Shown here in pieces: positions 1 to 64,000 of a DNA stretch of 64,000 bases. The notes under the pieces are model-generated. The model was not told the DNA's origin, searched no databases, and saw nothing but the letters and a program-made list of their open reading frames with translations. This DNA is from Candidatus Babelota bacterium. Lineage in GTDB: Bacteria; Babelota; Babeliae; Babelales; UASB340. Location: contig WJIY01000017.1 of assembly GCA_014730005.1 (NCBI GenBank), positions 8,800-72,799 on the forward strand, in the 5' to 3' direction. The number at the start of each line of letters is the position of its first letter. The first letter of the stretch is position 1. The translations under genes and the position numbers were made by a program.

Positions 1-1188
1 ATTATTTCCATAATTTAATTTATCAACCTCCAGTTCCTTCCCTTCTTGATCAAACCATTCACGTTGCTCTTCTTGTCTTAAATAATTACCACGTTCATCA
101 GTAACAATTTGAAACTGATAAAAATAATCTAAAGTAGGACGCAATTTAATATCAAGATATCCCTTTGAATTCCAATCACGAGCCAAAAGAAGCTCTGAAT
201 GCATGTCAATATCTATTATAAAAGATTGTGCTTTCACCACATATTCTTTCAAACCACGTATTGTTTTTTTAATATCATCATAAGTTTCATCTTCATTAAT
301 TAACTTGCCCAAAACACCTTTACCCGTATTTATTTTTTCAACAACCTCCTCAGCTTCTCGGAAAGTTTCACGTGCCTGAACCGCTGTATCATCTATTGTT
401 ATAAAAGCAGTCCCAACTTTTTGACTAGCGTCAGAAACTTTTGGTAAAGTATCATCGGCAAAAGCAAGCGTTAAACGATTAGCATCTTTTTTAATTGATG
501 GAAAAGTTTGATTAAAATTATCTTGAATTGAAGGAATCGCTTCTTGTAAATGATGCATTGTATATTTTAAATCAATAATGGATGCATTCAAATTATCTTC
601 ATTTTTACGAATAGTTCTATCCAAAACCTCAGAAAAATCTGCCATTTTATTTGATGCTCTAGCAATACCACTAAGGGCATTTTTCATATCTATCTCACCT
701 TCAGGTGTGGCAAAAACGCTACGAAATGAAAAAGCTATATCTTGTATACTTGAGGCAATATCTTTAAATTGATCTAATAAATCACTTACTGTTGCAGGCG
801 ATTTACCCGGCATAGATAAAATACTTCCTGGCAATAAAAATCCCGTTGAAGGATCTCCAGGTTCTAAAACAAGAGTTTTCGTTCCTATTAAACCCTCTTG
901 AGTAATCATAGCATACGAATTTTTAGCAAGTTTAATATCCTTACTAACTTTCATGATTATTTCAGCTCTACCATCAGGCAATAATTCTATAGAATCCACC
1001 CATCCTACATTAACTCCTGCTATTTTTATAAAAGCGTTAACATCCAAACCGCCAGTATCATCAAAATAAGTTTTGTAAGTATTATATTGAGCTCTGTCTA
1101 AACGAAGCGAACCTATATTAATACTTAAATAAATAAAAATAGCTATTGCACTAATTATAAATAAACCAACACGCGTTTCTGCCTTCAC
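1..1188 (-). CDS. MCE/MlaD-family protein (N-terminus complete, C-terminus runs off the window start)
   Basis: Absent from the ORF track because the frame is open to nt 1. My translation from GTG at 1188 reads VKAETRVGLFIISAIAIFIYLSINIGSLRLDRAQYNTYKTYFDDTGGLDVNAFIKIAGVNVGWVDSIELLPDGRAEIIMKVSKDIKLAKNSYAMITQEGLIGTKTLVLEPGDPS. This is a TM anchor plus an MCE domain, followed by a long helical region (..DLLDQFKDIASSIQDIAFSFRSVF..). The last in-frame codons at nt 1-75 contain no stop. Confidence 0.75.
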   Translation of the reverse strand, partial: MKAETRVGLFIISAIAIFIYLSINIGSLRLDRAQYNTYKTYFDDTGGLDVNAFIKIAGVNVGWVDSIELLPDGRAEIIMKVSKDIKLAKNSYAMITQEGLIGTKTLVLEPGDPSTGFLLPGSILSMPGKSPATVSDLLDQFKDIASSIQDIAFSFRSVFATPEGEIDMKNALSGIARASNKMADFSEVLDRTIRKNEDNLNASIIDLKYTMHHLQEAIPSIQDNFNQTFPSIKKDANRLTLAFADDTLPKVSDASQKVGTAFITIDDTAVQARETFREAEEVVEKINTGKGVLGKLINEDETYDDIKKTIRGLKEYVVKAQSFIIDIDMHSELLLARDWNSKGYLDIKLRPTLDYFYQFQIVTDERGNYLRQEEQREWFDQEGKELEVDKLNYGNN

Positions 1189-1218
1189 AAGACCACCCTA
1201 TCTTGTTACTAAAAAAAC

Positions 1219-2337
1219 TTAAATCCAATACATTTTAACAATTTTCAAAATTTTATTATTCGACTTCTCCTTTTTTTCAGAATCTTTATCTTTAGCTTCT
1301 TTTTTCTTATTTTGTTTTATTTCTTCGATTTTATTTTCTTTTTCATCCAAAACTTTTATAATAGCCAAAACTTTTTGTTCTACTCCTTCAATAATACCAC
1401 AAGATAGCACAGAATATGATTGTGTACCAAATTCTTTAGCTAAAATTTTATTTAAAACATTTAATGTTTTTGGTTTAGCACCAAAAATTGGTTGTAGATA
1501 ATTCCAATTTTTTTCCCAATCAGCACCCCAATTTTTTTTATAATTTTCGATCAATATTCTATATTTATCTTTAAGTTTTTGTGCATCATTAGCCACTGGC
1601 CGACGCAAGTTTAAAATAGCACACAATGAATCGGATGCAAATAATAACTCTATTTTGTCATCAAAGGACCATGTAGTAAAAAGATCCTGTAAATAAATTG
1701 AATCATTTGGTTGAGCTAATTTACCTTTTTCAGGTAGTTGTGGTGGTTGATAAAACACATTTAAATTTTCAAATCCTTCAATTTCAATAAGTTCAGTTAC
1801 ATCACTTAATTCATTTTTTCTTTCCTTAAAAAATTCTGTTAATTTTTTTAAAATCTCACCCTCCGCAAACTTTCTTTTAATATACAACCCTTTTAAAAGT
1901 TCTGCATATTCTTTTTTAAACTCCTGTTTTTCAAAATCAAAAGCTTTATTTATATTTATTTTTCCATCTTCACAAGTTATACAAAATTTAATTTGTCCAT
2001 CAATCCCATCGATATTTTTATATAGATTAAAAATTTGCCATTTATTTAAATTGGGCAATATACGTGATAAAAAATTTTTAAATCTTTTTTCTGGATTTTC
2101 TTTTTGCCCAACCCTACTTTCTTCTTCCTCTTTAGCATTTCTTTCTTGTAACTGAGAAATAGCTAAATTGAAGCCTCCTAAAGCAAGGGCCCGAGCCTTT
2201 TGTGTAGCAACAACTCTTTTATCAAAATTTACACCAACCCAAATACTTCTGAACAATTGTTGAGTTAAAAAAGCAATTAATGAAAGTATTAATAAAGTAA
2301 AAAGTAAAATTGAACCTTTATTTTTTTTTAACATCAA
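1219..2337 (-). CDS. gspK: minor pseudopilin, GspK-like (T2SS)
   Basis: Last gene of an F-G-H-I-J-K ordered operon. It has an N-terminal hydrophobic pilin-like helix without Glu5 (KGSILLFTLLILSLIAFL), typical of GspK, and a size of 372 aa. The C-terminal Lys/Glu-rich tail is unusual. Confidence 0.5.
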   Translation of the reverse strand: MMLKKNKGSILLFTLLILSLIAFLTQQLFRSIWVGVNFDKRVVATQKARALALGGFNLAISQLQERNAKEEEESRVGQKENPEKRFKNFLSRILPNLNKWQIFNLYKNIDGIDGQIKFCITCEDGKININKAFDFEKQEFKKEYAELLKGLYIKRKFAEGEILKKLTEFFKERKNELSDVTELIEIEGFENLNVFYQPPQLPEKGKLAQPNDSIYLQDLFTTWSFDDKIELLFASDSLCAILNLRRPVANDAQKLKDKYRILIENYKKNWGADWEKNWNYLQPIFGAKPKTLNVLNKILAKEFGTQSYSVLSCGIIEGVEQKVLAIIKVLDEKENKIEEIKQNKKKEAKDKDSEKKEKSNNKILKIVKMYWI

Positions 2338-2355
2338 TTACTTGCCTTTTAAAAC

Positions 2356-3351
2356 TTAAACATTTGATGATTTTTCAGGAATATTTGCTTGCTGTTTTTT
2401 ATCGTCCGCTTTTTTTTGTTCTTCTACCTTTGTTTTCTCATCTTTTCTCTTATCTTCTTTTAAAGTAGGGAAAGTCAAAATTGGAATAGAAGCATTCCAA
2501 CTAAATTGTTGTTGTAAATTATCATTCCAAAAAACAATATAATATTCAACTTTTTGCGGTACCTGATAATCAAACTTTGCTTTATCTGTTTGTTTTTTAT
2601 CACTTTTTTGTAACAAATTATTTTTTATATATTCCATATTCCAAACAAAAGATTTTAAAACATCTTTATCTTCTTTTTTTAATGTTGAAATGTCCTTATT
2701 TTTATCATCTGACACCTTCAAATACACGTACTCTAAATACATTTCTTTTATATTTTCAGCCACATTAAATTTTCTAATTACATGTTTCTTTTCACGTGCA
2801 CGCATCTCCTCGGACTCTTTAAAATCAAAATTATCCAAATCAAAAGTTTCTTTTCGTACTAAATCATAACTTGTTTTATCATTTAAACTTCTCTTCTTAT
2901 TTTTAATTAATTCATATTTAATACGAACAAACCTAGACCTTCTTTGTCCATAAATCTGCAATGGATTGGTTGAAATGAAATTAACACTTTTAAAAAGCTC
3001 CCATTTTTTACCTTCAATTCGACGATATTCATCTTCATAGATATCACCATGAAAATATTTCTTATCTTCAGTTTCTTTTTTTTGTAATCCAATATCACTA
3101 GGTTTTTTATCTAGATCCTTTGCCTCTTTTAATATTGGAATAAATGCAGCAGAAAGATCCTTTTGCATTTGTTCAATTAACAAACACACATTACGATTAA
3201 CAATCATTCTATCTCTTGAGTTGTTCATAAACAGAATAAGATTTCTATACAATTGTATCATTCCAAAAATAATAAAGCTGGAAATAGAAAGCGCTATTAA
3301 AACCTCTATTAAAGTAAAAGCTAAGTTATTTTTTTTTGTTTTTATCATCAA
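2356..3351 (-). CDS. gspJ: minor pseudopilin, GspJ-like (T2SS), enlarged
   Basis: Prepilin-type N-terminus KKNNLA|FTLIEVLIALSISS with Glu5. Its position after the GspI-like gene, with a 4-nt ATGA overlap, supports the call. It is larger (331 aa) than usual and has a K/E-rich tail. Confidence 0.5.
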   Translation of the reverse strand: MMIKTKKNNLAFTLIEVLIALSISSFIIFGMIQLYRNLILFMNNSRDRMIVNRNVCLLIEQMQKDLSAAFIPILKEAKDLDKKPSDIGLQKKETEDKKYFHGDIYEDEYRRIEGKKWELFKSVNFISTNPLQIYGQRRSRFVRIKYELIKNKKRSLNDKTSYDLVRKETFDLDNFDFKESEEMRAREKKHVIRKFNVAENIKEMYLEYVYLKVSDDKNKDISTLKKEDKDVLKSFVWNMEYIKNNLLQKSDKKQTDKAKFDYQVPQKVEYYIVFWNDNLQQQFSWNASIPILTFPTLKEDKRKDEKTKVEEQKKADDKKQQANIPEKSSNV

Positions 3352-3746
3352 CTTTTATTTTCTTTTTCAGGAATTAAAACGAAAGTTAACATTTCCAAAT
3401 TAAAATTATCTGGTCCATTTTGCCATTCTCCAACAGATTCAACAATATGAATAAAATCTTTAAAATCTATCAGAGAAGACTTTTTATTAATTTCACTTAA
3501 CTGTGTTGTAATCTTTACATTAGGATTTTCTATATTTTCAATCCAAGGCTTATCCTTTACAGGCTGCTTTAAATAAAAATCTAATAAAATTTTTTCAACA
3601 AGAAAAATTCTATTTAACTTATCAGAACTATTTTGCAACCTGTTTACAAATTTTAAATGCAAGCTAGTTAATATAGAAACAGCACTTACTAAAATAAATA
3701 ATGATAAAATAACTTCTAATAATGTAAAACCTGACTTTTTTTTCAT
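3348..3746 (-). CDS. gspI: minor pseudopilin, GspI-like (T2SS)
   Basis: Canonical prepilin motif MKKKSG|FTLLEVILSLFILV. The size (132 aa) and operon position support the call. Confidence 0.55.
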   Translation of the reverse strand: MKKKSGFTLLEVILSLFILVSAVSILTSLHLKFVNRLQNSSDKLNRIFLVEKILLDFYLKQPVKDKPWIENIENPNVKITTQLSEINKKSSLIDFKDFIHIVESVGEWQNGPDNFNLEMLTFVLIPEKENKS

Positions 3747-3751
3747 ATAAA

Positions 3752-4306
3752 TTATTTTTCCAGCCTTACGAAATTTTCAACAAGTTCAAATTTTCCCAAA
3801 AAAGGTGCAATCTTAAATGTTACTTTATCTTCTTGATCATCTTTTTTATTAATAATATGAATAATTATAGGTTGCACTAAGCCATTTGGAATTATATAAC
3901 AATATGCATAATCTTTATTTTGTTCAAATTCATTTTGTTTTCCATGATATAATGCTTGCATGCGAATATTATAAGGTAAAGTATATTTTGTTTGAAAATA
4001 ACTTGAAAAAACTTGTTCATAAACTTTTTTACTCGAATCTTCAGGATATTTTTCTTCTTGTTCAACTAAAACAAAATCAGGCTCAGTAATATTTGATTTA
4101 AATGTAAGTCTATAATTTTTTTGAGTTGCAATTGCTTCTTGTCTTGCATAATAAAGTAAATCATTAAATTCATTTAAAACTGTATTCAATTCAGTAACAG
4201 GTTCTTTTGTAATCAACCATCTTGGAATTATGGTTGCCATAATCGATACGACAACCATAACCATAATAATCTCTATCAAAGTAAATGCTGAATTGTATTT
4301 TCTCAA
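3752..4306 (-). CDS. gspH: minor pseudopilin, GspH-like (T2SS)
   Basis: Prepilin motif RKYNSA|FTLIEIIMVMVVVS. It is 184 aa and lies directly downstream of gspG. Confidence 0.55.
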   Translation of the reverse strand: MRKYNSAFTLIEIIMVMVVVSIMATIIPRWLITKEPVTELNTVLNEFNDLLYYARQEAIATQKNYRLTFKSNITEPDFVLVEQEEKYPEDSSKKVYEQVFSSYFQTKYTLPYNIRMQALYHGKQNEFEQNKDYAYCYIIPNGLVQPIIIHIINKKDDQEDKVTFKIAPFLGKFELVENFVRLEK

Positions 4307-4312
4307 AAAAAA

Positions 4313-4747
4313 TTAACCTCCAACTATAATTTCAGCATTTTCTCCGATACCTCCTTCTTGTCCATCGGCACCATATGAAATTATTTCTAAATACCTAAAT
4401 TTTTTAGATTTTACCGGAGGAATATTAAGCTCTAATTCATTACCCCACTTATCTAAAAGATCATCCTCACTATCCAAATAAGGACCATTCCAATTTTCAA
4501 CACCCTGTGGTTTTTCTATAAGTGCTCTTAAACCACCTTCTCTTTTTGTTGGATAATGACCTACATTATTTTTATATTCAACCAATGCATCCTTTACTTT
4601 TCCCATTTTAAGTTTCGTAAGAGCAACATCTGATTGAGCTATTCTTCTGTATAAAGTAGGCCCTAAAAACGCAAACAAAAAACCTATGATTGCTAAAACA
4701 ATCAATATTTCTATCATTGTAAAAGCAGAACTTTTTTGAAAAATCAT
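4313..4747 (-). CDS. gspG: type II secretion major pseudopilin GspG
   Basis: N-terminus QKSSA|FTMIEILIVLAIIG. GspG-type body motifs are present: GHYPTKREGGLRALIEKP, WNGPYL, DKWGNE, ISYGADGQEGG. Confidence 0.8.
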   Translation of the reverse strand: MIFQKSSAFTMIEILIVLAIIGFLFAFLGPTLYRRIAQSDVALTKLKMGKVKDALVEYKNNVGHYPTKREGGLRALIEKPQGVENWNGPYLDSEDDLLDKWGNELELNIPPVKSKKFRYLEIISYGADGQEGGIGENAEIIVGG

Positions 4748-4763
4748 AAAAAAACTCCTTTAT

Positions 4764-5978
4764 TTAAAATCCTTGTATATTTCCCATTTCCATTATTGGT
4801 AAAAATATAGAAATAACAATAAACGCAATAATCAAACCTGTAAATATAGTCATAACAGGTCCAATTTTACTTATCAACGATTCTGTCAACTCGGAAAGTT
4901 CACCGTCGTAATCTTGTCCTACGGTTAAAAGCATTTGTGCTAATTGACCAGATTGCTCACCTGTTTTTATCATATAAATTGCAATATTTGGAAAAAGACC
5001 AGTCTCTTGTAAATATTTTGCAATTTTACCTTCTTTAATAATTTTTTCTCTTGCAGCTTGAAGCTTTACAACTAAAACCTTATTTTCAACTATATTACAA
5101 ACAATATCAAGTGCCTCTGCTAAATTGACATCTGCTTCTAACAACATTCCCAATGTTTTACTAAATTGCACAACAGCTTTTGTTCTTGAAAAATAAGAAG
5201 TCATGGGAAATTTTAAAAAAAGCTTATCTAATTTGTACCTTCCTGATGAGGTTGACTTCCAATAGGTAAAAATTAAAACAAGAACTAAAAAACTAATTAA
5301 TAAAATTAAATAATAATTTAAAACAAAATCAGAAATATTTTTCAAAAATAATGTAGGCGCAGGCAATTCCTGGCCCATTTTTAAAAACATATCAGTAATT
5401 CTAGGAACAAGAACTGCCAATAAAGCAATAACAACTATAATCGAAAAAGAAATCATAAAGATAGGATAAGCCATTGCCTTGCGAATCTTTTTTTTAGTTT
5501 CTTCAGATTTTTCAAGATACTCAACAAGTCTTTGTAAAATTAAATATAAATTTCCACTTGCTTCACCCGCTTTTACAAGTTGCACATAAACATTAGAAAA
5601 TATTTTTGGATATTTATTTAATTGATTTGCTAAAGAATCACCGGCTTTTAATCCATCTTTAATATTTATTAAAATTCTTTTAAAACCCTTATCAAACTGT
5701 TCAATCAAAAGTTCAAATGCTTGCAATAAAGGTACTCCAGATTTCAATAAAACAGATAACTGTTTTGTAAAAATAATCTTTGTTTTTGTATCTAATTGTC
5801 GTTCAAAAAGCCCCCAAAAACTAAATTTTTTAGATTCAATTCCTGCTTCTTTTATTTTTATGGGCATTAAACCTTGACCTTTTAAAATTTCTCTTGCTGA
5901 TTGCATGGAAGAGGCATCTATTGTCCCAGAAATCCTTTTTCCCTTTCGATTAAACGAATCATACCAATAAAGAGGCAT
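4764..5978 (-). CDS. gspF: type II secretion / type IV pilus platform protein GspF/PilC family
   Basis: 404-aa polytopic protein with a duplicated T2SF-type domain architecture. Supporting motifs: N-terminus YWYDSFNRKGKRISGTIDASSMQSAREILKGQGLMP and C-terminus TGEQSGQLAQML. It lies immediately upstream of gspG. Confidence 0.85.
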   Translation of the reverse strand: MPLYWYDSFNRKGKRISGTIDASSMQSAREILKGQGLMPIKIKEAGIESKKFSFWGLFERQLDTKTKIIFTKQLSVLLKSGVPLLQAFELLIEQFDKGFKRILINIKDGLKAGDSLANQLNKYPKIFSNVYVQLVKAGEASGNLYLILQRLVEYLEKSEETKKKIRKAMAYPIFMISFSIIVVIALLAVLVPRITDMFLKMGQELPAPTLFLKNISDFVLNYYLILLISFLVLVLIFTYWKSTSSGRYKLDKLFLKFPMTSYFSRTKAVVQFSKTLGMLLEADVNLAEALDIVCNIVENKVLVVKLQAAREKIIKEGKIAKYLQETGLFPNIAIYMIKTGEQSGQLAQMLLTVGQDYDGELSELTESLISKIGPVMTIFTGLIIAFIVISIFLPIMEMGNIQGF

Positions 5979-6095
5979 TAAATATCTCCATAAATATAAT
6001 TTTGCTTGAAAAAAATTTAACTTGAGTGTTAGTATAACTCAGCTAAAATGATTTTATACAAGTTATTTTAATAATTTATCCGAAAGGAGCTCCGG

Positions 6096-7214
6096 ATGAA
6101 AATAAAAAATACAAGTTCTTTCATCCTTATTTTAATATTTATAACTTTTAGTTCTAATGCTTTTGCAAAAAATAAAAATTTCATAGAACCTAAAACTGAT
6201 ATTACTAAATATTTAGGATTAGATGAAATAACACCATCTCAATTTAGTACAATAAGCATAAAATATTATTTCAAAGATTTACAAAACCAACTTAATACAG
6301 AAAAACATAGTTACTCAAATGAAAAAAACAAAACAACACTTTTTAATGAATCTTTAACAAATTATGTAAAAGGAATTTATAATTTAAACTCTTACGCTAA
6401 TTTCTTGTCACAAAATGGAACACATGTTGTCGAATTTTTAGAATTAGGAAACGAATTAGATCTCAATACACAATCTTTATATACAGGCATAAGATTGTTT
6501 TATAACAAAATAAAATCATGTGAATTAATTGATGATAGTGTTATAATACAAATTCTTGAAGCTATGCCAATGTTAGAAAAATATTTTGATTTAGAGGAAG
6601 AATACAAAACTCCATCCTTAGAATCATTAACAAAAAACATTGAACATGAACTGCTTTTTCATTTTACTGAACATCTAAAAGATTTTAATACTCAACCAAA
6701 TAATTTTATAAAAGAACTTTCATATAACATTAGTCAAATGACAAAAGACGAATTGCAAGAAATCCAAAAATTAACAGAAAAAAAAGAAATACGAGACCGT
6801 TTGCGTCAAATAACTATTAGATTTTTTGAAATTGCTTTAAGTAAAACAATTTGGAATCAATTATCACCTGAAGGCGTTTGGAATTCTGTAATTTCTATTG
6901 CAAATGGGCTTCAATTATTAGGAGTTCACGGAATTATAGATCATATGGATGATCTTGATGATATGCTTTGGTCTTTAACTCACCGTTTTTGTTATTTTTT
7001 AGATTTAACAGGCTCTGCTTTACCTTTAGATTTTTACGAAGAAGTTGAATCCGATTTAGAAAATAAAGTTGTATTTTTTCTTGAAGCACAAGAACAAGAT
7101 GAAGAAATAATCACCAAAAAAGAAACAATTGCTCAAACCATTTTAAAAGCAAAAACAAAAGCTATTGCATTTGAAGAAAAAGGAATATTTACAGATCAAT
7201 TAATAGATTCATAG
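6096..7214 (+). CDS. secreted hypothetical protein (helical, acidic)
   Basis: Signal peptide MKIKNTSSFILILIFITFSSNAFA|KNK. AGGAG lies upstream of the ATG (gaaaggagctccggATG). No family recognised. Confidence 0.6.
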   Translation: MKIKNTSSFILILIFITFSSNAFAKNKNFIEPKTDITKYLGLDEITPSQFSTISIKYYFKDLQNQLNTEKHSYSNEKNKTTLFNESLTNYVKGIYNLNSYANFLSQNGTHVVEFLELGNELDLNTQSLYTGIRLFYNKIKSCELIDDSVIIQILEAMPMLEKYFDLEEEYKTPSLESLTKNIEHELLFHFTEHLKDFNTQPNNFIKELSYNISQMTKDELQEIQKLTEKKEIRDRLRQITIRFFEIALSKTIWNQLSPEGVWNSVISIANGLQLLGVHGIIDHMDDLDDMLWSLTHRFCYFLDLTGSALPLDFYEEVESDLENKVVFFLEAQEQDEEIITKKETIAQTILKAKTKAIAFEEKGIFTDQLIDS

Positions 7215-7215
7215 A

Positions 7216-7272
7216 TATATTTTGCAATTAAATGAAGCAATATGATATTGCCTTATTTAATTGCAAAATATA
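7216..7272. terminator. 18-bp perfect inverted repeat between convergent genes (candidate bidirectional terminator)
   Basis: tatattttgcaattaaat (7216-7233) is the exact reverse complement of atttaattgcaaaatata (7255-7272), with a 21-nt spacer. It sits between the stop of 6096-7214 (+) and the 3' end of 7257-7742 (-). The stem is AT-only, so its stability is modest. Confidence 0.4.
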
Positions 7273-7742
7273 CAAATTCTATTATTATTATCATTAGAAA
7301 TAATATATGACTGGTTTCTTTTAAAATGAGGCGATTGATTCCTCCTTGTTATTAAATTATAATCAATATTTTCTGAATTAAAAAAAATGACCGTTTTTTG
7401 TAAAAAATTAAAAACTATAGAATCAATAAAATCATCCTTACAAATAATTCCTTCTTTAAAAAAATCAATTCCAAAAATATTTTCTATATTAGTTTTCAAA
7501 CTATTATATTTTTTTTTATAAACACAAATTTTGCTATCACCCATTATAAATATTCGCATCTCATTAATAGATTCTTTACAATTGTCGTAAAAAATCTTAC
7601 ATCGCTCAAAAATATCTTTAATTTGATCATCAGGTATACATGCATTTGTCAATTCTTCGCTCATACCTAAAACATTAGATATTAGAAAAATGAAAAATAA
7701 AATAAACAAAAAATATTTTTTTATATTTATTTTAATATTCAT
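7257..7742 (-). CDS. small secreted Cys-containing hypothetical protein (paralogue of 7745-8260)
   Basis: Signal peptide KKYFLFILFFIFLISNVLG|MSEE and seven Cys residues. The C-terminal segment SIVFNFLQKTVIFFNSEN aligns with SLIFDFVNKKIQFSGND of the upstream gene. Confidence 0.55.
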   Translation of the reverse strand: MNIKINIKKYFLFILFFIFLISNVLGMSEELTNACIPDDQIKDIFERCKIFYDNCKESINEMRIFIMGDSKICVYKKKYNSLKTNIENIFGIDFFKEGIICKDDFIDSIVFNFLQKTVIFFNSENIDYNLITRRNQSPHFKRNQSYIISNDNNNRICIFCN

Positions 7743-7744
7743 AA

Positions 7745-8260
7745 TTAATAATCCACAAAAGCATTATTTTCAGGCATATCATTACCAGAAAATTGAATTT
7801 TTTTGTTAACAAAATCAAAAATTAAACTTTTAACAAGAATTTCATTAGTATACTCAAACTCCCAATTTTTTAAATTATTAGACAACAATATTTTAAAAAA
7901 TTCTATTGTTAAATAAAACATATCCTCTGTAAATTTAATACCGTAATGACTTAAACATAAATTAATTTTAGTTTGTTTAAAATCATTTATAGATACTTTT
8001 GAAAATTGTGCCATGAAATAATTAAAAAGATTTGAAAGCTTTTTTTTGTTTGAAAGATTAAAATCATCTAACAATTTTCCTGTTCCTAATACTTTATTGC
8101 AAAAATAAAACATCAAATTCAACTTTAAAGCTTCATCTTTTGTAAGTTCTTTTGCTTCAATCGCTCTCAATTTAATTTTAAATTCATCAGAAAAAATTGA
8201 AAATAAATTGTTTGAAATGAAATTTAATGCAATTAATAAAGTAAAAAATATTTTTCTCAT
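7745..8260 (-). CDS. small secreted hypothetical protein (paralogue of 7257-7742)
   Basis: I prefer the ATG at 8260 (MRKIFFTLLIALNFISNNLFS..., signal-peptide-like). AAGGAG (8268-8273) sits 7 nt upstream of it and overlaps the OMP stop codon. The ORF-track start at 8296 would overlap the OMP gene by 25 nt. Confidence 0.55.
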   Translation of the reverse strand: MRKIFFTLLIALNFISNNLFSIFSDEFKIKLRAIEAKELTKDEALKLNLMFYFCNKVLGTGKLLDDFNLSNKKKLSNLFNYFMAQFSKVSINDFKQTKINLCLSHYGIKFTEDMFYLTIEFFKILLSNNLKNWEFEYTNEILVKSLIFDFVNKKIQFSGNDMPENNAFVDY

Positions 8261-8267
8261 TACACGT

Positions 8268-8273
8268 CTCCTT
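8268..8273 (-). promoter_or_regulatory. Shine-Dalgarno AAGGAG overlapping the upstream stop codon (translational coupling)
   Basis: The minus-strand sequence reads TTTTTAAGGAGACGTGTAATGAGAAAA. The TAA of the OMP gene is at 8272-8274, inside this string. Confidence 0.5.
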
Positions 8274-9552
8274 AAAAATTTAATATAAACTGACAACCAA
8301 TTGTATTTGGATTTATAACTCTTTTGCCGGTAATAGGTAATTTATAAAAAAAACTTATTTGAGGTTTAAACCAAGACCCTTTAAATTCTTGGAAAAAATC
8401 ATAATTTAATTGAAAAATAAAATTCTGCATGGTCCATTCTTTTAAACTTTGAGCAGAATTAATAATGTTATAACTAAAATTGTTAGATTGAGCCACAAGT
8501 TTGTCGTCATCATGTTTTGCAAATTGATAAGCGATCATTGCAGAAATTCCACCTAAAAAACGTTGCGCTTGCACAAACAAATTAAACTTCCAAGCTATTC
8601 CGGCAGATCGCGTTGCAATCCCTTTATTTAAAATTAAATAATCAGTCTGATTTATATCTGTTTTTAATCTTCTTTCTTTAGTTTCATCAAACAAATATAA
8701 TAATTCAAATTCCAACCCAACTTTCATTTTATAAACAAAATCCAAATCCAAAGCCATTGCCGCCGGAATTCCCCATGCACCATCATTTCCCAAGGGTAAA
8801 CTAAAAGCTTTGTCTTCATCTTTTAAACTGCCTGAAGGAATCGATAAACCTAATCTTGCATGAACTCTCACATTTTTTAAATGTTCTTTTGCTTGCTTAA
8901 AATCTTTATACCACCAAAGCATCAAAACAATGTCACTCAACCCTGTTTTCTTCCAATCTCGCAAATCTGGTCCACCTAAATGTGTTACAACATTTTCCAA
9001 ATCATCTGTTAAATATTGATGAACATCTCTATCTGCACTTAAAACATTATTTGTCTGATCAATCCATTTTATTTGACCTATTTCCATATAACGAACAGGA
9101 ACATAAAAATATGCATCCAAAACACCTGAAAATACATCATTAATTTTATATTTTCCCCAAAATGTTAAATCTGCTCCTTCATATCTGCCATCAAGCTTAA
9201 AATGCCCCCGAACACCATCATCAGTTGCTGGACCATAAGCCGGCAACAATTTATTTGCTAATTGATATACTGCACTACCTTTTTCTGCTCCCATTAACAT
9301 TGCCAAACTAGATTCTGATACATTATAAAGACTTAAAATATTTGTTTTATCTTCACTAAAATTTCTTCCTCTATGTGTTCTGCCATATTCAAAATTTGCG
9401 CCCAATTTAAATCTCGTATTTGGCCAATCAGATACTCTTAAATTAATATCGTAAGGTCTATAAAAATTTGTCGGTGCAAAAGAAGCAAAAACAAATGTAC
9501 TAAAAAGTAAAAATGAACTAAAAATTAAAATATTTACTTTTTTTAAAATCAT
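8272..9552 (-). CDS. outer-membrane beta-barrel protein (porin-like), family not recognised
   Basis: Signal peptide ILIFSSFLLFSTFVFASFA. Alternating amphipathic strands rich in G/Y/F/W are present (FKLGANFEYG, LTFWGKYKINDVF, KVGLEFELLYLF, IAWKFNLFVQAQ). The C-terminus ends ...QFILNF, with the terminal Phe typical of a BAM beta-signal. Confidence 0.65.
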   Translation of the reverse strand: MILKKVNILIFSSFLLFSTFVFASFAPTNFYRPYDINLRVSDWPNTRFKLGANFEYGRTHRGRNFSEDKTNILSLYNVSESSLAMLMGAEKGSAVYQLANKLLPAYGPATDDGVRGHFKLDGRYEGADLTFWGKYKINDVFSGVLDAYFYVPVRYMEIGQIKWIDQTNNVLSADRDVHQYLTDDLENVVTHLGGPDLRDWKKTGLSDIVLMLWWYKDFKQAKEHLKNVRVHARLGLSIPSGSLKDEDKAFSLPLGNDGAWGIPAAMALDLDFVYKMKVGLEFELLYLFDETKERRLKTDINQTDYLILNKGIATRSAGIAWKFNLFVQAQRFLGGISAMIAYQFAKHDDDKLVAQSNNFSYNIINSAQSLKEWTMQNFIFQLNYDFFQEFKGSWFKPQISFFYKLPITGKRVINPNTIGCQFILNF

Positions 9553-9565
9553 CTAAATTCCTTCA

Positions 9566-12445
9566 TCATTCATTAACTCGTATTCCCCAATCACCTGGAA
9601 CAACCCATCCGCCTGAGGCAGTGTTACGAACAATTAAACCAATATTATAGGCACTATCTTCTAAATTTAAATTAATTACATTTTCCGATATTCTCATTGA
9701 ATTTTTATCAGAACCAATATTTATTTTTCTTAAAAAATCAACCTTACCCAAATGTTTAGGCAAAAGATTAAATGCAAAACTACCATCAACTTGTATATTA
9801 CTTCTTAATTGACCGATTGAATAAAAATAATCGGTCCCTCCAGGTTCTGCAATATGATTAATATTTCCATTCTCAATATCAAAACGATATATGTTAGCCA
9901 AATTTAAAGATAAATCTGCCGCCAATACATACAAATTACCGTTTATTGTAAAACCACCTTTTTGCACACCAAGGAAATTTAAATGAGAAATTGGACCTTC
10001 AAGATTGACACCCGGTCTTATTTGTACACTATTCCAAACAGGAACTTTATTCTCATCATTATCATTAATATCATCTGAATAAAATAATCCTGTAGTTGTT
10101 GCAACTAAAAGTCTTGTTTGATTTGCAGTATTATTTCTATAAATAATAAGCATATCCAATAATGCACCACTTGGAGGTGTAATATTTTTGTTTGCTAAAC
10201 TACCAACCGCAGCGGCATCTGCAAATTTTGCATTATCCATTTTAATTCTTGTAATGCTATCTGCATTCATAACATATAAAAATTTTGCATTACTTGTTCC
10301 ATCACAAATAATTTTACGAACTTGAAAAAAACTAGAACTATCATCTTTTTTTAATTCTTTAAAAGACCATGAACCATCTCCAGGAAAACCTGTATTGCTT
10401 AACTCTGTCAAATTATTCCATCCGCTTCCATCATTTTGTCTTAAAACAGCAAGGCCTTGATACCCACCAACAAATAACCATCCAGAATCTGCAGATACAG
10501 TTGACGGAATCCTTGAAACCTCAGAACAACAAATTGGACCAATATCTTTTATTACTTGATCTTCAAAGAAAAATACATTTGTATTTTCTACAAACTGACT
10601 TGTTGGTGTAAATGCATCAATTGTACCATTATCTAAATGCTTACCTGTTTCAATTATAGCGACCTTTTGATACCCCACAGCAACAAGCATTGAAAATCTA
10701 GTTCTTGTATTAAAACTTGGAGTAAATTCATCAAAATTCCAGGTCTGATGAACACCCACATTTTTTTGTTCAAAATTTTCATTTAACAATTCGACAAGAC
10801 CGTTTCCCATCAACCCCGTTTGTTCATCACTTTTTCCCCATTGAGTAACTTTAACAGTATTTTGTAAATCCAAAGCATTTTGATCGGTTAAATACCAAAA
10901 ATTTGCACTGACAGAATCAAGACCTGCACCATAAACTTTATCTGTACTACCCATGACTCTTTGCCATGGTGTCCATGCTCTTATTTTTCCATCTTGATCA
11001 AAAAGAGCAGTGCTTTTAAAAATTCCAGCTTCTTTATCAATATCATCTCGTGAACCATTTAAACAAACATATACAGAATCACCTACTACAAACATATCTA
11101 TGATATCACCTGCCGTAGGAATTGGAACACTACTGCCACCAACAAAAGCTGCAGAATCATTTGCTACTGTCATTTCATTTTCATTTGCAATAATATCTTC
11201 AAAATTTGCACTATTCTTATTAGCAACTTTCCCAATGTTTTCACTTGCAATATTAGTTTTTGAAGGAACCAAGGGCAATGCATAAATTTTATCATTTAAA
11301 CCCTGAGCACTTGCATTTACAATTAAATAATTAAAATTCGTACTAGTTTGCATTGTCCTAATTTTTCTAACTGATGCGCTCACATTTACAGTATTATTGG
11401 AATAAAAACCAAAAATATAATCTGTGCTATTTGCTGTAAACAAATTTTGATTTAAATTCACCGCAGGCTCAATAGTTAAAACATTGTTCTCAATTCGACC
11501 AACTAATAAAGAAACAGCTCCACCAGCATTGTTAACATCATCACGTTCTACTTGCGTTAATCCAATAAATAATCGTTGTAAATTTGAATCCCAATACATA
11601 TCACCCAAACCACCAACCTGCGCTGCTTGTGTTATTGCAATCAATTGATCCTGATCCAAATCTAATTTAAAAGCACTATTCCCAATCTGTTTTAAATTTT
11701 TATCATCCGAAGAAACATTTAATGTTGCAAATCCAGAATTAACTTCACCAAAATTTCCTCCATTTGGCGCTACTGCAGCAAAAATATTTGCAATTGATGC
11801 ACTCAATCCAACAACTGCCCGGGAATCATCACCATTTGCATCTTTAATTTTTACAGTGTTAGTTTTTATATAATTACCTGCATCTGCATCTTGAACCAAA
11901 CAAATTAATTGATTAGCATCAAAATCTACATTCAAAACTGTTCGTTGTTGGGATAATGTCACAACAGGATAGCGTCCCATTAATGTCAAATTTGTTACTC
12001 GATTATTATAAATAGGATTTAATCTTGTCACGATTTTTCCATCATTCATTTCATTGTTCAAATAAACATTTTGTGGTGCTAATGCTGCAAAAGCTACAAC
12101 ATTTTTTTCTTGTGAAGAATCATAATTTAAATATGCACGCATTAATGCAGAGCTATTAACTAAACCTCCATAATTGGGATCTGCACCTAAAAAGAAATAA
12201 TTTGCAGAATAAAAATAAGTTTTATCAAACATAATATCAGAAGGCATGAAAATACTTCTAATATTTTCTTTGTTATATTTTTCGACTAATTCTGGACCAA
12301 ATAATAATTCAAAAAATTGCCTTTTTTCATCTTCATCTTTAGGTACTTCATGAGCAATAACACCAAAGCCACTGGTCGCCGCAAAAATTTGCGAAGAAAA
12401 TAACACCCAAATAATTGAATATAAAAGTAATGATTTAATTTTCAT
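9566..12445 (-). CDS. large secreted protein (959 aa), unknown family, probably beta-rich
   Basis: Signal peptide LLLYSIIWVLFSSQIFA|ATSG. The protein has no TM segments and is rich in N/G/S/T/V. Turn motifs such as RQNDGSGW, GDGSWSF and GLFYSDD loosely recall propeller blades. No confident family assignment. Confidence 0.6.
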   Translation of the reverse strand: MKIKSLLLYSIIWVLFSSQIFAATSGFGVIAHEVPKDEDEKRQFFELLFGPELVEKYNKENIRSIFMPSDIMFDKTYFYSANYFFLGADPNYGGLVNSSALMRAYLNYDSSQEKNVVAFAALAPQNVYLNNEMNDGKIVTRLNPIYNNRVTNLTLMGRYPVVTLSQQRTVLNVDFDANQLICLVQDADAGNYIKTNTVKIKDANGDDSRAVVGLSASIANIFAAVAPNGGNFGEVNSGFATLNVSSDDKNLKQIGNSAFKLDLDQDQLIAITQAAQVGGLGDMYWDSNLQRLFIGLTQVERDDVNNAGGAVSLLVGRIENNVLTIEPAVNLNQNLFTANSTDYIFGFYSNNTVNVSASVRKIRTMQTSTNFNYLIVNASAQGLNDKIYALPLVPSKTNIASENIGKVANKNSANFEDIIANENEMTVANDSAAFVGGSSVPIPTAGDIIDMFVVGDSVYVCLNGSRDDIDKEAGIFKSTALFDQDGKIRAWTPWQRVMGSTDKVYGAGLDSVSANFWYLTDQNALDLQNTVKVTQWGKSDEQTGLMGNGLVELLNENFEQKNVGVHQTWNFDEFTPSFNTRTRFSMLVAVGYQKVAIIETGKHLDNGTIDAFTPTSQFVENTNVFFFEDQVIKDIGPICCSEVSRIPSTVSADSGWLFVGGYQGLAVLRQNDGSGWNNLTELSNTGFPGDGSWSFKELKKDDSSSFFQVRKIICDGTSNAKFLYVMNADSITRIKMDNAKFADAAAVGSLANKNITPPSGALLDMLIIYRNNTANQTRLLVATTTGLFYSDDINDNDENKVPVWNSVQIRPGVNLEGPISHLNFLGVQKGGFTINGNLYVLAADLSLNLANIYRFDIENGNINHIAEPGGTDYFYSIGQLRSNIQVDGSFAFNLLPKHLGKVDFLRKINIGSDKNSMRISENVINLNLEDSAYNIGLIVRNTASGGWVVPGDWGIRVNE

Positions 12446-12517
12446 AACTCTCCTGCTTGTTTTAAATAAAAAACTTTAGAAACCTATTTTACGCATTTTT
12501 AAAAAAAGATCATCTCT

Positions 12518-14086
12518 TTATTTAGACAAAAAATATAGCTTTATTCCAAAGAATTTTCTAGTTAAAAAAATAAGTAATCCCATAAAAACAAATAATGGTA
12601 AAACAATTAACCAATATCCCCAACTATGAAAAAACAAACTAAAATAAATAGTTTTTCCCAAATAATCAAAAATAGTAAAATAAGAAATAAGAAATAATAT
12701 TGTCGCTAAAAAAATCTGTATTAAATATCTACCTAAAAAATTAAAAAAATTTGCTGAATAAAATCTGAAACCATATTTATTTTTCAAAAACAAAAGGAGC
12801 AAAAAGGTTAATGTAATACCTGATAAACTTGTTGAAGCAACAATTCCAAAAATACCCCAAATTTTCATCCCTATAACATTACAAACAAAATTTATCATCG
12901 AAGAAATTGATAATGCAATGGTAGGGGTAATTGTATCATGTACCGAATAAAAAATATTTACTAAAATTTTGTTCAAACAAAAAAACACTAAACCCAAAGA
13001 ATAAATAATTAAAAGCCATTTTGCTATAAAAATCTGGTCTACTGACGCCTTTCCTTTTAACATAACCATAGAAAAAATAGGTTCTGAAATAAAAATTAAA
13101 AACAACATTGTAGGAATAATTAAAAAAGAAACAAATTTGGTAACCTCTAATATATAAAAATTTAATCTTTTAGGTGCATATGTTACTAATCTAGAAAATT
13201 GAGGCAACAAAACGGTTGCAAAACCTACCGCAAAAACACCTATCGGAATATTCATAAATCTACCGCTATATTCAATTAAAGATACAGATCCAACAGGTAA
13301 AAAAGAAGCAATAATACAATCTATAAATAAATTTATCTCAACAATACTTACACCAAACAATGTTGGCAAAAACCTTTTTAAAATAGTTTTAAAAGCTTGT
13401 TTTGCTTTATAATTAATCACACCAAAGGTGAAGTTATACTTTAAGTATGCAACAAAATGCATTAAAAAATTAAAAAAACCTCCTAATAAAATACCTACAC
13501 ACAAAAATAAAACAGACAAATTAAATTTTAAACAAAATAAAAGTGAACCAACAAAAAAAATATTCATCACAACGGGACCAAATGCAGGAATAAAAAAATG
13601 ATTTACTGAATTCAAAGCTCCTGCAAATAATGCGCTACTTGATATGAAAAAAATTATTGGAAACAAAATACGTAAAAAAGGGACAGCATATTGAATTTGT
13701 TCTGATGAAAATCCAGGTGCTATTATTTTTAAAATCAAATGAGGAAAAATACAAACAAACAAACAAAGACAAAATACAATACCTTCAAAAAATAAAAACG
13801 ATAAACTCATCAAGCCATTAGCATCTCTAAATTCGCCCTTTTTCACCTTTCGTACAAAAACAGGAACAAATGCAGCAGCTAGAGCTCCTTCTGCAAAAAT
13901 ACGACGTAAAAAATGAGGAATTTTAAATGCCATAATGAATGCATCTGCAACAGCGCCTACACCTAAAAATCTAGCCCTTAATAATTCACGCGCAATTCCT
14001 AAAAACCTACTAATTAAAGTTGCGCCTCCAAACTGTGCTGTTTTTTTTAAAATAGATCGTTTATCTAGTTGAGAATTCATAATCAA
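12518..14086 (-). CDS. murJ: lipid II flippase MurJ (MviN)
   Basis: N-terminus TLISRFLGIARELLRARFLGVGAVADAFIMAFKIPHFLRRIFAEGALAAAFVPVF is the classic MurJ signature. The protein is 522 aa and polytopic. Confidence 0.9.
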   Translation of the reverse strand: MIMNSQLDKRSILKKTAQFGGATLISRFLGIARELLRARFLGVGAVADAFIMAFKIPHFLRRIFAEGALAAAFVPVFVRKVKKGEFRDANGLMSLSFLFFEGIVFCLCLFVCIFPHLILKIIAPGFSSEQIQYAVPFLRILFPIIFFISSSALFAGALNSVNHFFIPAFGPVVMNIFFVGSLLFCLKFNLSVLFLCVGILLGGFFNFLMHFVAYLKYNFTFGVINYKAKQAFKTILKRFLPTLFGVSIVEINLFIDCIIASFLPVGSVSLIEYSGRFMNIPIGVFAVGFATVLLPQFSRLVTYAPKRLNFYILEVTKFVSFLIIPTMLFLIFISEPIFSMVMLKGKASVDQIFIAKWLLIIYSLGLVFFCLNKILVNIFYSVHDTITPTIALSISSMINFVCNVIGMKIWGIFGIVASTSLSGITLTFLLLLFLKNKYGFRFYSANFFNFLGRYLIQIFLATILFLISYFTIFDYLGKTIYFSLFFHSWGYWLIVLPLFVFMGLLIFLTRKFFGIKLYFLSK

Positions 14087-14135
14087 CCTTGTTTTTTATG
14101 TAAATAGCTACCAAATATTTAATTGTTTTGGAATT

Positions 14136-14900
14136 TTATTGTACAAGATTTTCAAGTTTTAGAATACCTTCATTTAATCTATACACATGATTCATTTTTT
14201 TATAAACAGCCTTATCATGAGTACAAATTATAAGGCCCATACCCCATTCTTTTTGACAATTTATTAACAAATCAACTATCCCTTGGGCATTTTGTGCATC
14301 CAAATCTCCTGTAGGCTCATCTGCTAGTAAAAATGATGGTTTATTAAAAATTGCACGCAAAATCGCAACTCTTTGTTGTTGGCCTCCTGAAAGTTCTGTT
14401 GGATAGCTATTTATTTTTTCAAACATTCCAACTTTTTTTAGTAAATCTTTTGCTCTGTTGATACATTTAATTCTTTGATCACCCTTAATTAAACCCATTA
14501 AAATTATATTCTCTAATACATTTAATTCTTTGATCAAATGATGAAATTGAAAAACAAATCCTAATTTAGTATTTAAAAATTTTTCTTTTTCTAATATTGT
14601 AAATTTAAAGATATCTTGATTATCAAAAAGCACACTACCAGAAGTTGGATAATCCAATCCTCCGAGCAAATGCATCAACGTCGATTTACCACTACCAGAT
14701 ACTCCTATTATTGCATAGGTTTTTCCCTGTTCAAAACTAACATTTATCCCCTTTAAAACACTTAATTCTTTTTGTGAAAAATCGATATAAAAATTTTTAA
14801 ACAAATCTTTACCAACAAGATACGACATAACATTCCTTATATTTTTTAAAAATTTGTCTATAATGCTGTAAAATCCAAAATCATGAAGATCATTTACCAT
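14136..14900 (-). CDS. lolD: ABC transporter ATP-binding protein, LolD/FtsE-like
   Basis: Walker A GVSGSGKST, FQFHHLIKELNVLENI, signature LSGGQQQRVAILRA and Walker B LLADEPTGDLD are present. The true start may be the internal Met (MSYLVGKDLF, about nt 14828). Confidence 0.7.
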   Translation of the reverse strand: MVNDLHDFGFYSIIDKFLKNIRNVMSYLVGKDLFKNFYIDFSQKELSVLKGINVSFEQGKTYAIIGVSGSGKSTLMHLLGGLDYPTSGSVLFDNQDIFKFTILEKEKFLNTKLGFVFQFHHLIKELNVLENIILMGLIKGDQRIKCINRAKDLLKKVGMFEKINSYPTELSGGQQQRVAILRAIFNKPSFLLADEPTGDLDAQNAQGIVDLLINCQKEWGMGLIICTHDKAVYKKMNHVYRLNEGILKLENLVQ

Positions 14901-14970
14901 ATTATTGCATCATACCTAAATGATTTTTTATATTACGAATGTAAATATTGCAAGGGGACCATAAATATGG

Positions 14971-14975
14971 GGAGG
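14971..14975 (+). promoter_or_regulatory. Shine-Dalgarno GGAGG for lon
   Basis: The sequence reads ggagggtagaacATG, with 7-nt spacing to the ATG at 14983. Confidence 0.5.
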
Positions 14976-14982
14976 GTAGAAC

Positions 14983-17337
14983 ATGGAAAATTCCAATCGC
15001 AATAATCCTTTAGAACAAACACCCGAAAATCTTCCGGTAATACCTACTATTGATGTAGTAGTTTTTCCTAATATGGTTGTGCCACTATTAATTCTTGATG
15101 AAAAGATAATTAATGGTATAAACCAAGCTATGGAAGGATCAAAAAAAATTTTATTATTATCAGCTAAGCAACAAAGTGAAGGTTATAACGGACCAATTGG
15201 TATTCAAGATTTACATAAAATTGGAACAATTGCTACAGTTATGCGAGTTATGAATCTTCCAGAAGGGGGAATTAAAATATTAACACAAGGGTTAAGTAGA
15301 GCCGAAGTTGAAGAATTATCATCAGATAAAGACTATTTAAGCGCAAAAATAAAACCAATCAATTTTGACACACAAAATGTTAAAAAAGAAGAAATTGAAA
15401 CAAAGATTAAAAATATTATTAATGTAGTTGAAAAATTAAGCTCAACAGGAAAAATATTTGGCCCAGATTTTCAAGTACTTCTATCTCAGATAAATGATTC
15501 TGAAAGAATAGCTGAATTTATTATTTCTCATTTAAATTTAAATGTTCAAGCTGCTCAAAATCTTTTGGAACAAACAAACATATCGGATTTATTAACTAAA
15601 ATAGAAGAAAATCTTCAAAATGAAATCGAAATTTCCTCGGTACAAGATGCAATACAAAACAATACACGTGAATCAATTAATAAAACACAACGTGAGTTTT
15701 TTCTTAGAGAACAACTGAAAGCTATTCAAAAAGAATTGGGAGACGATCTTGAATCTGATTTAGAGGAAATGAAAATAAAACTAACGAATTTACCATTAAG
15801 TGAAGAAGCAAAAGCTGAAGCAACAAGGCAAATCCGTAGGTTAGAAAGAACATCTCCTGATTCCATGGAATCAACAGTTTTGAGAAATCATATAGAATGG
15901 ATTTTAGCTCTTCCATGGGGCATTTATACTAAAGATAATATTGACATAAAAAAAGCAAAACAAGTTTTAGACAATGATCATCATGGATTAGAAATAATAA
16001 AGGATCGAATCTTAGATTTTCTTTCAGTTCGAGCGATAAAAAACGATTGTGATACTCCAATTTTATGTTTTGCTGGTCCGCCAGGAGTAGGCAAAACTTC
16101 ACTTGGAAAATCAATTGCTAAATGTTTAGGTAGAAAATTTTTCAGATTATCTTTGGGTGGAGTACATGATGAATCCGAAATTCGAGGACATAGAAGAACA
16201 TATGTAGGTGCATTACCTGGAAGATTTATTCAAGCGATAAAAAATTCAGGTAGCTGCAACCCTTTAATAATGATCGATGAAATAGATAAAATTGGATCCT
16301 CTCAAAGAGGTGATCCTTCAGCTGCTTTATTAGAAGTTTTAGATCCAGAACAAAATTTTTCTTTTTATGATAATTATTTAGGAATTCATTTTGATCTATC
16401 AAAAATTTTATTTATAACTACAGCAAATGATCTTTCTAGTATTCCTGGGCCATTAAGAGATCGAATGGAAATTATACAACTTCCTGGATACACACATGAA
16501 GATAAAATATCTATCGCACAAAAACATCTTATTCCTAAAGCTATATCAAAATCAGGACTTGAAGAAAAAGGTTTTAGTGTAAATGAAGATGTATTAAGTG
16601 ATGTTATAATAGGATACACTAGAGAATCAGGCGTTAGAGAGTTAGAAAGATTTATATATAAACTCTGTTCTAAGTTTGCGCGATCATTAGTTGAAGATAA
16701 AAAAACAACTCAATTTAATATAAAAAATTTACATAAACATCTTGGACCAAAAAGAATACATGACAGTGACAGTATTCATGAAAATCAAATTGGCATAACA
16801 AATGGACTTGCATGGACACCATATGGCGGTGAAGTTTTACAAGTTGAAGCAGTTTTAATGCGAGGAAATGGAAAATTGATTTTAACGGGTCAACTGGGCG
16901 AAGTTATGAAAGAATCTGCACAAGCAGCTGTAACTTATGCAAAAGCGCATTCAAAAACATTTGGTATCGATGAAGAATTGTTTGAAAAATATGACTTACA
17001 TATTCACTTACCAGCCGGCGCAATTCCAAAAGATGGACCATCTGCAGGAATTACTCTTCTTTCTTCAGTTTTATCTGCTTTTACAAATCGAGCTGTTAAC
17101 TGTGAATTTGCAATGACAGGTGAACTTAATTTGCACGGCAATATCTTACCGATTGGTGGCTTAAAAGAAAAAATACTCGCTGCTAAAAGAAAAGGATTAA
17201 AAAACATAATTATACCTAAATCTAATAAAAACGATTTAACAGAAGAAGATTCAAAATTGTATGAAGGACTAAATGTTTTTTGGGTAGAAAACGTTAAAGA
17301 TGTGCTGGATAAAGTTTTATTGCCATTGCGAAAATAA
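14983..17337 (+). CDS. lon: ATP-dependent Lon protease
   Basis: LON N-domain (LPVIPTIDVVVFPNMVVPLLI), AAA+ Walker A GPPGVGKTS and the catalytic region PKDGPSAGITLLSS are present. 784 aa. Confidence 0.97.
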   Translation: MENSNRNNPLEQTPENLPVIPTIDVVVFPNMVVPLLILDEKIINGINQAMEGSKKILLLSAKQQSEGYNGPIGIQDLHKIGTIATVMRVMNLPEGGIKILTQGLSRAEVEELSSDKDYLSAKIKPINFDTQNVKKEEIETKIKNIINVVEKLSSTGKIFGPDFQVLLSQINDSERIAEFIISHLNLNVQAAQNLLEQTNISDLLTKIEENLQNEIEISSVQDAIQNNTRESINKTQREFFLREQLKAIQKELGDDLESDLEEMKIKLTNLPLSEEAKAEATRQIRRLERTSPDSMESTVLRNHIEWILALPWGIYTKDNIDIKKAKQVLDNDHHGLEIIKDRILDFLSVRAIKNDCDTPILCFAGPPGVGKTSLGKSIAKCLGRKFFRLSLGGVHDESEIRGHRRTYVGALPGRFIQAIKNSGSCNPLIMIDEIDKIGSSQRGDPSAALLEVLDPEQNFSFYDNYLGIHFDLSKILFITTANDLSSIPGPLRDRMEIIQLPGYTHEDKISIAQKHLIPKAISKSGLEEKGFSVNEDVLSDVIIGYTRESGVRELERFIYKLCSKFARSLVEDKKTTQFNIKNLHKHLGPKRIHDSDSIHENQIGITNGLAWTPYGGEVLQVEAVLMRGNGKLILTGQLGEVMKESAQAAVTYAKAHSKTFGIDEELFEKYDLHIHLPAGAIPKDGPSAGITLLSSVLSAFTNRAVNCEFAMTGELNLHGNILPIGGLKEKILAAKRKGLKNIIIPKSNKNDLTEEDSKLYEGLNVFWVENVKDVLDKVLLPLRK

Positions 17338-17380
17338 ATCAATTGCTTTAACAAAAAACTTTAAATCACATAAATTGTAA

Positions 17381-17416
17381 ATAGACGAAATATTAAAAAT
17401 TTCGTCTATTTTTTTA
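17381..17416 (+). terminator. rho-independent terminator downstream of lon
   Basis: Stem atagacgaaat (17381-17391) pairs with atttcgtctat (17399-17409). The loop is 7 nt and a T7 run follows. Confidence 0.7.
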
Positions 17417-17486
17417 ACTAAAACTTGTGCTTTCATATTTTTATTAATTAAAATAACTTTAATTCATATAATGATTAGGAACGCAA

Positions 17487-18614
17487 ATGAAAAAAGTTTT
17501 GACTATTGGCGGAGCAACGCAAGATATGTATCTTCGTTATGAAGGTGCAGATTGCATGTCCATTACGAAGAAAGATTCTTCTCAACAATATATGATTTTT
17601 GAATCAGGTGAAAAAATTGAAGTTGATAATATTTTGTATTATACAGGAGGAGGATCTACAAATTCTGCAGTATCTTTTAAAAGACTTGGTTTTAATTCAT
17701 CATGTTTTTGTAAAATTGGAATAGATAACGCAGGTAAATTAGTTCTTAATGATCTTGAAAAAGAAAGTGTTGATATCTCTAATATTTTAAAATCCCAAAA
17801 GCATAATACCGGAAATTCTATTATTATTAATTCTATAAGAGGAGAAAGAACAATCTTTGCTTACAGAGGCGCAAATGGCTTTTTGCAAAAAAACGAAATT
17901 CCTATGAAAAAAATTAAAAACTGCAATCAGCTATATATAACATCTTTGAGTTACGGTTCTGCAAATCTGCTTCCACAAATAGTAAAATGTGCTAAAGATA
18001 ATAACGTTCCTGTTGCAATAAATCCAGGATCTAGCCAACTTGCTAATGGAACAAAAAAACTTCAAGAATCATTAAAAAATATTGATATTTTTATATTAAA
18101 TAGCTCTGAAGCTAAAACATTTATGTTAGCTTTAATAAAAAATAATAAAGATTATCAAAAAGCATTTGAAAGTAAAAATAAAAAAACTAATACAACTTCT
18201 TTAGAAAACAAAAAAAGGAACCCTCATCTTTTAACATCACCATTAACCCATGAAAATTTTTATTTCAGCATAAATAAATTTTTTAAAGAAGTATTGAAAA
18301 TGGGCCCTAAAATTATAGTTGTTACAAATGGAGCTAATGGGGTATACGTATCTACAAAAAAAGAAATTATTTTTCATCCAAGCATTAAAACAGAAGTTGT
18401 CGACACTTTAGGAGCTGGCGATTCGTTTGGCTCCTGTTTTGTTGCAAGCTTATTACATGGATATGATATCTATGATGCTTTAAAAAATGGAATTATTAAT
18501 AGCGCTTCAGTAATAGGACACTATGGAGCAAAACCGGGACTTTTAACAAAAAAACAACTTGAGGAAAAAAGAAAAAAAATTAAAAAAAATTTGATACAAA
18601 AATTTAAATTTTGA
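17487..18614 (+). CDS. PfkB-family carbohydrate kinase (ribokinase-like) with an internal Lys/Asn-rich insertion
   Basis: Motifs GGGSTNSAVSFKRLG and C-terminal DTLGAGDSFGSCFVASL are present. A roughly 60-aa insertion (KNNKDYQKAFESKNKKTNTTSLENKKRNPHLL...) lies between the lobes. Confidence 0.8.
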   Translation: MKKVLTIGGATQDMYLRYEGADCMSITKKDSSQQYMIFESGEKIEVDNILYYTGGGSTNSAVSFKRLGFNSSCFCKIGIDNAGKLVLNDLEKESVDISNILKSQKHNTGNSIIINSIRGERTIFAYRGANGFLQKNEIPMKKIKNCNQLYITSLSYGSANLLPQIVKCAKDNNVPVAINPGSSQLANGTKKLQESLKNIDIFILNSSEAKTFMLALIKNNKDYQKAFESKNKKTNTTSLENKKRNPHLLTSPLTHENFYFSINKFFKEVLKMGPKIIVVTNGANGVYVSTKKEIIFHPSIKTEVVDTLGAGDSFGSCFVASLLHGYDIYDALKNGIINSASVIGHYGAKPGLLTKKQLEEKRKKIKKNLIQKFKF

Positions 18615-18636
18615 ATTTTGAAAGGTATGAATTTTA

Positions 18637-19611
18637 GTGAAGATTTTTATATATATAGAGATAAATAATGCTTCACTAACGTTGAGCATAATAAAACAAA
18701 AAAATTATTCTTATATTATTCAAAAAATAAATATTATTAAGCTAAATAATTTAGAATTTAAAGATGGCATCATTTATAATCCTTCCAAAATCTTGTTTTA
18801 TATACAAGATTTTTTAACCATTAATAAACTTAAAAATATAAAAACAATAATTAGTATGCCTAATATAAAAATAAATCAAGAAATAATCGAAAAATTGATG
18901 ATTTTGCAACATGCTTTATGCATTTGTAAAGCAGGTTTGAAAATAGAAAAAATAATTAATACTTCTATAATAAATAACGATTCAAATATTAAGTCTTTTA
19001 ATAGTAAAATAATTAACAATCAAAAAAATTTATATTCATTTTTGTTAAATAAAAACAAACATCCTTTTTGCTGGATTTTTACATCATTAATATTATCAAT
19101 ATTAATGCTTTACATTGCACAAGTTTTTAACATTAAACAAAATAACCAAATAAGCCTTTTGAAAATGAAAACTCAAAACCTATCACAAATAAATTTGAAC
19201 TTTAAAAAAGAACTTGATTCTTTAAATACCATAAAAGTACAAAATGATGAGATAGAAAATAAGATAAAAAAAATACAGCAAATTAAAAACATACCAAATA
19301 ATATTAGTAATTTATTAGTACATACTGCATATAGCATTCCAAAAGATAGTTTTTTAACTAAATTATCAATTCTAAAAAATCCCAATTCTGAAAAAACAAA
19401 GCAACAAAGCAAAACTAGTCTGCAATTACAAGGAATAACAAAGAATCAAAAATCAATTTTACAATTATGTAATAAATTAAAAGACTTAAAGATTATACAA
19501 TCAGTAAAACCTAATAATTTTAAACGAATTAAAACAAAAAAAACTGCCAAAAATAATCAACTTAAAGAATTTGAATTTCAAATAACAGCTCTTATAAAAA
19601 ATAATCAATAA
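18637..19611 (+). CDS. bitopic membrane protein, GspL / PilM-PilN-like (tentative)
   Basis: GTG start. The protein has a ~145-aa cytoplasmic part, a single TM (CWIFTSLILSILMLYIAQVF), then a coiled coil and a small domain, as in PilN or the GspL C-terminus. No motif-level proof. Confidence 0.3.
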   Translation: MKIFIYIEINNASLTLSIIKQKNYSYIIQKINIIKLNNLEFKDGIIYNPSKILFYIQDFLTINKLKNIKTIISMPNIKINQEIIEKLMILQHALCICKAGLKIEKIINTSIINNDSNIKSFNSKIINNQKNLYSFLLNKNKHPFCWIFTSLILSILMLYIAQVFNIKQNNQISLLKMKTQNLSQINLNFKKELDSLNTIKVQNDEIENKIKKIQQIKNIPNNISNLLVHTAYSIPKDSFLTKLSILKNPNSEKTKQQSKTSLQLQGITKNQKSILQLCNKLKDLKIIQSVKPNNFKRIKTKKTAKNNQLKEFEFQITALIKNNQ

Positions 19612-19730
19612 TCAAAATATAAATATTGACAATAAAAACAATTTATGAGAATTATTCTATTATAAATATAGGATACACAATTAAGAACCATTTTAAAAAA
19701 ATGAGGTATTAAAATAAAGAAAGGGTTGTA

Positions 19731-19943
19731 ATGAATAGAAACATTTTAATTTTTACCATTTTAATTTTATTTTCAGCACTCCAAAATTTATCAGCTTTAA
19801 AAATAAAAAAAGGAACATCAACAAAACAAAAAACAATAATTCCCGCAAAAATTGTTGAACGTCCACGCAAAAAAAATAAGAATTATAAAAAGTCCACAAT
19901 CATAAATAGAAAAACAGTAACAAAAGGAAATAAAAAACGTTAG
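19731..19943 (+). CDS. small secreted Lys-rich protein (70 aa)
   Basis: Signal-peptide-like N-terminus ILIFTILILFSALQNLSA followed by a very basic tail. It is followed by its own hairpin terminator. Weak coding evidence only. Confidence 0.35.
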   Translation: MNRNILIFTILILFSALQNLSALKIKKGTSTKQKTIIPAKIVERPRKKNKNYKKSTIINRKTVTKGNKKR

Positions 19944-19970
19944 TCAAAAATTCTATATGTAATTATCTAA

Positions 19971-20017
19971 AAAGCGAACTTTATTTTATGTATTATTATC
20001 ATAAAGTTCGCTTTTTT
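19971..20017 (+). terminator. rho-independent terminator
   Basis: Stem aaagcgaacttta (19971-19983) pairs with taaagttcgcttt (20002-20014). The loop is 18 nt and a T-run follows. Confidence 0.5.
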
Positions 20018-20239
20018 CTATATTTGCTCAAGAGTATTTTTTTTGATACAGTGAAACATATGCAAATATCGATACAATACAGCTTAAAAAATATAAATAT
20101 TTATGATTCGCTTTATTCATTATAAGATTTTTGTATTATGTTGTTATGTATGTTTAACCCTTTTAATCGGCAATTTAATATTATAATTAAATAATTTATT
20201 TAACAATTTTGCCGTTAAATTTTTCTAAGGACACTATTA

Positions 20240-22087
20240 ATGCAAAAAAAATCCGCTGATGCTGCCATTGTCAACTCAGAACAAAATTCAAAATTTAATA
20301 TCTCTCCTATTCTTAATACAGAACTTATTGAAGATGAATTTGAATTAAATGATGAACAAAAATCTGAACTAACTGATTTTTATCGAAATACTCTTGATAA
20401 ATTCCAAATAGGAAAAATAATAACCGGAAAAATTATATCTAAAGAAAATAATGGAGTTTTGATAAATATTGGATATAAATCTGATGGACTAATCCCCAAC
20501 TATGAATTTTCTGATATTGAGCTAAAAAGGTTTAATCCTGGCGATGAAATTGAGGTTATTTTAGATAGAATTGAAGATGAACATGGAAACGTTGTTTTAT
20601 CATATCAAAAAGCAAAATCTATTAAAGCATGGGAAAAAATAGCTGAAGTTGCGCAAAAAGATGAACCCGTTAGGGGCATCGTTACCCACAAGGTCAAAGG
20701 TGGTTTAAGTGTAGATATTGGTATACCTGCTTTCTTGCCTGGTTCTCAAATTGATACTCAACGAGTAATTAATTTTGATCAATTTGTTGGCGAAGAAGTT
20801 ATTTGCAAAATATTAAAAGTTAATAAAAAACGTGGAAATGTAATAATATCAAGAAGAAAATATCTAGAAGAACAAAGACAAGAAGATAAAAAGCAAGCAC
20901 TTGAAACAATAAATGAAGGTCAAGTAATTGAAGGAACTGTAAAAAATATAACTTCTTATGGTGTGTTTGTTGATATTGGCGGAATCGATGGTTTATTACA
21001 TATAACAGATATGTCTTGGGGTAGAATATCCCATCCAAGCGAAATGGTTAAACTTGGAGACAAAATCACAGTAAAAGTTATATCTTTTGATAAACAAAAT
21101 GAAAAAATATCTCTAGGCTTAAAACAATTAACTGAAAATCCATGGAAAGACGTTGATCAAAAATATCCTGTAGGTAAAGAAGTTGAAGGCAAAGTATCAA
21201 GCATAACTGATTACGGTTTATTCGTTGAAATTGAAAAAGGAATTGAAGGACTTGTTCATATTTCCGAAATTTCATGGACCGAAAGAATCAATAATCTTTC
21301 AAAATATTATACAATTGGAGACAATGTAAAAGTTAAAGTTGTAGCTTTAGATAAAGACAACAGAAGAATGTCCTTAAGTATTAAACAACTTAAATCAGAT
21401 CCTTGGAAAATGGTTGCAGCCAAGTTCAAAGAAGGTGATAAAATTAAAGGCAAGATAACTAATATTACTGATTTTGGAATATTTGTTCAGCTTTTAGAGG
21501 GAGTAGATGGATTAGTGCATATATCTGACATTTCCTGGACTAATCATATTTCTCACCCAGGGGAAAAATACAAAAAAGGAGATGTGGTTGAAGCTGTCAT
21601 TTTAGGTATCGATCCTGAAAATAAAAAGGTTTCTCTTGGAATAAAACAATTGGATAAAGATCCTTGGGAAAACATAGAAAAAGAATATCCTGTAGGAAGT
21701 GTAGTAGAAGGAACTGTTTCAAAAATAACTAATTTTGGTGCCTTTATTAAACTTCCATCTGGAATTGAAGGATTAATTCATATTTCGGAACTCTCAGATA
21801 AAGAAGTTGAAAAAGTTGAAGATATTTTAAAGGTTGGGCAGATTGAAAAATTTAAAGTCATCAAGGTAAATGAAGAAGAACGTAAATTAGGTTTAAGTCT
21901 TAAAACCAATTCAAAATCAAAAGAAGCAGAAAAAACATCAAGCTCTTTTACTGAAAAAAAGACTGAACCCAAAACAGAAGAAAGTGTTCCAAAAACAAAT
22001 AAAACTGTTAAAGCAAAAGAAAATTCTAAAGTCAAAGGAATTTTACAACAAGCACTAGAAGCACATTTAAAGAAAAATAACGAATAA
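20240..22087 (+). CDS. rpsA: 30S ribosomal protein S1
   Basis: Six tandem S1 domains are present (repeated G.V...T.FG.FV.L..G.EGL.HISE patterns). There is a Lys-rich C-terminal tail. 615 aa. Confidence 0.95.
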   Translation: MQKKSADAAIVNSEQNSKFNISPILNTELIEDEFELNDEQKSELTDFYRNTLDKFQIGKIITGKIISKENNGVLINIGYKSDGLIPNYEFSDIELKRFNPGDEIEVILDRIEDEHGNVVLSYQKAKSIKAWEKIAEVAQKDEPVRGIVTHKVKGGLSVDIGIPAFLPGSQIDTQRVINFDQFVGEEVICKILKVNKKRGNVIISRRKYLEEQRQEDKKQALETINEGQVIEGTVKNITSYGVFVDIGGIDGLLHITDMSWGRISHPSEMVKLGDKITVKVISFDKQNEKISLGLKQLTENPWKDVDQKYPVGKEVEGKVSSITDYGLFVEIEKGIEGLVHISEISWTERINNLSKYYTIGDNVKVKVVALDKDNRRMSLSIKQLKSDPWKMVAAKFKEGDKIKGKITNITDFGIFVQLLEGVDGLVHISDISWTNHISHPGEKYKKGDVVEAVILGIDPENKKVSLGIKQLDKDPWENIEKEYPVGSVVEGTVSKITNFGAFIKLPSGIEGLIHISELSDKEVEKVEDILKVGQIEKFKVIKVNEEERKLGLSLKTNSKSKEAEKTSSSFTEKKTEPKTEESVPKTNKTVKAKENSKVKGILQQALEAHLKKNNE

Positions 22088-22113
22088 TTAATATTAATTA
22101 TAATTTTATTAAA

Positions 22114-22157
22114 AGAAGTGGCGTTTACTAACAATAAAAACTGCCGCTTCTTTTTTT
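22114..22157 (+). terminator. rho-independent terminator downstream of rpsA
   Basis: Stem agaagtggc (22114-22122) pairs with gccgcttct (22143-22151), with one G-U pair. The loop is 20 nt and a T7 run follows. Confidence 0.5.
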
Positions 22158-22179
22158 ATACGAACAAAGGAAAAATTAT

Positions 22180-22593
22180 ATGGTTGAAGCAACATTAGCA
22201 ATAATTAAGCCAGATGCAATTAAAGCAAAAAATGCAGGAAAAATTATTGATCGTATTGAAAAAGAAGGCTTCGAAATAATAGCAATAAAAAAATTACATC
22301 TAACAAAAAATCAAGCAGAAGCTTTTTACGCTATTCACAAAGGAAAACCTTTCTTTAATGAACTTGTTGAATTTATGACCTCTGGGCCAATTATTGTTAT
22401 GGCACTTAAAAAAGAAAATGCAATTAAAGAATGGAGAGACCTTATGGGGGCAACAAATCCTGCAGAAGCCGCAGAAAATACTATTCGCAAACTATATGGC
22501 ACTAATAAAGGTATTAATGCAACACATGGATCAGATGCACCAGAAACGGCAAAGGTTGAAATTGATTTTTTTTTCCCAGATTTACAAAAATAA
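22180..22593 (+). CDS. ndk: nucleoside diphosphate kinase
   Basis: Motifs TLAIIKPDA, GPIIVMAL and NATHGSD (catalytic His) are present. 137 aa. Confidence 0.97.
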   Translation: MVEATLAIIKPDAIKAKNAGKIIDRIEKEGFEIIAIKKLHLTKNQAEAFYAIHKGKPFFNELVEFMTSGPIIVMALKKENAIKEWRDLMGATNPAEAAENTIRKLYGTNKGINATHGSDAPETAKVEIDFFFPDLQK

Positions 22594-22618
22594 AAATTAA
22601 CACAAAATTGTCAAAAAA

Positions 22619-22649
22619 GGGACAGAAAAAATCTGTCCCTTTTTATTTT
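22619..22649. terminator. bidirectional rho-independent terminator between convergent genes
   Basis: Stem gggacaga (22619-22626) pairs with tctgtccc (22632-22639). T-runs are present on both strands. Confidence 0.7.
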
Positions 22650-22672
22650 AAATTTAAAATTTTTTAAAAAAA

Positions 22673-24130
22673 TTAGTGTTCACTTTGTTTAGGAGCTGTT
22701 AAAATTTGCATAAATTGTTGTTTCGTTTCTAATATTTTATTTTTTGCTATCGTGAAATATTGTTCCTCTGTCAATTTAAATTCTTTTGACCATTGACCTA
22801 TCTTTTCAATGCCAATTAAAGTCTCATTGATTTCTTGCAATTGTTTAACGACTGCTGGAAATTGATCTTGAGTTGCTATTAGTTGTTTTAAATTTTCACT
22901 AGCTTTATCAATTAATAAATTAAAATTTTTTATATTTTCTTTGCTCATTTCGGGTTTAAAATTAGCAATATTATCAACAATGCCATTAAATTCTCTTACT
23001 AATTCTTGTGGTGTTTTTTTAACTTCTTCAACTCTTCCAACAATTTTTTCTTCTTCTATTTTTTCTTCTTTTACTTCTACTCTTATTTGTTCTTCAGAAG
23101 GCTTTATCTGTTCAGCCATAGGAGCTGAGACAGGAGGAGGTGCCATTTTTTGTTGTTGTTCTGAAATAGTCTCAGGAACTGGTTGTTGAGGTAATGGATA
23201 TTGTTCTTGTGGATAAGCAGTAGAAGGCATATCTCCCGTTTGTTGTGGCTTTCTAAACATACCCGCTATAGAAGCAGCTGTTCCTGCAACTTCATGCGCA
23301 ATTTGTGCTCCTTCTCTTATGAGTTGTCCTCCTTGTTGAACAGCCGTAGCAGTTCCTTGTAGGCCTTGTTGGGTTTTTGCTCCAACTGTTTGAACTCCTC
23401 GTTTAACTCGTTGCCATCTGCTTTCAGGGATATCACTTGGTTCTTCAGATACAGTTGCTTCTGATTGAGTTACTGCAATTTCCTCAGTTTTTTCACCTTC
23501 TTTTGTTGTTACAGCTTCTTCAATTGTCTCCTCTTCTTGTTTTGGTTTAGCTCTTTGTTGACTAATTTGAATTTCAGATTTTGTACTAGGGGTTTCTGGT
23601 TTTTCAGCTTTTTGCCACCAGCCTATTCTTGGTTTTTCCTCAGGACCTTCTTGCACGGATGTTGGTTCTGCAGGTACCGGAGGTGGCGGAGGTACAGCTG
23701 CAGGTGCTGGTGGGGGTGGGGGTGGAGCTGAAGGTTGCTCTTCAATAGTAGTTGTAGATGTCGGTTGTGTTGGAGCAGTAGAACTTGGTGTACGTCCTGG
23801 TAATTTTTGTTTAAACTTTTGCCATAAAGAAGGCTTTACAGCAGCTTGTTGGCCTGTTGTTGTACCTACACTTGATGGCTGTGCTGTACTTGGTTGTTGA
23901 GTTACAGTTGTAGGCTGTTGAGTCGGTGGTTTTTCTCTCGAAAATTTTTGTTTAAACTTTTGCCATCTTGATGTTGTTGTACTTGTTGATGTGGGCTTAG
24001 TTGTAGTAGCTGTTGTTGAAGATGATTTTCGTCCAAAAGATGGAAATTTAATAGCAAATAAGGATTTAAATCCCAAATACTGAATTATAAATATAAAAAA
24101 AAGAATTAAAATCAATCTTAATATTTTCAT
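22673..24130 (-). CDS. signal-anchored Pro/Thr/Gln-rich repeat protein with polyproline tract and helical C-terminal domain
   Basis: The 485-aa ORF has a hydrophobic N-terminus (LRLILILFFIFIIQYLGF) and S/T tracts (SSSTTATTTKPTSTSTTTS). It carries a four-fold W-Q-K/R motif, PPPPPPAPAAVPPPPPVP, and a structured-looking C-terminal ~120 aa. A G-rich RBS-like sequence, agggggaaaggaaag, lies upstream. Confidence 0.75.
   Translation of the reverse strand: MKILRLILILFFIFIIQYLGFKSLFAIKFPSFGRKSSSTTATTTKPTSTSTTTSRWQKFKQKFSREKPPTQQPTTVTQQPSTAQPSSVGTTTGQQAAVKPSLWQKFKQKLPGRTPSSTAPTQPTSTTTIEEQPSAPPPPPPAPAAVPPPPPVPAEPTSVQEGPEEKPRIGWWQKAEKPETPSTKSEIQISQQRAKPKQEEETIEEAVTTKEGEKTEEIAVTQSEATVSEEPSDIPESRWQRVKRGVQTVGAKTQQGLQGTATAVQQGGQLIREGAQIAHEVAGTAASIAGMFRKPQQTGDMPSTAYPQEQYPLPQQPVPETISEQQQKMAPPPVSAPMAEQIKPSEEQIRVEVKEEKIEEEKIVGRVEEVKKTPQELVREFNGIVDNIANFKPEMSKENIKNFNLLIDKASENLKQLIATQDQFPAVVKQLQEINETLIGIEKIGQWSKEFKLTEEQYFTIAKNKILETKQQFMQILTAPKQSEH
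23802..23966 (-). repeat. 24-nt perfect direct repeat inside the Pro-rich gene
   Basis: aatttttgtttaaacttttgccat occurs at 23802-23825 and again at 23943-23966, 141 nt (47 codons) apart. It encodes the WQKFKQK motif twice. Confidence 0.85.
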
Positions 24131-24205
24131 TTAGCTTTCCTTTCCCCCTAACTTTAAAAAATTTGAAAATTTTTGAAGATTTTTTGCTTATAATACAAAT
24201 TATTA

Positions 24206-24223
24206 TTATTATCATGATAATAA
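24206..24223. promoter_or_regulatory. 18-nt perfect palindrome upstream of the Pro-rich gene (candidate operator)
   Basis: ttattatcatgataataa is self-complementary. It lies about 80 nt upstream of the ATG at 24130, in the 126-nt gap after kdsA. Confidence 0.25.
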
Positions 24224-24256
24224 ATAATACTATAAATTGGCAATAAACTAATATTT

Positions 24257-25111
24257 TTAATTAACATTAGGAATCTTGCGTGATTTTATCCAAGAATCTA
24301 AATCAATAAGATATTTTAATAAATCTTCTAATTGAGATAATCTGATAGAGTTTGGCCCATCACATAAAGCTTTTTCTGGTTCATCATGAACTTCCATAAA
24401 TATTCCAGCTATACTTTGAGCAACTGCAGCAACTGCCAAATTGGATACAAAATTTCTATCACCACCAGACGAACATCCTTGACCCCCTGGCCGCTGAACA
24501 GAATGTGTAGCATCAAATACTATGGGCGACCCTATTTTTTTCATAATCGGAAAATTTCGATAATCAACAATCAAATTATTATAACCAAATACATATCCTC
24601 TTTCACAAATCCAAATATTTACATTTCCGGTAGATTTCACTTTAGCAACAACTTGCTTCATAGATTCAGGATTTAAAAATTGACCCTTTTTAACATGTAT
24701 AATTTTTCCCGTATTTCCTGCAGCAACCAATAAATCTGTTTGTCTCGATAAAAAAGCAGGAATTTGCAAAATATCTACAACTTCTGCAACATCAGAAATC
24801 TGAGTAATATCATGCACATCTGTAATAATAGGAATTTCTAGTTGTGAACGTATTTTATCTAAAATTTTTAAACCTTGATATAGTCCTATTCCACGATAAT
24901 TTTGAATAGCTGTCCTATTGGCCTTATCATAAGAACTTTTAAATATAAAATTAAACTTCAATTTTATAGATAATGTTTTTAAAAATTCTGCTATTTTTAA
25001 ACAATGAGACTCGTTTTCAATAACACACGGTCCTAAAATGAAAAAAAGTGGATTATCGTTAGCTTCTATTTTTTTTAAACGTTCAATGCGATTTTCAATT
25101 TCACGATTCAT
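24257..25111 (-). CDS. kdsA: 2-dehydro-3-deoxyphosphooctonate aldolase (KDO-8-phosphate synthase)
   Basis: Motifs LFFILGPCVIENE, FKSSYDKANR, DATHSVQRPGG and FMEVHDEPEKALCDGPN are present. Confidence 0.93.
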   Translation of the reverse strand: MNREIENRIERLKKIEANDNPLFFILGPCVIENESHCLKIAEFLKTLSIKLKFNFIFKSSYDKANRTAIQNYRGIGLYQGLKILDKIRSQLEIPIITDVHDITQISDVAEVVDILQIPAFLSRQTDLLVAAGNTGKIIHVKKGQFLNPESMKQVVAKVKSTGNVNIWICERGYVFGYNNLIVDYRNFPIMKKIGSPIVFDATHSVQRPGGQGCSSGGDRNFVSNLAVAAVAQSIAGIFMEVHDEPEKALCDGPNSIRLSQLEDLLKYLIDLDSWIKSRKIPNVN

Positions 25112-25123
25112 TAATTTCCAAAT

Positions 25124-25624
25124 TTATTTTATTTTTTCTTCTTTTTTTACCAATTTCCATTTTTTACACGCTTCATCTAAAATGCCATTTATAAACTTAT
25201 AAGAATCTTTTTCTGCAAAACATTTGGCTAATTCAATTGCTTCATTTATAACCACAGACGGAAAAGATCCTTCTTGTTGTAATTCCCATAAAGACATCCG
25301 CAAAATTATACGTGTACAACAACTAAGCCTATCTATTTTCCAGTTATGTAATAAGGGAATAATTAAATTATCTAATTCTTTTTTGTTCTTAATAACCGCT
25401 TTAGCTATTTTTATCGCTAAAGAATTATCTTGAATATTAAGATTGAACCCGATTTTAAAATTTTCAATTATTTCTTCGATAGGTAAATTATACTCGTAAG
25501 ATTCAGCAGCATATAAAAAATGAAAAGCTAAAGCACGAATATCTCTTTGAGAAATAACTTGAATAGCATTTTTTTTAAATGTTTTTTTTATCATTGATTT
25601 ATCAAAATCATTTTTGTTTGTCAT
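25124..25624 (-). CDS. nusB: transcription antitermination factor NusB
   Basis: Motifs [12 protein letters not shown] and [20 protein letters not shown], and a C-terminal FINGILD, are present. 166 aa. Confidence 0.85.
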
Positions 25625-25678
25625 ACAAAAAAAACCTTAAAAATTTCACAGAACTTTCATTGTTTGCTCAATATTTAA

Positions 25679-26239
25679 TTAATCAACTCTCTCTATATAT
25701 TTGTCATCACGTGTATCCACCTTAATCTTATCACCTTCATTTATAAACAAAGGAACAGAAACAACAAGACCCGTTTCTAAAATCGCAGGTTTGTTTCCAC
25801 CTTGTGCTGTATCTCCTTTCACACCAGGAACAGTATTAGCTACACTTAATTCCATAAACAATGGAGGTTCAACAGTAATTGGCTTATCTTTAAAAAATAA
25901 AACATCATAAATTTCAGCTTCTTTGAGATACTTTTTTATATTTTCAATATATTTTGGATCAAACTCAATTTGTTCATAACTATCTTGATCCATAAAATGA
26001 TACAAATCATCGGCATATAAATATTGCATTTTTTTTCGTTCTAGGTCAGGTTCTGGAAACTTTTCACCAGATCTAAAAGTTTCTTCCAAAATGCGGTTTG
26101 TTATCAAATTTTTTAATTTTGTTCGAACAAATGCTCCGCCTTTTCCTGGCTTGACATGCTGAAATTCTACAACAACCCAGGGTTCATTATTCCACAAAAT
26201 CTTAGTAGCTCCACGTTTAAAATCTGATGTTGATATCAC
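25679..26239 (-). CDS. efp: elongation factor P
   Basis: Motifs ISTSDFKRGATKILWNNEPWVVVEFQHVKPGKGGAFVRTKLKNL are present. 186 aa. Confidence 0.96.
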   Translation of the reverse strand: MISTSDFKRGATKILWNNEPWVVVEFQHVKPGKGGAFVRTKLKNLITNRILEETFRSGEKFPEPDLERKKMQYLYADDLYHFMDQDSYEQIEFDPKYIENIKKYLKEAEIYDVLFFKDKPITVEPPLFMELSVANTVPGVKGDTAQGGNKPAILETGLVVSVPLFINEGDKIKVDTRDDKYIERVD

Positions 26240-26321
26240 AAAAACACCTCTTAATTAATGCTTAATTAATGCTTATAAGTGCATTTTTAATAAAAAATAA
26301 ATATAACTGATAATAATCATA

Positions 26322-26350
26322 CAAAAAAAAAGCTCTTTGTACAAAGAGCT
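26322..26350 (-). terminator. rho-independent terminator after the glycine-zipper gene pair
   Basis: Palindrome agctctttgtacaaagagct (26331-26350). On the minus strand it is followed by a T9 run (the complement of a9 at 26322-26330). Confidence 0.6.
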
Positions 26351-26400
26351 TTTCCAACTTTATTTAAAGTAAATATTTATATAAATTAGTTATTATTAAT

Positions 26401-26745
26401 TTATTTTTTTAAATTATCCAAATGCTTCTTTAGCTGTTTATTTTCATACTTTAAATTATTCAATTCTTGCTCAATTTCTCTAATCTTTTTTTCAACCCTA
26501 TCCGCAAAATCTTGTAATCTACTAGCTACATCTCTTCTAAAAGAATCAAATTCACCATAACTGACGCCACCTCTACTGCCTCCACCGTAAGATTTTTGTG
26601 TCATAGCACCAGAAAGTAATCCTCCAAACATTCCACCTGCCATTCCTCCTGCAAAAGAGTCTCCTGAACCTGCTTCCAGCAAAACAAATGAATAAAAAGT
26701 TATTAACAATATGCTACTCATCAATATATTTTTTTTCATTTTCAT
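26401..26745 (-). CDS. secreted glycine-zipper protein with C-terminal coiled coil
   Basis: A signal peptide is followed by GSGDSFAGGMAGGMFGGLLSGAMT (GxxxG zipper). A heptad-like tail follows (VEKKIREIEQELNNLKYENKQLKKHLDNLKK). Confidence 0.65.
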   Translation of the reverse strand: MKMKKNILMSSILLITFYSFVLLEAGSGDSFAGGMAGGMFGGLLSGAMTQKSYGGGSRGGVSYGEFDSFRRDVASRLQDFADRVEKKIREIEQELNNLKYENKQLKKHLDNLKK

Positions 26746-26748
26746 TCC

Positions 26749-27081
26749 TTATTTTTTTTGCTTTCTAAATATCATGACAGCTAATCCTACAATCGCTAAA
26801 AACATGAGAATAAAGGCAATAACAACAAAAATTGTAATCAAACCTGTTCTTTGTTGACTATACATCTCACGTCTTAGTTGTTGTTCTCTTCTTAACTGTT
26901 GAACATCTTGTTTAGCTTCTTTTCCACTAGAATCTCTTGTAATCGCACTAGAAAATAAACCACCTATCATTCCACCAGCCAATCCACCAGCAAAAGAATC
27001 TCCACCTCTTCCTGCGATAAGCATTGAAGAAGGATTCAATAAAAATAATGATAATAAAAAGCCTAGAATTAGTTTTTTCAT
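26749..27081 (-). CDS. secreted glycine-zipper protein with C-terminal TM anchor (paralogue of 26401-26745)
   Basis: A signal peptide is followed by GRGGDSFAGGLAGGMIGGLFSSAIT. A QQLRREQQLRRE repeat and a C-terminal TM segment (LITIFVVIAFILMFLAIVGLAVMIF) follow. Confidence 0.65.
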   Translation of the reverse strand: MKKLILGFLLSLFLLNPSSMLIAGRGGDSFAGGLAGGMIGGLFSSAITRDSSGKEAKQDVQQLRREQQLRREMYSQQRTGLITIFVVIAFILMFLAIVGLAVMIFRKQKK

Positions 27082-27233
27082 TACTTTGCCCCCTAATATA
27101 AATAAAAATCATAGAAATTTTTAATATTTCTACTTCTGTGTTTATAATGACAAAAATAGTAGTAATTAATCAATGATTTACTGTTTTTTTTATCCATTAT
27201 CAAAAAAATTAAGACGTTAAAATAAGGAGAAAG

Positions 27234-28448
27234 ATGAAAAATCATATACTTGAATTAATAAATCAAGAAAAAGAACGCGAAGAAAAAACCATTAATTTAA
27301 TTGCCTCTGAAAATTATACTTCCAAAGATATTTTAAAAGCAACAGGTTCAATTTTAACTAATAAATATGCTGAAGGATATCCAGCAAAAAGATATTATGC
27401 GGGATGCGAGATCATAGATAAAATTGAACAATTTTCCATAGAACAAGCAAAAAAAACATTTTGCGCTGCTCATGTTAATGTTCAACCACATTCTGGCTCA
27501 TCTGCAAATATAGCTGTTTATTTTAGTAATTTAAAAAATGGAGATACTATTTTAGGCATGTCTTTATCATCAGGAGGACATTTAACACACGGACACAAAG
27601 TAAATTTTTCAGGCAAAATATTTAATTTTATTCCCTATAACGTTAGTCCTGAAAATGAACATCTAGACTACAATGAAATAAGAATATTGGCCGAACAACA
27701 TAAACCTAAAATGATCGTTGCTGGTGCAAGTGCATACTCAAAAATCATAGATTTTGCGCAAATTTCCAAAATAGCTAAAGATAATAAATGTTTATTATTT
27801 TCTGATATGGCACATATTGCAGGACTTGTTGCAGCAAAATTACATCCTAGTCCTATTCCTGTTTCAGATTTTGTTAGCAGCACTACTCATAAAACTCTTC
27901 GAGGTCCCAGAGGAGGTTTTATTTGTTGTAAAGCTGAATATGGCAAAAATATAGATAAAACTGTTATGCCTGGTTTACAAGGAGGACCGCTAATGCATAT
28001 AATAGCGGCAAAAGCTATCGCTTTTCAAAATGCTCAAACAAAAAAATTTAAAGATTACATTGATCAAGTTTTAAAAAATGCAAAAATAATGTCTAAAACT
28101 TTTCAAGATTTAGGCTATAGAATTGTATCAGGCGGAACAGACAATCATCTTTTTCTAATAGATCTTAGAAATAAAAACATATCAGGCAAACAAGCCGAAG
28201 AATTATTAGAACAATGTAACATAAATGTAAATCGCAATACCATACCTTTTGATCCAGCTTCACCAAATAATCCAAGTGGAATTAGAATAGGAACACCTGC
28301 AATCACAACAAGAAAAATGACTGAAAATGATTGTATTACTATTGTACATTGGATAAATGAAATTATTAATAATAAAACCAACGAAAATTTCTTAAAAAAA
28401 GTTAAAGCAAAAATTGAAGAATTTTGTAAAAAATTTTCAATTTATTAA
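27234..28448 (+). CDS. glyA: serine hydroxymethyltransferase
   Basis: Motifs LIASENYTSKDIL, YAEGYPAKRYYAGCE and TTHKTLRGPRGG (PLP Lys) are present. 404 aa. Confidence 0.97.
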   Translation: MKNHILELINQEKEREEKTINLIASENYTSKDILKATGSILTNKYAEGYPAKRYYAGCEIIDKIEQFSIEQAKKTFCAAHVNVQPHSGSSANIAVYFSNLKNGDTILGMSLSSGGHLTHGHKVNFSGKIFNFIPYNVSPENEHLDYNEIRILAEQHKPKMIVAGASAYSKIIDFAQISKIAKDNKCLLFSDMAHIAGLVAAKLHPSPIPVSDFVSSTTHKTLRGPRGGFICCKAEYGKNIDKTVMPGLQGGPLMHIIAAKAIAFQNAQTKKFKDYIDQVLKNAKIMSKTFQDLGYRIVSGGTDNHLFLIDLRNKNISGKQAEELLEQCNINVNRNTIPFDPASPNNPSGIRIGTPAITTRKMTENDCITIVHWINEIINNKTNENFLKKVKAKIEEFCKKFSIY

Positions 28449-28833
28449 GCAAAATTAATTTTGTTAATTTAATTGTTCTGCAAAATTTTTTCAATACCTT
28501 CAACAATTATTTTCATTTATTAATAAGTAAAGTTTTTTAGGTCTATCATAAAAATTACCATCTTAATTATCACTATCAAATATACTAAATAAATTAAAAG
28601 AAATAATAATCAGTATTAATAAAAAAATATTCCTTATTATGAGGAATCCATTATAAAAAATCACTAAAAAATTTATTAACTATTTAGACAAAATCATAAA
28701 AATAAAAAAATGAAAATATATTAAAAAATAAACTTATACTATATAAAAAATTAAATTTTTAAATTTGGTAAAAATACTTTATTTTATTTTTATAATCATA
28801 ATCAAACGCTAAACTTAATAATTGAGAAAAAAA

Positions 28834-30540
28834 ATGAACAGTTTAAAACGAATACTTAGTTATACCAGAAAGTATTGGAAATTATTATTAATTTCTGGAA
28901 TCACATCATCTTTATACGGTCTTTTTTCAGCTGCACCAAGTTATGTAATAAAATATACCGTAGATAATGTTTTTATAAATAAATCTGCACATCTTTTAAT
29001 ACCATTCATAATCGGATTTATTTCGCTTTTTGCACTTAAAGGCCTATTTATGTATTTATCAACCTATTATATGAATTGGGTAGGAAGCAAAGTTGTAAAT
29101 GATATAAGACATGATCTTTTTGAAAAAATTATTTATTATCCAATTTCATTTTTTCAAAAAAAAACAACCGGCCAATTAATCTCATACTTCCTTAATGATA
29201 TCCAAATGATTCAAAATGCATCTTCATCCGCCATTAAAAATGGTGTAAGAAGCTTCTTTGAAGCTTCTTTTTTATTAATTGTAGCATTTACACAAAATTG
29301 GAAACTTGCAGCTTTAATGTTTATAGTTGGTCCTGCAATTGGCATAACAATTCAAAAATTAGGTCGATCTATAAAAAAGGCATCAATTAAAATTCAAAAA
29401 AACATGGGAACAATAAGTTCTCTTTTACAAGAAATATTTGTTGGAATCAGGGAAGTTAAAGCATTTAATGGAGAAAAAGTAGAAATAAAACGATTTGATA
29501 AAAACTTAGACGCATGCTTTTATGCAATAATGCGAAATGTACATATAGATTCTTTAGCTCCCGCATTTGTCGAAACAATAGCAATGTTAGGAAGTAGTGT
29601 TGTTTTTTATGTAGCAGCTCATCAAATTATGAATGGAACAATAACTGCTGGACAATTAACGGCATTTTTCACATCAATTCTTTTGGCATATCATCCACTA
29701 AAACGTTTAATAAATGTTTATTCTGAAATTCAATACGGTCTTGCTGCTGGAGATAGAATTTTTGATTTGATGGATAAAAATTATAAATTACAAAATTTGT
29801 ATACTATTCAACCATCAAGTAATACATTTAATGAAAAAATAAATGAAATTAAATTTAAAAATATTTACTTTCAATATAATTCTCAAACTAATGTATTTCA
29901 AAACAGTAATCTTATAATTAATAAAAACGATCGAATAGGAATAATTGGTCCTTCTGGGTCAGGCAAAAGTACATTTTGTGATTTATTATTAGGTTTTATA
30001 CAACCAACTAAAGGCAAAATTTTGATAAATAATAAAAATATTTCAGATTTACCCGTAGAAATATTAAGAAATAAAATTGGTTATGTTGGTCAAAAAACAT
30101 TTTTGTTTAATGATACAATTTTTGCAAATGTAACATATTCACAAAAAAATAAATCTCAAGATGATGTTATAAAGGCATGTAAAACAGCACATGCAGATGA
30201 ATTTATTCAAAACTTACCGAAAAAATATGAAACAATCGTTGGTGAAAATGGAAATAAATTATCAGGGGGACAAAAACAACGATTAACCATTGCACGTGCA
30301 TTATTAAAAAATCCTGAAATATTAATTTTCGATGAAGCCACTTCTGCATTAGATCATGAATCAGAAAACTTGATTCGGTTAGCAATAGAAGAAATAGGAC
30401 ATGAAAAAACTATACTTATAATTTCACATCGACTTTCATTTATAGAAAAAATGGATCGAATTTTCACAATAAAAAATAAACAAATTGAAGACTGTTCAAA
30501 AACTAAAAACAAACAATTCAATAATACAAATTATATATAA
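28834..30540 (+). CDS. msbA: MsbA/PglK-like ABC exporter (fused TMD-NBD lipid or lipid-linked-glycan flippase)
   Basis: Six-TM exporter domain plus an NBD with GPSGSGKST, LSGGQKQRLTIARA and ILIFDEATSALD. I prefer the ATG at 28834 over the TTG at 28822 used by the ORF track. Confidence 0.8.
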   Translation: MNSLKRILSYTRKYWKLLLISGITSSLYGLFSAAPSYVIKYTVDNVFINKSAHLLIPFIIGFISLFALKGLFMYLSTYYMNWVGSKVVNDIRHDLFEKIIYYPISFFQKKTTGQLISYFLNDIQMIQNASSSAIKNGVRSFFEASFLLIVAFTQNWKLAALMFIVGPAIGITIQKLGRSIKKASIKIQKNMGTISSLLQEIFVGIREVKAFNGEKVEIKRFDKNLDACFYAIMRNVHIDSLAPAFVETIAMLGSSVVFYVAAHQIMNGTITAGQLTAFFTSILLAYHPLKRLINVYSEIQYGLAAGDRIFDLMDKNYKLQNLYTIQPSSNTFNEKINEIKFKNIYFQYNSQTNVFQNSNLIINKNDRIGIIGPSGSGKSTFCDLLLGFIQPTKGKILINNKNISDLPVEILRNKIGYVGQKTFLFNDTIFANVTYSQKNKSQDDVIKACKTAHADEFIQNLPKKYETIVGENGNKLSGGQKQRLTIARALLKNPEILIFDEATSALDHESENLIRLAIEEIGHEKTILIISHRLSFIEKMDRIFTIKNKQIEDCSKTKNKQFNNTNYI

Positions 30541-30592
30541 CTTAAAACAGAACAATTCTCATAAGGCTTAAAAAGCATTTAAAAGGAGAAAA

Positions 30593-31417
30593 ATGCAGTC
30601 CATAAACTCTTATAAAAAAAAGAATGATAAATTTTATGACAATTATTTTGGAAATTTTGACTTTGATGTATATAGAAATGATGTAGGAAGTTATTGCACC
30701 CGAAAAATAATTATCAATCAAATTAAACAAAAAACTGGAAAAATCCTCGAAATAGGAACAGGAGTTTCTAGCTTATTATTTGATTTACAAAATTTTACTT
30801 GCTTTGGCATAGATATATCTGAAAGCACAATCAATTTCACTAAAAAATTATTCGAAAAAGAAAATAAAAAAGCATATTTTATTGTCGCTGACGGTGAAGA
30901 ATTGCCATTTAAGTCAAACACATTTAATGTAATAGTATCTTCACATACATTTGAGCATATTAAAAACGATGAAAAAGTTTTAAAAGAATGCGCAAGAATC
31001 TTAGCCCCTAATGGAGAATTGATAATTTTTGTTCCCGGTCGTAAAAACGGAATAGCGACAAAACAAGAATTCGATAAATTTGGACATTACCGATATTACA
31101 ATTTAAAAAGATTCAAATATTTAGAAAAAAATATATATCCTTTATTAAAAATAAAATCAATCTATTACCCTCATAAGATTCATAATTTAATTTGGAATAG
31201 ATTTAAAAAAATATTTAGATGGGTTAATTATCCCATTAAAAAATGGATTTTAAGAGATAACAAAACTTATGAAAAACGAATTTTTTATCAAAAAATAATT
31301 CTTCCATGCCTCGCAAAAATGTTAGATACTCTAGACAAATTATTTATGCATTCAGAAAAAAATTTTTTAAGTATAGAATTTAACGTTTTAGTTCGTTTTA
31401 CAAAAAACAAAAAATAA
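30593..31417 (+). CDS. class I SAM-dependent methyltransferase
   Basis: Motif I ILEIGTGVSSLL and FNVIVSSHTFEHI are present. AAGGAG at 30583-30588 precedes the ATG. Confidence 0.75.
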   Translation: MQSINSYKKKNDKFYDNYFGNFDFDVYRNDVGSYCTRKIIINQIKQKTGKILEIGTGVSSLLFDLQNFTCFGIDISESTINFTKKLFEKENKKAYFIVADGEELPFKSNTFNVIVSSHTFEHIKNDEKVLKECARILAPNGELIIFVPGRKNGIATKQEFDKFGHYRYYNLKRFKYLEKNIYPLLKIKSIYYPHKIHNLIWNRFKKIFRWVNYPIKKWILRDNKTYEKRIFYQKIILPCLAKMLDTLDKLFMHSEKNFLSIEFNVLVRFTKNKK

Positions 31418-32351
31418 ATTCTATCAAATATTTATTTAAAAAGTTAACAAACTTTCTGCGTAAAGATCCTAAATAACTCCGCAAAGTTATATTCTTTTTT
31501 TTAACTAAAATTTCAGGATTTTCTGCACTAATGTTTTGATGAACATTAATAAATTTATTCCCCGTTAAAAACTGATCCTTAAAAACTTTGCATTCCGATT
31601 TTCCAATATTATGTTTTTTTTTATTATAAAAAATGCCCTCCCATTTTTCAAAATAACTTTTATTGTCTTTATTTTGTTTTTTATGATTTGATTTAATAAC
31701 TCCTAAATTTGCATGTGGATAATGCTCAATATAAGAACCTTCAGAAGGAATACATTCATACCCTTTTTGCCATATTTTTAATGCCAAATCTCCATCTCCA
31801 TTATAAAAAAAATATGTACTTTCATCGATATAATTCACATCCTCCAAAGCCTTTTTAAGATAAATTCCATGATTAACGTAAAGTTTATTTCCCAAAGTAT
31901 AACCAACATAATATCTATTATCATCTTTAGACCAATCCCTAAAATAAAAAGCTACTGCTCCAATTTTCCTCCCTGTTGAAAGTTCTTGTTCAAACAAATT
32001 ATAACCATTTTTTATAGCACCAGGAATAACTAAACAATCATCACTCAGCATACAAACATATTTTCCATGAGCACATTTGAATGCAAGATTCATAAAATAC
32101 CCCCATGATTTTCGTTCAATTTGCTTTCCATTCCATTTCCCACGATTATGTTGAACAATAGTGATTATATCTTTTTGACTTAACAGCCATTGCAATGTCC
32201 CATCATCTGAACCACCATCAACAATTATTATTTCATAATTAAAATCCTTAAGTTCATTCCTCACGCTTTCAATCATTAATTTTAAAAAAGGTAATCTATT
32301 GTAAGATCCTGAAACAACTGAAATTTTAGACGTATTTTTTTTTATAAACAT
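31398..32351 (-). CDS. family 2 glycosyltransferase (GT-A)
   Basis: N-terminus ISVVSGSYNRLPFLKLMIESV...IIIVDGGSDDGT and a DxD-like MLSDDC are present. The 3' end overlaps the convergent methyltransferase gene by 20 nt. Confidence 0.8.
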   Translation of the reverse strand: MFIKKNTSKISVVSGSYNRLPFLKLMIESVRNELKDFNYEIIIVDGGSDDGTLQWLLSQKDIITIVQHNRGKWNGKQIERKSWGYFMNLAFKCAHGKYVCMLSDDCLVIPGAIKNGYNLFEQELSTGRKIGAVAFYFRDWSKDDNRYYVGYTLGNKLYVNHGIYLKKALEDVNYIDESTYFFYNGDGDLALKIWQKGYECIPSEGSYIEHYPHANLGVIKSNHKKQNKDNKSYFEKWEGIFYNKKKHNIGKSECKVFKDQFLTGNKFINVHQNISAENPEILVKKKNITLRSYLGSLRRKFVNFLNKYLIEFIFCFL

Positions 32352-32450
32352 ACAGTACTACTCCTTTGAAAATTTACCTTTACTTTATCACACAATTAAG
32401 TACGATAAATTAAAATATATTTAAAATTAATCTAAAAAAAATTAGTAGTG

Positions 32451-34184
32451 ATGAAAAATAATAAAAAAACTTTTTTTTTATCGATTTTACTTTTTGTGTT
32501 CATAATAGCAACTATAGGATTGCCATATAAAAACTGGTGGTGCTATGGCAATGATGATTTTCACGGAATATATGTAGGATACAAAACTAAAACATTGAAA
32601 GATTATTTTGATTTTTTTCATAAAAAAGGAAATATTTTAGACGATATTGGTCCCTCTAACCGTACAAAATCAGATAATAAAAAACCTAGTTCCTTTTTTT
32701 CCGTTTATTATCGCCCTTTGTATTCAATCTATTTGGCATTAGAATATAAGTTTTTTAAAACGAATACATATTATTGGTTTTTAACAAACACATTATTTCA
32801 TGCAATTAACACGATAATTTTATTCAATATTTTTCTATTTTTTTTAAGTTATTTAGGAGCATTAATTGGAGCATTATTTTTTGCTTTTCATCCTCTAATA
32901 AGCTACAAATTTGGAGACTTCGTAAATCTACATTTCTATATAAACATAATGTTTTTATTATTACTTTTTCTTTCATTTAAAAAATATTTAGATTCAAAAA
33001 AATTAATCTACAATTTCTTTTCATGCATGTTATTTGTACTGTCGCTTTTCACTCGCGAATCTTCTATTGTTATACCGCCTATGATCTTCTTTGGAACATA
33101 CCTTTATGAAAATAAAAACAAACAAATATCAATAAAAAATTTTTTAAATCAATTTTTTATAATTCTTAAAAAAACATATCTATTCTTTCTAATCGCTATA
33201 TCTTTTCTTTGTCTTAGAATTTTTTTATATCCAATAAATTTTGACTTTTTAAATAAAAATTTAAATTCTAATAAGCTTGCAAATTTGCTCAATAGATTTG
33301 GAGAATTACAAGTTTTAATTTATGATTCATTAAGCCTTTCATGGCTTCCTTGGGGACAAAAATTAATAAGAGGAATAATTGTTTTATCTATAATAAACTT
33401 ACTTACTTGGTTATTTATAAAAAACGCAAAAAAAATATATGTTTTATACTTTCTCTTTTGTTCAATTTTAATACTCTGGCCTGCATATGTCGGAAATTAC
33501 TGTTCTAGGTATTTTTATGAAGCATGTCCATTTTTACTTATAGCTTTCATTTTGCTTTTCGTTTTTTATAAAGGACATCTTTATCGATTAAAAAATGCTG
33601 TTACATACATATTAAGTTTTTATGTAATATTTCTAATATTTTTTAATATAGAATGCTTTAGCCAAAGAGAAAAAAACATGCAAATATGCTCAAACGCAAT
33701 TCAAGAACTTATTAAACATCCCAAAATAAATAAAAAGCCAATTTGTATTTTAGGTTGCCCTGGACCTGGTCTAGGTTATTATCTTGCCAGTCTGTTATGG
33801 GTATTACTTGATAATCCATCTCATACAATTTACATAGACTCTTCAACTATGTTACGTCAACCAGAATTCAAAACAACAAATTATAAAAATACAATAAATA
33901 AATATTATAATAAAAACGTAGTACAAATAAATCCATTAGAAAATGGCTTTCAATTCAAAACTTTAAATCCTACAAAAATATCTTTTGATTTACCTCCAAA
34001 TCATTATTCATTAGGAGATAAAATAATCAATGAAAAAATAATTGAAAGTGGAAGTGAAAAAATTACAGATTTTACATTGTTACTTGAGCAAAAATATATC
34101 GAGCAAAAACCTTTATTTTTTACATGGGATTTTGAAAAACAACAATTTATAACAATAAAACTTAAAAAAAATAAATATGAATAA
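32451..34184 (+). CDS. GT-C fold membrane glycosyltransferase, PMT_2/TMTC-like, paralogue 1
   Basis: Polytopic protein. After TM1 it carries GLPYKNWWCYGNDDFHG, then SVYYRPLYSIYL, FAFHPLI and FTRESSIVIP. The C-terminal soluble domain ends in TWDFEKQQF. The ORF track starts 3 nt earlier at a GTG. Confidence 0.6.
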   Translation: MKNNKKTFFLSILLFVFIIATIGLPYKNWWCYGNDDFHGIYVGYKTKTLKDYFDFFHKKGNILDDIGPSNRTKSDNKKPSSFFSVYYRPLYSIYLALEYKFFKTNTYYWFLTNTLFHAINTIILFNIFLFFLSYLGALIGALFFAFHPLISYKFGDFVNLHFYINIMFLLLLFLSFKKYLDSKKLIYNFFSCMLFVLSLFTRESSIVIPPMIFFGTYLYENKNKQISIKNFLNQFFIILKKTYLFFLIAISFLCLRIFLYPINFDFLNKNLNSNKLANLLNRFGELQVLIYDSLSLSWLPWGQKLIRGIIVLSIINLLTWLFIKNAKKIYVLYFLFCSILILWPAYVGNYCSRYFYEACPFLLIAFILLFVFYKGHLYRLKNAVTYILSFYVIFLIFFNIECFSQREKNMQICSNAIQELIKHPKINKKPICILGCPGPGLGYYLASLLWVLLDNPSHTIYIDSSTMLRQPEFKTTNYKNTINKYYNKNVVQINPLENGFQFKTLNPTKISFDLPPNHYSLGDKIINEKIIESGSEKITDFTLLLEQKYIEQKPLFFTWDFEKQQFITIKLKKNKYE

Positions 34185-35736
34185 TCTTACGCCAAAATTA
34201 CTAATCAATAATAAAAAAAATCAGATAATATTTTTTTCATTCTTAATTTTTAGCTTAATACTACTTTTTCTTGGAATTCCTTACACTAAATGGTATTTCA
34301 AAACGGATGATTTTGGAAATATTTATCATTGTTTTATTAAAAGTTATAAAGATATTATTAAATTTGTTTATGAAGGAAATATCGAACATGCAAGTCATGC
34401 CTGTAATGATTTGCATGATCAACATTTTTTAGGGGGTCTTTATCGTCCAATGTCATTTATTTATTATTTGCCACAAGTTTTTTTATTTGGAACAAATGCT
34501 TATGGTTATTTTTTAATAACCATAATTTTGCATGCACTAAATTCAGTATTATTATTTTTAATATTTACAAAAATAATCTCTCCTATTTTTTCTTTTCTTT
34601 TTACTATGTATTTTGCCTTTCACCCAACACTAATCTGGTTAGGTTGGATTAGTGCACAAACATATTTTACAGAATTTCTTACTCTAATATTCTTATTGTT
34701 TTTTTTAAAAAAATATCTAGATACAAATCAAATAAAATTCTATTTATTTTCATGTGTACTTTTTCTTATGAACATCTATTTAAAAGAACAAACTATTGTT
34801 CTTCCAATTTGGATTATTTGGGCTACTTATATTTACAAAACATTTAAATTAAATTCACAAAAATCTGTTTTTACAAAATTAAAAGTAAGCTTAATTTTAT
34901 CCTCAGGATATTGGTTAATAATATTTTTCTATCTATTTACAAGAGCTTTGATCTTCCCCATAAGAGTTATAAATACAAATACACCTACATCTCTAACTTT
35001 TGCTTTAAATTTACATTCTTTTCTAAATCGACAAAAAGAACGCTTTTTTGATTTCGTCACTTATATTGCAGATTTTTTAAACTTAAGTTTATTACCTAAA
35101 AATCATCAAATCATCAAGGGAAGTTTAATTATAATATTAATAATATTTCTTTTTATACTTTTCATTAATAGTAAAAACAAAATAATTTCGCTTTTTTTAT
35201 TATTCAGCATATTGTTATTTAGTTGGCCAGCATTATTAATTCATTATCAACCAAGATATATTTATATTTCATTAGCATTTTTTATTTTATTAATTATTTT
35301 CCTTTTAAAATCTCAAAAAAGCACAAACTTATTTGCAAAATACAAAAAAACAATAATGTGTATTCTCTCGCTCACCATTTGCATAAATGCAACCTATTTA
35401 ACAATACAGCTAACAGCAAAAGAAAAACTTCTAAATCATATAAAAATATCCCTTATGAACTTAATTAAAAAAGATGAATTACAAAATGCTATAACAAATA
35501 ATCATGCACTTTGTTTTTATAATCTTCCTTATTATTTCAGGCAAGGAACAGCTCAAGCAACGTGGATGTTAACCAACAAATCAAATTATCCTATTTATGT
35601 TTACCTAACAAAACCACCAATCAGCACTATATATAAATTAGGATATAATCATATTCCAAATCCAAAAACCGTAAATAAAAATATTTTATATATAACATGG
35701 GACTATGATAAATCAGAATTTATATTTGATTATTAA
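34177..35736 (+). CDS. GT-C fold membrane glycosyltransferase, PMT_2/TMTC-like, paralogue 2
   Basis: Motifs GIPYTKWYFKTDDFGN, GGLYRPMSFIYY, FAFHPTL and YLKEQTIVLP are present. The protein ends in TWDYDKSEF. It overlaps paralogue 1 by 8 nt. Confidence 0.6.
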   Translation: MNNLTPKLLINNKKNQIIFFSFLIFSLILLFLGIPYTKWYFKTDDFGNIYHCFIKSYKDIIKFVYEGNIEHASHACNDLHDQHFLGGLYRPMSFIYYLPQVFLFGTNAYGYFLITIILHALNSVLLFLIFTKIISPIFSFLFTMYFAFHPTLIWLGWISAQTYFTEFLTLIFLLFFLKKYLDTNQIKFYLFSCVLFLMNIYLKEQTIVLPIWIIWATYIYKTFKLNSQKSVFTKLKVSLILSSGYWLIIFFYLFTRALIFPIRVINTNTPTSLTFALNLHSFLNRQKERFFDFVTYIADFLNLSLLPKNHQIIKGSLIIILIIFLFILFINSKNKIISLFLLFSILLFSWPALLIHYQPRYIYISLAFFILLIIFLLKSQKSTNLFAKYKKTIMCILSLTICINATYLTIQLTAKEKLLNHIKISLMNLIKKDELQNAITNNHALCFYNLPYYFRQGTAQATWMLTNKSNYPIYVYLTKPPISTIYKLGYNHIPNPKTVNKNILYITWDYDKSEFIFDY

Positions 35737-37468
35737 TTTTTGTAAAAAAAAAATAATAAAACATAAGACTTTTATATTTTCAATATCTATTTTTTCACTT
35801 ATTTTTATTTTGCTTGGGCTTCCATTTAAAAATTGGTGGTTTTACGGAAGCGATGATTTTCATGGATTATATTTAGGTTATAAAACAACAAACTGGAACG
35901 ATCTGTTTTATTTTTTTAAAAATGGACATACCAACCAAGAAATGGGACCATCCAATTATAAATTTTCCAATGAGCCTCAAAATTTTTTTTCAGCATATTA
36001 TAGACCTTTATACTGTATTTATTTAACATTCCAATATTGGTTATTAGGTACAAATGGATACTATTATCATTTGTGTAATGTTTTTTTTCATACAACAAAT
36101 AGTTTATCACTTTTTTATCTCTTCTTGCATCTAACAAATTTATTTACAGCCTTTTTATTCGCTTTAATGTTTGCCGTCCATCCACAAATTGCATATAGAT
36201 TTGGAGCTATCGTAAATCTTCATTATTACATTAACGCAATGCTTCTATTATTGCTTTTTATTTTTTTTAAAAACTATATAGATTCAAAAAAATGGTATTA
36301 TAATTTACTTTCTGTGATCTTGTTTTCTTTATCTTTATTTACACGAGAAACATCTATAGTTATACCAGCAATACTATTTTTAGGATTATATTTATATCCA
36401 CAAAAATATAAATTTTCTAACTTTAAAAACTTGTTAAATAAAACTTTAAATAATTTTTATAAAGTTTTTGGTTTATTATGTTCAGCAATATGTTTTCTAT
36501 TATTGAGAATATATTTATATCCAATTAAATTTACTAATTGCTCAAAACCTTTAAATCTAATTTCAATTATAAGCAAAATAAAAAATAGATTCCCTGAGCT
36601 TAAAGTTTTTATTTACGATGTATTAAGCCTTTCCTGGCTACCATGGGGACAAAAAAACCTTCGCTGTATAATTTTAATATCGATTATTTTATTTTTATTT
36701 TATTCTTTCATTAAAAATACAAAAAAAGTTTATGTCACATATTTTATAACATCTGCATTAATAATGCTTTGGCCTGCTTATTTGGTCAATTACAATCCAC
36801 GTTATTTTTATGAAGCTTATCCCTTTATACTCTTTGCATTCATATTTCTATTTAAATATTCAAAAATAAATTTTAAAAAATTTAAAATTATAGGAACAGC
36901 TACGCTAACTTTTTTTGTAATATTTTTATTTATTTTCACTTTTGTGAATTTTAAAATAAGAGAAAATAAAATGAAAATAATGTCCGGTGCTGTTTATGAA
37001 TTAATACAAAATCCAATAATACAAAACCGCAATCTTTGTTTTATTAGTCACCCATTAGAAAGCTGGGGAGAACAGAATGCTCAAATTTTTTGGACTCTTT
37101 TAAATAATACATCACCGAAGATACTCTTTGATTCTGCTACAGCCATAACCCAAATAGATTGCAACGTTATAAAACCAACTAAATATATAAACATTTGCGC
37201 TGATCTATTTGAACATAATTACTGTAAAATTACACCAATAAAAAATGGTTTTAATTTTAAATCTCTAAACCCTAAAAAAATACATTTTGAACCTAAAATA
37301 GAAAGATCCGATTATTCTTTAGGCAAAAAAATAATTAATAAAACAATAAATTTTAAAGGTCTTGAAGTTGTAACAGATTTTAGCCTTATTTTTGATAAAC
37401 ACTATTTAGATTTAGATCCATTATTTATCAAATGGGATTATGAAAAACGTAAATTTATAATACTTTAA
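35705..37468 (+). CDS. GT-C fold membrane glycosyltransferase, PMT_2/TMTC-like, paralogue 3
   Basis: Motifs GLPFKNWWFYGSDDFHG, SAYYRPLYCIYL, FAVHPQI and FTRETSIVIP are present. The C-terminal domain is collinear with paralogue 1 (NGFNFKSLNP..KWDYEKRKF). It overlaps paralogue 2 by 32 nt. Confidence 0.6.
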   Translation: MINQNLYLIINFCKKKIIKHKTFIFSISIFSLIFILLGLPFKNWWFYGSDDFHGLYLGYKTTNWNDLFYFFKNGHTNQEMGPSNYKFSNEPQNFFSAYYRPLYCIYLTFQYWLLGTNGYYYHLCNVFFHTTNSLSLFYLFLHLTNLFTAFLFALMFAVHPQIAYRFGAIVNLHYYINAMLLLLLFIFFKNYIDSKKWYYNLLSVILFSLSLFTRETSIVIPAILFLGLYLYPQKYKFSNFKNLLNKTLNNFYKVFGLLCSAICFLLLRIYLYPIKFTNCSKPLNLISIISKIKNRFPELKVFIYDVLSLSWLPWGQKNLRCIILISIILFLFYSFIKNTKKVYVTYFITSALIMLWPAYLVNYNPRYFYEAYPFILFAFIFLFKYSKINFKKFKIIGTATLTFFVIFLFIFTFVNFKIRENKMKIMSGAVYELIQNPIIQNRNLCFISHPLESWGEQNAQIFWTLLNNTSPKILFDSATAITQIDCNVIKPTKYINICADLFEHNYCKITPIKNGFNFKSLNPKKIHFEPKIERSDYSLGKKIINKTINFKGLEVVTDFSLIFDKHYLDLDPLFIKWDYEKRKFIIL

Positions 37469-37470
37469 TT

Positions 37471-38682
37471 CTATTCCTGATATTTTTCTTTACTGCTCCA
37501 ACAACGCCTTATTTTATAAAACTCATCAAATATCTGTAATATTTTCTCAACATAACTTTTTGAATTAAAACTTTTAGCTTTTTTAAAACCATTTATAATT
37601 ATTTTTTTACGCAATTGCATATTATGATGTAATTTATGCACACAATGTGCAAGTTCTTCTTCATTTGTAGGATTAAACAATAAAGCAGCACCCTGTAATT
37701 GAAATTGCGAACCATCAACTTTTGCTGCAATCACCGGACATTTTAAAGCAAAAGCTTCTAATGGAGGAATATTATCTGGACCAAAAAAGGATGGAAAAAT
37801 TAAAGCAAAAGCCTTTTTATAAGCAGTTACAAGTTGTTCAATAGAAACAAAACCTAAAAAATAAACTTTTTCTTGCAACCCAAACTCTTTAACTTTTTGT
37901 TTTATATAATTTAAGTTGCCTTTATCTGAACCAGTAAAAACAACCGAAAAACTAAGTCCATATTTTTCTTTTAAAATTTTTAAAGACAATAAAATAACAA
38001 TATGATTTTTATGTGGCCAAAATTGTGCTGGATAAAATAAAAATTTTTCAGGTAATGTTTTTGCAAAATCTACATCAATGTTTTTGCAACTAAAAACAAC
38101 CTCTGGGGTAGGCATAGGAATAAGTTTTACCCTTTTTGGTGGAATTGAATAAAATTGGACTATTTCATTTTTACCAGCATCATTTCCTGTAATAATATAA
38201 GCAGCTCGAGGAATTACAAAATTATATCTTTTCTCTCTTTCGTCAAATTTCCAACCAGCAACACTAACCTCAGGGAAAAAACTTTGCTTCCTATGTTGCA
38301 AATCCCAAATAGTACAAATAAATGGAACCTCAACAAATTCATATGCAGGAGTAACAAACCACATTAATTCAATATTATGTTCATTAATAGCTTTATTTAA
38401 CGGATTAAAATATTTTTTTTCTATTTGTTTTCTTTTGAATTTATAAAAAACTCTCAAAAATTGTTTGTTGATAAAATTACCTCGTGCATAAAACCTTTTT
38501 AATTGAATAAACTTTAAATTATTTTTTGATTTAATTTTATTTGCATCATCAGAAAATATAAAAAACTCATGCTCACTGCTAATTTTAAGCAAATTATTTA
38601 AAATACTTTGTTGAAAAGTAAAAGCCCCACCAGATTTCGAATCCGAAAAAATATATTTACCAAAATAAACGCCTATTTTCAT
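37471..38682 (-). CDS. group 1 (GT4-like, GT-B) glycosyltransferase
   Basis: The C-terminal E-x7-E region FPSFFGPDNIPPLEAFALKCPVIAA is present. 403 aa. Confidence 0.8.
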   Translation of the reverse strand: MKIGVYFGKYIFSDSKSGGAFTFQQSILNNLLKISSEHEFFIFSDDANKIKSKNNLKFIQLKRFYARGNFINKQFLRVFYKFKRKQIEKKYFNPLNKAINEHNIELMWFVTPAYEFVEVPFICTIWDLQHRKQSFFPEVSVAGWKFDEREKRYNFVIPRAAYIITGNDAGKNEIVQFYSIPPKRVKLIPMPTPEVVFSCKNIDVDFAKTLPEKFLFYPAQFWPHKNHIVILLSLKILKEKYGLSFSVVFTGSDKGNLNYIKQKVKEFGLQEKVYFLGFVSIEQLVTAYKKAFALIFPSFFGPDNIPPLEAFALKCPVIAAKVDGSQFQLQGAALLFNPTNEEELAHCVHKLHHNMQLRKKIIINGFKKAKSFNSKSYVEKILQIFDEFYKIRRCWSSKEKYQE

Positions 38683-38685
38683 AAA

Positions 38686-39441
38686 TCAGATTTTTTCACA
38701 AACAAAAGTTACACTCCATGTCTTTTCATTTGGTTTTTTTCCAGATAACCATTCTTCAGCTACAATCAATTTAAAACCATTATCAGATAAAAATTTTTGA
38801 ATTTCATTATTAAACAAATATCGCATAACATGTTTCTCTTCAAAATCTTCAATAAAATTTTTTTTGATATTTTTTATGAAAATCTGATAATTAACATCAA
38901 CAATATTTTTATCCCTATATGTTTTAGGTTCAGCAATACGGGTTAATTTAAAATTATTTTTTTGCAGACGTTTAATCCGAATTTCAGGCTTATTATCTAA
39001 AACTGCTGGTCCATACCAACAGTCAAAAATAAAAATTCCATATTTATTTAAATGTTTTGCAACATTTGTAAAAACTTTTGTTAAATCTTTGTCTGTAGTT
39101 AAGTAGCTTATAACATGAAAAAGAGATAATACTACATCAAAATTTTGATTAAACTTAAAGTCTCTAATATCCCCACTCATAAATGATAAATTTTTATGTT
39201 TAAAATTTTTTTGTGCTAAATTTATCATTTGTTTACTTAAATCAATGCCCTTAATTTTATATCCTTTTTTAGCCAACAATGCCGCATGCTTTCCTGTTCC
39301 ACATCCAAGATCTAAAATATTATTACATAAGTTTTTGGAATATTTTTGAATTAATTTTTGAATATAATCTATTTCTTCTTGATAATTTTTATCTGCATAT
39401 AAAGCATCATAATAAAATGCATATTTTTGAAATACATTCAC
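38686..39441 (-). CDS. class I SAM methyltransferase, TylM1/DesVI-like architecture (possible amino-sugar N-methyltransferase)
   Basis: Motifs YAFYYDALYADKNYQEEIDYIQKLI...ILDLGCGTGKHAALLAKKGYKIKGIDLS...GDIRDFKFNQNFDVV are present. The layout matches my memory of sugar N,N-dimethyltransferases, but generic methyltransferases share it. Confidence 0.6.
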   Translation of the reverse strand: MNVFQKYAFYYDALYADKNYQEEIDYIQKLIQKYSKNLCNNILDLGCGTGKHAALLAKKGYKIKGIDLSKQMINLAQKNFKHKNLSFMSGDIRDFKFNQNFDVVLSLFHVISYLTTDKDLTKVFTNVAKHLNKYGIFIFDCWYGPAVLDNKPEIRIKRLQKNNFKLTRIAEPKTYRDKNIVDVNYQIFIKNIKKNFIEDFEEKHVMRYLFNNEIQKFLSDNGFKLIVAEEWLSGKKPNEKTWSVTFVCEKI

Positions 39442-40610
39442 CTCAAAACCTCTTTTAAAACGCTACAAACTCTTTCCATTTCTGTTCTTTTTAATCCCAA
39501 TCCACTTGGTATATAAAAACCTCTTCTTGCCAAATTTTCAGCGATTGGAAATTTTTGATTTTTAAAGAATCCTAGTTTTTTAAATACAGGTTGTTCATGC
39601 ATACACCAAAAAAAAGGTCTTGTACCAATTCCTTTTACGTTCAATTTTTGCATAATATTTTCCGCATCAAACTTGAATTGTTGATTTAATACAATACCAT
39701 AAACCCAATAAATATTTTGAGCGTAATTTGTTGATTCTAATGGTAAATCAATATTTAAATTTTCTTTCAAATTTTTAGTATAAAATTTACCCATTTCTCT
39801 TTTTACATCTATAAATCTATCAATCTGTTCTAACTGAGCCAAACCCAAAGCAGCTTGGATATTAGTCATTCTAAAATTAAAACCTAGCTCATCGTGAACA
39901 AATCTTTTTTCCTTTTTAAAACAAAGATTTCTCAATGATCTACATTTTTCTGACAAATTTTCATCATCAGTTAAAACCATGCCACCTTCACCTGTTGTTA
40001 TATGCTTATTTGGATAAAAACTAAATGTACTAACATCACCGAAACTACCACATTTTTTACTTTTATAATTTTGACCATGCATCTGAGCAGCATCTTCAAT
40101 TATTTTTAATTTATGCTTTTTAGCAAGGTTTAGTATCGGATCTAGATCAACAGGTAACCCATAAATATGTACAACCATAATCGCTTTAGTTTTTTCAGTA
40201 ATATTTTTTTCAATTTGCTCTACGTTCATATTCCAAGTTATTGGATCACTATCAACTAAAACAGGAATAGCACCCGCTCTTACTAGTGCTGCGGCACAAG
40301 AAATAATTGTAAAAGTTGGCATTATTACTTCATCACCCTCTTTAATTCCAAGAGCATTTATTGCTACATCTAAAGCAACAGAGCCATTACAAACAGCTAT
40401 TCCAAACCTCCTTTCAACATACGTTGCAAATTTTTCTTCAAATCTTTTTACAAAAGAACCTTCTGAAGATATCCATCCAGATTCTATACATTCATTTACA
40501 TATTTTTTTTCATTACCCTTTAAAATCGGCCTATTAACTGGAATAAAATTTTCTAATTTTTTAGTTTTTTGAATAAAACTTTTATTTTTTTCTAAACAAA
40601 GTTCAAACAT
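39438..40610 (-). CDS. DegT/DnrJ/EryC1/StrS-family PLP sugar aminotransferase
   Basis: Motifs GNEKKYVNECIESGWISSEGSFVKRFEEKF, NGSVALDVA and FSFYPNKHITTGEGGMV (PLP Lys) are present. The regiochemistry cannot be read from the sequence. Confidence 0.85.
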   Translation of the reverse strand: MFELCLEKNKSFIQKTKKLENFIPVNRPILKGNEKKYVNECIESGWISSEGSFVKRFEEKFATYVERRFGIAVCNGSVALDVAINALGIKEGDEVIMPTFTIISCAAALVRAGAIPVLVDSDPITWNMNVEQIEKNITEKTKAIMVVHIYGLPVDLDPILNLAKKHKLKIIEDAAQMHGQNYKSKKCGSFGDVSTFSFYPNKHITTGEGGMVLTDDENLSEKCRSLRNLCFKKEKRFVHDELGFNFRMTNIQAALGLAQLEQIDRFIDVKREMGKFYTKNLKENLNIDLPLESTNYAQNIYWVYGIVLNQQFKFDAENIMQKLNVKGIGTRPFFWCMHEQPVFKKLGFFKNQKFPIAENLARRGFYIPSGLGLKRTEMERVCSVLKEVLR

Positions 40611-40618
40611 ATAAAAAG

Positions 40619-41047
40619 TTATCTTATTAAAATTTCAGTATTATCAATCCCCTGGAAACGACTTTTATCCTCTTCACCAGCATAAGGACCTTGTTTAACT
40701 TCAAACATTTCAAGATCTTCTAGTACTTCAAAACCATGACCTCCATGGGCAAGTAAAATCACATCCCCTGCATTTAAAATTGTGCTTTGTAAATAATCTT
40801 TTTTTTCATCATAAAAATCAACCCGCAATTTTCCTTTTTTTATAAATAATACTTCTTTGGTATATAAAACTTCTCTAGTAACAGGATTATGAATATGGGG
40901 TTGTATAATTTTTCCTTTTTTGTGATTCATACAAGCCAATTGTTGCGAAAAATCATTTGGAGTAAAAAACGATATTCCATCGTTTTGAAAATTATTTCTA
41001 ACAATAATGGCAGCAAGTTTTTTTCCAGCAAAAATTTTTTCAATCAT
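40619..41047 (-). CDS. cupin-fold protein (candidate NDP-sugar isomerase/epimerase)
   Basis: 142 aa with a two-motif cupin pattern (QPHIHNP ... GDVILLAHGGHGFEVL). It lies immediately upstream of the aminotransferase. The exact family (FdtA/WxcM/WbuC-like) is not resolvable by eye. Confidence 0.5.
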   Translation of the reverse strand: MIEKIFAGKKLAAIIVRNNFQNDGISFFTPNDFSQQLACMNHKKGKIIQPHIHNPVTREVLYTKEVLFIKKGKLRVDFYDEKKDYLQSTILNAGDVILLAHGGHGFEVLEDLEMFEVKQGPYAGEEDKSRFQGIDNTEILIR

Positions 41048-43095
41048 TATGCTCTCAAAATAAATAATGATAAAGGATCTCTTTCTGTTCCTAAAAATTT
41101 TGAAAATTGCAATTCATCACGTTTAACTATCGATTGTTCTTCAGGAATATAACTTATAACCGCACAAAATTTTTCTTTTAAATCTCCAATGTTTTCATTA
41201 ATATTTTTAATAAAAAACTCTCTATCCAATTTTTCATTAAAAATAATCCACAACCAATATTCATTGATGCATCCACAAGGCTCTATAAAAATATTTTTTA
41301 CCTTATATTCATTTAAAACATCAGCAATAAAAACATACTTGTTATATTCGTCTATTTTGCCATGAAAAAACTTAATATCATGTGAAGAATAAAACATTGT
41401 AGAATTTCCTAAAATGGGGCTTTTCTTATTAAAAAAAACATATGGAATAGCAAACACAAAAATACATAGAATAAAAATTCTCCAAAGTGATTCTTTTTTA
41501 AAAACAAATTGCAAGACAAAATAATATATCAATCCACAAATAACCAAAGTTGCAAAAACAAGTTTATTTTTTATTAAAAATGATAACATCCAATAACTTC
41601 CAAGCAAGATAAGCAAGACATAAAAAGCTTTGACACTCAAACAATTTAAGCGTAAAGAAAGATCCTTGAAAACACATACGATTATCGGAACAGAAATAAC
41701 AAAAAATGGCAAATCCAAACGTGTAATCCATGGTTGCCATTTAAAAATTAATGAAAATAACAAATAACCGCTCAATAAACAGAACAAGTAAATCAATACA
41801 TTATATCTCTTCGCTGAAATATAACTTTTCAAATTGAATAAAAAATAAAATAAACAAAAAAACAAAATAAAAATAAAAAAGAAATTACCCGATCTATCTT
41901 CATCAATACAAAAAAACGGTTCATAAGTTTCTCTACCAAAAGTTATTGGTTTTTCTTGAGTTGAAATACCCAAAATTTTTTCATGGAAACTATCTATTAA
42001 TTTATTATATACCCTGTTGGCAAAAGGAAAAGCCATATGCATAGAGATATTGCGTACTAAATTTGATATTAAAAATTTTGCATTAATAGTTTCATTTTTA
42101 ACCAGTCCAATAAAAAATTTAGGGCCTAAAAAATTTCCACAAAAATTATAATTCCGTATCCAAAATGGAAAATTAATCATTAATATAATAAAAATAAAAA
42201 AAGCTAATACATAAAAAGCTTTTTTCCAAGATTTAATAAATAAAACAACAAGAAGCCATAACAAAAATGGAAAAGAAAAAATCGCCATCGTAGCTTTTGT
42301 AAAAAATCCAAGACCCAACGCTATTCCTGAAAATATAAAATCTGATTTACTCCGCATTTTAGAAAAAATAATTCTCAAACTAAAAAATATAAACACACAT
42401 AACAAAAATGCCGCTAAATAATCTGTTTGTGTTGTCGTTGACTGTAAAATTCCCATAGGAATAGCAGCAACCAACAAACATGATAAAATTTGAAATTTAT
42501 AATTAAATCCAAACAACTCAACAATTAACGAAATCAAAAACATTGACCCCAACATTGAAGAAAATTGAACAATATAAAACCATAAATCAGATCCTGCCAA
42601 TAATTTTAAATGCAATAAAACGAATTCTGACAATGGTGGGGTATAAAGCTGCCTAAAATCCCCAGTAAGATAATGATTTAAGCTATTATTTTGGATCCAA
42701 TGCGCAATTCTTGGTAAATGATATCCTAAAGAATCACTATTATTTGGTGGATAATAAAGTCCTTGAAAAAATAATGGAACCAGAATTAACAAAAACATCA
42801 ATCCAAAAATAACCACACTTTGATCGTTTAATTTTATCTTTCTTAAATTAATATTTTTTTTAAAAAACAATATGACAAACAAAGTTATTGATAGTATCAG
42901 CCAACAACTAAAATCTGTAACAAAATTCAATTGCCCCAAAAAAGATAATACTTCTGTAAAAAAGGCTGAGATTAAAAAGATCGAAATTAAAGCTTTTGTA
43001 AATGCCAATCTAAAATTTGTAAACGAATTATCATCATTTCTAGTAAATAAAAAAAATAATAAAATAAAATTTAAAAACAATATTAAAGTAAACAT
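41047..43095 (-). CDS. large polytopic membrane protein, GT-C / ArnT-PMT (GT39)-like candidate
   Basis: 682 aa with at least 12 hydrophobic segments. An early loop reads GLYYPPNNSDSLGYHLPRIAHW. The C-terminal ~130 aa are soluble. Its stop overlaps the cupin start by 1 nt (TAATG). Confidence 0.45.
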   Translation of the reverse strand: MFTLILFLNFILLFFLFTRNDDNSFTNFRLAFTKALISIFLISAFFTEVLSFLGQLNFVTDFSCWLILSITLFVILFFKKNINLRKIKLNDQSVVIFGLMFLLILVPLFFQGLYYPPNNSDSLGYHLPRIAHWIQNNSLNHYLTGDFRQLYTPPLSEFVLLHLKLLAGSDLWFYIVQFSSMLGSMFLISLIVELFGFNYKFQILSCLLVAAIPMGILQSTTTQTDYLAAFLLCVFIFFSLRIIFSKMRSKSDFIFSGIALGLGFFTKATMAIFSFPFLLWLLVVLFIKSWKKAFYVLAFFIFIILMINFPFWIRNYNFCGNFLGPKFFIGLVKNETINAKFLISNLVRNISMHMAFPFANRVYNKLIDSFHEKILGISTQEKPITFGRETYEPFFCIDEDRSGNFFFIFILFFCLFYFLFNLKSYISAKRYNVLIYLFCLLSGYLLFSLIFKWQPWITRLDLPFFVISVPIIVCVFKDLSLRLNCLSVKAFYVLLILLGSYWMLSFLIKNKLVFATLVICGLIYYFVLQFVFKKESLWRIFILCIFVFAIPYVFFNKKSPILGNSTMFYSSHDIKFFHGKIDEYNKYVFIADVLNEYKVKNIFIEPCGCINEYWLWIIFNEKLDREFFIKNINENIGDLKEKFCAVISYIPEEQSIVKRDELQFSKFLGTERDPLSLFILRA

Positions 43096-43107
43096 TACAT
43101 TATCACT

Positions 43108-43956
43108 TTACAATTTTCTCAGCACACACATATGCATATGATTATGTAAAAATGGAATTTTACTTAATATTAAATTAACAATTTTACCAAATCTAGTCAT
43201 CTTGAATTGCCAATTATCAAATTCAACTAATCTAGTCCCAAACGTATGGAATAAACCATCAACATGTGCAATGGGTAAACTTGCAATAATCTCAAAACCA
43301 GAATTTTTACAAATTTTTTCAAACTGTAATGGAGTAAAACGATACTCAAAAAATTCTCCTATCTGCGGTTCAATAAAATAAGAAAATCTTTTTTTATTTT
43401 TAACAATGAGTTTTTTACCAAATATTTTTCGAATAAAATTTTTTTTTCTCAAATCTAAAAAACTAAAAAAGTATTTGATCTGTCTTAAAAAGTTAAAACT
43501 TGGAATCGTTATTATTGCAATCCCTCCTTTTTTTAAAACATTATATATACTCTTCATAGGTAAATTAGGCCCCGCTGGAAAATGCTCTATTACTCCATAG
43601 CTTAAAACAATATCAAATGATTCTTTTTGGTAAGTCATATTCAAGATATTACCATTAATAACATTTAATTCTGGATATGATTTATTAAGAAAATCAACTG
43701 CTGCTTTATTAATCTCAATTCCATAAATATTTTTGAAACCAAGATCATATAAATACTTTACGACTCTTCCCAAACCACATCCGGCCTCTAGAATTTTAAG
43801 ATTTTTATCTTTTAAATATTTCAATGTGATTAAAACTTCATCATCTTTAGAACAACTTTGTAATAAATATTCAAAATTATCATTATTCCAAGAAAAAATG
43901 GTGCTTTTCCCCTGCTCTTTGAGTTTTTGTTCATTCATTACTACATACTCAATCAA
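43108..43956 (-). CDS. class I SAM-dependent methyltransferase
   Basis: Motif I ILEAGCGLGRVVKYLYDLGFKNIYGIEIN and FDIVLSYGVIEHF are present. Confidence 0.75.
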   Translation of the reverse strand: MIEYVVMNEQKLKEQGKSTIFSWNNDNFEYLLQSCSKDDEVLITLKYLKDKNLKILEAGCGLGRVVKYLYDLGFKNIYGIEINKAAVDFLNKSYPELNVINGNILNMTYQKESFDIVLSYGVIEHFPAGPNLPMKSIYNVLKKGGIAIITIPSFNFLRQIKYFFSFLDLRKKNFIRKIFGKKLIVKNKKRFSYFIEPQIGEFFEYRFTPLQFEKICKNSGFEIIASLPIAHVDGLFHTFGTRLVEFDNWQFKMTRFGKIVNLILSKIPFLHNHMHMCVLRKL

Positions 43957-43968
43957 ATAAAGAATAGA

Positions 43969-45057
43969 CTAATCAAAAATACCCTCTTTCCACCAAATTC
44001 TTTTATTAAAAACTCCTGAAAAATCATGTTTCTCAAAAAAATATTTATATACATTTAAACGTGAGTTATGATTCAAAAATTTTCCCGCTTTTTTATTAAC
44101 AAAATCTTCAAGCCCTTTAGCTGCTAAATTAAATTTCAATTTACCCATAGGTAAAAAAGATAAAAACTTTTTACGAAAAATAGCTTTACTTAAATAAAAA
44201 TTAAAACAAGATTGCATATGCCAAAAAAGAACTCGTTTTTTTATAAAATAATTTTTTGCATCTTCTCTTTTATAAGAAAAATAATCTATTCCATTTTCTC
44301 GTATATATTTATAAGAAAAATTTTCATCGTAACTATGCACAAAAAGAGGGTTTTCAAAACAAATATAATCATTTAACGCCAACAAAATATCTTCTATCTT
44401 ATCTTGTATAATTTTTTCACTATGTATCAAATGTGAAATAAAATCTTGATCACTAGTAATAATCTTTCTAAATCTTGATCCAGCCCAACGAGTTTTAAAC
44501 GTTATTTCCCAACCAAATCTATCTCGCCAAGCTTTATCAGAATAATTTTCAATATCTTTTACAAATAAATTTAATTCCTCATTATATTGTGAAAACCAAT
44601 CTATATTTGAAATACAAGTAAAAGCAGGACAACCTTGTAGAACAAATGTTTTTCCTTTTAATTTTTTTGCAATAACTAAAGGATCCTCATTAAAAATAAT
44701 ATCACCATCATAATGAATAACCTGCTCATTTTGAAAAAACTTTTCTAAAACTGGCCATCTCAAAAAACATTTTTTTTCATAATTACCAAACCGATTTAAT
44801 TCCGAATATTTTTTATCAAAAAAATTATACAGATCTGAAACATCAAAAAGTGAATATCCCAAATTTTGTAAATCTGATTTATATTGTTGTGAAAGATTAT
44901 TAAATCCATTAAAAAACAAAATATTTATATCATTACTAAAACTAAGTTTTAAATTTCGTTCCCCCACAAACTTTAATGGAACAAAATTTTCAAAATCTTT
45001 TTCATTAGTATTGCACCATGCAATAACAACATTTTTCATAATCAACCATTTAATCAA
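43969..45057 (-). CDS. hypothetical protein, GT-A/GT8-like DxD glycosyltransferase candidate
   Basis: Motifs NVVIAWCNTNEKDF and FLRWPVLEKFF..EQVIHYDGDIIF resemble the GT8 layout (Rossmann start, then R..ip.....vlY.D.D). The ORF-track start is a TTG at 45057; the ATG at 45039 (MKNVVIAW) is equally plausible. Confidence 0.4.
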   Translation of the reverse strand: MIKWLIMKNVVIAWCNTNEKDFENFVPLKFVGERNLKLSFSNDINILFFNGFNNLSQQYKSDLQNLGYSLFDVSDLYNFFDKKYSELNRFGNYEKKCFLRWPVLEKFFQNEQVIHYDGDIIFNEDPLVIAKKLKGKTFVLQGCPAFTCISNIDWFSQYNEELNLFVKDIENYSDKAWRDRFGWEITFKTRWAGSRFRKIITSDQDFISHLIHSEKIIQDKIEDILLALNDYICFENPLFVHSYDENFSYKYIRENGIDYFSYKREDAKNYFIKKRVLFWHMQSCFNFYLSKAIFRKKFLSFLPMGKLKFNLAAKGLEDFVNKKAGKFLNHNSRLNVYKYFFEKHDFSGVFNKRIWWKEGIFD

Positions 45058-46265
45058 CTGTTAAGATATTTTAATATTTCTTCGCCTTCTGCAATCAATG
45101 TTGATAAAGAATAATCTTGTTCTATTTTTCTTCTACAATTACAAGCTATATTAAATGCTAAATCCTTATTTTGAATTACATTCAAAATACATTGAGCAAA
45201 AGATTCTGGATCGTCGGCTATAAAAATGTCCTTTCCATTACAAACATTTAAACCTTCTGCGCCTAAAGTAGTAGAAACTATTGGCACATTACAAGCAGCT
45301 GCTTCTAAAATCTTAAATCTAGTTCCAGATTCAAACATCAAAGGAACAATTGAAACATCTGCTCCTGTTAAATAAGGTAAAACTGATACAACTTTACCTA
45401 AAATTTTTATATTCGAATCATTAATATCTGATAAAACTTTATCTGAATCATTTCCAACAATATAAAGATATATATTTGGAATCTTTTTTTTAACTAAGGG
45501 AAATACTTTTTTTATAAACCATCTTGAAGCCTTATCCATAGGACTTTTACTCGCAAAAGAACCTGCCAAATAAATGTATGGTTTCCTTAAATCAAAAGAA
45601 CAATCTCCTACTTTATAATTCTCCAAATCTATCACATTTGAAAAAATTTTTATTTTTTTCAGATCAGAAGAAATCGATCTATAATATTTTGCATCAAATT
45701 CTGAAACTGCGGTTGTAACATCACAAACATCAACCCATTCTCTTTCTTCTAATTCCTTATTTTTACCATCCAGCTCTATTTTCTTTCTACATATAGGATC
45801 ATATTCATAAGGTAATTCTCTTAGAATATATCGAGACCAAACACTATCCGTATCACAAACAAGCTTTAAATTAGAATCCAATTTTCTTATTCTTTTTATT
45901 AATTTAAAAGATATATTTCCAAAACCAAACCAAATAATATCTATATCATTTTTATGTGCATAATTAACAATAAAAGATGCATCCTTATCAATATCAGTCA
46001 TTTTTATAAAAATATTTTTTAGTTTTATAAAAATTTTATCCAATAAACAATATTCCCTAACTGATGGAGCATATACAAAAGCATGTACAAGTTTTCTAAA
46101 AAATTGTTCTGCTTCCTCTCCCCCCAAGAGCCTTTTTGTTACCCTTGAAATAACATGCAATTCAGAAATTTTATCTAACGCCTTTATTGAATTTTCTATC
46201 CGTAAAAAAGGGCCTCCAGCCGGAGGATGCTCTAAAAGATGGGAAGTAAATAAAACTTTATTCAT
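45054..46265 (-). CDS. group 1 (GT4-like) glycosyltransferase
   Basis: Motifs VSIVPLMFESGTRFKILEAAACNVPIVSTTLGAEGL are present. 403 aa. Confidence 0.8.
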   Translation of the reverse strand: MNKVLFTSHLLEHPPAGGPFLRIENSIKALDKISELHVISRVTKRLLGGEEAEQFFRKLVHAFVYAPSVREYCLLDKIFIKLKNIFIKMTDIDKDASFIVNYAHKNDIDIIWFGFGNISFKLIKRIRKLDSNLKLVCDTDSVWSRYILRELPYEYDPICRKKIELDGKNKELEEREWVDVCDVTTAVSEFDAKYYRSISSDLKKIKIFSNVIDLENYKVGDCSFDLRKPYIYLAGSFASKSPMDKASRWFIKKVFPLVKKKIPNIYLYIVGNDSDKVLSDINDSNIKILGKVVSVLPYLTGADVSIVPLMFESGTRFKILEAAACNVPIVSTTLGAEGLNVCNGKDIFIADDPESFAQCILNVIQNKDLAFNIACNCRRKIEQDYSLSTLIAEGEEILKYLNS

Positions 46266-46308
46266 TTTATGCCTTAAAAAATTTGGTCATTATAAATATA
46301 AATTAAAA

Positions 46309-47721
46309 CTATTTAGTAAATATTAATAACCTTCTCGTATCTGGATGAGAATCCAAAATCTCAATATCTTTAAAATATAATAACCCTTCTTTGATAAAAA
46401 TATCTAAATTATAACTCTGTAAATTATTTCTATTTAAATTTTTAAAAAAATCTGGCTCACTTTTTATCATTAAATCTTCTAATGATACATATTCCAAAAT
46501 TAAAGTTTTTTTCGTTAGCAGTGAAAGCAATTTAAAAACTTTTTTTATAGATATTCCTAAACCTAATACCAAATGATGAACTAATGCTAAACAAAAAACA
46601 CAATCACTTTTAAATCTCATAATAGGTGCTAAAAATAACGGATTTTTTTGAGAATTTAAAGCCTTGGAAGCATCATTAATACCATACACACTTTTGTTCA
46701 AATCACTAAAAGGTAAAAATAAAGATAATATTTTAAGATCTGTATCTTTAGAATATTTATATAATAAATCAATACATGATTCATCTACATCCGTTGCTAT
46801 TACTTTTGCTCCATGTCTGGCAGCAAGAACAGAAAACCAACCGGTATTGGCTCCTAGATCTAAAACTGTTTTAGGTTTATAAAGATCTAAAATACGATAA
46901 ACATTTTTTTGCTTGTTTTTCCAACTTGATTTTTCAGAAAAACAAAAATCTTCATTTTTATTTGAATAATAAGAATCATAATTACTTTTAATTGGTGTCA
47001 CATCTAACTTTTCCAAAAAGTTTAATAATCTCTTACAAAAAAATATAAAATCTGTTTTCCTATTGAACCTTGTATAATAAAAAAATTTAAAATATTTTAA
47101 AAAATTATATAACTTCAAATCCTTCCACGAAGGAATAACACAATCTTTAACATTGCAAGCTCTGTAACAAAGCATTCTTCTTGCAAAACTATAATTACCT
47201 CTAACCATAAAAACAAAAGGAATCAAAATAAATGGTAAAAACATTTCCTGAAAAACTATAAACCTTTTATCTTTTAATTTTATTTTTTTATCTTTAAATA
47301 ACCATTTTTCATTTATTAATTCTTTAGGTGTAACAAGGGACATAAAATCAACAAATATAGGTTTTTGGTAATCAAAAATAATATTACTAGGAATAGCATC
47401 TTTCAAGGTTAAATTATATTTGTTCAATTCTATAAATAAAGTTAAATGAAACAATAAAGCATCCTTAAACATGTTCACTGACCATTCATATGGATAAGAA
47501 ATTAAGTGCTTTTCATGTTTTAAAATAAAATCATTTTGTGAATTCAAAATATCCGTATTTACAATTCCTAATTTAGACAAATTAAAATTTTTATAAATTT
47601 CAATAATTTGTTTTGTTGTTAAAGAATATGAGGATGAGACTTTTCGTAATATGAAATCACCTCCATCATATACAACACCGTTATTGTCATACCCTACAAT
47701 CTCTTTTAAATTACTAATCAT
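46309..47721 (-). CDS. two-domain protein: conserved N-terminal domain of unknown function + class I SAM methyltransferase
   Basis: The C-terminal half carries VLDLGANTGWFSVLAARHGAKVIATDVDESCIDLL. The N-terminal ~200 aa carry ISYPYEWSVNMFKDALLFHLTL...LKDAIPSNIIFDYQKPIFVDFMS. Confidence 0.7.
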   Translation of the reverse strand: MISNLKEIVGYDNNGVVYDGGDFILRKVSSSYSLTTKQIIEIYKNFNLSKLGIVNTDILNSQNDFILKHEKHLISYPYEWSVNMFKDALLFHLTLFIELNKYNLTLKDAIPSNIIFDYQKPIFVDFMSLVTPKELINEKWLFKDKKIKLKDKRFIVFQEMFLPFILIPFVFMVRGNYSFARRMLCYRACNVKDCVIPSWKDLKLYNFLKYFKFFYYTRFNRKTDFIFFCKRLLNFLEKLDVTPIKSNYDSYYSNKNEDFCFSEKSSWKNKQKNVYRILDLYKPKTVLDLGANTGWFSVLAARHGAKVIATDVDESCIDLLYKYSKDTDLKILSLFLPFSDLNKSVYGINDASKALNSQKNPLFLAPIMRFKSDCVFCLALVHHLVLGLGISIKKVFKLLSLLTKKTLILEYVSLEDLMIKSEPDFFKNLNRNNLQSYNLDIFIKEGLLYFKDIEILDSHPDTRRLLIFTK

Positions 47722-47751
47722 ACTACTTCCAACAACCTCTTAACTAATTAA

Positions 47752-49506
47752 TTAAAAACGAGGTGATTTTGTTATTACCTTATTATTACAAACTACAGGT
47801 GGAAATCGATATTCATCTATTATATTTTTACCTTCCAATATGGAATCACAAATATAATCCCAAACTAAATTTCTACCTGGTAATAAATCTTTATGTGTAA
47901 TTTTTAAATTAATATTTTGCTTAGCATCCCAATCAAAAAGTCCCGTATCTAAATAAAGAATAAAATGGAAAATATAAAAAAATTTTTTAGCTAAAATATA
48001 TCTTTTATCTTTTTCTTCTTCTGAAATTCCCTGATTTAATAACAATTTTAAATAATCAAAATATTGCATCTTAGTTTTTGCATCAAAGGTAAATCCTTTA
48101 TTCCAATAAATAGCTTTACCTGCAGGAACAACTGGAATTTTTCTACAAACCATTTCCAATCCAACAGTTGAAGAATAAACTAAACCTAAATTAATATTCG
48201 AAAATAAATCATATACCGAAATACCAAATGAAGGATTCAATAAAAAAATATTCTCAGGTATTTTTTTAAATTTTTTTAATATTTCATCTTCAACTTTTTG
48301 CCTTGATTCAGGGAAACTTTTATGAATCTCTGCCGGATGAGATTTAATTATTAATTTCCATTGTCTATTTTTACTGAAAAAATTAATTACTTCAAATATC
48401 CATTCAAACATATCATTGAATAAATAATCAACATCCAAAACGGCTGCATCCCAAGCAACATTTGTAATCAATAAAGCAACTTTTTCTTCCCCTTTTAAAA
48501 ATTCAAAAAAAGAATGATTTTTATTTTTAACTTTTGAATCAATTCCCGTAGTATTAATAATCATGCTTTTACCGGAAGAAAAATTATTTAAATAATCATC
48601 AATTAAAAATTCCTCTTTTTTAGAAAGTTTTTTATTTTGCCAAAAATGCCAGATCTTTTCAGCGTTTTTATCCACAGGCATAGCCCTTTGATCGGTAGCA
48701 TAACACCAAGTATTCTTTTTTCCTCCAGGGCCGGATGGATAAATAGGTATTTTAAACTTTTTAGCTATTTTCTCAAAATAAAACCATGGATAATAAAATG
48801 TATTATTTGTAACAATACAAAAAGGTTTTATATCTATCAGCAAACGTTTAAATAATTCTATCAATAATATGGAATTAAACAAATAATTTTTAATTAATTC
48901 TTCACGCTCTTTTACTTTATTTTCATCAATTAAAAGCTCATTATTTCTAAGAGTTTTTAAAATTATAGATCCAACTTCTATATCATCATACTTCCAGTCA
49001 CGATAACTCGATATATCATAATTCGTTACAATATTCTCAATATTTTTTTTATCATTTGTTTTTATAAATCTGGATAAACAAATTGGCGTTTTTTCAGAAA
49101 AATTTTTCCATAAATCAAGATCTGATTTTATACATCTTTTACAATTATTTATCTTTCTAAAAAAGTCCTTTTCTTTATCACCTATATAATTTCCCCATAC
49201 TCCTCCAGCAACTGAACATTGCCCTTTTTGAACTCCACCACATATTACCGGAATAATGTGCGCTCCTCGTAAAATTAGCGATTGGCTTAATAAAAAATCA
49301 TTTATTTTATTCGGTTTATAAATCGAAAAATTTAATGTAAATAAAATCTTTTTTTGAGATAAATTTTCTCTATTATTCGTAATACTATTAACTAAGGTTC
49401 TAATTTTGATCAACTTTTTATTTAATTGATTCTCTCTATATTTCTTAATCTCATAATAAGCTTTAAGCTTAATTTTATTTAAAATTTTTTCAAATAACAC
49501 ACTCAC
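47752..49506 (-). CDS. KpsS/KpsC-like (Capsule_synth-type) glycosyltransferase candidate with N-terminal Cys motif, paralogue B
   Basis: The C-terminal half carries LLITNVAWDAAV...WKLIIKSHPAE...GLVYSSTVGLEMVCRKIPVVPAGKAIYWNKGFT. The N-terminal part carries VICGGVQKGQCS...NNCKRC. GTG start, overlapping the upstream stop by 1 nt. Confidence 0.45.
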   Translation of the reverse strand: MSVLFEKILNKIKLKAYYEIKKYRENQLNKKLIKIRTLVNSITNNRENLSQKKILFTLNFSIYKPNKINDFLLSQSLILRGAHIIPVICGGVQKGQCSVAGGVWGNYIGDKEKDFFRKINNCKRCIKSDLDLWKNFSEKTPICLSRFIKTNDKKNIENIVTNYDISSYRDWKYDDIEVGSIILKTLRNNELLIDENKVKEREELIKNYLFNSILLIELFKRLLIDIKPFCIVTNNTFYYPWFYFEKIAKKFKIPIYPSGPGGKKNTWCYATDQRAMPVDKNAEKIWHFWQNKKLSKKEEFLIDDYLNNFSSGKSMIINTTGIDSKVKNKNHSFFEFLKGEEKVALLITNVAWDAAVLDVDYLFNDMFEWIFEVINFFSKNRQWKLIIKSHPAEIHKSFPESRQKVEDEILKKFKKIPENIFLLNPSFGISVYDLFSNINLGLVYSSTVGLEMVCRKIPVVPAGKAIYWNKGFTFDAKTKMQYFDYLKLLLNQGISEEEKDKRYILAKKFFYIFHFILYLDTGLFDWDAKQNINLKITHKDLLPGRNLVWDYICDSILEGKNIIDEYRFPPVVCNNKVITKSPRF

Positions 49507-51146
49507 TAAAATTCCTTATCAACAATAACATCTTTGCCTGAAATGATAGCATCACAAATTTTATCCAAATAAATATTTTTGCCTGGTAATAATTTATCTA
49601 ATTTATTCAAATCAATATTATGATTTTTATCCAAAATACCCAAGTTCGCTGGAAGTTGTCGCTCAAAAAAATAAGAGTATACATATTTTCTTGCCAAATC
49701 TATTTGTTCTCTACTTAAAGGCTTTATCGAACTAATATTGCTCAAGATATGGAAATATTCTTCTCTTGTTTTCACATCTATAGAAAAACCTTTATCTGAA
49801 AAATGTGATTCTCCCGCCAAAATGACAGGTTTCCCAAATAACGGTAACTCAATTCCAATTGTGCCCCAAATAGTAATTCCAATATCTATTAAGTTAAAAA
49901 GACTTTGTGTATTTAATGTCAATTTTGAATCTAATATTTTTATATGAGGAGCTATAAAAGAAACTTTCTTCTTGATTTCATCTAAAACACTATAATTACT
50001 TTCTATCCTATATTCAAATGGATGGATTTTAACAAGCCAATTAACATTTTCAATTTTATTCATCCTCTTTATGGATTCAACAACCCATTCATATGAGTCA
50101 TTAAAAATCATTGCTGGAAAATCTATCCCCGCATCCCAATAAACATGAGTAAAAAGACAAGCTATTGGATAATTATTATTAATTTTTAATTTTTTTTTCA
50201 AAGAATTTTTATTCTCATAATCATCAAAAAAACAAGTATCAAAATGAGACTTATCGATATAACGACCAGAAAAAAATTTATCTAATTTATCATCTTCCAC
50301 TCGAGTTAAATCCTTTTCTTTTCTCTTTTTCCACTCAAATTCTGAAATATTTCTAAGGATTAATTTTTTTTCACTCTTAGGAGAATAATAATAATAACAA
50401 TTTGCATAACCGCTACTCCAAAAAAGACTATTTATCTTATGTTTCTTTGCTAAAAATACTGGTGCCGCATAATCCACATAATAACCATGTGATGAATAAA
50501 CTCCAAAAGGTTTCTTTTTTTTAAAAACCTCACTTGCAACATAGGCATTTACCAATGATGCATAAAAATAATTCCTATAAGCTTCATCTTCATAATTATC
50601 ATAATCTGCAGGATATCCTTTTTTATACCTTATAATAGATGACAATGCATATTCTCCAACTGGAATATCTAAATATTTATAATGTTTTATTTCGGAAATA
50701 TTTATAGAATTAGCAATTTTTTCAAATTTTTTAACTAATGATTCATCAAGATAAGAAGATCCAATGGAATAATCTAATTCAAATTTATTCAAACAATTCA
50801 CCATAGAGGTGTAACACAACTTACAATCAGTTTTTTGTTTACCTATCTCATTTTGTATACATGCTTTAGAAAAACCATCACAAATAATAAAATGAGTACG
50901 ATATCCACGCAAATTCAATGCAAAAGACACTGCTAAATTTCTACGCAAAATAGCCTCAAGCCCTCCTAACTCCCATATAATAACAACAGGCGAATCATAT
51001 CTTAATTTTACGTTATTTTTTAAGAATCTCAGAATTGTTGTAACAAATTTTTTATCTCGTTTAACCTTCAAATACCAATCTATGCGGTTCGTAAGATTAT
51101 TGAATTTTCGAAATCCAATTCTTGAAAAATTTTCTAAAAAATTCAT
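49506..51146 (-). CDS. KpsS/KpsC-like (Capsule_synth-type) glycosyltransferase candidate with N-terminal Cys motif, paralogue A
   Basis: Motifs CLFTHVYWDAGI...NWLVKIHPFE...GITIWGTIGIELPLFGKPVILAGESHFSDKGFS are present. The N-terminal part carries IICDGFSKACIQ...TDCKLC. Confidence 0.45.
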   Translation of the reverse strand: MNFLENFSRIGFRKFNNLTNRIDWYLKVKRDKKFVTTILRFLKNNVKLRYDSPVVIIWELGGLEAILRRNLAVSFALNLRGYRTHFIICDGFSKACIQNEIGKQKTDCKLCYTSMVNCLNKFELDYSIGSSYLDESLVKKFEKIANSINISEIKHYKYLDIPVGEYALSSIIRYKKGYPADYDNYEDEAYRNYFYASLVNAYVASEVFKKKKPFGVYSSHGYYVDYAAPVFLAKKHKINSLFWSSGYANCYYYYSPKSEKKLILRNISEFEWKKRKEKDLTRVEDDKLDKFFSGRYIDKSHFDTCFFDDYENKNSLKKKLKINNNYPIACLFTHVYWDAGIDFPAMIFNDSYEWVVESIKRMNKIENVNWLVKIHPFEYRIESNYSVLDEIKKKVSFIAPHIKILDSKLTLNTQSLFNLIDIGITIWGTIGIELPLFGKPVILAGESHFSDKGFSIDVKTREEYFHILSNISSIKPLSREQIDLARKYVYSYFFERQLPANLGILDKNHNIDLNKLDKLLPGKNIYLDKICDAIISGKDVIVDKEF

Positions 51147-51155
51147 TTCAATTTC

Positions 51156-51911
51156 CTACTTTCTAACTGTAATACCATTCTCACTTAATAATTTCTTTAT
51201 CTCTCTTGGTGTTTGCTCTGTAAAATGAAATATACTTGCAGCAGCAATAGCTTTTGCTCCAACATTCAAAGCGTTTAAAAAATCTTTATAACCCCCTGCC
51301 CCTCCAGAAACAATAACAGGAATTGAGACACTTTCTGTAACAAGTTTTATCAACTCCAAATCATAACCTTGCATAGTACCATCTTTATCAATACTGGTTA
51401 TCAAAATTTCTCCCGCTCCTAACCCCTCAACTCGCTTGCTCCAATCTACAACATTAATTCCCATAGGTTTTGTTCCACTACAGCTATAACATTGATAAGT
51501 ACCATCCTGTTCTTTTTTAGCATCAATGCTTACAACAATACATTGTGCACCAAAAACTTGAGATGCTTCTTTTATAAAATTAGGATTTTTATATACAAAA
51601 GTATTTATACATGCTTTATCTGCACCAGATTTAAGTAAATTTCTAATATCATCAATTGATTTAACTCCACCACCTACAGTTAAAGGAACAAAACATTCAC
51701 AAGAAAAATCTTTAATTAAATCAAAATCGGGAGCACAATTTTCTTTGGTTGCTGCAATATCTACTATAATTAACTCATCCACCTGTCGCATAGTATAAAC
51801 TTTTACTGCAGGCAAAATAGATCCAACCTTACGCCAACTATCAAATTTTACACCTTTAACCAGGTCATTATCTTTATACAGTAAAGTTGGTATTAAGCGA
51901 ACTTTAAGCAC
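51156..51911 (-). CDS. HisF-like cyclase subunit (WbuZ-type, glycan amidotransferase partner)
   Basis: Motifs RLIPTLLYKDNDLVKGVKF, LTVGGGVKSIDD and IPVIVSGGAG are present. The context with the HisH-like and WbuX-like genes points away from histidine biosynthesis. Confidence 0.8.
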   Translation of the reverse strand: MLKVRLIPTLLYKDNDLVKGVKFDSWRKVGSILPAVKVYTMRQVDELIIVDIAATKENCAPDFDLIKDFSCECFVPLTVGGGVKSIDDIRNLLKSGADKACINTFVYKNPNFIKEASQVFGAQCIVVSIDAKKEQDGTYQCYSCSGTKPMGINVVDWSKRVEGLGAGEILITSIDKDGTMQGYDLELIKLVTESVSIPVIVSGGAGGYKDFLNALNVGAKAIAAASIFHFTEQTPREIKKLLSENGITVRK

Positions 51912-51923
51912 CTTACACTCTCT

Positions 51924-52538
51924 TTAAAGATTTAAAAAATTTTTTACCAATTCAAACCCCCATGGCACACTTTTCTCTGGATGAAATTGAACTCCATAAA
52001 TATTTTCACAATTAACAGAAGAAATAATTTGACCACAATAAGGAGTAACAGTTAAAATCCCATTATTGTTTGCAGGAACAAAATGATAACTGTGCACAAA
52101 ATAAAAATCACTTTTATTAGGAATATTTTTAAATAATTCTGACTCTTTTTTGATATGAATTTCATTCCATCCAACGTGTGGAACAGATTCTTTTTCATTT
52201 TGTTTTTCTAATTTTTCAACTCTCCCAGAAATAAAACCTAATCCTTTACAAACCACACCTTCTGTTCCTACATTAGCCAAAAGTTGCATTCCCAAACAAA
52301 TGCCTAATAATGGAATTTTATTTTTCTTAACTTCTATTGCAAGGGGATCAATAAAACCTAATTTTCTCAAATTATTAATTCCGCCCCCAAAAGAACCAAC
52401 ACCCGGTAAAATAATTTTTTCAGCAGAACACAAATCCTTTGGATCATTAGATATAAATACATTAGCACCACATTCTTGCAAGAACCTTGATATAGATCCC
52501 AAATTTCCCATTCCATAATCAATTATTAAAACATTCAT
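51924..52538 (-). CDS. HisH-like glutamine amidotransferase subunit (WbuY-type)
   Basis: Motifs IIDYGMGNLGS, ILPGVGSFG, LGICLGMQLL (catalytic Cys) and GVQFHPEKS are present. Confidence 0.8.
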   Translation of the reverse strand: MNVLIIDYGMGNLGSISRFLQECGANVFISNDPKDLCSAEKIILPGVGSFGGGINNLRKLGFIDPLAIEVKKNKIPLLGICLGMQLLANVGTEGVVCKGLGFISGRVEKLEKQNEKESVPHVGWNEIHIKKESELFKNIPNKSDFYFVHSYHFVPANNNGILTVTPYCGQIISSVNCENIYGVQFHPEKSVPWGFELVKNFLNL

Positions 52539-53746
52539 AAATTATTAATATTCGCAAATTTGCTATCAGCCTTTTGAAAAAACATTTTATCTGTCCCTAT
52601 ATTTTCCGGATTATATAATTTAATTAAATTTCCATTTTTATCTTTAATTAAATTCCCTCTAGTATCAGTTTTAAATATTTTTTTATTCGTAAATTTATCA
52701 CAAATCTCAATAAATTTATCTACTGTTAAATTCAAAGGTTTTAAAATCTCTTCAAGTGGTTTGTTTAAATATGTCCAAGGAAACTTTCCATCTAATTTTT
52801 TTACAATTTCAATCGCATCAATTCTAGATAAACGACCACGTCTTAAATGTAAACAAGCAAGATCAGTAGCTCTACCAAAACCAAATTTTAAATACTTAAA
52901 ATAATCGTGTATACCAGTTTGATAGTTATCAACATTTTCATAATTAACCATCGATCCCTCCACAACACGTGAAAAAGAATTAAAACCAAAAGCTTGAGAA
53001 ATTAAAGCATTCGACAATCCATCCCAAGGGAAATAATATCCTAAAAACAAACCATTTACACCTATGGATTTTAATTGTTCATCTGAAGGGTATGTAAATG
53101 CAATTAAATCCTTTTTCTTAATACCTTCAATTCCTATAAAATCTGAAACTCTTAAACCTAATAAACCACCAAATTCTTCTAACCATCTTCTATCTAAAAG
53201 ATTATTTTGACTTGAGCAAACAGGTCCACCATATTCATTTTGTGAATTTTCACCCCAAATAATTAATGGAATTTTATAATTTACAGCAACTTGTATAGGT
53301 ATTGTAAAAATACCAATGTGTTCAGGCCAAGATATATCTCCAACCTGCATTAATCCAATTCTATTTAACTTTCTTCGTATTATTGGATTTGTGGTAAATT
53401 CTAAATAATCAACGCCTAAGTTTTTAATGTTTTCAATATTTTTTTTTCCAATTTCTGAAAGATGGCAAGTTGTTGACGTAACACATAAAGGATTCATACC
53501 TAATTGCAACATCTTAATTACTTGATAAGTGCTATCCTTCCCACCACTTACAGGCACAATACAATCCCAATTTGTTCCATCTTTAGATCTATACCGTTCT
53601 AAAATTTTTAATAATTCCTCTTTTCTTTCAGCCCAATTAACAACTTTTCTGCTTTCATAATATTCACATGCACTACAAACATCATATTCATTAAATTTTA
53701 AATCTGGCTTAGTATCTGGCATTACACATCTGCAACAGTATTTCAT
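52535..53746 (-). CDS. N-acetyl sugar amidotransferase (WbuX/WbpG/PseA-like PP-loop enzyme)
   Basis: An N-terminal Zn-ribbon (MKYCCRCVMPDTKPDLKFNEYDVCSACEYY) and a PP-loop (VPVSGGKDST) are present. 403 aa. Confidence 0.8.
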   Translation of the reverse strand: MKYCCRCVMPDTKPDLKFNEYDVCSACEYYESRKVVNWAERKEELLKILERYRSKDGTNWDCIVPVSGGKDSTYQVIKMLQLGMNPLCVTSTTCHLSEIGKKNIENIKNLGVDYLEFTTNPIIRRKLNRIGLMQVGDISWPEHIGIFTIPIQVAVNYKIPLIIWGENSQNEYGGPVCSSQNNLLDRRWLEEFGGLLGLRVSDFIGIEGIKKKDLIAFTYPSDEQLKSIGVNGLFLGYYFPWDGLSNALISQAFGFNSFSRVVEGSMVNYENVDNYQTGIHDYFKYLKFGFGRATDLACLHLRRGRLSRIDAIEIVKKLDGKFPWTYLNKPLEEILKPLNLTVDKFIEICDKFTNKKIFKTDTRGNLIKDKNGNLIKLYNPENIGTDKMFFQKADSKFANINNL

Positions 53747-53768
53747 AAAATTCTCCTGAAAGCTTTAA

Positions 53769-54389
53769 CTAAATTTTTTCGAGTAAAAACCAAGTAATAT
53801 CATCTTGAGCAAAATACTTATCGCGATGATAAGTAAAACCATAATCAACCAAAGAAACATCCTTAAATCGATCTAAAATCTCCCCGGCAAAATCACGTTT
53901 AAATAATTTGTTAACATTTCCTCTATAATCTAATACAACGGGTTTTGGATTATAATATTCCACAATACAAATATATTTATTTGAAAGCTTATGCATTAAA
54001 TCATAAGTTTGATTTAATTTTTCTGGATTTATATGAATTAAAACACCTTTAGACAAAACAAAATCATATTTATTTTTTGTAGAAAAATCTATAATAGAAT
54101 TATTATAAACCTCTATTCCTACAAATTGTCTAAGTTTTTGACAAGCATATTTATTTATCTCTATCGCACTTAACTTAATATTTGGAACCAAAGTTTTTAT
54201 GGCTTGCAAATTTAATCCTATATTTGCACCAATTTCCATTACAGAATTAATATTTTGTGTATAATTTAATATTTTAGAAAATAAAGCAATATTACTAGCT
54301 AATATCAAATCTCCTTGATTTCTATTCGTATATTCATCTCCAAATTTATCCGCCCAAAATCTTTCTTGTTCTGTTATAGGTTGCTGCAC
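53769..54389 (-). CDS. pseudaminic-acid-biosynthesis-associated methylase-like class I methyltransferase
   Basis: The N-terminus FWADKFGDEYTNRN and motif I VMEIGANIGLNL are present. It is adjacent to pseF. Confidence 0.6.
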   Translation of the reverse strand: MQQPITEQERFWADKFGDEYTNRNQGDLILASNIALFSKILNYTQNINSVMEIGANIGLNLQAIKTLVPNIKLSAIEINKYACQKLRQFVGIEVYNNSIIDFSTKNKYDFVLSKGVLIHINPEKLNQTYDLMHKLSNKYICIVEYYNPKPVVLDYRGNVNKLFKRDFAGEILDRFKDVSLVDYGFTYHRDKYFAQDDITWFLLEKI

Positions 54390-55096
54390 AATTCACCCTT
54401 TCCCTTATTAACATTTTTTAAAAAATTATACTTAAATTCTGCAATTATCCAATCATCTTCTGTATCTATATCTTGCACCTCATTATTAGGAATAATTAAT
54501 GGAATAGTATAATCTGCAAATATCCTTTTTTGTTCTAAATAACTTTTTGAATTTATCCAATAAAACTGACCCGCATCATGATATGCAGAAACTAAATCTT
54601 GAGATCGAACATTATAATTTTCCGGCCAAAACATCTGCAGCTTGCTATCGTCAATTTTTAAAGCTCTTTGAATTGGATAATTAAATTTAATTACCGAAAC
54701 AAGAGAATCAGCCTTACACTCTTTTAAAATATCAAAACCATCAATAATTCTTTTTTTATTTACAAAAGGAGCTGTTGCAAGAATACAACAAACATAATCA
54801 TATTGTTTCTGTATTTTTTTATAAGAGTCCAAGACCTCCTTGATAACATCTGCTAAAGTTGCAAAATCATTTGAATTTATTTTTGAACGAAAAAAAGGAA
54901 CTTGTGCTCCATATTTTTTTGCAATTTTTGCAATTTCAATATCATCTGTTGAAACCATAATCTCATTAAAGCAACAAGACTCTATTGCAACATCAATGGA
55001 ATATTTAATAATCGGTTGACCACAAAATTCCTTAATGTTTTTTCTAGGAATTCTTTTACTACCTCCTCTTGCAGGAATAATTGCTAAACAATTCAT
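54374..55096 (-). CDS. pseF: pseudaminic acid cytidylyltransferase
   Basis: Motifs MNCLAIIPARGGSKRIPRKNIKEF...VSTDD...RSQDL..YHDAGQFYW...VQDIDTEDDW are present. I use the ATG at 55096. The 24 extra residues of the ORF-track start (55168) precede the conserved N-terminus. Confidence 0.85.
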   Translation of the reverse strand: MNCLAIIPARGGSKRIPRKNIKEFCGQPIIKYSIDVAIESCCFNEIMVSTDDIEIAKIAKKYGAQVPFFRSKINSNDFATLADVIKEVLDSYKKIQKQYDYVCCILATAPFVNKKRIIDGFDILKECKADSLVSVIKFNYPIQRALKIDDSKLQMFWPENYNVRSQDLVSAYHDAGQFYWINSKSYLEQKRIFADYTIPLIIPNNEVQDIDTEDDWIIAEFKYNFLKNVNKGKGELCSNL

Positions 55097-55394
55097 AAAA
55101 TTATCTTTTAAGCTACCCAAGCAAACTATACGAACAGATCTGAAGCATCCTGCATGTTTTTCATGCACTGCTATACAAAAATCTAATCACTCAAGGTAAT
55201 TTATTACTTTTATTTCTTGAATATTTTTTAAAATTCATAGAACCCTTCTATCATTAATTTTTCTACGAATCATAAATAATTTTTACATAAATTCATGTAT
55301 ATCAACGTTCAAAGTAAAAAAACAAAATTAAAATTTTATTTATAATTTTATATTAATTAAAATTTACAAAAAACCTCTCTAAAAACAATAATTT

Positions 55395-56453
55395 TTAATT
55401 CACAATTAGATCCCAATTTACAGCAGTCCCTTTTTTTAAATTACAAGAAACTTTTTTTCCTATTAATTGCTCAAAGTATCTTGGATGTAACCCATAACCG
55501 GGTCTAACTACTCTCAAATTTTCTTTAGTTAAAATATCACCAGACTTTAAATCCTTTGATATATAAATCGAACGACGAAATTGCAAATTGTTTTTTTCTT
55601 TTTCAGAAAATTCATATGAAACCTTACCCAAAGACTGCCAAGCTCTTTTTGTCTCAACAACTAAAGCCTTCATTTCTTCTGGTTCTAATGAAAATTCAGA
55701 ATCAATTCCACCATCAGATCGCGATAAAGTAAAATGTTTTTCAATAAAGGTTGTACCCAAAACAACACTTGCTACCGAAACCCCTATCCCTAATGTATGG
55801 TCTGACAAACCAACCTTGCAACCAAATAATTCTCTCATATGTGGAATGGTTAAAATATTTGCATTTATAGGATCAGCAGGATAAGAGCTAGTACATTTTA
55901 ACAGGATTATATCTTTTGTACCATGGCTTCTTAGCGTTTCTACTGCTTCATGAAGTTCTGAAACTCTAGCTAAACCCGTTGAAATGATTACAGGCTTACC
56001 TGTTACAGCAATTCTTCTCAATAAAGGTAAATGATTATTTTCAAAAGAAGCAATTTTATAACAAGGAACATTTAAAGTTTCCAAAAAATCTACTGAACTC
56101 TCATCAAAAGGAGTGCTAAAACAAATCAACCCTAATTGTTTACAACGTTCAATAATTGGCTTATGCCATTCCCATGGAGTATAAGATTGTTGATAAAGTT
56201 CATAAAGATAAGAACCTTTCCACAAACTTTTAGAATCTTTAACAAAAAAATCATCATTTTTTACATCAAGTGTAATCGTATCAGGGGTATAAGTTTGTAA
56301 TTTTAATGCATTAACTCCAGCTTCTGCAGCAGCTCTAACAATTGCTAAGGCTTTATCTATGGATTGATTATGATTTCCGGACATTTCTGCAACTACAAAA
56401 GGCGGATACTTTCTACCTATCTTTACACCCTCAATTACAATCTCTCTTTCCAT
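55395..56453 (-). CDS. pseI: pseudaminic acid synthase (NeuB family)
   Basis: Motifs PPFVVAEMSGNHNQS, ALKLQTYTPDTITL, LWKGSYLYELYQQSYTPWEW, YKIASFE, GLSDHTLG and the C-terminal SAF-like domain are present. Confidence 0.88.
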   Translation of the reverse strand: MEREIVIEGVKIGRKYPPFVVAEMSGNHNQSIDKALAIVRAAAEAGVNALKLQTYTPDTITLDVKNDDFFVKDSKSLWKGSYLYELYQQSYTPWEWHKPIIERCKQLGLICFSTPFDESSVDFLETLNVPCYKIASFENNHLPLLRRIAVTGKPVIISTGLARVSELHEAVETLRSHGTKDIILLKCTSSYPADPINANILTIPHMRELFGCKVGLSDHTLGIGVSVASVVLGTTFIEKHFTLSRSDGGIDSEFSLEPEEMKALVVETKRAWQSLGKVSYEFSEKEKNNLQFRRSIYISKDLKSGDILTKENLRVVRPGYGLHPRYFEQLIGKKVSCNLKKGTAVNWDLIVN

Positions 56454-56462
56454 ATTTTCTTT

Positions 56463-56939
56463 CTAATTTCTACAATATTCAAATTTAAAAAACTTAATAT
56501 TATTACAAATCTTCTTACCAATAAACTTATATCCGGTTTTATCAAAAACCTTTAAAGATGATTTATTATTTTCCTGAATATATGCATAAATTTTGCTGGC
56601 ACCAAAATCATTTAAAAGCTTACTCGAACAGTCTTGTAATAAAGATACACCCAAACCTTTCCCCCGAAAACTTCTATGTAAACTAATACTTATAATATAA
56701 CTATTTTCTTCTTCAGCAATTTTATCAAACCTTATTTGTCCAACAAATTCTTTTAATTCATTTCTTACAACAAAATAAACACAATCTTTACTTACAATTT
56801 TATTTTCAAACCATGAAACATGATCATCCCAATTAATTTTATCTATATTAAAAGAATTAGCTCTGACATCAAAATCGTTAGATAAATTAAAAACATCTTT
56901 AATATCTGATTTTTTTGCTAATTCAATTGTAAGAGACAT
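56463..56939 (-). CDS. pseH: GNAT N-acetyltransferase, PseH-like
   Basis: 158-aa GNAT (FRGKGLGVSLL). The N-terminus has the ..VRANSFNIDKINWDDHVSWFENK pattern seen in PseH. It lies next to pseI. Confidence 0.65.
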   Translation of the reverse strand: MSLTIELAKKSDIKDVFNLSNDFDVRANSFNIDKINWDDHVSWFENKIVSKDCVYFVVRNELKEFVGQIRFDKIAEEENSYIISISLHRSFRGKGLGVSLLQDCSSKLLNDFGASKIYAYIQENNKSSLKVFDKTGYKFIGKKICNNIKFFKFEYCRN

Positions 56940-57586
56940 CTTTTACCTATCATTTTAGATTTTAAATAAACTTTATTTTTAAACCAAATAGCCAAAAAAT
57001 AGATAATTGTTGTGCCTGATGCAAATACTAATCTTTCAATTGCAACAATGGGAATTAATTTCAACCACTGTATAGCATTCATTTCACTTGTATAAAGCCA
57101 AATAATACTTCCAAAAGCATGTGCTAAAAATGTAGAAGTTAAAGATGCATTAAAAATAAAATTATAATAACTTTTTGGCTCAAAAAAATATAACAAAATT
57201 GGAATAAGCCAATAAAAAGAATAAATATATGCAATTTTACCTACAGGATGCAAAATAAAACTTAATATAAATAAAACAGGCAATATTACTCTGATTGAGA
57301 AATTTAAAAATCTTAATAGGTAATTTTTATTTTTAGACCTCATTATTAAAAAAAAAGTTAATGTAGAAAAAAAAGTTGGTAAACCAAATGTGATAACTTG
57401 TGAAAAAACAAAATTTTTAATTAATAAAAAAAAAGCAAAAGGTAACCCAATTAAAGGCATAATAAAATTAATACTAAAGAAAAAAAACTTAGTTGAACAA
57501 AAAACACAACTTGTTTTTAAATAAAATAAAAAAATAAAAATTAAAACAAAAAATATTCTCAATATTTTATTTTCATCCATTAACAT
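56918..57586 (-). CDS. small polytopic membrane protein of unknown function embedded in the pse operon
   Basis: 222 aa with about 6 hydrophobic segments. It overlaps the pseH start by 22 nt. No motif recognised. Confidence 0.5.
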   Translation of the reverse strand: MLMDENKILRIFFVLIFIFLFYLKTSCVFCSTKFFFFSINFIMPLIGLPFAFFLLIKNFVFSQVITFGLPTFFSTLTFFLIMRSKNKNYLLRFLNFSIRVILPVLFILSFILHPVGKIAYIYSFYWLIPILLYFFEPKSYYNFIFNASLTSTFLAHAFGSIIWLYTSEMNAIQWLKLIPIVAIERLVFASGTTIIYFLAIWFKNKVYLKSKMIGKRCLLQLN

Positions 57587-57613
57587 CTTAACCTTTATTA
57601 AATAAAACCAAAC

Positions 57614-58609
57614 TTAACTCAAAACATTCTGTGCCACCACCCATAAATGTGAAGAAAGATTATTTAATGCAATAAAATCCTGAAAATTTTTACTTATAGA
57701 ATGCCACTTATCTACTAATAAATATTTCATAAACGGAATATTTGAAACATCAAATTCTTCAGATAAGATTTTTTTTCTAACAATTTCAGCATCTAATTTC
57801 CCAGGAGTCAAAGTTTCTAAAACTTTAAATCCACATCCACGCAATAAATTTTCAATAGATTCAATATTAAAATAATTTAAATGCTCAGGAGCAAAAATAT
57901 TATCTGAATTATGTCCCAATATATTTAAATCAAATCCCTTTATATTAGGTGTCGTTATAATTAATAAACCTTTATCCTTTAATACCTTTTTGCAGCTTAA
58001 TATAAATTCTCTCGGATTATAAAGATGCTCAATTACTTCAAAACTTGTCACTACACTTACATTTTTTAAATCAACATCTTCTATAGGAGCCTCAATAACA
58101 TCTAAACCTCTATTGCGACACGTATCTGCAAGACTTTTTGCTGGTTCTACAAGTAAGATTTTTTTAAAAAAATTACATTTTTTAAGTACTGTTGCAAAAG
58201 TACCAAATCCTGCACCAACATCAATCAAAAATTCATTATCAATAAAATATTTAGAACACAAAGAAATAACTTTATCAGCCCGCGGTTCAAAAATTTCTTT
58301 TTTTCGTTTTTCCTCGGACAACTTAAAAACATGTGTATTCCAATATTTACATGCTTTGGATTTTTTATAAAAATCTACTATTAAATCAAAGTTAGGCCTA
58401 GGATTTACAAATAAAGTTTCACAAAAATTACATTCAACAAAACTATATCCCTCCTTATTAAACTTAAAACTATAACTAGTATTATCACAAGCAGGACAAT
58501 TGACAAAAACAAATTTTGTTTTATTTTTTAACATATTTTTAGAATCAATTTCGCGCAAAATCTTACATTTGTACATCAATTCATCTGGTCTTATACTATT
58601 CTCATTCAT
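57614..58609 (-). CDS. class I SAM methyltransferase with N-terminal Cys4 zinc-ribbon
   Basis: The zinc ribbon reads CPACDN...ECNFCETLFVNP. Motif I reads LIDVGAGFGTFATVL. Confidence 0.75.
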   Translation of the reverse strand: MNENSIRPDELMYKCKILREIDSKNMLKNKTKFVFVNCPACDNTSYSFKFNKEGYSFVECNFCETLFVNPRPNFDLIVDFYKKSKACKYWNTHVFKLSEEKRKKEIFEPRADKVISLCSKYFIDNEFLIDVGAGFGTFATVLKKCNFFKKILLVEPAKSLADTCRNRGLDVIEAPIEDVDLKNVSVVTSFEVIEHLYNPREFILSCKKVLKDKGLLIITTPNIKGFDLNILGHNSDNIFAPEHLNYFNIESIENLLRGCGFKVLETLTPGKLDAEIVRKKILSEEFDVSNIPFMKYLLVDKWHSISKNFQDFIALNNLSSHLWVVAQNVLS

Positions 58610-59393
58610 AACTATACTTCCTATTTAGATAATATTTTAAAAAAAATACATCATCCTCAAAATCCTCAAGACTTTTTTCAAAACATTTTTCTGTTTCAAC
58701 AGACATACAAAAATCCTTCGGCAATATAGAAAATATTTTTTTAAAATCAAAATCCCCTTTTCCTAAGTGCTTATGTTCATCATAAATACCATTCCAATCA
58801 CCATCACTAATATGAAAAATTTCAGGATTAATTTGCAAAAACCTTTTAATACACTTAATTTTATTCATTTTTTTTGCATTTGAAAAATAAATAGCATGCC
58901 CAATATCCAAACAAAAACCAACGTTTGTATTTTTTGTAATAAATTCAATCTCCTCTGGAGAACTTCCATTACAAATCACGTTATTATATATTCCATAATA
59001 AGGTTTATTTTCTATTATAATTCTTGAATCATAAATCATATTTAATTGTTTAACAGTTTCTTCTATTTCACCATTAATTCCGGGGTGAAAAATTATAATA
59101 TTAGCATGCAATTCATCCGCAAAACGTTTAGCTTCATTTGTCAATTTCATATTTTGCTTACAAAAATTTTTTTTAGCCAAATTAAGTCCAACAGCAGAAT
59201 GAGCAGCATGTATTACATATGGAATTTTAAGTTTCTTCCATAATTTAATATAACCTTCAAAAGAACCTGGAACTGCAAACAATTCTATATAATCGTAAAT
59301 TTGTTCACCAAAAAGCCGTTTTGCTTCTTTGATATAATTTAAATTTGTAGACCAGAGTTTTAAACCAATTTTATACATAAAATTATTTAACAA
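58602..59393 (-). CDS. xylose-isomerase-like TIM-barrel protein (sugar phosphate isomerase/epimerase family)
   Basis: Motifs YDYIELFAVPGS, NIIIFHPG, IIIENKP and CLDIGHAIY are typical of the AP_endonuc_2 / sugar isomerase fold. Confidence 0.6.
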   Translation of the reverse strand: MLNNFMYKIGLKLWSTNLNYIKEAKRLFGEQIYDYIELFAVPGSFEGYIKLWKKLKIPYVIHAAHSAVGLNLAKKNFCKQNMKLTNEAKRFADELHANIIIFHPGINGEIEETVKQLNMIYDSRIIIENKPYYGIYNNVICNGSSPEEIEFITKNTNVGFCLDIGHAIYFSNAKKMNKIKCIKRFLQINPEIFHISDGDWNGIYDEHKHLGKGDFDFKKIFSILPKDFCMSVETEKCFEKSLEDFEDDVFFLKYYLNRKYSYE

Positions 59394-60543
59394 CCCGTTT
59401 AATAATTTTCACTATCTTCTTTATATCATTATTTTTCAATTTAACGTATATAGGTAAAGAAATTGTTCTTTTGTAAAAATTTTCAGAAACAGAAAAATCA
59501 CCTTTTTTAAATCCCATACTTTGATAATAAGGTTGCAAATGAACTGGGATATAATGAACTTGTAAATTCAATCCATTCTTTTTTAATTCTTCAAACAATT
59601 CTTTTTTATTTGTTTTTAAATTTTCAAAATTTATAAGCAAAGGACATAAATGCCAAGCCGCTCGAGAATAATCTTTTTCTTCAAGAAAATTAAATCGATT
59701 ATCATCATAAAATTCTCGCCTATAAGTTTCAACAATTTCTCGCCGCCTTTTTATAAATTTATCCAGTTGCTTTAATTGTGAAATACCAAGAGCACATTGC
59801 ATATCAGAAATTCTATAGTTAAAACCTAAATGATGTTGTTCATAATACCAAGATCCATCATAATCATTTTTAAATTTTTTAAAATCTTTTGTAATTCCAT
59901 GAGTTCTTAACATCAATATTTTTTCGTACAATTCCTTATTATTTGTTGTAATTGCTCCACCTTCTCCAGTAGTTATATTTTTTACTGGATGAAAAGAAAA
60001 GATAGTTAAATCAGAAAATTTACAATTACCTACTTTTATTTTCTTATATTCAGACCCCAAAGCTTGCGCAGCATCTTCAATAACAAATAAATTATTATTT
60101 GTTGCTATTTCATATATTTTCTGCATATCACAAGATTGCCCCGCAAAATGAACTGGAATAATCCCTTTTGTTTTGGAGGTAATTTTTTTTTCAATTTCAA
60201 CAGGATCAATATTTGCCGTTGTTGGTTCTATATCTGCAAATTGTACTTTACCCCCTGCATATAAAATAGAATTTGATGATGCAACAAAAGTATTCGGTGT
60301 GGTTATAAATTCATCCCCATTTTTAATATTCAAACTTAACATTGAAAGATGTAATGCCGCAGCTCCATTTGCAACAGCAACACAATATTTGGCATTTGTA
60401 TAATCACAGATAGCTTTCTCAAATTCCTTAACTTTTGGTCCCTGAGTTAACCAATTAGATCGTAAAACTTTAACAACTTCCCAAATATCTCTTAAAGAAA
60501 TTGATTGGCTCCCATAGTTATAAATCTTTGACTTATAAAACAT
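59383..60543 (-). CDS. pseC: UDP-4-amino-4,6-dideoxy-N-acetyl-beta-L-altrosamine transaminase
   Basis: Motifs YGSQSISLRDIWEVVKVLRSNWLTQGPKVKEFE, FSFHPVKNITTGEGG, LRTHGIT, WYYEQHHLGFNYRISDMQCALGISQL are present. Confidence 0.85.
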   Translation of the reverse strand: MFYKSKIYNYGSQSISLRDIWEVVKVLRSNWLTQGPKVKEFEKAICDYTNAKYCVAVANGAAALHLSMLSLNIKNGDEFITTPNTFVASSNSILYAGGKVQFADIEPTTANIDPVEIEKKITSKTKGIIPVHFAGQSCDMQKIYEIATNNNLFVIEDAAQALGSEYKKIKVGNCKFSDLTIFSFHPVKNITTGEGGAITTNNKELYEKILMLRTHGITKDFKKFKNDYDGSWYYEQHHLGFNYRISDMQCALGISQLKQLDKFIKRRREIVETYRREFYDDNRFNFLEEKDYSRAAWHLCPLLINFENLKTNKKELFEELKKNGLNLQVHYIPVHLQPYYQSMGFKKGDFSVSENFYKRTISLPIYVKLKNNDIKKIVKIIKRVVK

Positions 60544-60546
60544 AAT

Positions 60547-61377
60547 TCATCCAATTCGCATTTTTAAAATATTCTTAGCTCTATAAAGCTCATTGCAATC
60601 TAATAACTTAATAGAAAACTTTAATTCATCATCTAAAGTTTGAAATTCTTTTTTTTGAAAAACATTTTCATTTAGTTTTTTGATCCATGGTTTATAATCC
60701 ATAAGATGAATTACATCAATCAATTTAAAAAAATTATTTGAATCATATAAAAAATCAAAAATTGCACAAAAAAACAAGTAATCTGCTCTTGTATCCAAAG
60801 TTAATCGCAGATTTTTACGTAATTTTTTAGGAGCCTCTTTTATGCAAATATTAAACATATTTTTATTTTTATAAATAAATGATGTAACATGTTCTCGGTC
60901 AAAAAAATTTGTAGTATTTAAAAAAGTTTTTTTTAATGATCCAAAAGAAAAAATTTCTATATTTGTTCCAATAGGATAATATTCTGTTTTTGTACAATCG
61001 TTTTTATCTTGCAAGTGTTTGTCTAATACATTGCTAATTAATTCAAAATCTATACAAGGATTATCACCAGTAAGTCTTAAAATTGTTTCTAAATTATATT
61101 GTTTTGCAGAATAATAATATCTAGATAAAACATCATTTACATCACCACGAAAACAATTAATTTCTTTTTTTTTACACCATTGTTCTATAATATCATCATT
61201 TTTATCCCAAGAAGTGGCAACTATAACTTCATTTAATTTCTTTATGCATTTTGCACGTTGAACAATATTATCAAGAACAGTTACTTCAGAATTATAAGGT
61301 AAAGATAATAAAACTTTTCCTGGCAATCTCTTGGATTTCATTCTAGCTTGAATAATTGCACCTGTTCTACCATTCAT
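60547..61377 (-). CDS. SpsF-like cytidylyltransferase-family protein (second nucleotidyltransferase of the cluster)
   Basis: The N-terminus GAIIQARMKSKRLPGKVL and RLTGDNPCID are present. 276 aa. Confidence 0.65.
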   Translation of the reverse strand: MNGRTGAIIQARMKSKRLPGKVLLSLPYNSEVTVLDNIVQRAKCIKKLNEVIVATSWDKNDDIIEQWCKKKEINCFRGDVNDVLSRYYYSAKQYNLETILRLTGDNPCIDFELISNVLDKHLQDKNDCTKTEYYPIGTNIEIFSFGSLKKTFLNTTNFFDREHVTSFIYKNKNMFNICIKEAPKKLRKNLRLTLDTRADYLFFCAIFDFLYDSNNFFKLIDVIHLMDYKPWIKKLNENVFQKKEFQTLDDELKFSIKLLDCNELYRAKNILKMRIG

Positions 61378-61380
61378 ATT

Positions 61381-62172
61381 TCACCAAACAGTAAGTCCTC
61401 CGTCTATAATTATGTTTTGCCCTGTTACATATGAAGATAAGTCTGACGATAAAAATAAGATCGCACCAATCAAATCTTCTGGAACGCCTATTCTATTCAT
61501 TGGAATTTTTTCACACAAATTATTAATAAAACCTTTTTCTTGTTGCACTATAGGTGACGGAAAAGCTCCAGGAGAAATAGCATTAACATTAATATTATTA
61601 TTTGCTAAATAAACTGCAAAATATTTAGTTAATTGAATTATACCGGCCTTTGCAGCACCATAAGTTGCCGCGCTGAAAAATTTCTCATAACCTTTATATA
61701 TTCGAAAATCTGGGGATACAAGACCATACATAGATGCAATATTTATAATATGTCCTTTATTAAACCTTTTCATAAAAGGAATTATTTCTCTAGTACATCT
61801 AAACACACTTCCCAAAACCCCATCTATACTATATTGCCAATCCTCATCATTTATATTTGAAGGATCAGAGCACTTTGCATAAAAAGCATTATTTATTAAA
61901 ACATCAATTGTCCCAAAATTTTCACAAATTTTTTGAAAGCCATTACAAATAGATTTAGTAGAAGAAATATCAAACTGCTGAAAAGAAATGCTATTTTTTT
62001 TAAATTTTCCTATTTTATCTATATATTCTTCCTCATCATTACACGCAATAATTACATATGCTCCGACGTCAGCCAAACTCAATGACATAATATGTCCTAA
62101 ATGGCCCGCTCCTCCAGTCACAATAATTACTTTATTCTTAAGATCAAACTTAGAAGTTAAATTCATCAACAT
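61381..62172 (-). CDS. short-chain dehydrogenase/reductase (SDR)
   Basis: Motifs VIIVTGGAGHLGH, NNAF and the catalytic Y-x3-K (YGAAKAG) are present. Confidence 0.85.
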   Translation of the reverse strand: MLMNLTSKFDLKNKVIIVTGGAGHLGHIMSLSLADVGAYVIIACNDEEEYIDKIGKFKKNSISFQQFDISSTKSICNGFQKICENFGTIDVLINNAFYAKCSDPSNINDEDWQYSIDGVLGSVFRCTREIIPFMKRFNKGHIINIASMYGLVSPDFRIYKGYEKFFSAATYGAAKAGIIQLTKYFAVYLANNNINVNAISPGAFPSPIVQQEKGFINNLCEKIPMNRIGVPEDLIGAILFLSSDLSSYVTGQNIIIDGGLTVW

Positions 62173-62173
62173 A

Positions 62174-63031
62174 TCACCAATTAATAGGAATAATTATATT
62201 GTTATCATCTTCTTTAAAATATAAAAGATTATTCTCAATTTTTTTGATTTCATTTATTTGTTTTAAATTAAATAAATCTTGTTTAAAATGATCTAAATTA
62301 TCAAAACCAATTACCACTTTGTCTATATAATCATTAAGAACGGCAAAATTAAGACATATCGAAGAAATAGACAGATTCAATTCCTCAGCTAATTTATTTA
62401 AAGCCTTCAGTTTACATTTAAATTTTGAAAATTTAGGTTCTAAATTTTCAAAAGATTTAAAAACAAGTCCCTGCAAAAAAACAGATCGCACAAAAATTTC
62501 TATGCCCTTAGACTTTAAAATACGAAAATACTTTGCAAATCGTTGATCAAAAATACTATATGGAACTTGAATTATATCAAATTCAATTCCCGAATCTAAT
62601 AAATAATCTAACTCTTCTTCAAAATATAACGAAAAACCTATTTTTGATACCAATAAATCATTTTTTATTTTTAAAAACTTTGTCCATAACAATGGATTCT
62701 TTATAAAGAATTTAAAATCATGTACAAGATAACCATAAAGTTGCTTTGAATTTAATCTATGTAAAGATTCAATAAATGATTTTTCAAAATTATCTATTGA
62801 ACAACAAGAAAACTTAGAAATAATTTTAAAATTTATTTTATTTTTTTTTATAAAGCTACCAAGCACTTGCTCACTATCTCCGTATACATAAGCAGTATCT
62901 ATATAATCAATTTTACGATCATATGCATATCTTAAAATTTGATGTGAAATATTTTCTGCAATCTTACCACTTAAATTATTAATGCCATAATCTAATCCAA
63001 ATTGAGCTGTTCCTAATGCAATTTTATTCAT
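62174..63031 (-). CDS. aldo/keto reductase family oxidoreductase
   Basis: The N-terminus IALGTAQFGLDYGI and YIDTAYVYGDSEQVLG are present. Confidence 0.75.
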   Translation of the reverse strand: MNKIALGTAQFGLDYGINNLSGKIAENISHQILRYAYDRKIDYIDTAYVYGDSEQVLGSFIKKNKINFKIISKFSCCSIDNFEKSFIESLHRLNSKQLYGYLVHDFKFFIKNPLLWTKFLKIKNDLLVSKIGFSLYFEEELDYLLDSGIEFDIIQVPYSIFDQRFAKYFRILKSKGIEIFVRSVFLQGLVFKSFENLEPKFSKFKCKLKALNKLAEELNLSISSICLNFAVLNDYIDKVVIGFDNLDHFKQDLFNLKQINEIKKIENNLLYFKEDDNNIIIPINW

Positions 63032-63037
63032 AATATT

Positions 63038-64000
63038 TCAAATTTCATTTATTAATGCCTTCATCTGCTCAATTGTTAACCACTCATTGTTATTCCCACT
63101 ATGATATTCGAAACTATCATCAACTATTCGTCCATTTTTATAAAACTTATCCAAATAATCTAAATCAAAAGAAGGTTTGACAACATAATATTTGTCAAAT
63201 TCCAATGTATTTCTAGCATCTTCCTGTGTGATCATAACCTCATGAATTTTTTCACCAGGACGAACACCAACCGAATTAAGTTTGATATCTGGGGCAACAG
63301 CTTGAGCTAAATCAATAATTTTCATAGATGGAATTTTTTTCACAAATAATTCTCCACCTTGCATAATTTCAAGAGCCATTAAAACCATATCGACTGCGTC
63401 TTCAAGTTTGAGCCAAAATCTCGTCATCCTCAAATCTGTAATAGGCAATTCACTAATACCAGAATTAATTAGATTTTTAAAATATGGAATAACAGAACCC
63501 CGACTTCCAGCAACATTTCCATATCTAACAACTGAAAAACGAGTCTTTCCAGAACCTGCATAAACATTACCAGCAACAAATAATTTATCTGAACATAATT
63601 TTGTCGCACCATAAAGATTAACCGGTGCACATGCCTTATCGGTACTTAAAGCAATAACTTTTTCTACTCTTCTATCAATTGCAGCATCAATTATGTTTTG
63701 AGCACCCATGATATTAGTTTTGATTGCTTCAAACGGATTATATTCACATGAAGGAACCTGTTTGAGAGCCGCAGCATGAATAACAATATCAATATCTTCA
63801 AATGCCCTATATAATCTATCTTTATCTCTTACGTCACCAATGAAAAATCGCAATTTTTTTCTATCTTTAAATTGAGGTTTATTTGACATTTCAAATTGCT
63901 TAAACTCATCTCGTGAAAAAACAATAATTTTTTCTATATTTGGAAATTTATTTAATATAATTTCTATGAATTTATTACCAAAAGATCCGGTTCCTCCCGT
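63038..64000 (-). CDS. pseB: UDP-N-acetylglucosamine 4,6-dehydratase (inverting), 5' end beyond window
   Basis: The ORF track starts at the internal Met (63889). The frame stays open to nt 64000 and reads TGGTGSFGNKFIEIILNKFPNIEKIIVFSRDEFKQFEM..., a Rossmann motif. Later motifs are GDVRD, IHAAALKQVP, STDKA, YGATKL, VRYGNVAGSRGSVIP, MTRFW and RPGEKIHE. Confidence 0.9.
   Translation of the reverse strand, partial: TGGTGSFGNKFIEIILNKFPNIEKIIVFSRDEFKQFEMSNKPQFKDRKKLRFFIGDVRDKDRLYRAFEDIDIVIHAAALKQVPSCEYNPFEAIKTNIMGAQNIIDAAIDRRVEKVIALSTDKACAPVNLYGATKLCSDKLFVAGNVYAGSGKTRFSVVRYGNVAGSRGSVIPYFKNLINSGISELPITDLRMTRFWLKLEDAVDMVLMALEIMQGGELFVKKIPSMKIIDLAQAVAPDIKLNSVGVRPGEKIHEVMITQEDARNTLEFDKYYVVKPSFDLDYLDKFYKNGRIVDDSFEYHSGNNNEWLTIEQMKALINEI

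Follow-up and report, generated by a model that had tools for sequence, protein, structure and literature searches.

A TIM-barrel metalloenzyme as the probable substitute for PseG in a pseudaminic acid operon of Candidatus Dependentiae

Introduction

How can a pseudaminic acid (Pse) operon release its sugar from UDP if the usual hydrolase, PseG, is missing? This question is raised by a Candidatus Dependentiae contig of 115,303 nt, of which a 64-kb stretch (the window), ending inside pseB, was analysed. From pseB to pseI, ten genes are packed closely into one operon on the minus strand (where all genes described here lie), each intact and translationally coupled, with spacers of -22 to +27 nt, and all reading frames were found where an earlier sequence-only reading had placed them. 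The explanation that we find best overall, and hold to be rather probable, is a CMP-Pse operon in which a TIM-barrel enzyme replaces PseG at the hydrolysis of the UDP-sugar.

Results and Discussion

Canonical enzymes and the absence of PseG

The identities of the Pse enzymes were assigned with NCBIfam equivalog models, comparing each score with the curated cut-off. PseB, the inverting UDP-GlcNAc 4,6-dehydratase (63038..64000; the window stops short of its N-terminus), scored 510.8 bits against a cut-off of 407.75 (TIGR03589), the aminotransferase PseC (59383..60543) 501.9 against 423.5 (TIGR03588), the pseudaminic acid synthase PseI (55395..56453) 493.7 against 340.25 (TIGR03586), and the canonical CMP-pseudaminic acid synthetase PseF (54374..55096) 304.9 against 205.7 (TIGR03584), the last match starting at residue 28 of a mechanical open reading frame that reaches a GTG at 55168. 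All gene calls of the sequence-only reading were upheld. PseH (TIGR03585) is the best family for the GNAT N-acetyltransferase at 56463..56939, yet the 50.7 bits stay below the cut-off of 93.1. With the GNAT domains of PseG or TIM-barrel fusion proteins it shares 28-47% identity. The usual enzymes are present for five of the six canonical steps: PseB, PseC, a PseH-type GNAT, PseI and PseF.

It was confirmed that PseG is missing from the operon and from the 64-kb window, as had been claimed. An HMM was built from 54 PseG sequences, of which three representatives were scanned; all had TIGR03590 as best family and two exceeded its cut-off, the third being a fusion (130.3 bits against 153.55). Searched against the six-frame translations of the window, this HMM found no PseG, the best match having an E-value of 0.038 and 6.8 bits. 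When PseG was compared by hhalign with every window reading frame of at least 150 aa, the probability was at most 2.4%, while a divergent PseG serving as positive control gave 98.8%; the sole exception, the GNAT, was rejected as an artefact of PseG-PseH fusion rows within the alignment. Glyco_tran_28 and Epimerase_2 were both absent from the 40 window reading frames scanned with Pfam, 20 of which were also scanned with NCBIfam. The family-model search for pseG, which had been suggested for the whole genome, was made on the 64-kb window and gave no TIGR03590-class match.

A TIM-barrel protein with the metal site of endonuclease IV

The gene at 58602..59378 (alternative start TTG at 59393) encodes a TIM-barrel metalloenzyme of 258 aa, which matches AP_endonuc_2 (PF01261) with 50.4 bits against a cut-off of 31.1. 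The clade to which it belongs within the AP-endonuclease-2 / xylose-isomerase-like superfamily is distinct and widespread. The structures nearest to its AlphaFold model (pLDDT 95.9) are MJ1311, TTHB071 and endonuclease IV, and both profile and fold searches brought the family closer to endonuclease IV and MJ1311 than to the sugar isomerases. Its invariant residues (E32, H57, H60, H98, E123, D158, H161, H189, D200, H202 and E228) match, motif by motif, the endonuclease IV ligands H109, E145, D179, H182, H216, D229 and H231. The DNA-repair enzyme endonuclease IV has a three-metal phosphodiesterase site, and since its metal ligands are kept in the TIM family, phosphoester hydrolysis is suggested as the chemistry of the family. 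The ketose 3-epimerases have the fold and four ligands in common with it. The conserved metal site leaves the substrate and the cleaved bond to be judged by other means, and we infer them here, as we do the roles of the two accessory oxidoreductases described below. Some database sources name members of the family 'deoxyribonuclease IV'.

Mutual exclusion of the TIM-barrel protein and PseG

The gene neighbourhood was compared in 160 related loci, which were chosen by an SpsF or a TIM anchor, are phylogenetically non-independent and span at most about 20 kb each, so that the absence of PseG applies to the surroundings of the operon. PseG occurred in 62 of them, the TIM family in 83, and the two together in none. 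Among the SpsF-anchored loci with PseI and either PseB or PseC there were 34 with PseG only, 2 with TIM only and 1 with neither, and all 29 TIM-anchored loci of the same composition were TIM-only (Fisher p ~1e-15, with the loci treated as unrelated and no kinship correction). The TIM gene lies immediately 3' of SpsF, that is, in the slot of PseG, in L017, L053 and L071, and in 29 of 80 TIM loci an N-acyltransferase or PseI follows it immediately or is fused to it. Two loci have clean six-gene sets, PseB-PseC-TIM-GNAT-PseI-PseF (L101) and PseB-PseC-TIM-formyltransferase-PseI-PseF (L124). The arrangement with TIM is conserved in many phyla; the closest relatives, L161 (Babeliales), L085 and L090, have a TIM-methyltransferase(-membrane protein) block without GT28.

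Gene fusions were also found. PF01261 and GNAT domains are combined in 11 of the 120 top TIM homologues, and about 41 of the 150 top cluster representatives are proteins of 394-430 aa with the TIM barrel N-terminal. All five of the latter that were scanned contain a GNAT that matches PseH below the threshold (33.8-45.1 bits, cut-off 93.1), PseH being the top-scoring family in four. Further fusions are GNAT-TIM in reversed order, cytidylyltransferase-TIM and TIM-formyltransferase, and altogether they parallel the PseG-PseH and PseF-PseG fusions. The GNATs fused to TIM and to PseG belong to one family (34-41% identity, E 1e-25 to 1e-33).

These comparisons of sequence and gene order indicate that an unrelated metal-dependent TIM-barrel enzyme took over the PseG step in many uncultured lineages, and the protein at 58602..59378 is probably such a PseG substitute. 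The sequence-only reading had put six non-canonical genes in the place of PseG; they are not a collective replacement, and of the six only the TIM barrel, which is mutually exclusive with PseG in the 160 loci, occupies its slot. No paper connecting the TIM family with pseudaminic acid was found in the literature searched.

Proposed reaction and alternative explanations

In the proposed pathway free 2,4-diacetamido-2,4,6-trideoxy-L-altrose would be released from UDP in step four by the TIM enzyme instead of the GT-B enzyme PseG. A metal-activated water might attack the beta-phosphate with the sugar O1 as leaving group, giving UDP and the free hexose, which PseI would then condense with PEP. The net reaction would equal that of PseG, with cleavage of the P-O instead of the C-O bond. 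The cut of a sugar-O-P bond would be like that made by endonuclease IV and by CbiR, a cobamide phosphodiesterase and the precedent within the superfamily for a small-molecule sugar-O-P phosphodiesterase (PMC7733943). The single tightly coupled operon would in this way supply CMP-pseudaminic acid(s) to a large locus for surface glycan, at about 31-64 kb.

A normal pseG might lie outside the window, either past nt 64000, upstream of pseB, or unlinked, the TIM protein being a tailoring enzyme such as a sugar isomerase or epimerase whose substrate is the hexose or the nonulosonate. We regard this as unlikely, even though the window stops inside pseB on a 115-kb contig, the Pse genes of Caulobacter are scattered genome-wide (PMC7591256), the fold is common to ketose 3-epimerases and inosose isomerases, and L019, a full Pse operon, has neither PseG nor TIM, which shows that a gene at another place, or another solution, can account for this step. 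The exclusion across the 160 loci argues against it, as does the position of PseG inside the operon in 34 of the 37 full SpsF-anchored operons, and the six-gene operons L101 and L124 are complete only with TIM as step 4. Furthermore, the fusion partners of PseG are also those of TIM (PseH, cytidylyltransferase, and the formyltransferase for the preceding step), and the extra His/Asp ligands are of the endonuclease IV type and not of the one-metal epimerases.

In endonuclease IV (Nfo) the sugar hydroxyl is the leaving group and the phosphate remains on the non-leaving side, which counts against a TIM enzyme that acts on the UDP-sugar at another bond, yielding UMP and sugar-1-phosphate, or that dephosphorylates such an intermediate, with step 4 split with a second hydrolase. 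Three-metal phosphoesterases can be mono- or diesterases, and HAD or PIG-L-type hydrolases occur in the related loci L019, L161, L099 and L017; however, neither the minimal operons L101 and L124 nor the window operon has a further hydrolase, and this possibility appears quite improbable to us, also in view of CbiR, where the sugar hydroxyl leaves and the phosphate likewise stays on the non-leaving side (PMC7733943). Least credible is an incomplete pathway in a host-dependent bacterium, whether from a decaying operon or from a host-salvaged intermediate, with TIM in the operon by chance, as an unrelated repair or housekeeping enzyme similar to endonuclease IV; the ten intact, coupled genes and the retention of the same arrangement across many phyla oppose it. 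Dependentiae are symbionts with reduced genomes, which counts for this explanation, as do the 'deoxyribonuclease IV' names and a separate TIM subclade in housekeeping contexts, adjoining CTP synthase, GlmS, BacA and FtsK. This subclade, which accounts for the 15 of 54 TIM loci of at least 8 kb that lack Pse genes, implies that the family is not exclusively Pse-linked. Nevertheless the window TIM belongs to a clade where every locus of at least 8 kb carries Pse genes, and it reached only 17 bits with the curated endonuclease IV models, against a cut-off of 244.

The AKR, SDR and SpsF-like genes

Three further genes stand between pseB and pseC: an accessory aldo/keto reductase (AKR; 62174..63031; PF00248, 101 bits, with the D-Y-K-H catalytic tetrad motifs visible), an accessory classical short-chain dehydrogenase/reductase (SDR; 61381..62172; adh_short_C2, 151.9 bits, motifs TGxxxGxG and YxxxK) and an SpsF/FlmC-type cytidylyltransferase (60547..61377; CTP_transf_3, PF02348, 111.4 bits). 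The neighbourhood check that had been advised showed the order AKR-SDR-SpsF to recur in seven loci (L001, L002, L008, L010, L011, L017, L058). In five of them (L001, L002, L008, L011, L058) AKR and SDR accompany PseG, and both were rejected as PseG substitutes on this ground. Of the TIM-anchored loci 19, and of the SpsF-anchored loci 10, have an AKR homologue adjacent to a cytidylyltransferase, and in L162 GNAT~AKR and cytidylyltransferase~aminotransferase fusions were observed.

The SpsF-like gene had been taken for a non-canonical second cytidylyltransferase, but it proved to be the standard cytidylyltransferase of PseB-PseC-SpsF-PseG(-PseH)-PseI operons of many phyla; homologues with 37-48% identity are found in PseB-PseC-SpsF-PseG-PseI operons without canonical PseF. 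Caulobacter FlmC, the sixth enzyme of a reconstituted Pse pathway (PMC7591256), is 29% identical to its product over 232 aa (E 1e-30), and the solved structure nearest to this product, 6oew, was deposited as 'cytidylyltransferase'. It is likely a CMP-nonulosonate synthetase of the FlmC type, the type that takes the place of PseF in most PseG-type operons.

In Vibrio, a Pse cluster that combines a dehydrogenase with an AKR~SpsF fusion makes a nonulosonate that has the mass of Pse5Ac7Ac and behaves differently, likely an epimer according to its authors (PMC7371886). By analogy with this single observation, made at the MS level and in a distant organism, the AKR, SDR and SpsF module is likely to serve nonulosonate tailoring, most likely making and activating a redox-tailored Pse, probably an epimer. 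The standard or acetamidino form would be handled by canonical PseF together with the methylase and amidotransferase genes. Of the three roles once offered for the additional genes, side-chain tailoring is thus the best supported; nothing spoke for an altered diacetamido-trideoxyhexose route, PseB and PseC being ordinary equivalogs.

Downstream and accessory genes

An AT-rich intergenic gap (55097..55394) separates pseI from pseF and the tailoring genes downstream; it measures 298 nt if pseF starts with the ATG at 55096 (MNCLAIIPARGG) and 226 nt with the GTG at 55168. An internal promoter is possibly present in the gap, where promoter-like matches were found at chance level only, with no terminator and no Rfam family match. 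The genes at 51156..54389 can be recognized, from their family matches, as an acetamidino/methyl tailoring set: a Pse-associated methylase (53769-54389; TIGR03587, 277 bits), a WbuX/PseA-like amidotransferase (52535-53746; TIGR03573, 338 bits), a HisH-like protein (51924-52538; TIGR01855, 224 bits) and a WbuZ/HisF-like protein (51156-51911; TIGR03572, 298.3 bits, just below the cut-off of 299.7). Two large proteins of 546 and 584 aa (47752..51146), the latter matching Capsule_synth (PF05159) with 27 bits, are candidate Pse transferases; their homologues lie near PseI, mostly downstream, in L004, L024, L053, L064, L084, L091, L095 and L136, and in L161 a Capsule_synth protein follows NeuB and a methyltransferase.

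The two remaining operon genes are conserved accessory genes of the lineage. The class I SAM methyltransferase with a Zn-ribbon (57614..58609; Methyltransf_23, 64 bits) has an N-terminal CxxC...CxxC and a weak S27e zinc-ribbon match, and is a probable tailoring enzyme; its homologues recur among Pse loci, e.g. L085 (49%), L096, L103 and L161, in the last immediately after TIM. The small polytopic membrane protein (56918..57586; 222 aa, with hydrophobic segments) had no Pfam or NCBIfam match, and syntenic homologues of it were found in L161 (43%), L081 (51%) and L099 (44%).

The pseudaminic acid operon and the search for PseG

All genes of the pseudaminic acid (Pse) cluster were confirmed on the minus strand, at the coordinates of the sequence-only reading. 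Four of the canonical enzymes it had named scored above their NCBIfam equivalog cut-offs: the inverting 4,6-dehydratase PseB (63038-64000, minus strand, cut by the window end; TIGR03589, 510.8 bits against a cut-off of 407.75), the aminotransferase PseC (59383-60543, minus strand; TIGR03588, 501.9 against 423.5), the synthase PseI (55395-56453, minus strand; TIGR03586, 493.7 against 340.25) and the cytidylyltransferase PseF (minus strand, probable start ATG at 55096; TIGR03584, 304.9 against 205.7). For the GNAT acetyltransferase (56463-56939) PseH (TIGR03585) was the best family with 50.7 bits, under the cut-off of 93.1; it belongs to the same clade as the GNAT domains fused to PseG, which are themselves sub-threshold for PseH. 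The ten ORFs from pseB to pseI are separated by spacers of only -22 to +27 nt, which indicates a single operon. The sole sizeable non-coding stretch in the cluster is the AT-rich spacer of 298 nt between pseI and pseF (55097-55394), where promoter-like sites did not exceed the chance level and no terminator was detected in a promoter/terminator scan; the G+C content of the window is about 27%. An Rfam scan of the whole window, this spacer included, returned no family.

The six non-canonical genes reported from this operon are also real according to Pfam and NCBIfam, and comprise an aldo/keto reductase (AKR), a classical short-chain dehydrogenase/reductase (SDR), a CTP_transf_3 (SpsF-like) cytidylyltransferase, an AP_endonuc_2 TIM barrel, a Zn-ribbon methyltransferase (Methyltransf_23) and a polytopic membrane protein, the last without a family match in either collection. 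The SpsF-like, TIM-barrel and AKR proteins have counterparts of 100% identity at NCBI, assigned to a Candidatus Dependentiae bacterium and encoded on a contig of 115,303 nt.

PseG, the UDP-sugar hydrolase of the fourth step, was recognizable nowhere in the 64 kb, as had been claimed, and within the window the canonical PseB/C/H/G/I/F set is therefore incomplete at this member. The search used an HMM built from 54 PseG sequences of related loci; TIGR03590 was the best family of all three representatives scanned, two of them being above the cut-off and one, a PseG-PseH fusion, reaching 130.3 bits against 153.55. Against the six-frame translations of the window this HMM found no PseG (best match E 0.038, 6.8 bits). 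With the PseG alignment hhalign gave a probability of at most 2.4% for window ORFs of at least 150 amino acids, the GNAT excepted, and 98.8% for a divergent PseG used as positive control; the match to the GNAT was rejected as an artefact of the PseG-PseH fusion rows in the alignment. No GT28 or Epimerase_2 (NeuC-type) domain was detected in 40 window ORFs by Pfam, 20 of which were also scanned by NCBIfam.

A TIM barrel gene at the position of PseG

With an alignment of SpsF-like proteins as query, 80 loci were obtained from species-representative genomes, spread over many bacterial and archaeal phyla. In these loci the order PseB-PseC-SpsF-PseG-PseI recurs, PseG and PseH are often fused into one protein of about 490 amino acids, and canonical PseF is almost never present. 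Three of these 80 (L017, L053, L071) are without PseG and carry, immediately downstream of SpsF and exactly at the usual place of PseG, a homologue of the window TIM barrel at 49-55% identity. A metagenome scan with the TIM family, i.e. the AP-endonuclease-2-type barrel protein of the window (58602-59378) and its homologues, gave 80 further loci, none of which had a match to the PseG HMM; core Pse genes were present in 39 of the 54 TIM-anchored loci of at least 8 kb. Over the 160 loci, which are phylogenetically related, were selected by their anchor (SpsF or TIM) and extend to about 20 kb at most, so that absence of PseG refers to the operon neighbourhood, PseG occurs in 62, TIM in 83 and both in none. 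Among loci with PseI and either PseB or PseC, 34 had only PseG, 31 only TIM and one neither; for PseG versus TIM in the anchored comparison the Fisher test gave p of about 1e-15, the loci being treated as independent though they are related.

The gene position is likewise shared, since both PseG and TIM are encoded between the cytidylyltransferase or PseC and PseH/PseI. This can be seen in minimal operons with the order PseB-PseC-TIM-GNAT-PseI-PseF (L101) or PseB-PseC-TIM-formyltransferase-PseI-PseF (L124). The closest relatives of the window operon, the Babeliales genome L161 and loci L085 and L090, likewise have TIM and the Zn-ribbon methyltransferase in one block, some of them with the membrane protein added, and show no GT28 domain.

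The fusion partners of the two proteins, PseH and cytidylyltransferase, are also the same. For PseG, fusions with PseH are frequent and those with a cytidylyltransferase occasional (L047), and on the other side PF01261 and GNAT domains are combined in 11 of the best 120 TIM homologues, while about 41 of the best 150 representatives (50% identity clusters) are proteins of 394-430 amino acids with TIM at the N-terminus. All five proteins of this size class that were scanned end in a GNAT domain that matches PseH below the cut-off (33.8-45.1 bits against 93.1); PseH was the top-scoring family in four, and RimI scored slightly higher in the fifth (P0344). The TIM-fused GNAT is of the same family as the PseG-fused GNAT (34-41% identity, E 1e-25 to 1e-33) and as the free-standing GNAT of the window. 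The reverse order, PseH-TIM, was found in P0375 (417 amino acids, PseH at 81 bits) and P0379 (402 amino acids); P0387 (516 amino acids) is a cytidylyltransferase-TIM fusion and P0286 (484 amino acids) a TIM-formyltransferase fusion. Mutual exclusion, position and fusions are indirect evidence for a PseG-equivalent function of 58602-59378, and the best explanation, which we regard as fairly probable, is that PseG has been displaced non-orthologously by a TIM-barrel hydrolase resembling endonuclease IV.

The TIM family comprises 379 cluster representatives at E <=1e-30, distributed in Dependentiae/Babeliales, Elusimicrobia, Synergistia, Vulcanimicrobiota and others; a plasmid collection searched with the TIM protein gave no match. 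A coherent subclade (43-50% identity) is found outside Pse loci (L108, 6564-10783; L139, L142, L144, L145, L146, L160) in housekeeping-like contexts such as CTP synthase-GlmS-TIM or nucleoside hydrolase-BacA-FtsK-TIM, and may have another function than the Pse-linked clade. One family member, P0292 (405 amino acids), is a DUF559-TIM fusion. Neither PseG nor TIM is present in a Thermodesulfovibrionales locus (L019, 4501-16508) with PseB, PseC, SpsF, GNAT and PseI, where an SDR-ATP-grasp fusion and a HAD hydrolase lie between SpsF and PseI; here either a third solution for step 4 exists or pseG is encoded elsewhere.

Fold, predicted active site and proposed reaction

The TIM protein is a member of the PF01261 superfamily (50.4 bits against a gathering threshold of 31.1), and strands and helices alternate in its AlphaFold model (pLDDT 95.9). 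A profile search of the PDB placed the uncharacterised MJ1311 first, followed by endonuclease IV chains, sugar isomerases appearing only at E 0.17, and Foldseek ranked MJ1311, TTHB071 and endonuclease IV ahead of the ketose 3-epimerases. A search for functional literature on MJ1311, the closest structure, found none. Residues E32, H57, H60, H98, E123, D158, H161, H189, D200, H202 and E228 are invariant in 40 members of the family. In the hhalign comparison with E. coli Nfo, for which we used what we take to be its sequence and ligand numbering, H98/E123/D158/H161/H189/D200/H202 pair with H109/E145/D179/H182/H216/D229/H231, and HMMER aligns the first His motif with that of S. aureus endonuclease IV. 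The nine-residue ligand set is thus present (H57/H60, H98, E123, D158, H161, H189, D200, H202, E228, all predicted metal ligands), and, judged from the alignments, it is predicted to be the three-metal phosphodiesterase set, as opposed to the epimerases' site with four ligands and one metal.

The window protein shares the TIM-barrel fold with endonuclease IV (Nfo; PF01261, TIGR00587) at TM-scores of 0.70-0.74 and keeps the ligand motifs HxP, HPG, EN, CxDxxH, HxxD, DxH and ET, but it is only 16-19% identical, is shorter (258 versus 285 amino acids) and stands in a sugar-biosynthesis instead of a DNA-repair context. It falls outside the endonuclease IV (nfo) family, the best deoxyribonuclease IV model giving 17.2 bits against a cut-off of 244, and likewise outside CbiR (NF041277, 15.6 bits against 105). 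CbiR, of the same AP endonuclease 2 superfamily, is a metal-dependent, oxygen-sensitive phosphodiesterase of cobamide remodelling; it documents at least one recruitment of the superfamily to hydrolysis of the sugar-O-phosphate bond of a small, nucleotide-like substrate, and it was the lack of the canonical CbiZ that led to its identification (PMC7733943). The window TIM is similarly found where a canonical enzyme is absent; it differs from CbiR in its clade, and CbiR in its substrate and its oxygen sensitivity. From the endonuclease-IV ligand set and the CbiR precedent we infer that TIM would hydrolyse the sugar-O1-P(beta) bond of a substrate proposed to be UDP-2,4-diacetamido-2,4,6-trideoxy-beta-L-altropyranose, the products being UDP and the free sugar, the latter for PseI. 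PseG yields the same products by C1-O cleavage, so the proposed net reaction is common to both; PseG is reportedly a metal-independent GT-B (GT28-like) enzyme that works with inversion. TIM, on the other hand, has no sequence or fold relationship to PseG, being a (beta/alpha)8 barrel with a predicted multi-metal site of endonuclease-IV type.

Other assignments of step 4 within the operon were weighed against this. A cryptic PseG among the unannotated window ORFs was rejected on the HMM and hhalign results. AKR and SDR stand together between PseC and SpsF in L001, L002, L008, L010, L011, L017 and L058, and a role as PseG substitute was rejected for both, since they co-occur with PseG in L001, L002, L008, L011 and L058; because PseG is present in most of these loci, they are to be regarded as accessory genes. 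The earlier statement that six genes stand in place of PseG thus holds for the slot of the TIM barrel and fails for AKR and SDR; while the observation was confirmed, its interpretation is only partly supported. TIM itself might be an inositol-type or ketose epimerase, as its AKR and Gfo/Idh/MocA neighbours in L161 would suggest. We consider this unlikely because TIM is also found in minimal Pse operons (L101, L103, L124) without AKR or Gfo/Idh/MocA genes, and because of its extra endonuclease IV ligands.

Cytidylyltransferases and redox genes

The SpsF-like protein (60547-61377) has a CTP_transf_3 domain (PF02348, 111 bits). In Caulobacter, FlmC is the sixth enzyme of the Pse pathway reconstituted in E. 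coli and, according to its authors, has no homology to PseF (PMC7591256). Using the translation of the published synthetic flmC gene as query, FlmC and the window protein were found to be 29% identical over 232 residues (E 1e-30). Based on this homology and on the PseB-PseC-SpsF-PseG-PseI operons, the gene, itself located in a Pse operon, is predicted to encode a known type of CMP-Pse synthetase. The proposal of a non-canonical "second" transferase has thus to be withdrawn: this is the usual cytidylyltransferase of a large class of Pse operons (80 loci). It differs from the FlmC/SpsF types (Caulobacter FlmC, B. subtilis SpsF) in having a canonical PseF alongside it and in lying within an AKR-SDR module. 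In three other loci (L096, 7485-9992; L119, 7519-10008; L120, 5945-8434) proteins of about 830 amino acids are encoded directly upstream of TIM, with an unannotated N-terminal region of about 580 amino acids fused to an SpsF-type cytidylyltransferase.

Homologues of the AKR are nearly always found beside a cytidylyltransferase of either type, the third partner being an SDR, a Gfo/Idh/MocA oxidoreductase (L161) or a class-III aminotransferase. The AKR-SpsF-aminotransferase module recurs in L064, L087, L091, L100, L106, L121, L128 and L147, and in L162 (483-3931) a GNAT-AKR fusion (471 amino acids) is followed by a CTP_transf_3-class-III aminotransferase fusion (676 amino acids), which implies one pathway linking acetylation, reduction, transamination and cytidylylation. 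The nab cluster of Vibrio sp. B9-25K2 contains an AKR-SpsF bifunctional gene followed by a dehydrogenase; its nonulosonate has the mass of Pse5Ac7Ac with different chromatography and fragmentation, and was suggested by the authors to be an epimer or configurational variant (PMC7371886). In both the Vibrio cluster and the window a trio of AKR, dehydrogenase and SpsF-type genes follows PseC; the Vibrio cluster has the AKR-cytidylyltransferase fusion and PseG but no canonical PseF (a NeuA homologue), whereas in the window AKR and cytidylyltransferase are encoded separately, TIM is found instead of PseG, and PseF is present in addition. The fusions in L162 and Vibrio tie the AKR, SpsF-type and partner genes together functionally. 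From the AKR-cytidylyltransferase fusions and the Vibrio case, the side-chain tailoring proposed earlier emerges, with modest confidence, as the likeliest role of AKR and SDR, in the form of redox tailoring of Pse or CMP-Pse linked to SpsF-type activation. PseF, together with the amidotransferase and the methylase encoded after it, would then serve a second Pse form, again with modest confidence. As for the other accessory genes, the Zn-ribbon methyltransferase is found again in both types of Pse loci, and syntenic homologues of the membrane protein were found only in close relatives.

Significance of the proposed displacement

Pseudaminic acid biosynthesis is usually treated as a fixed six-enzyme pathway, and annotation pipelines, "Pse-positive" genome calls and inhibitor programmes use PseG as marker or target. 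If TIM performs step 4, many genomes scored as Pse-incomplete actually have a complete pathway. The AP-endonuclease-2 superfamily would gain a new catalytic function, with CbiR as the only comparable small-molecule precedent, and a metal-dependent, probably P-O-cleaving UDP-sugar hydrolase would be available for chemoenzymatic Pse synthesis. TIM and PseG also offer a clear instance of non-orthologous gene displacement, which can be tested directly and is backed by Rosetta-stone fusions.

The new element is the analogous enzyme at step 4; the Pse biosynthesis cluster itself was already known, and the SpsF and AKR/SDR parts are already documented, though uncharacterised. NCBIfam (June 2026) has no model for the Pse-linked TIM clade, the members of which are named "TIM barrel protein", "sugar phosphate isomerase/epimerase" or "deoxyribonuclease IV" in the databases. 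A full-text search gave no relevant literature tying pseudaminic acid or PseG to a TIM-barrel, isomerase-like or endonuclease IV enzyme. The Dependentiae are intracellular symbionts of protists, and no report of Pse on their surface was found in the searchable literature. The joint reading, according to which the TIM family is an unrecognised class of nucleotide-sugar hydrolases that has displaced PseG and acts by P-O cleavage, and the AKR-SDR-SpsF branch leads to an epimeric CMP-nonulosonate, giving two activated nonulosonates per operon, seems to us evenly balanced between holding and failing.

Operon variants and the surrounding glycan locus

Two TIM-containing loci show further Pse-linked genes. 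L150 (4259-9336) has the order TIM-KAS III (FabH-like)-SDR-x-PseI-PseF, an order suggestive of a Pse variant whose N-substituent is a 3-hydroxyacyl group produced by the operon itself. Inside the Pse cluster of L161 (11764-14575, Babeliales) there are a gene resembling formyltransferases and, in divergent orientation, one for a folate enzyme with 5-FTHF cyclo-ligase / THF dehydrogenase-cyclohydrolase domains. Together they hint at an N-formyl Pse variant; the window has neither of these genes.

In the window, pseF is followed by genes for a Pse-associated methylase, a WbuX/PseA-like amidotransferase, HisH- and HisF-like subunits and two large proteins, one of them Capsule_synth-like. Since GT2, GT4 and GT-C glycosyltransferases, methyltransferases and an ABC exporter are encoded at about 31-46 kb, together with a second DegT aminotransferase, the pse operon appears to feed a large surface-glycan locus. 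Inside this locus, on the opposite strand, lie three consecutive ORFs without Pfam match (578, 519 and 587 amino acids; 32448-37468, plus strand). About 25 kb from the glycan locus (2356-5978, minus strand) lie genes of a type IV pilus or type II secretion system, coding for a PilC/T2SS-F protein and for a pilin-like protein whose N-terminus carries a methylation motif. Other bacteria glycosylate their pilins, and by analogy this pilin-like protein is a possible acceptor for the Pse glycan.
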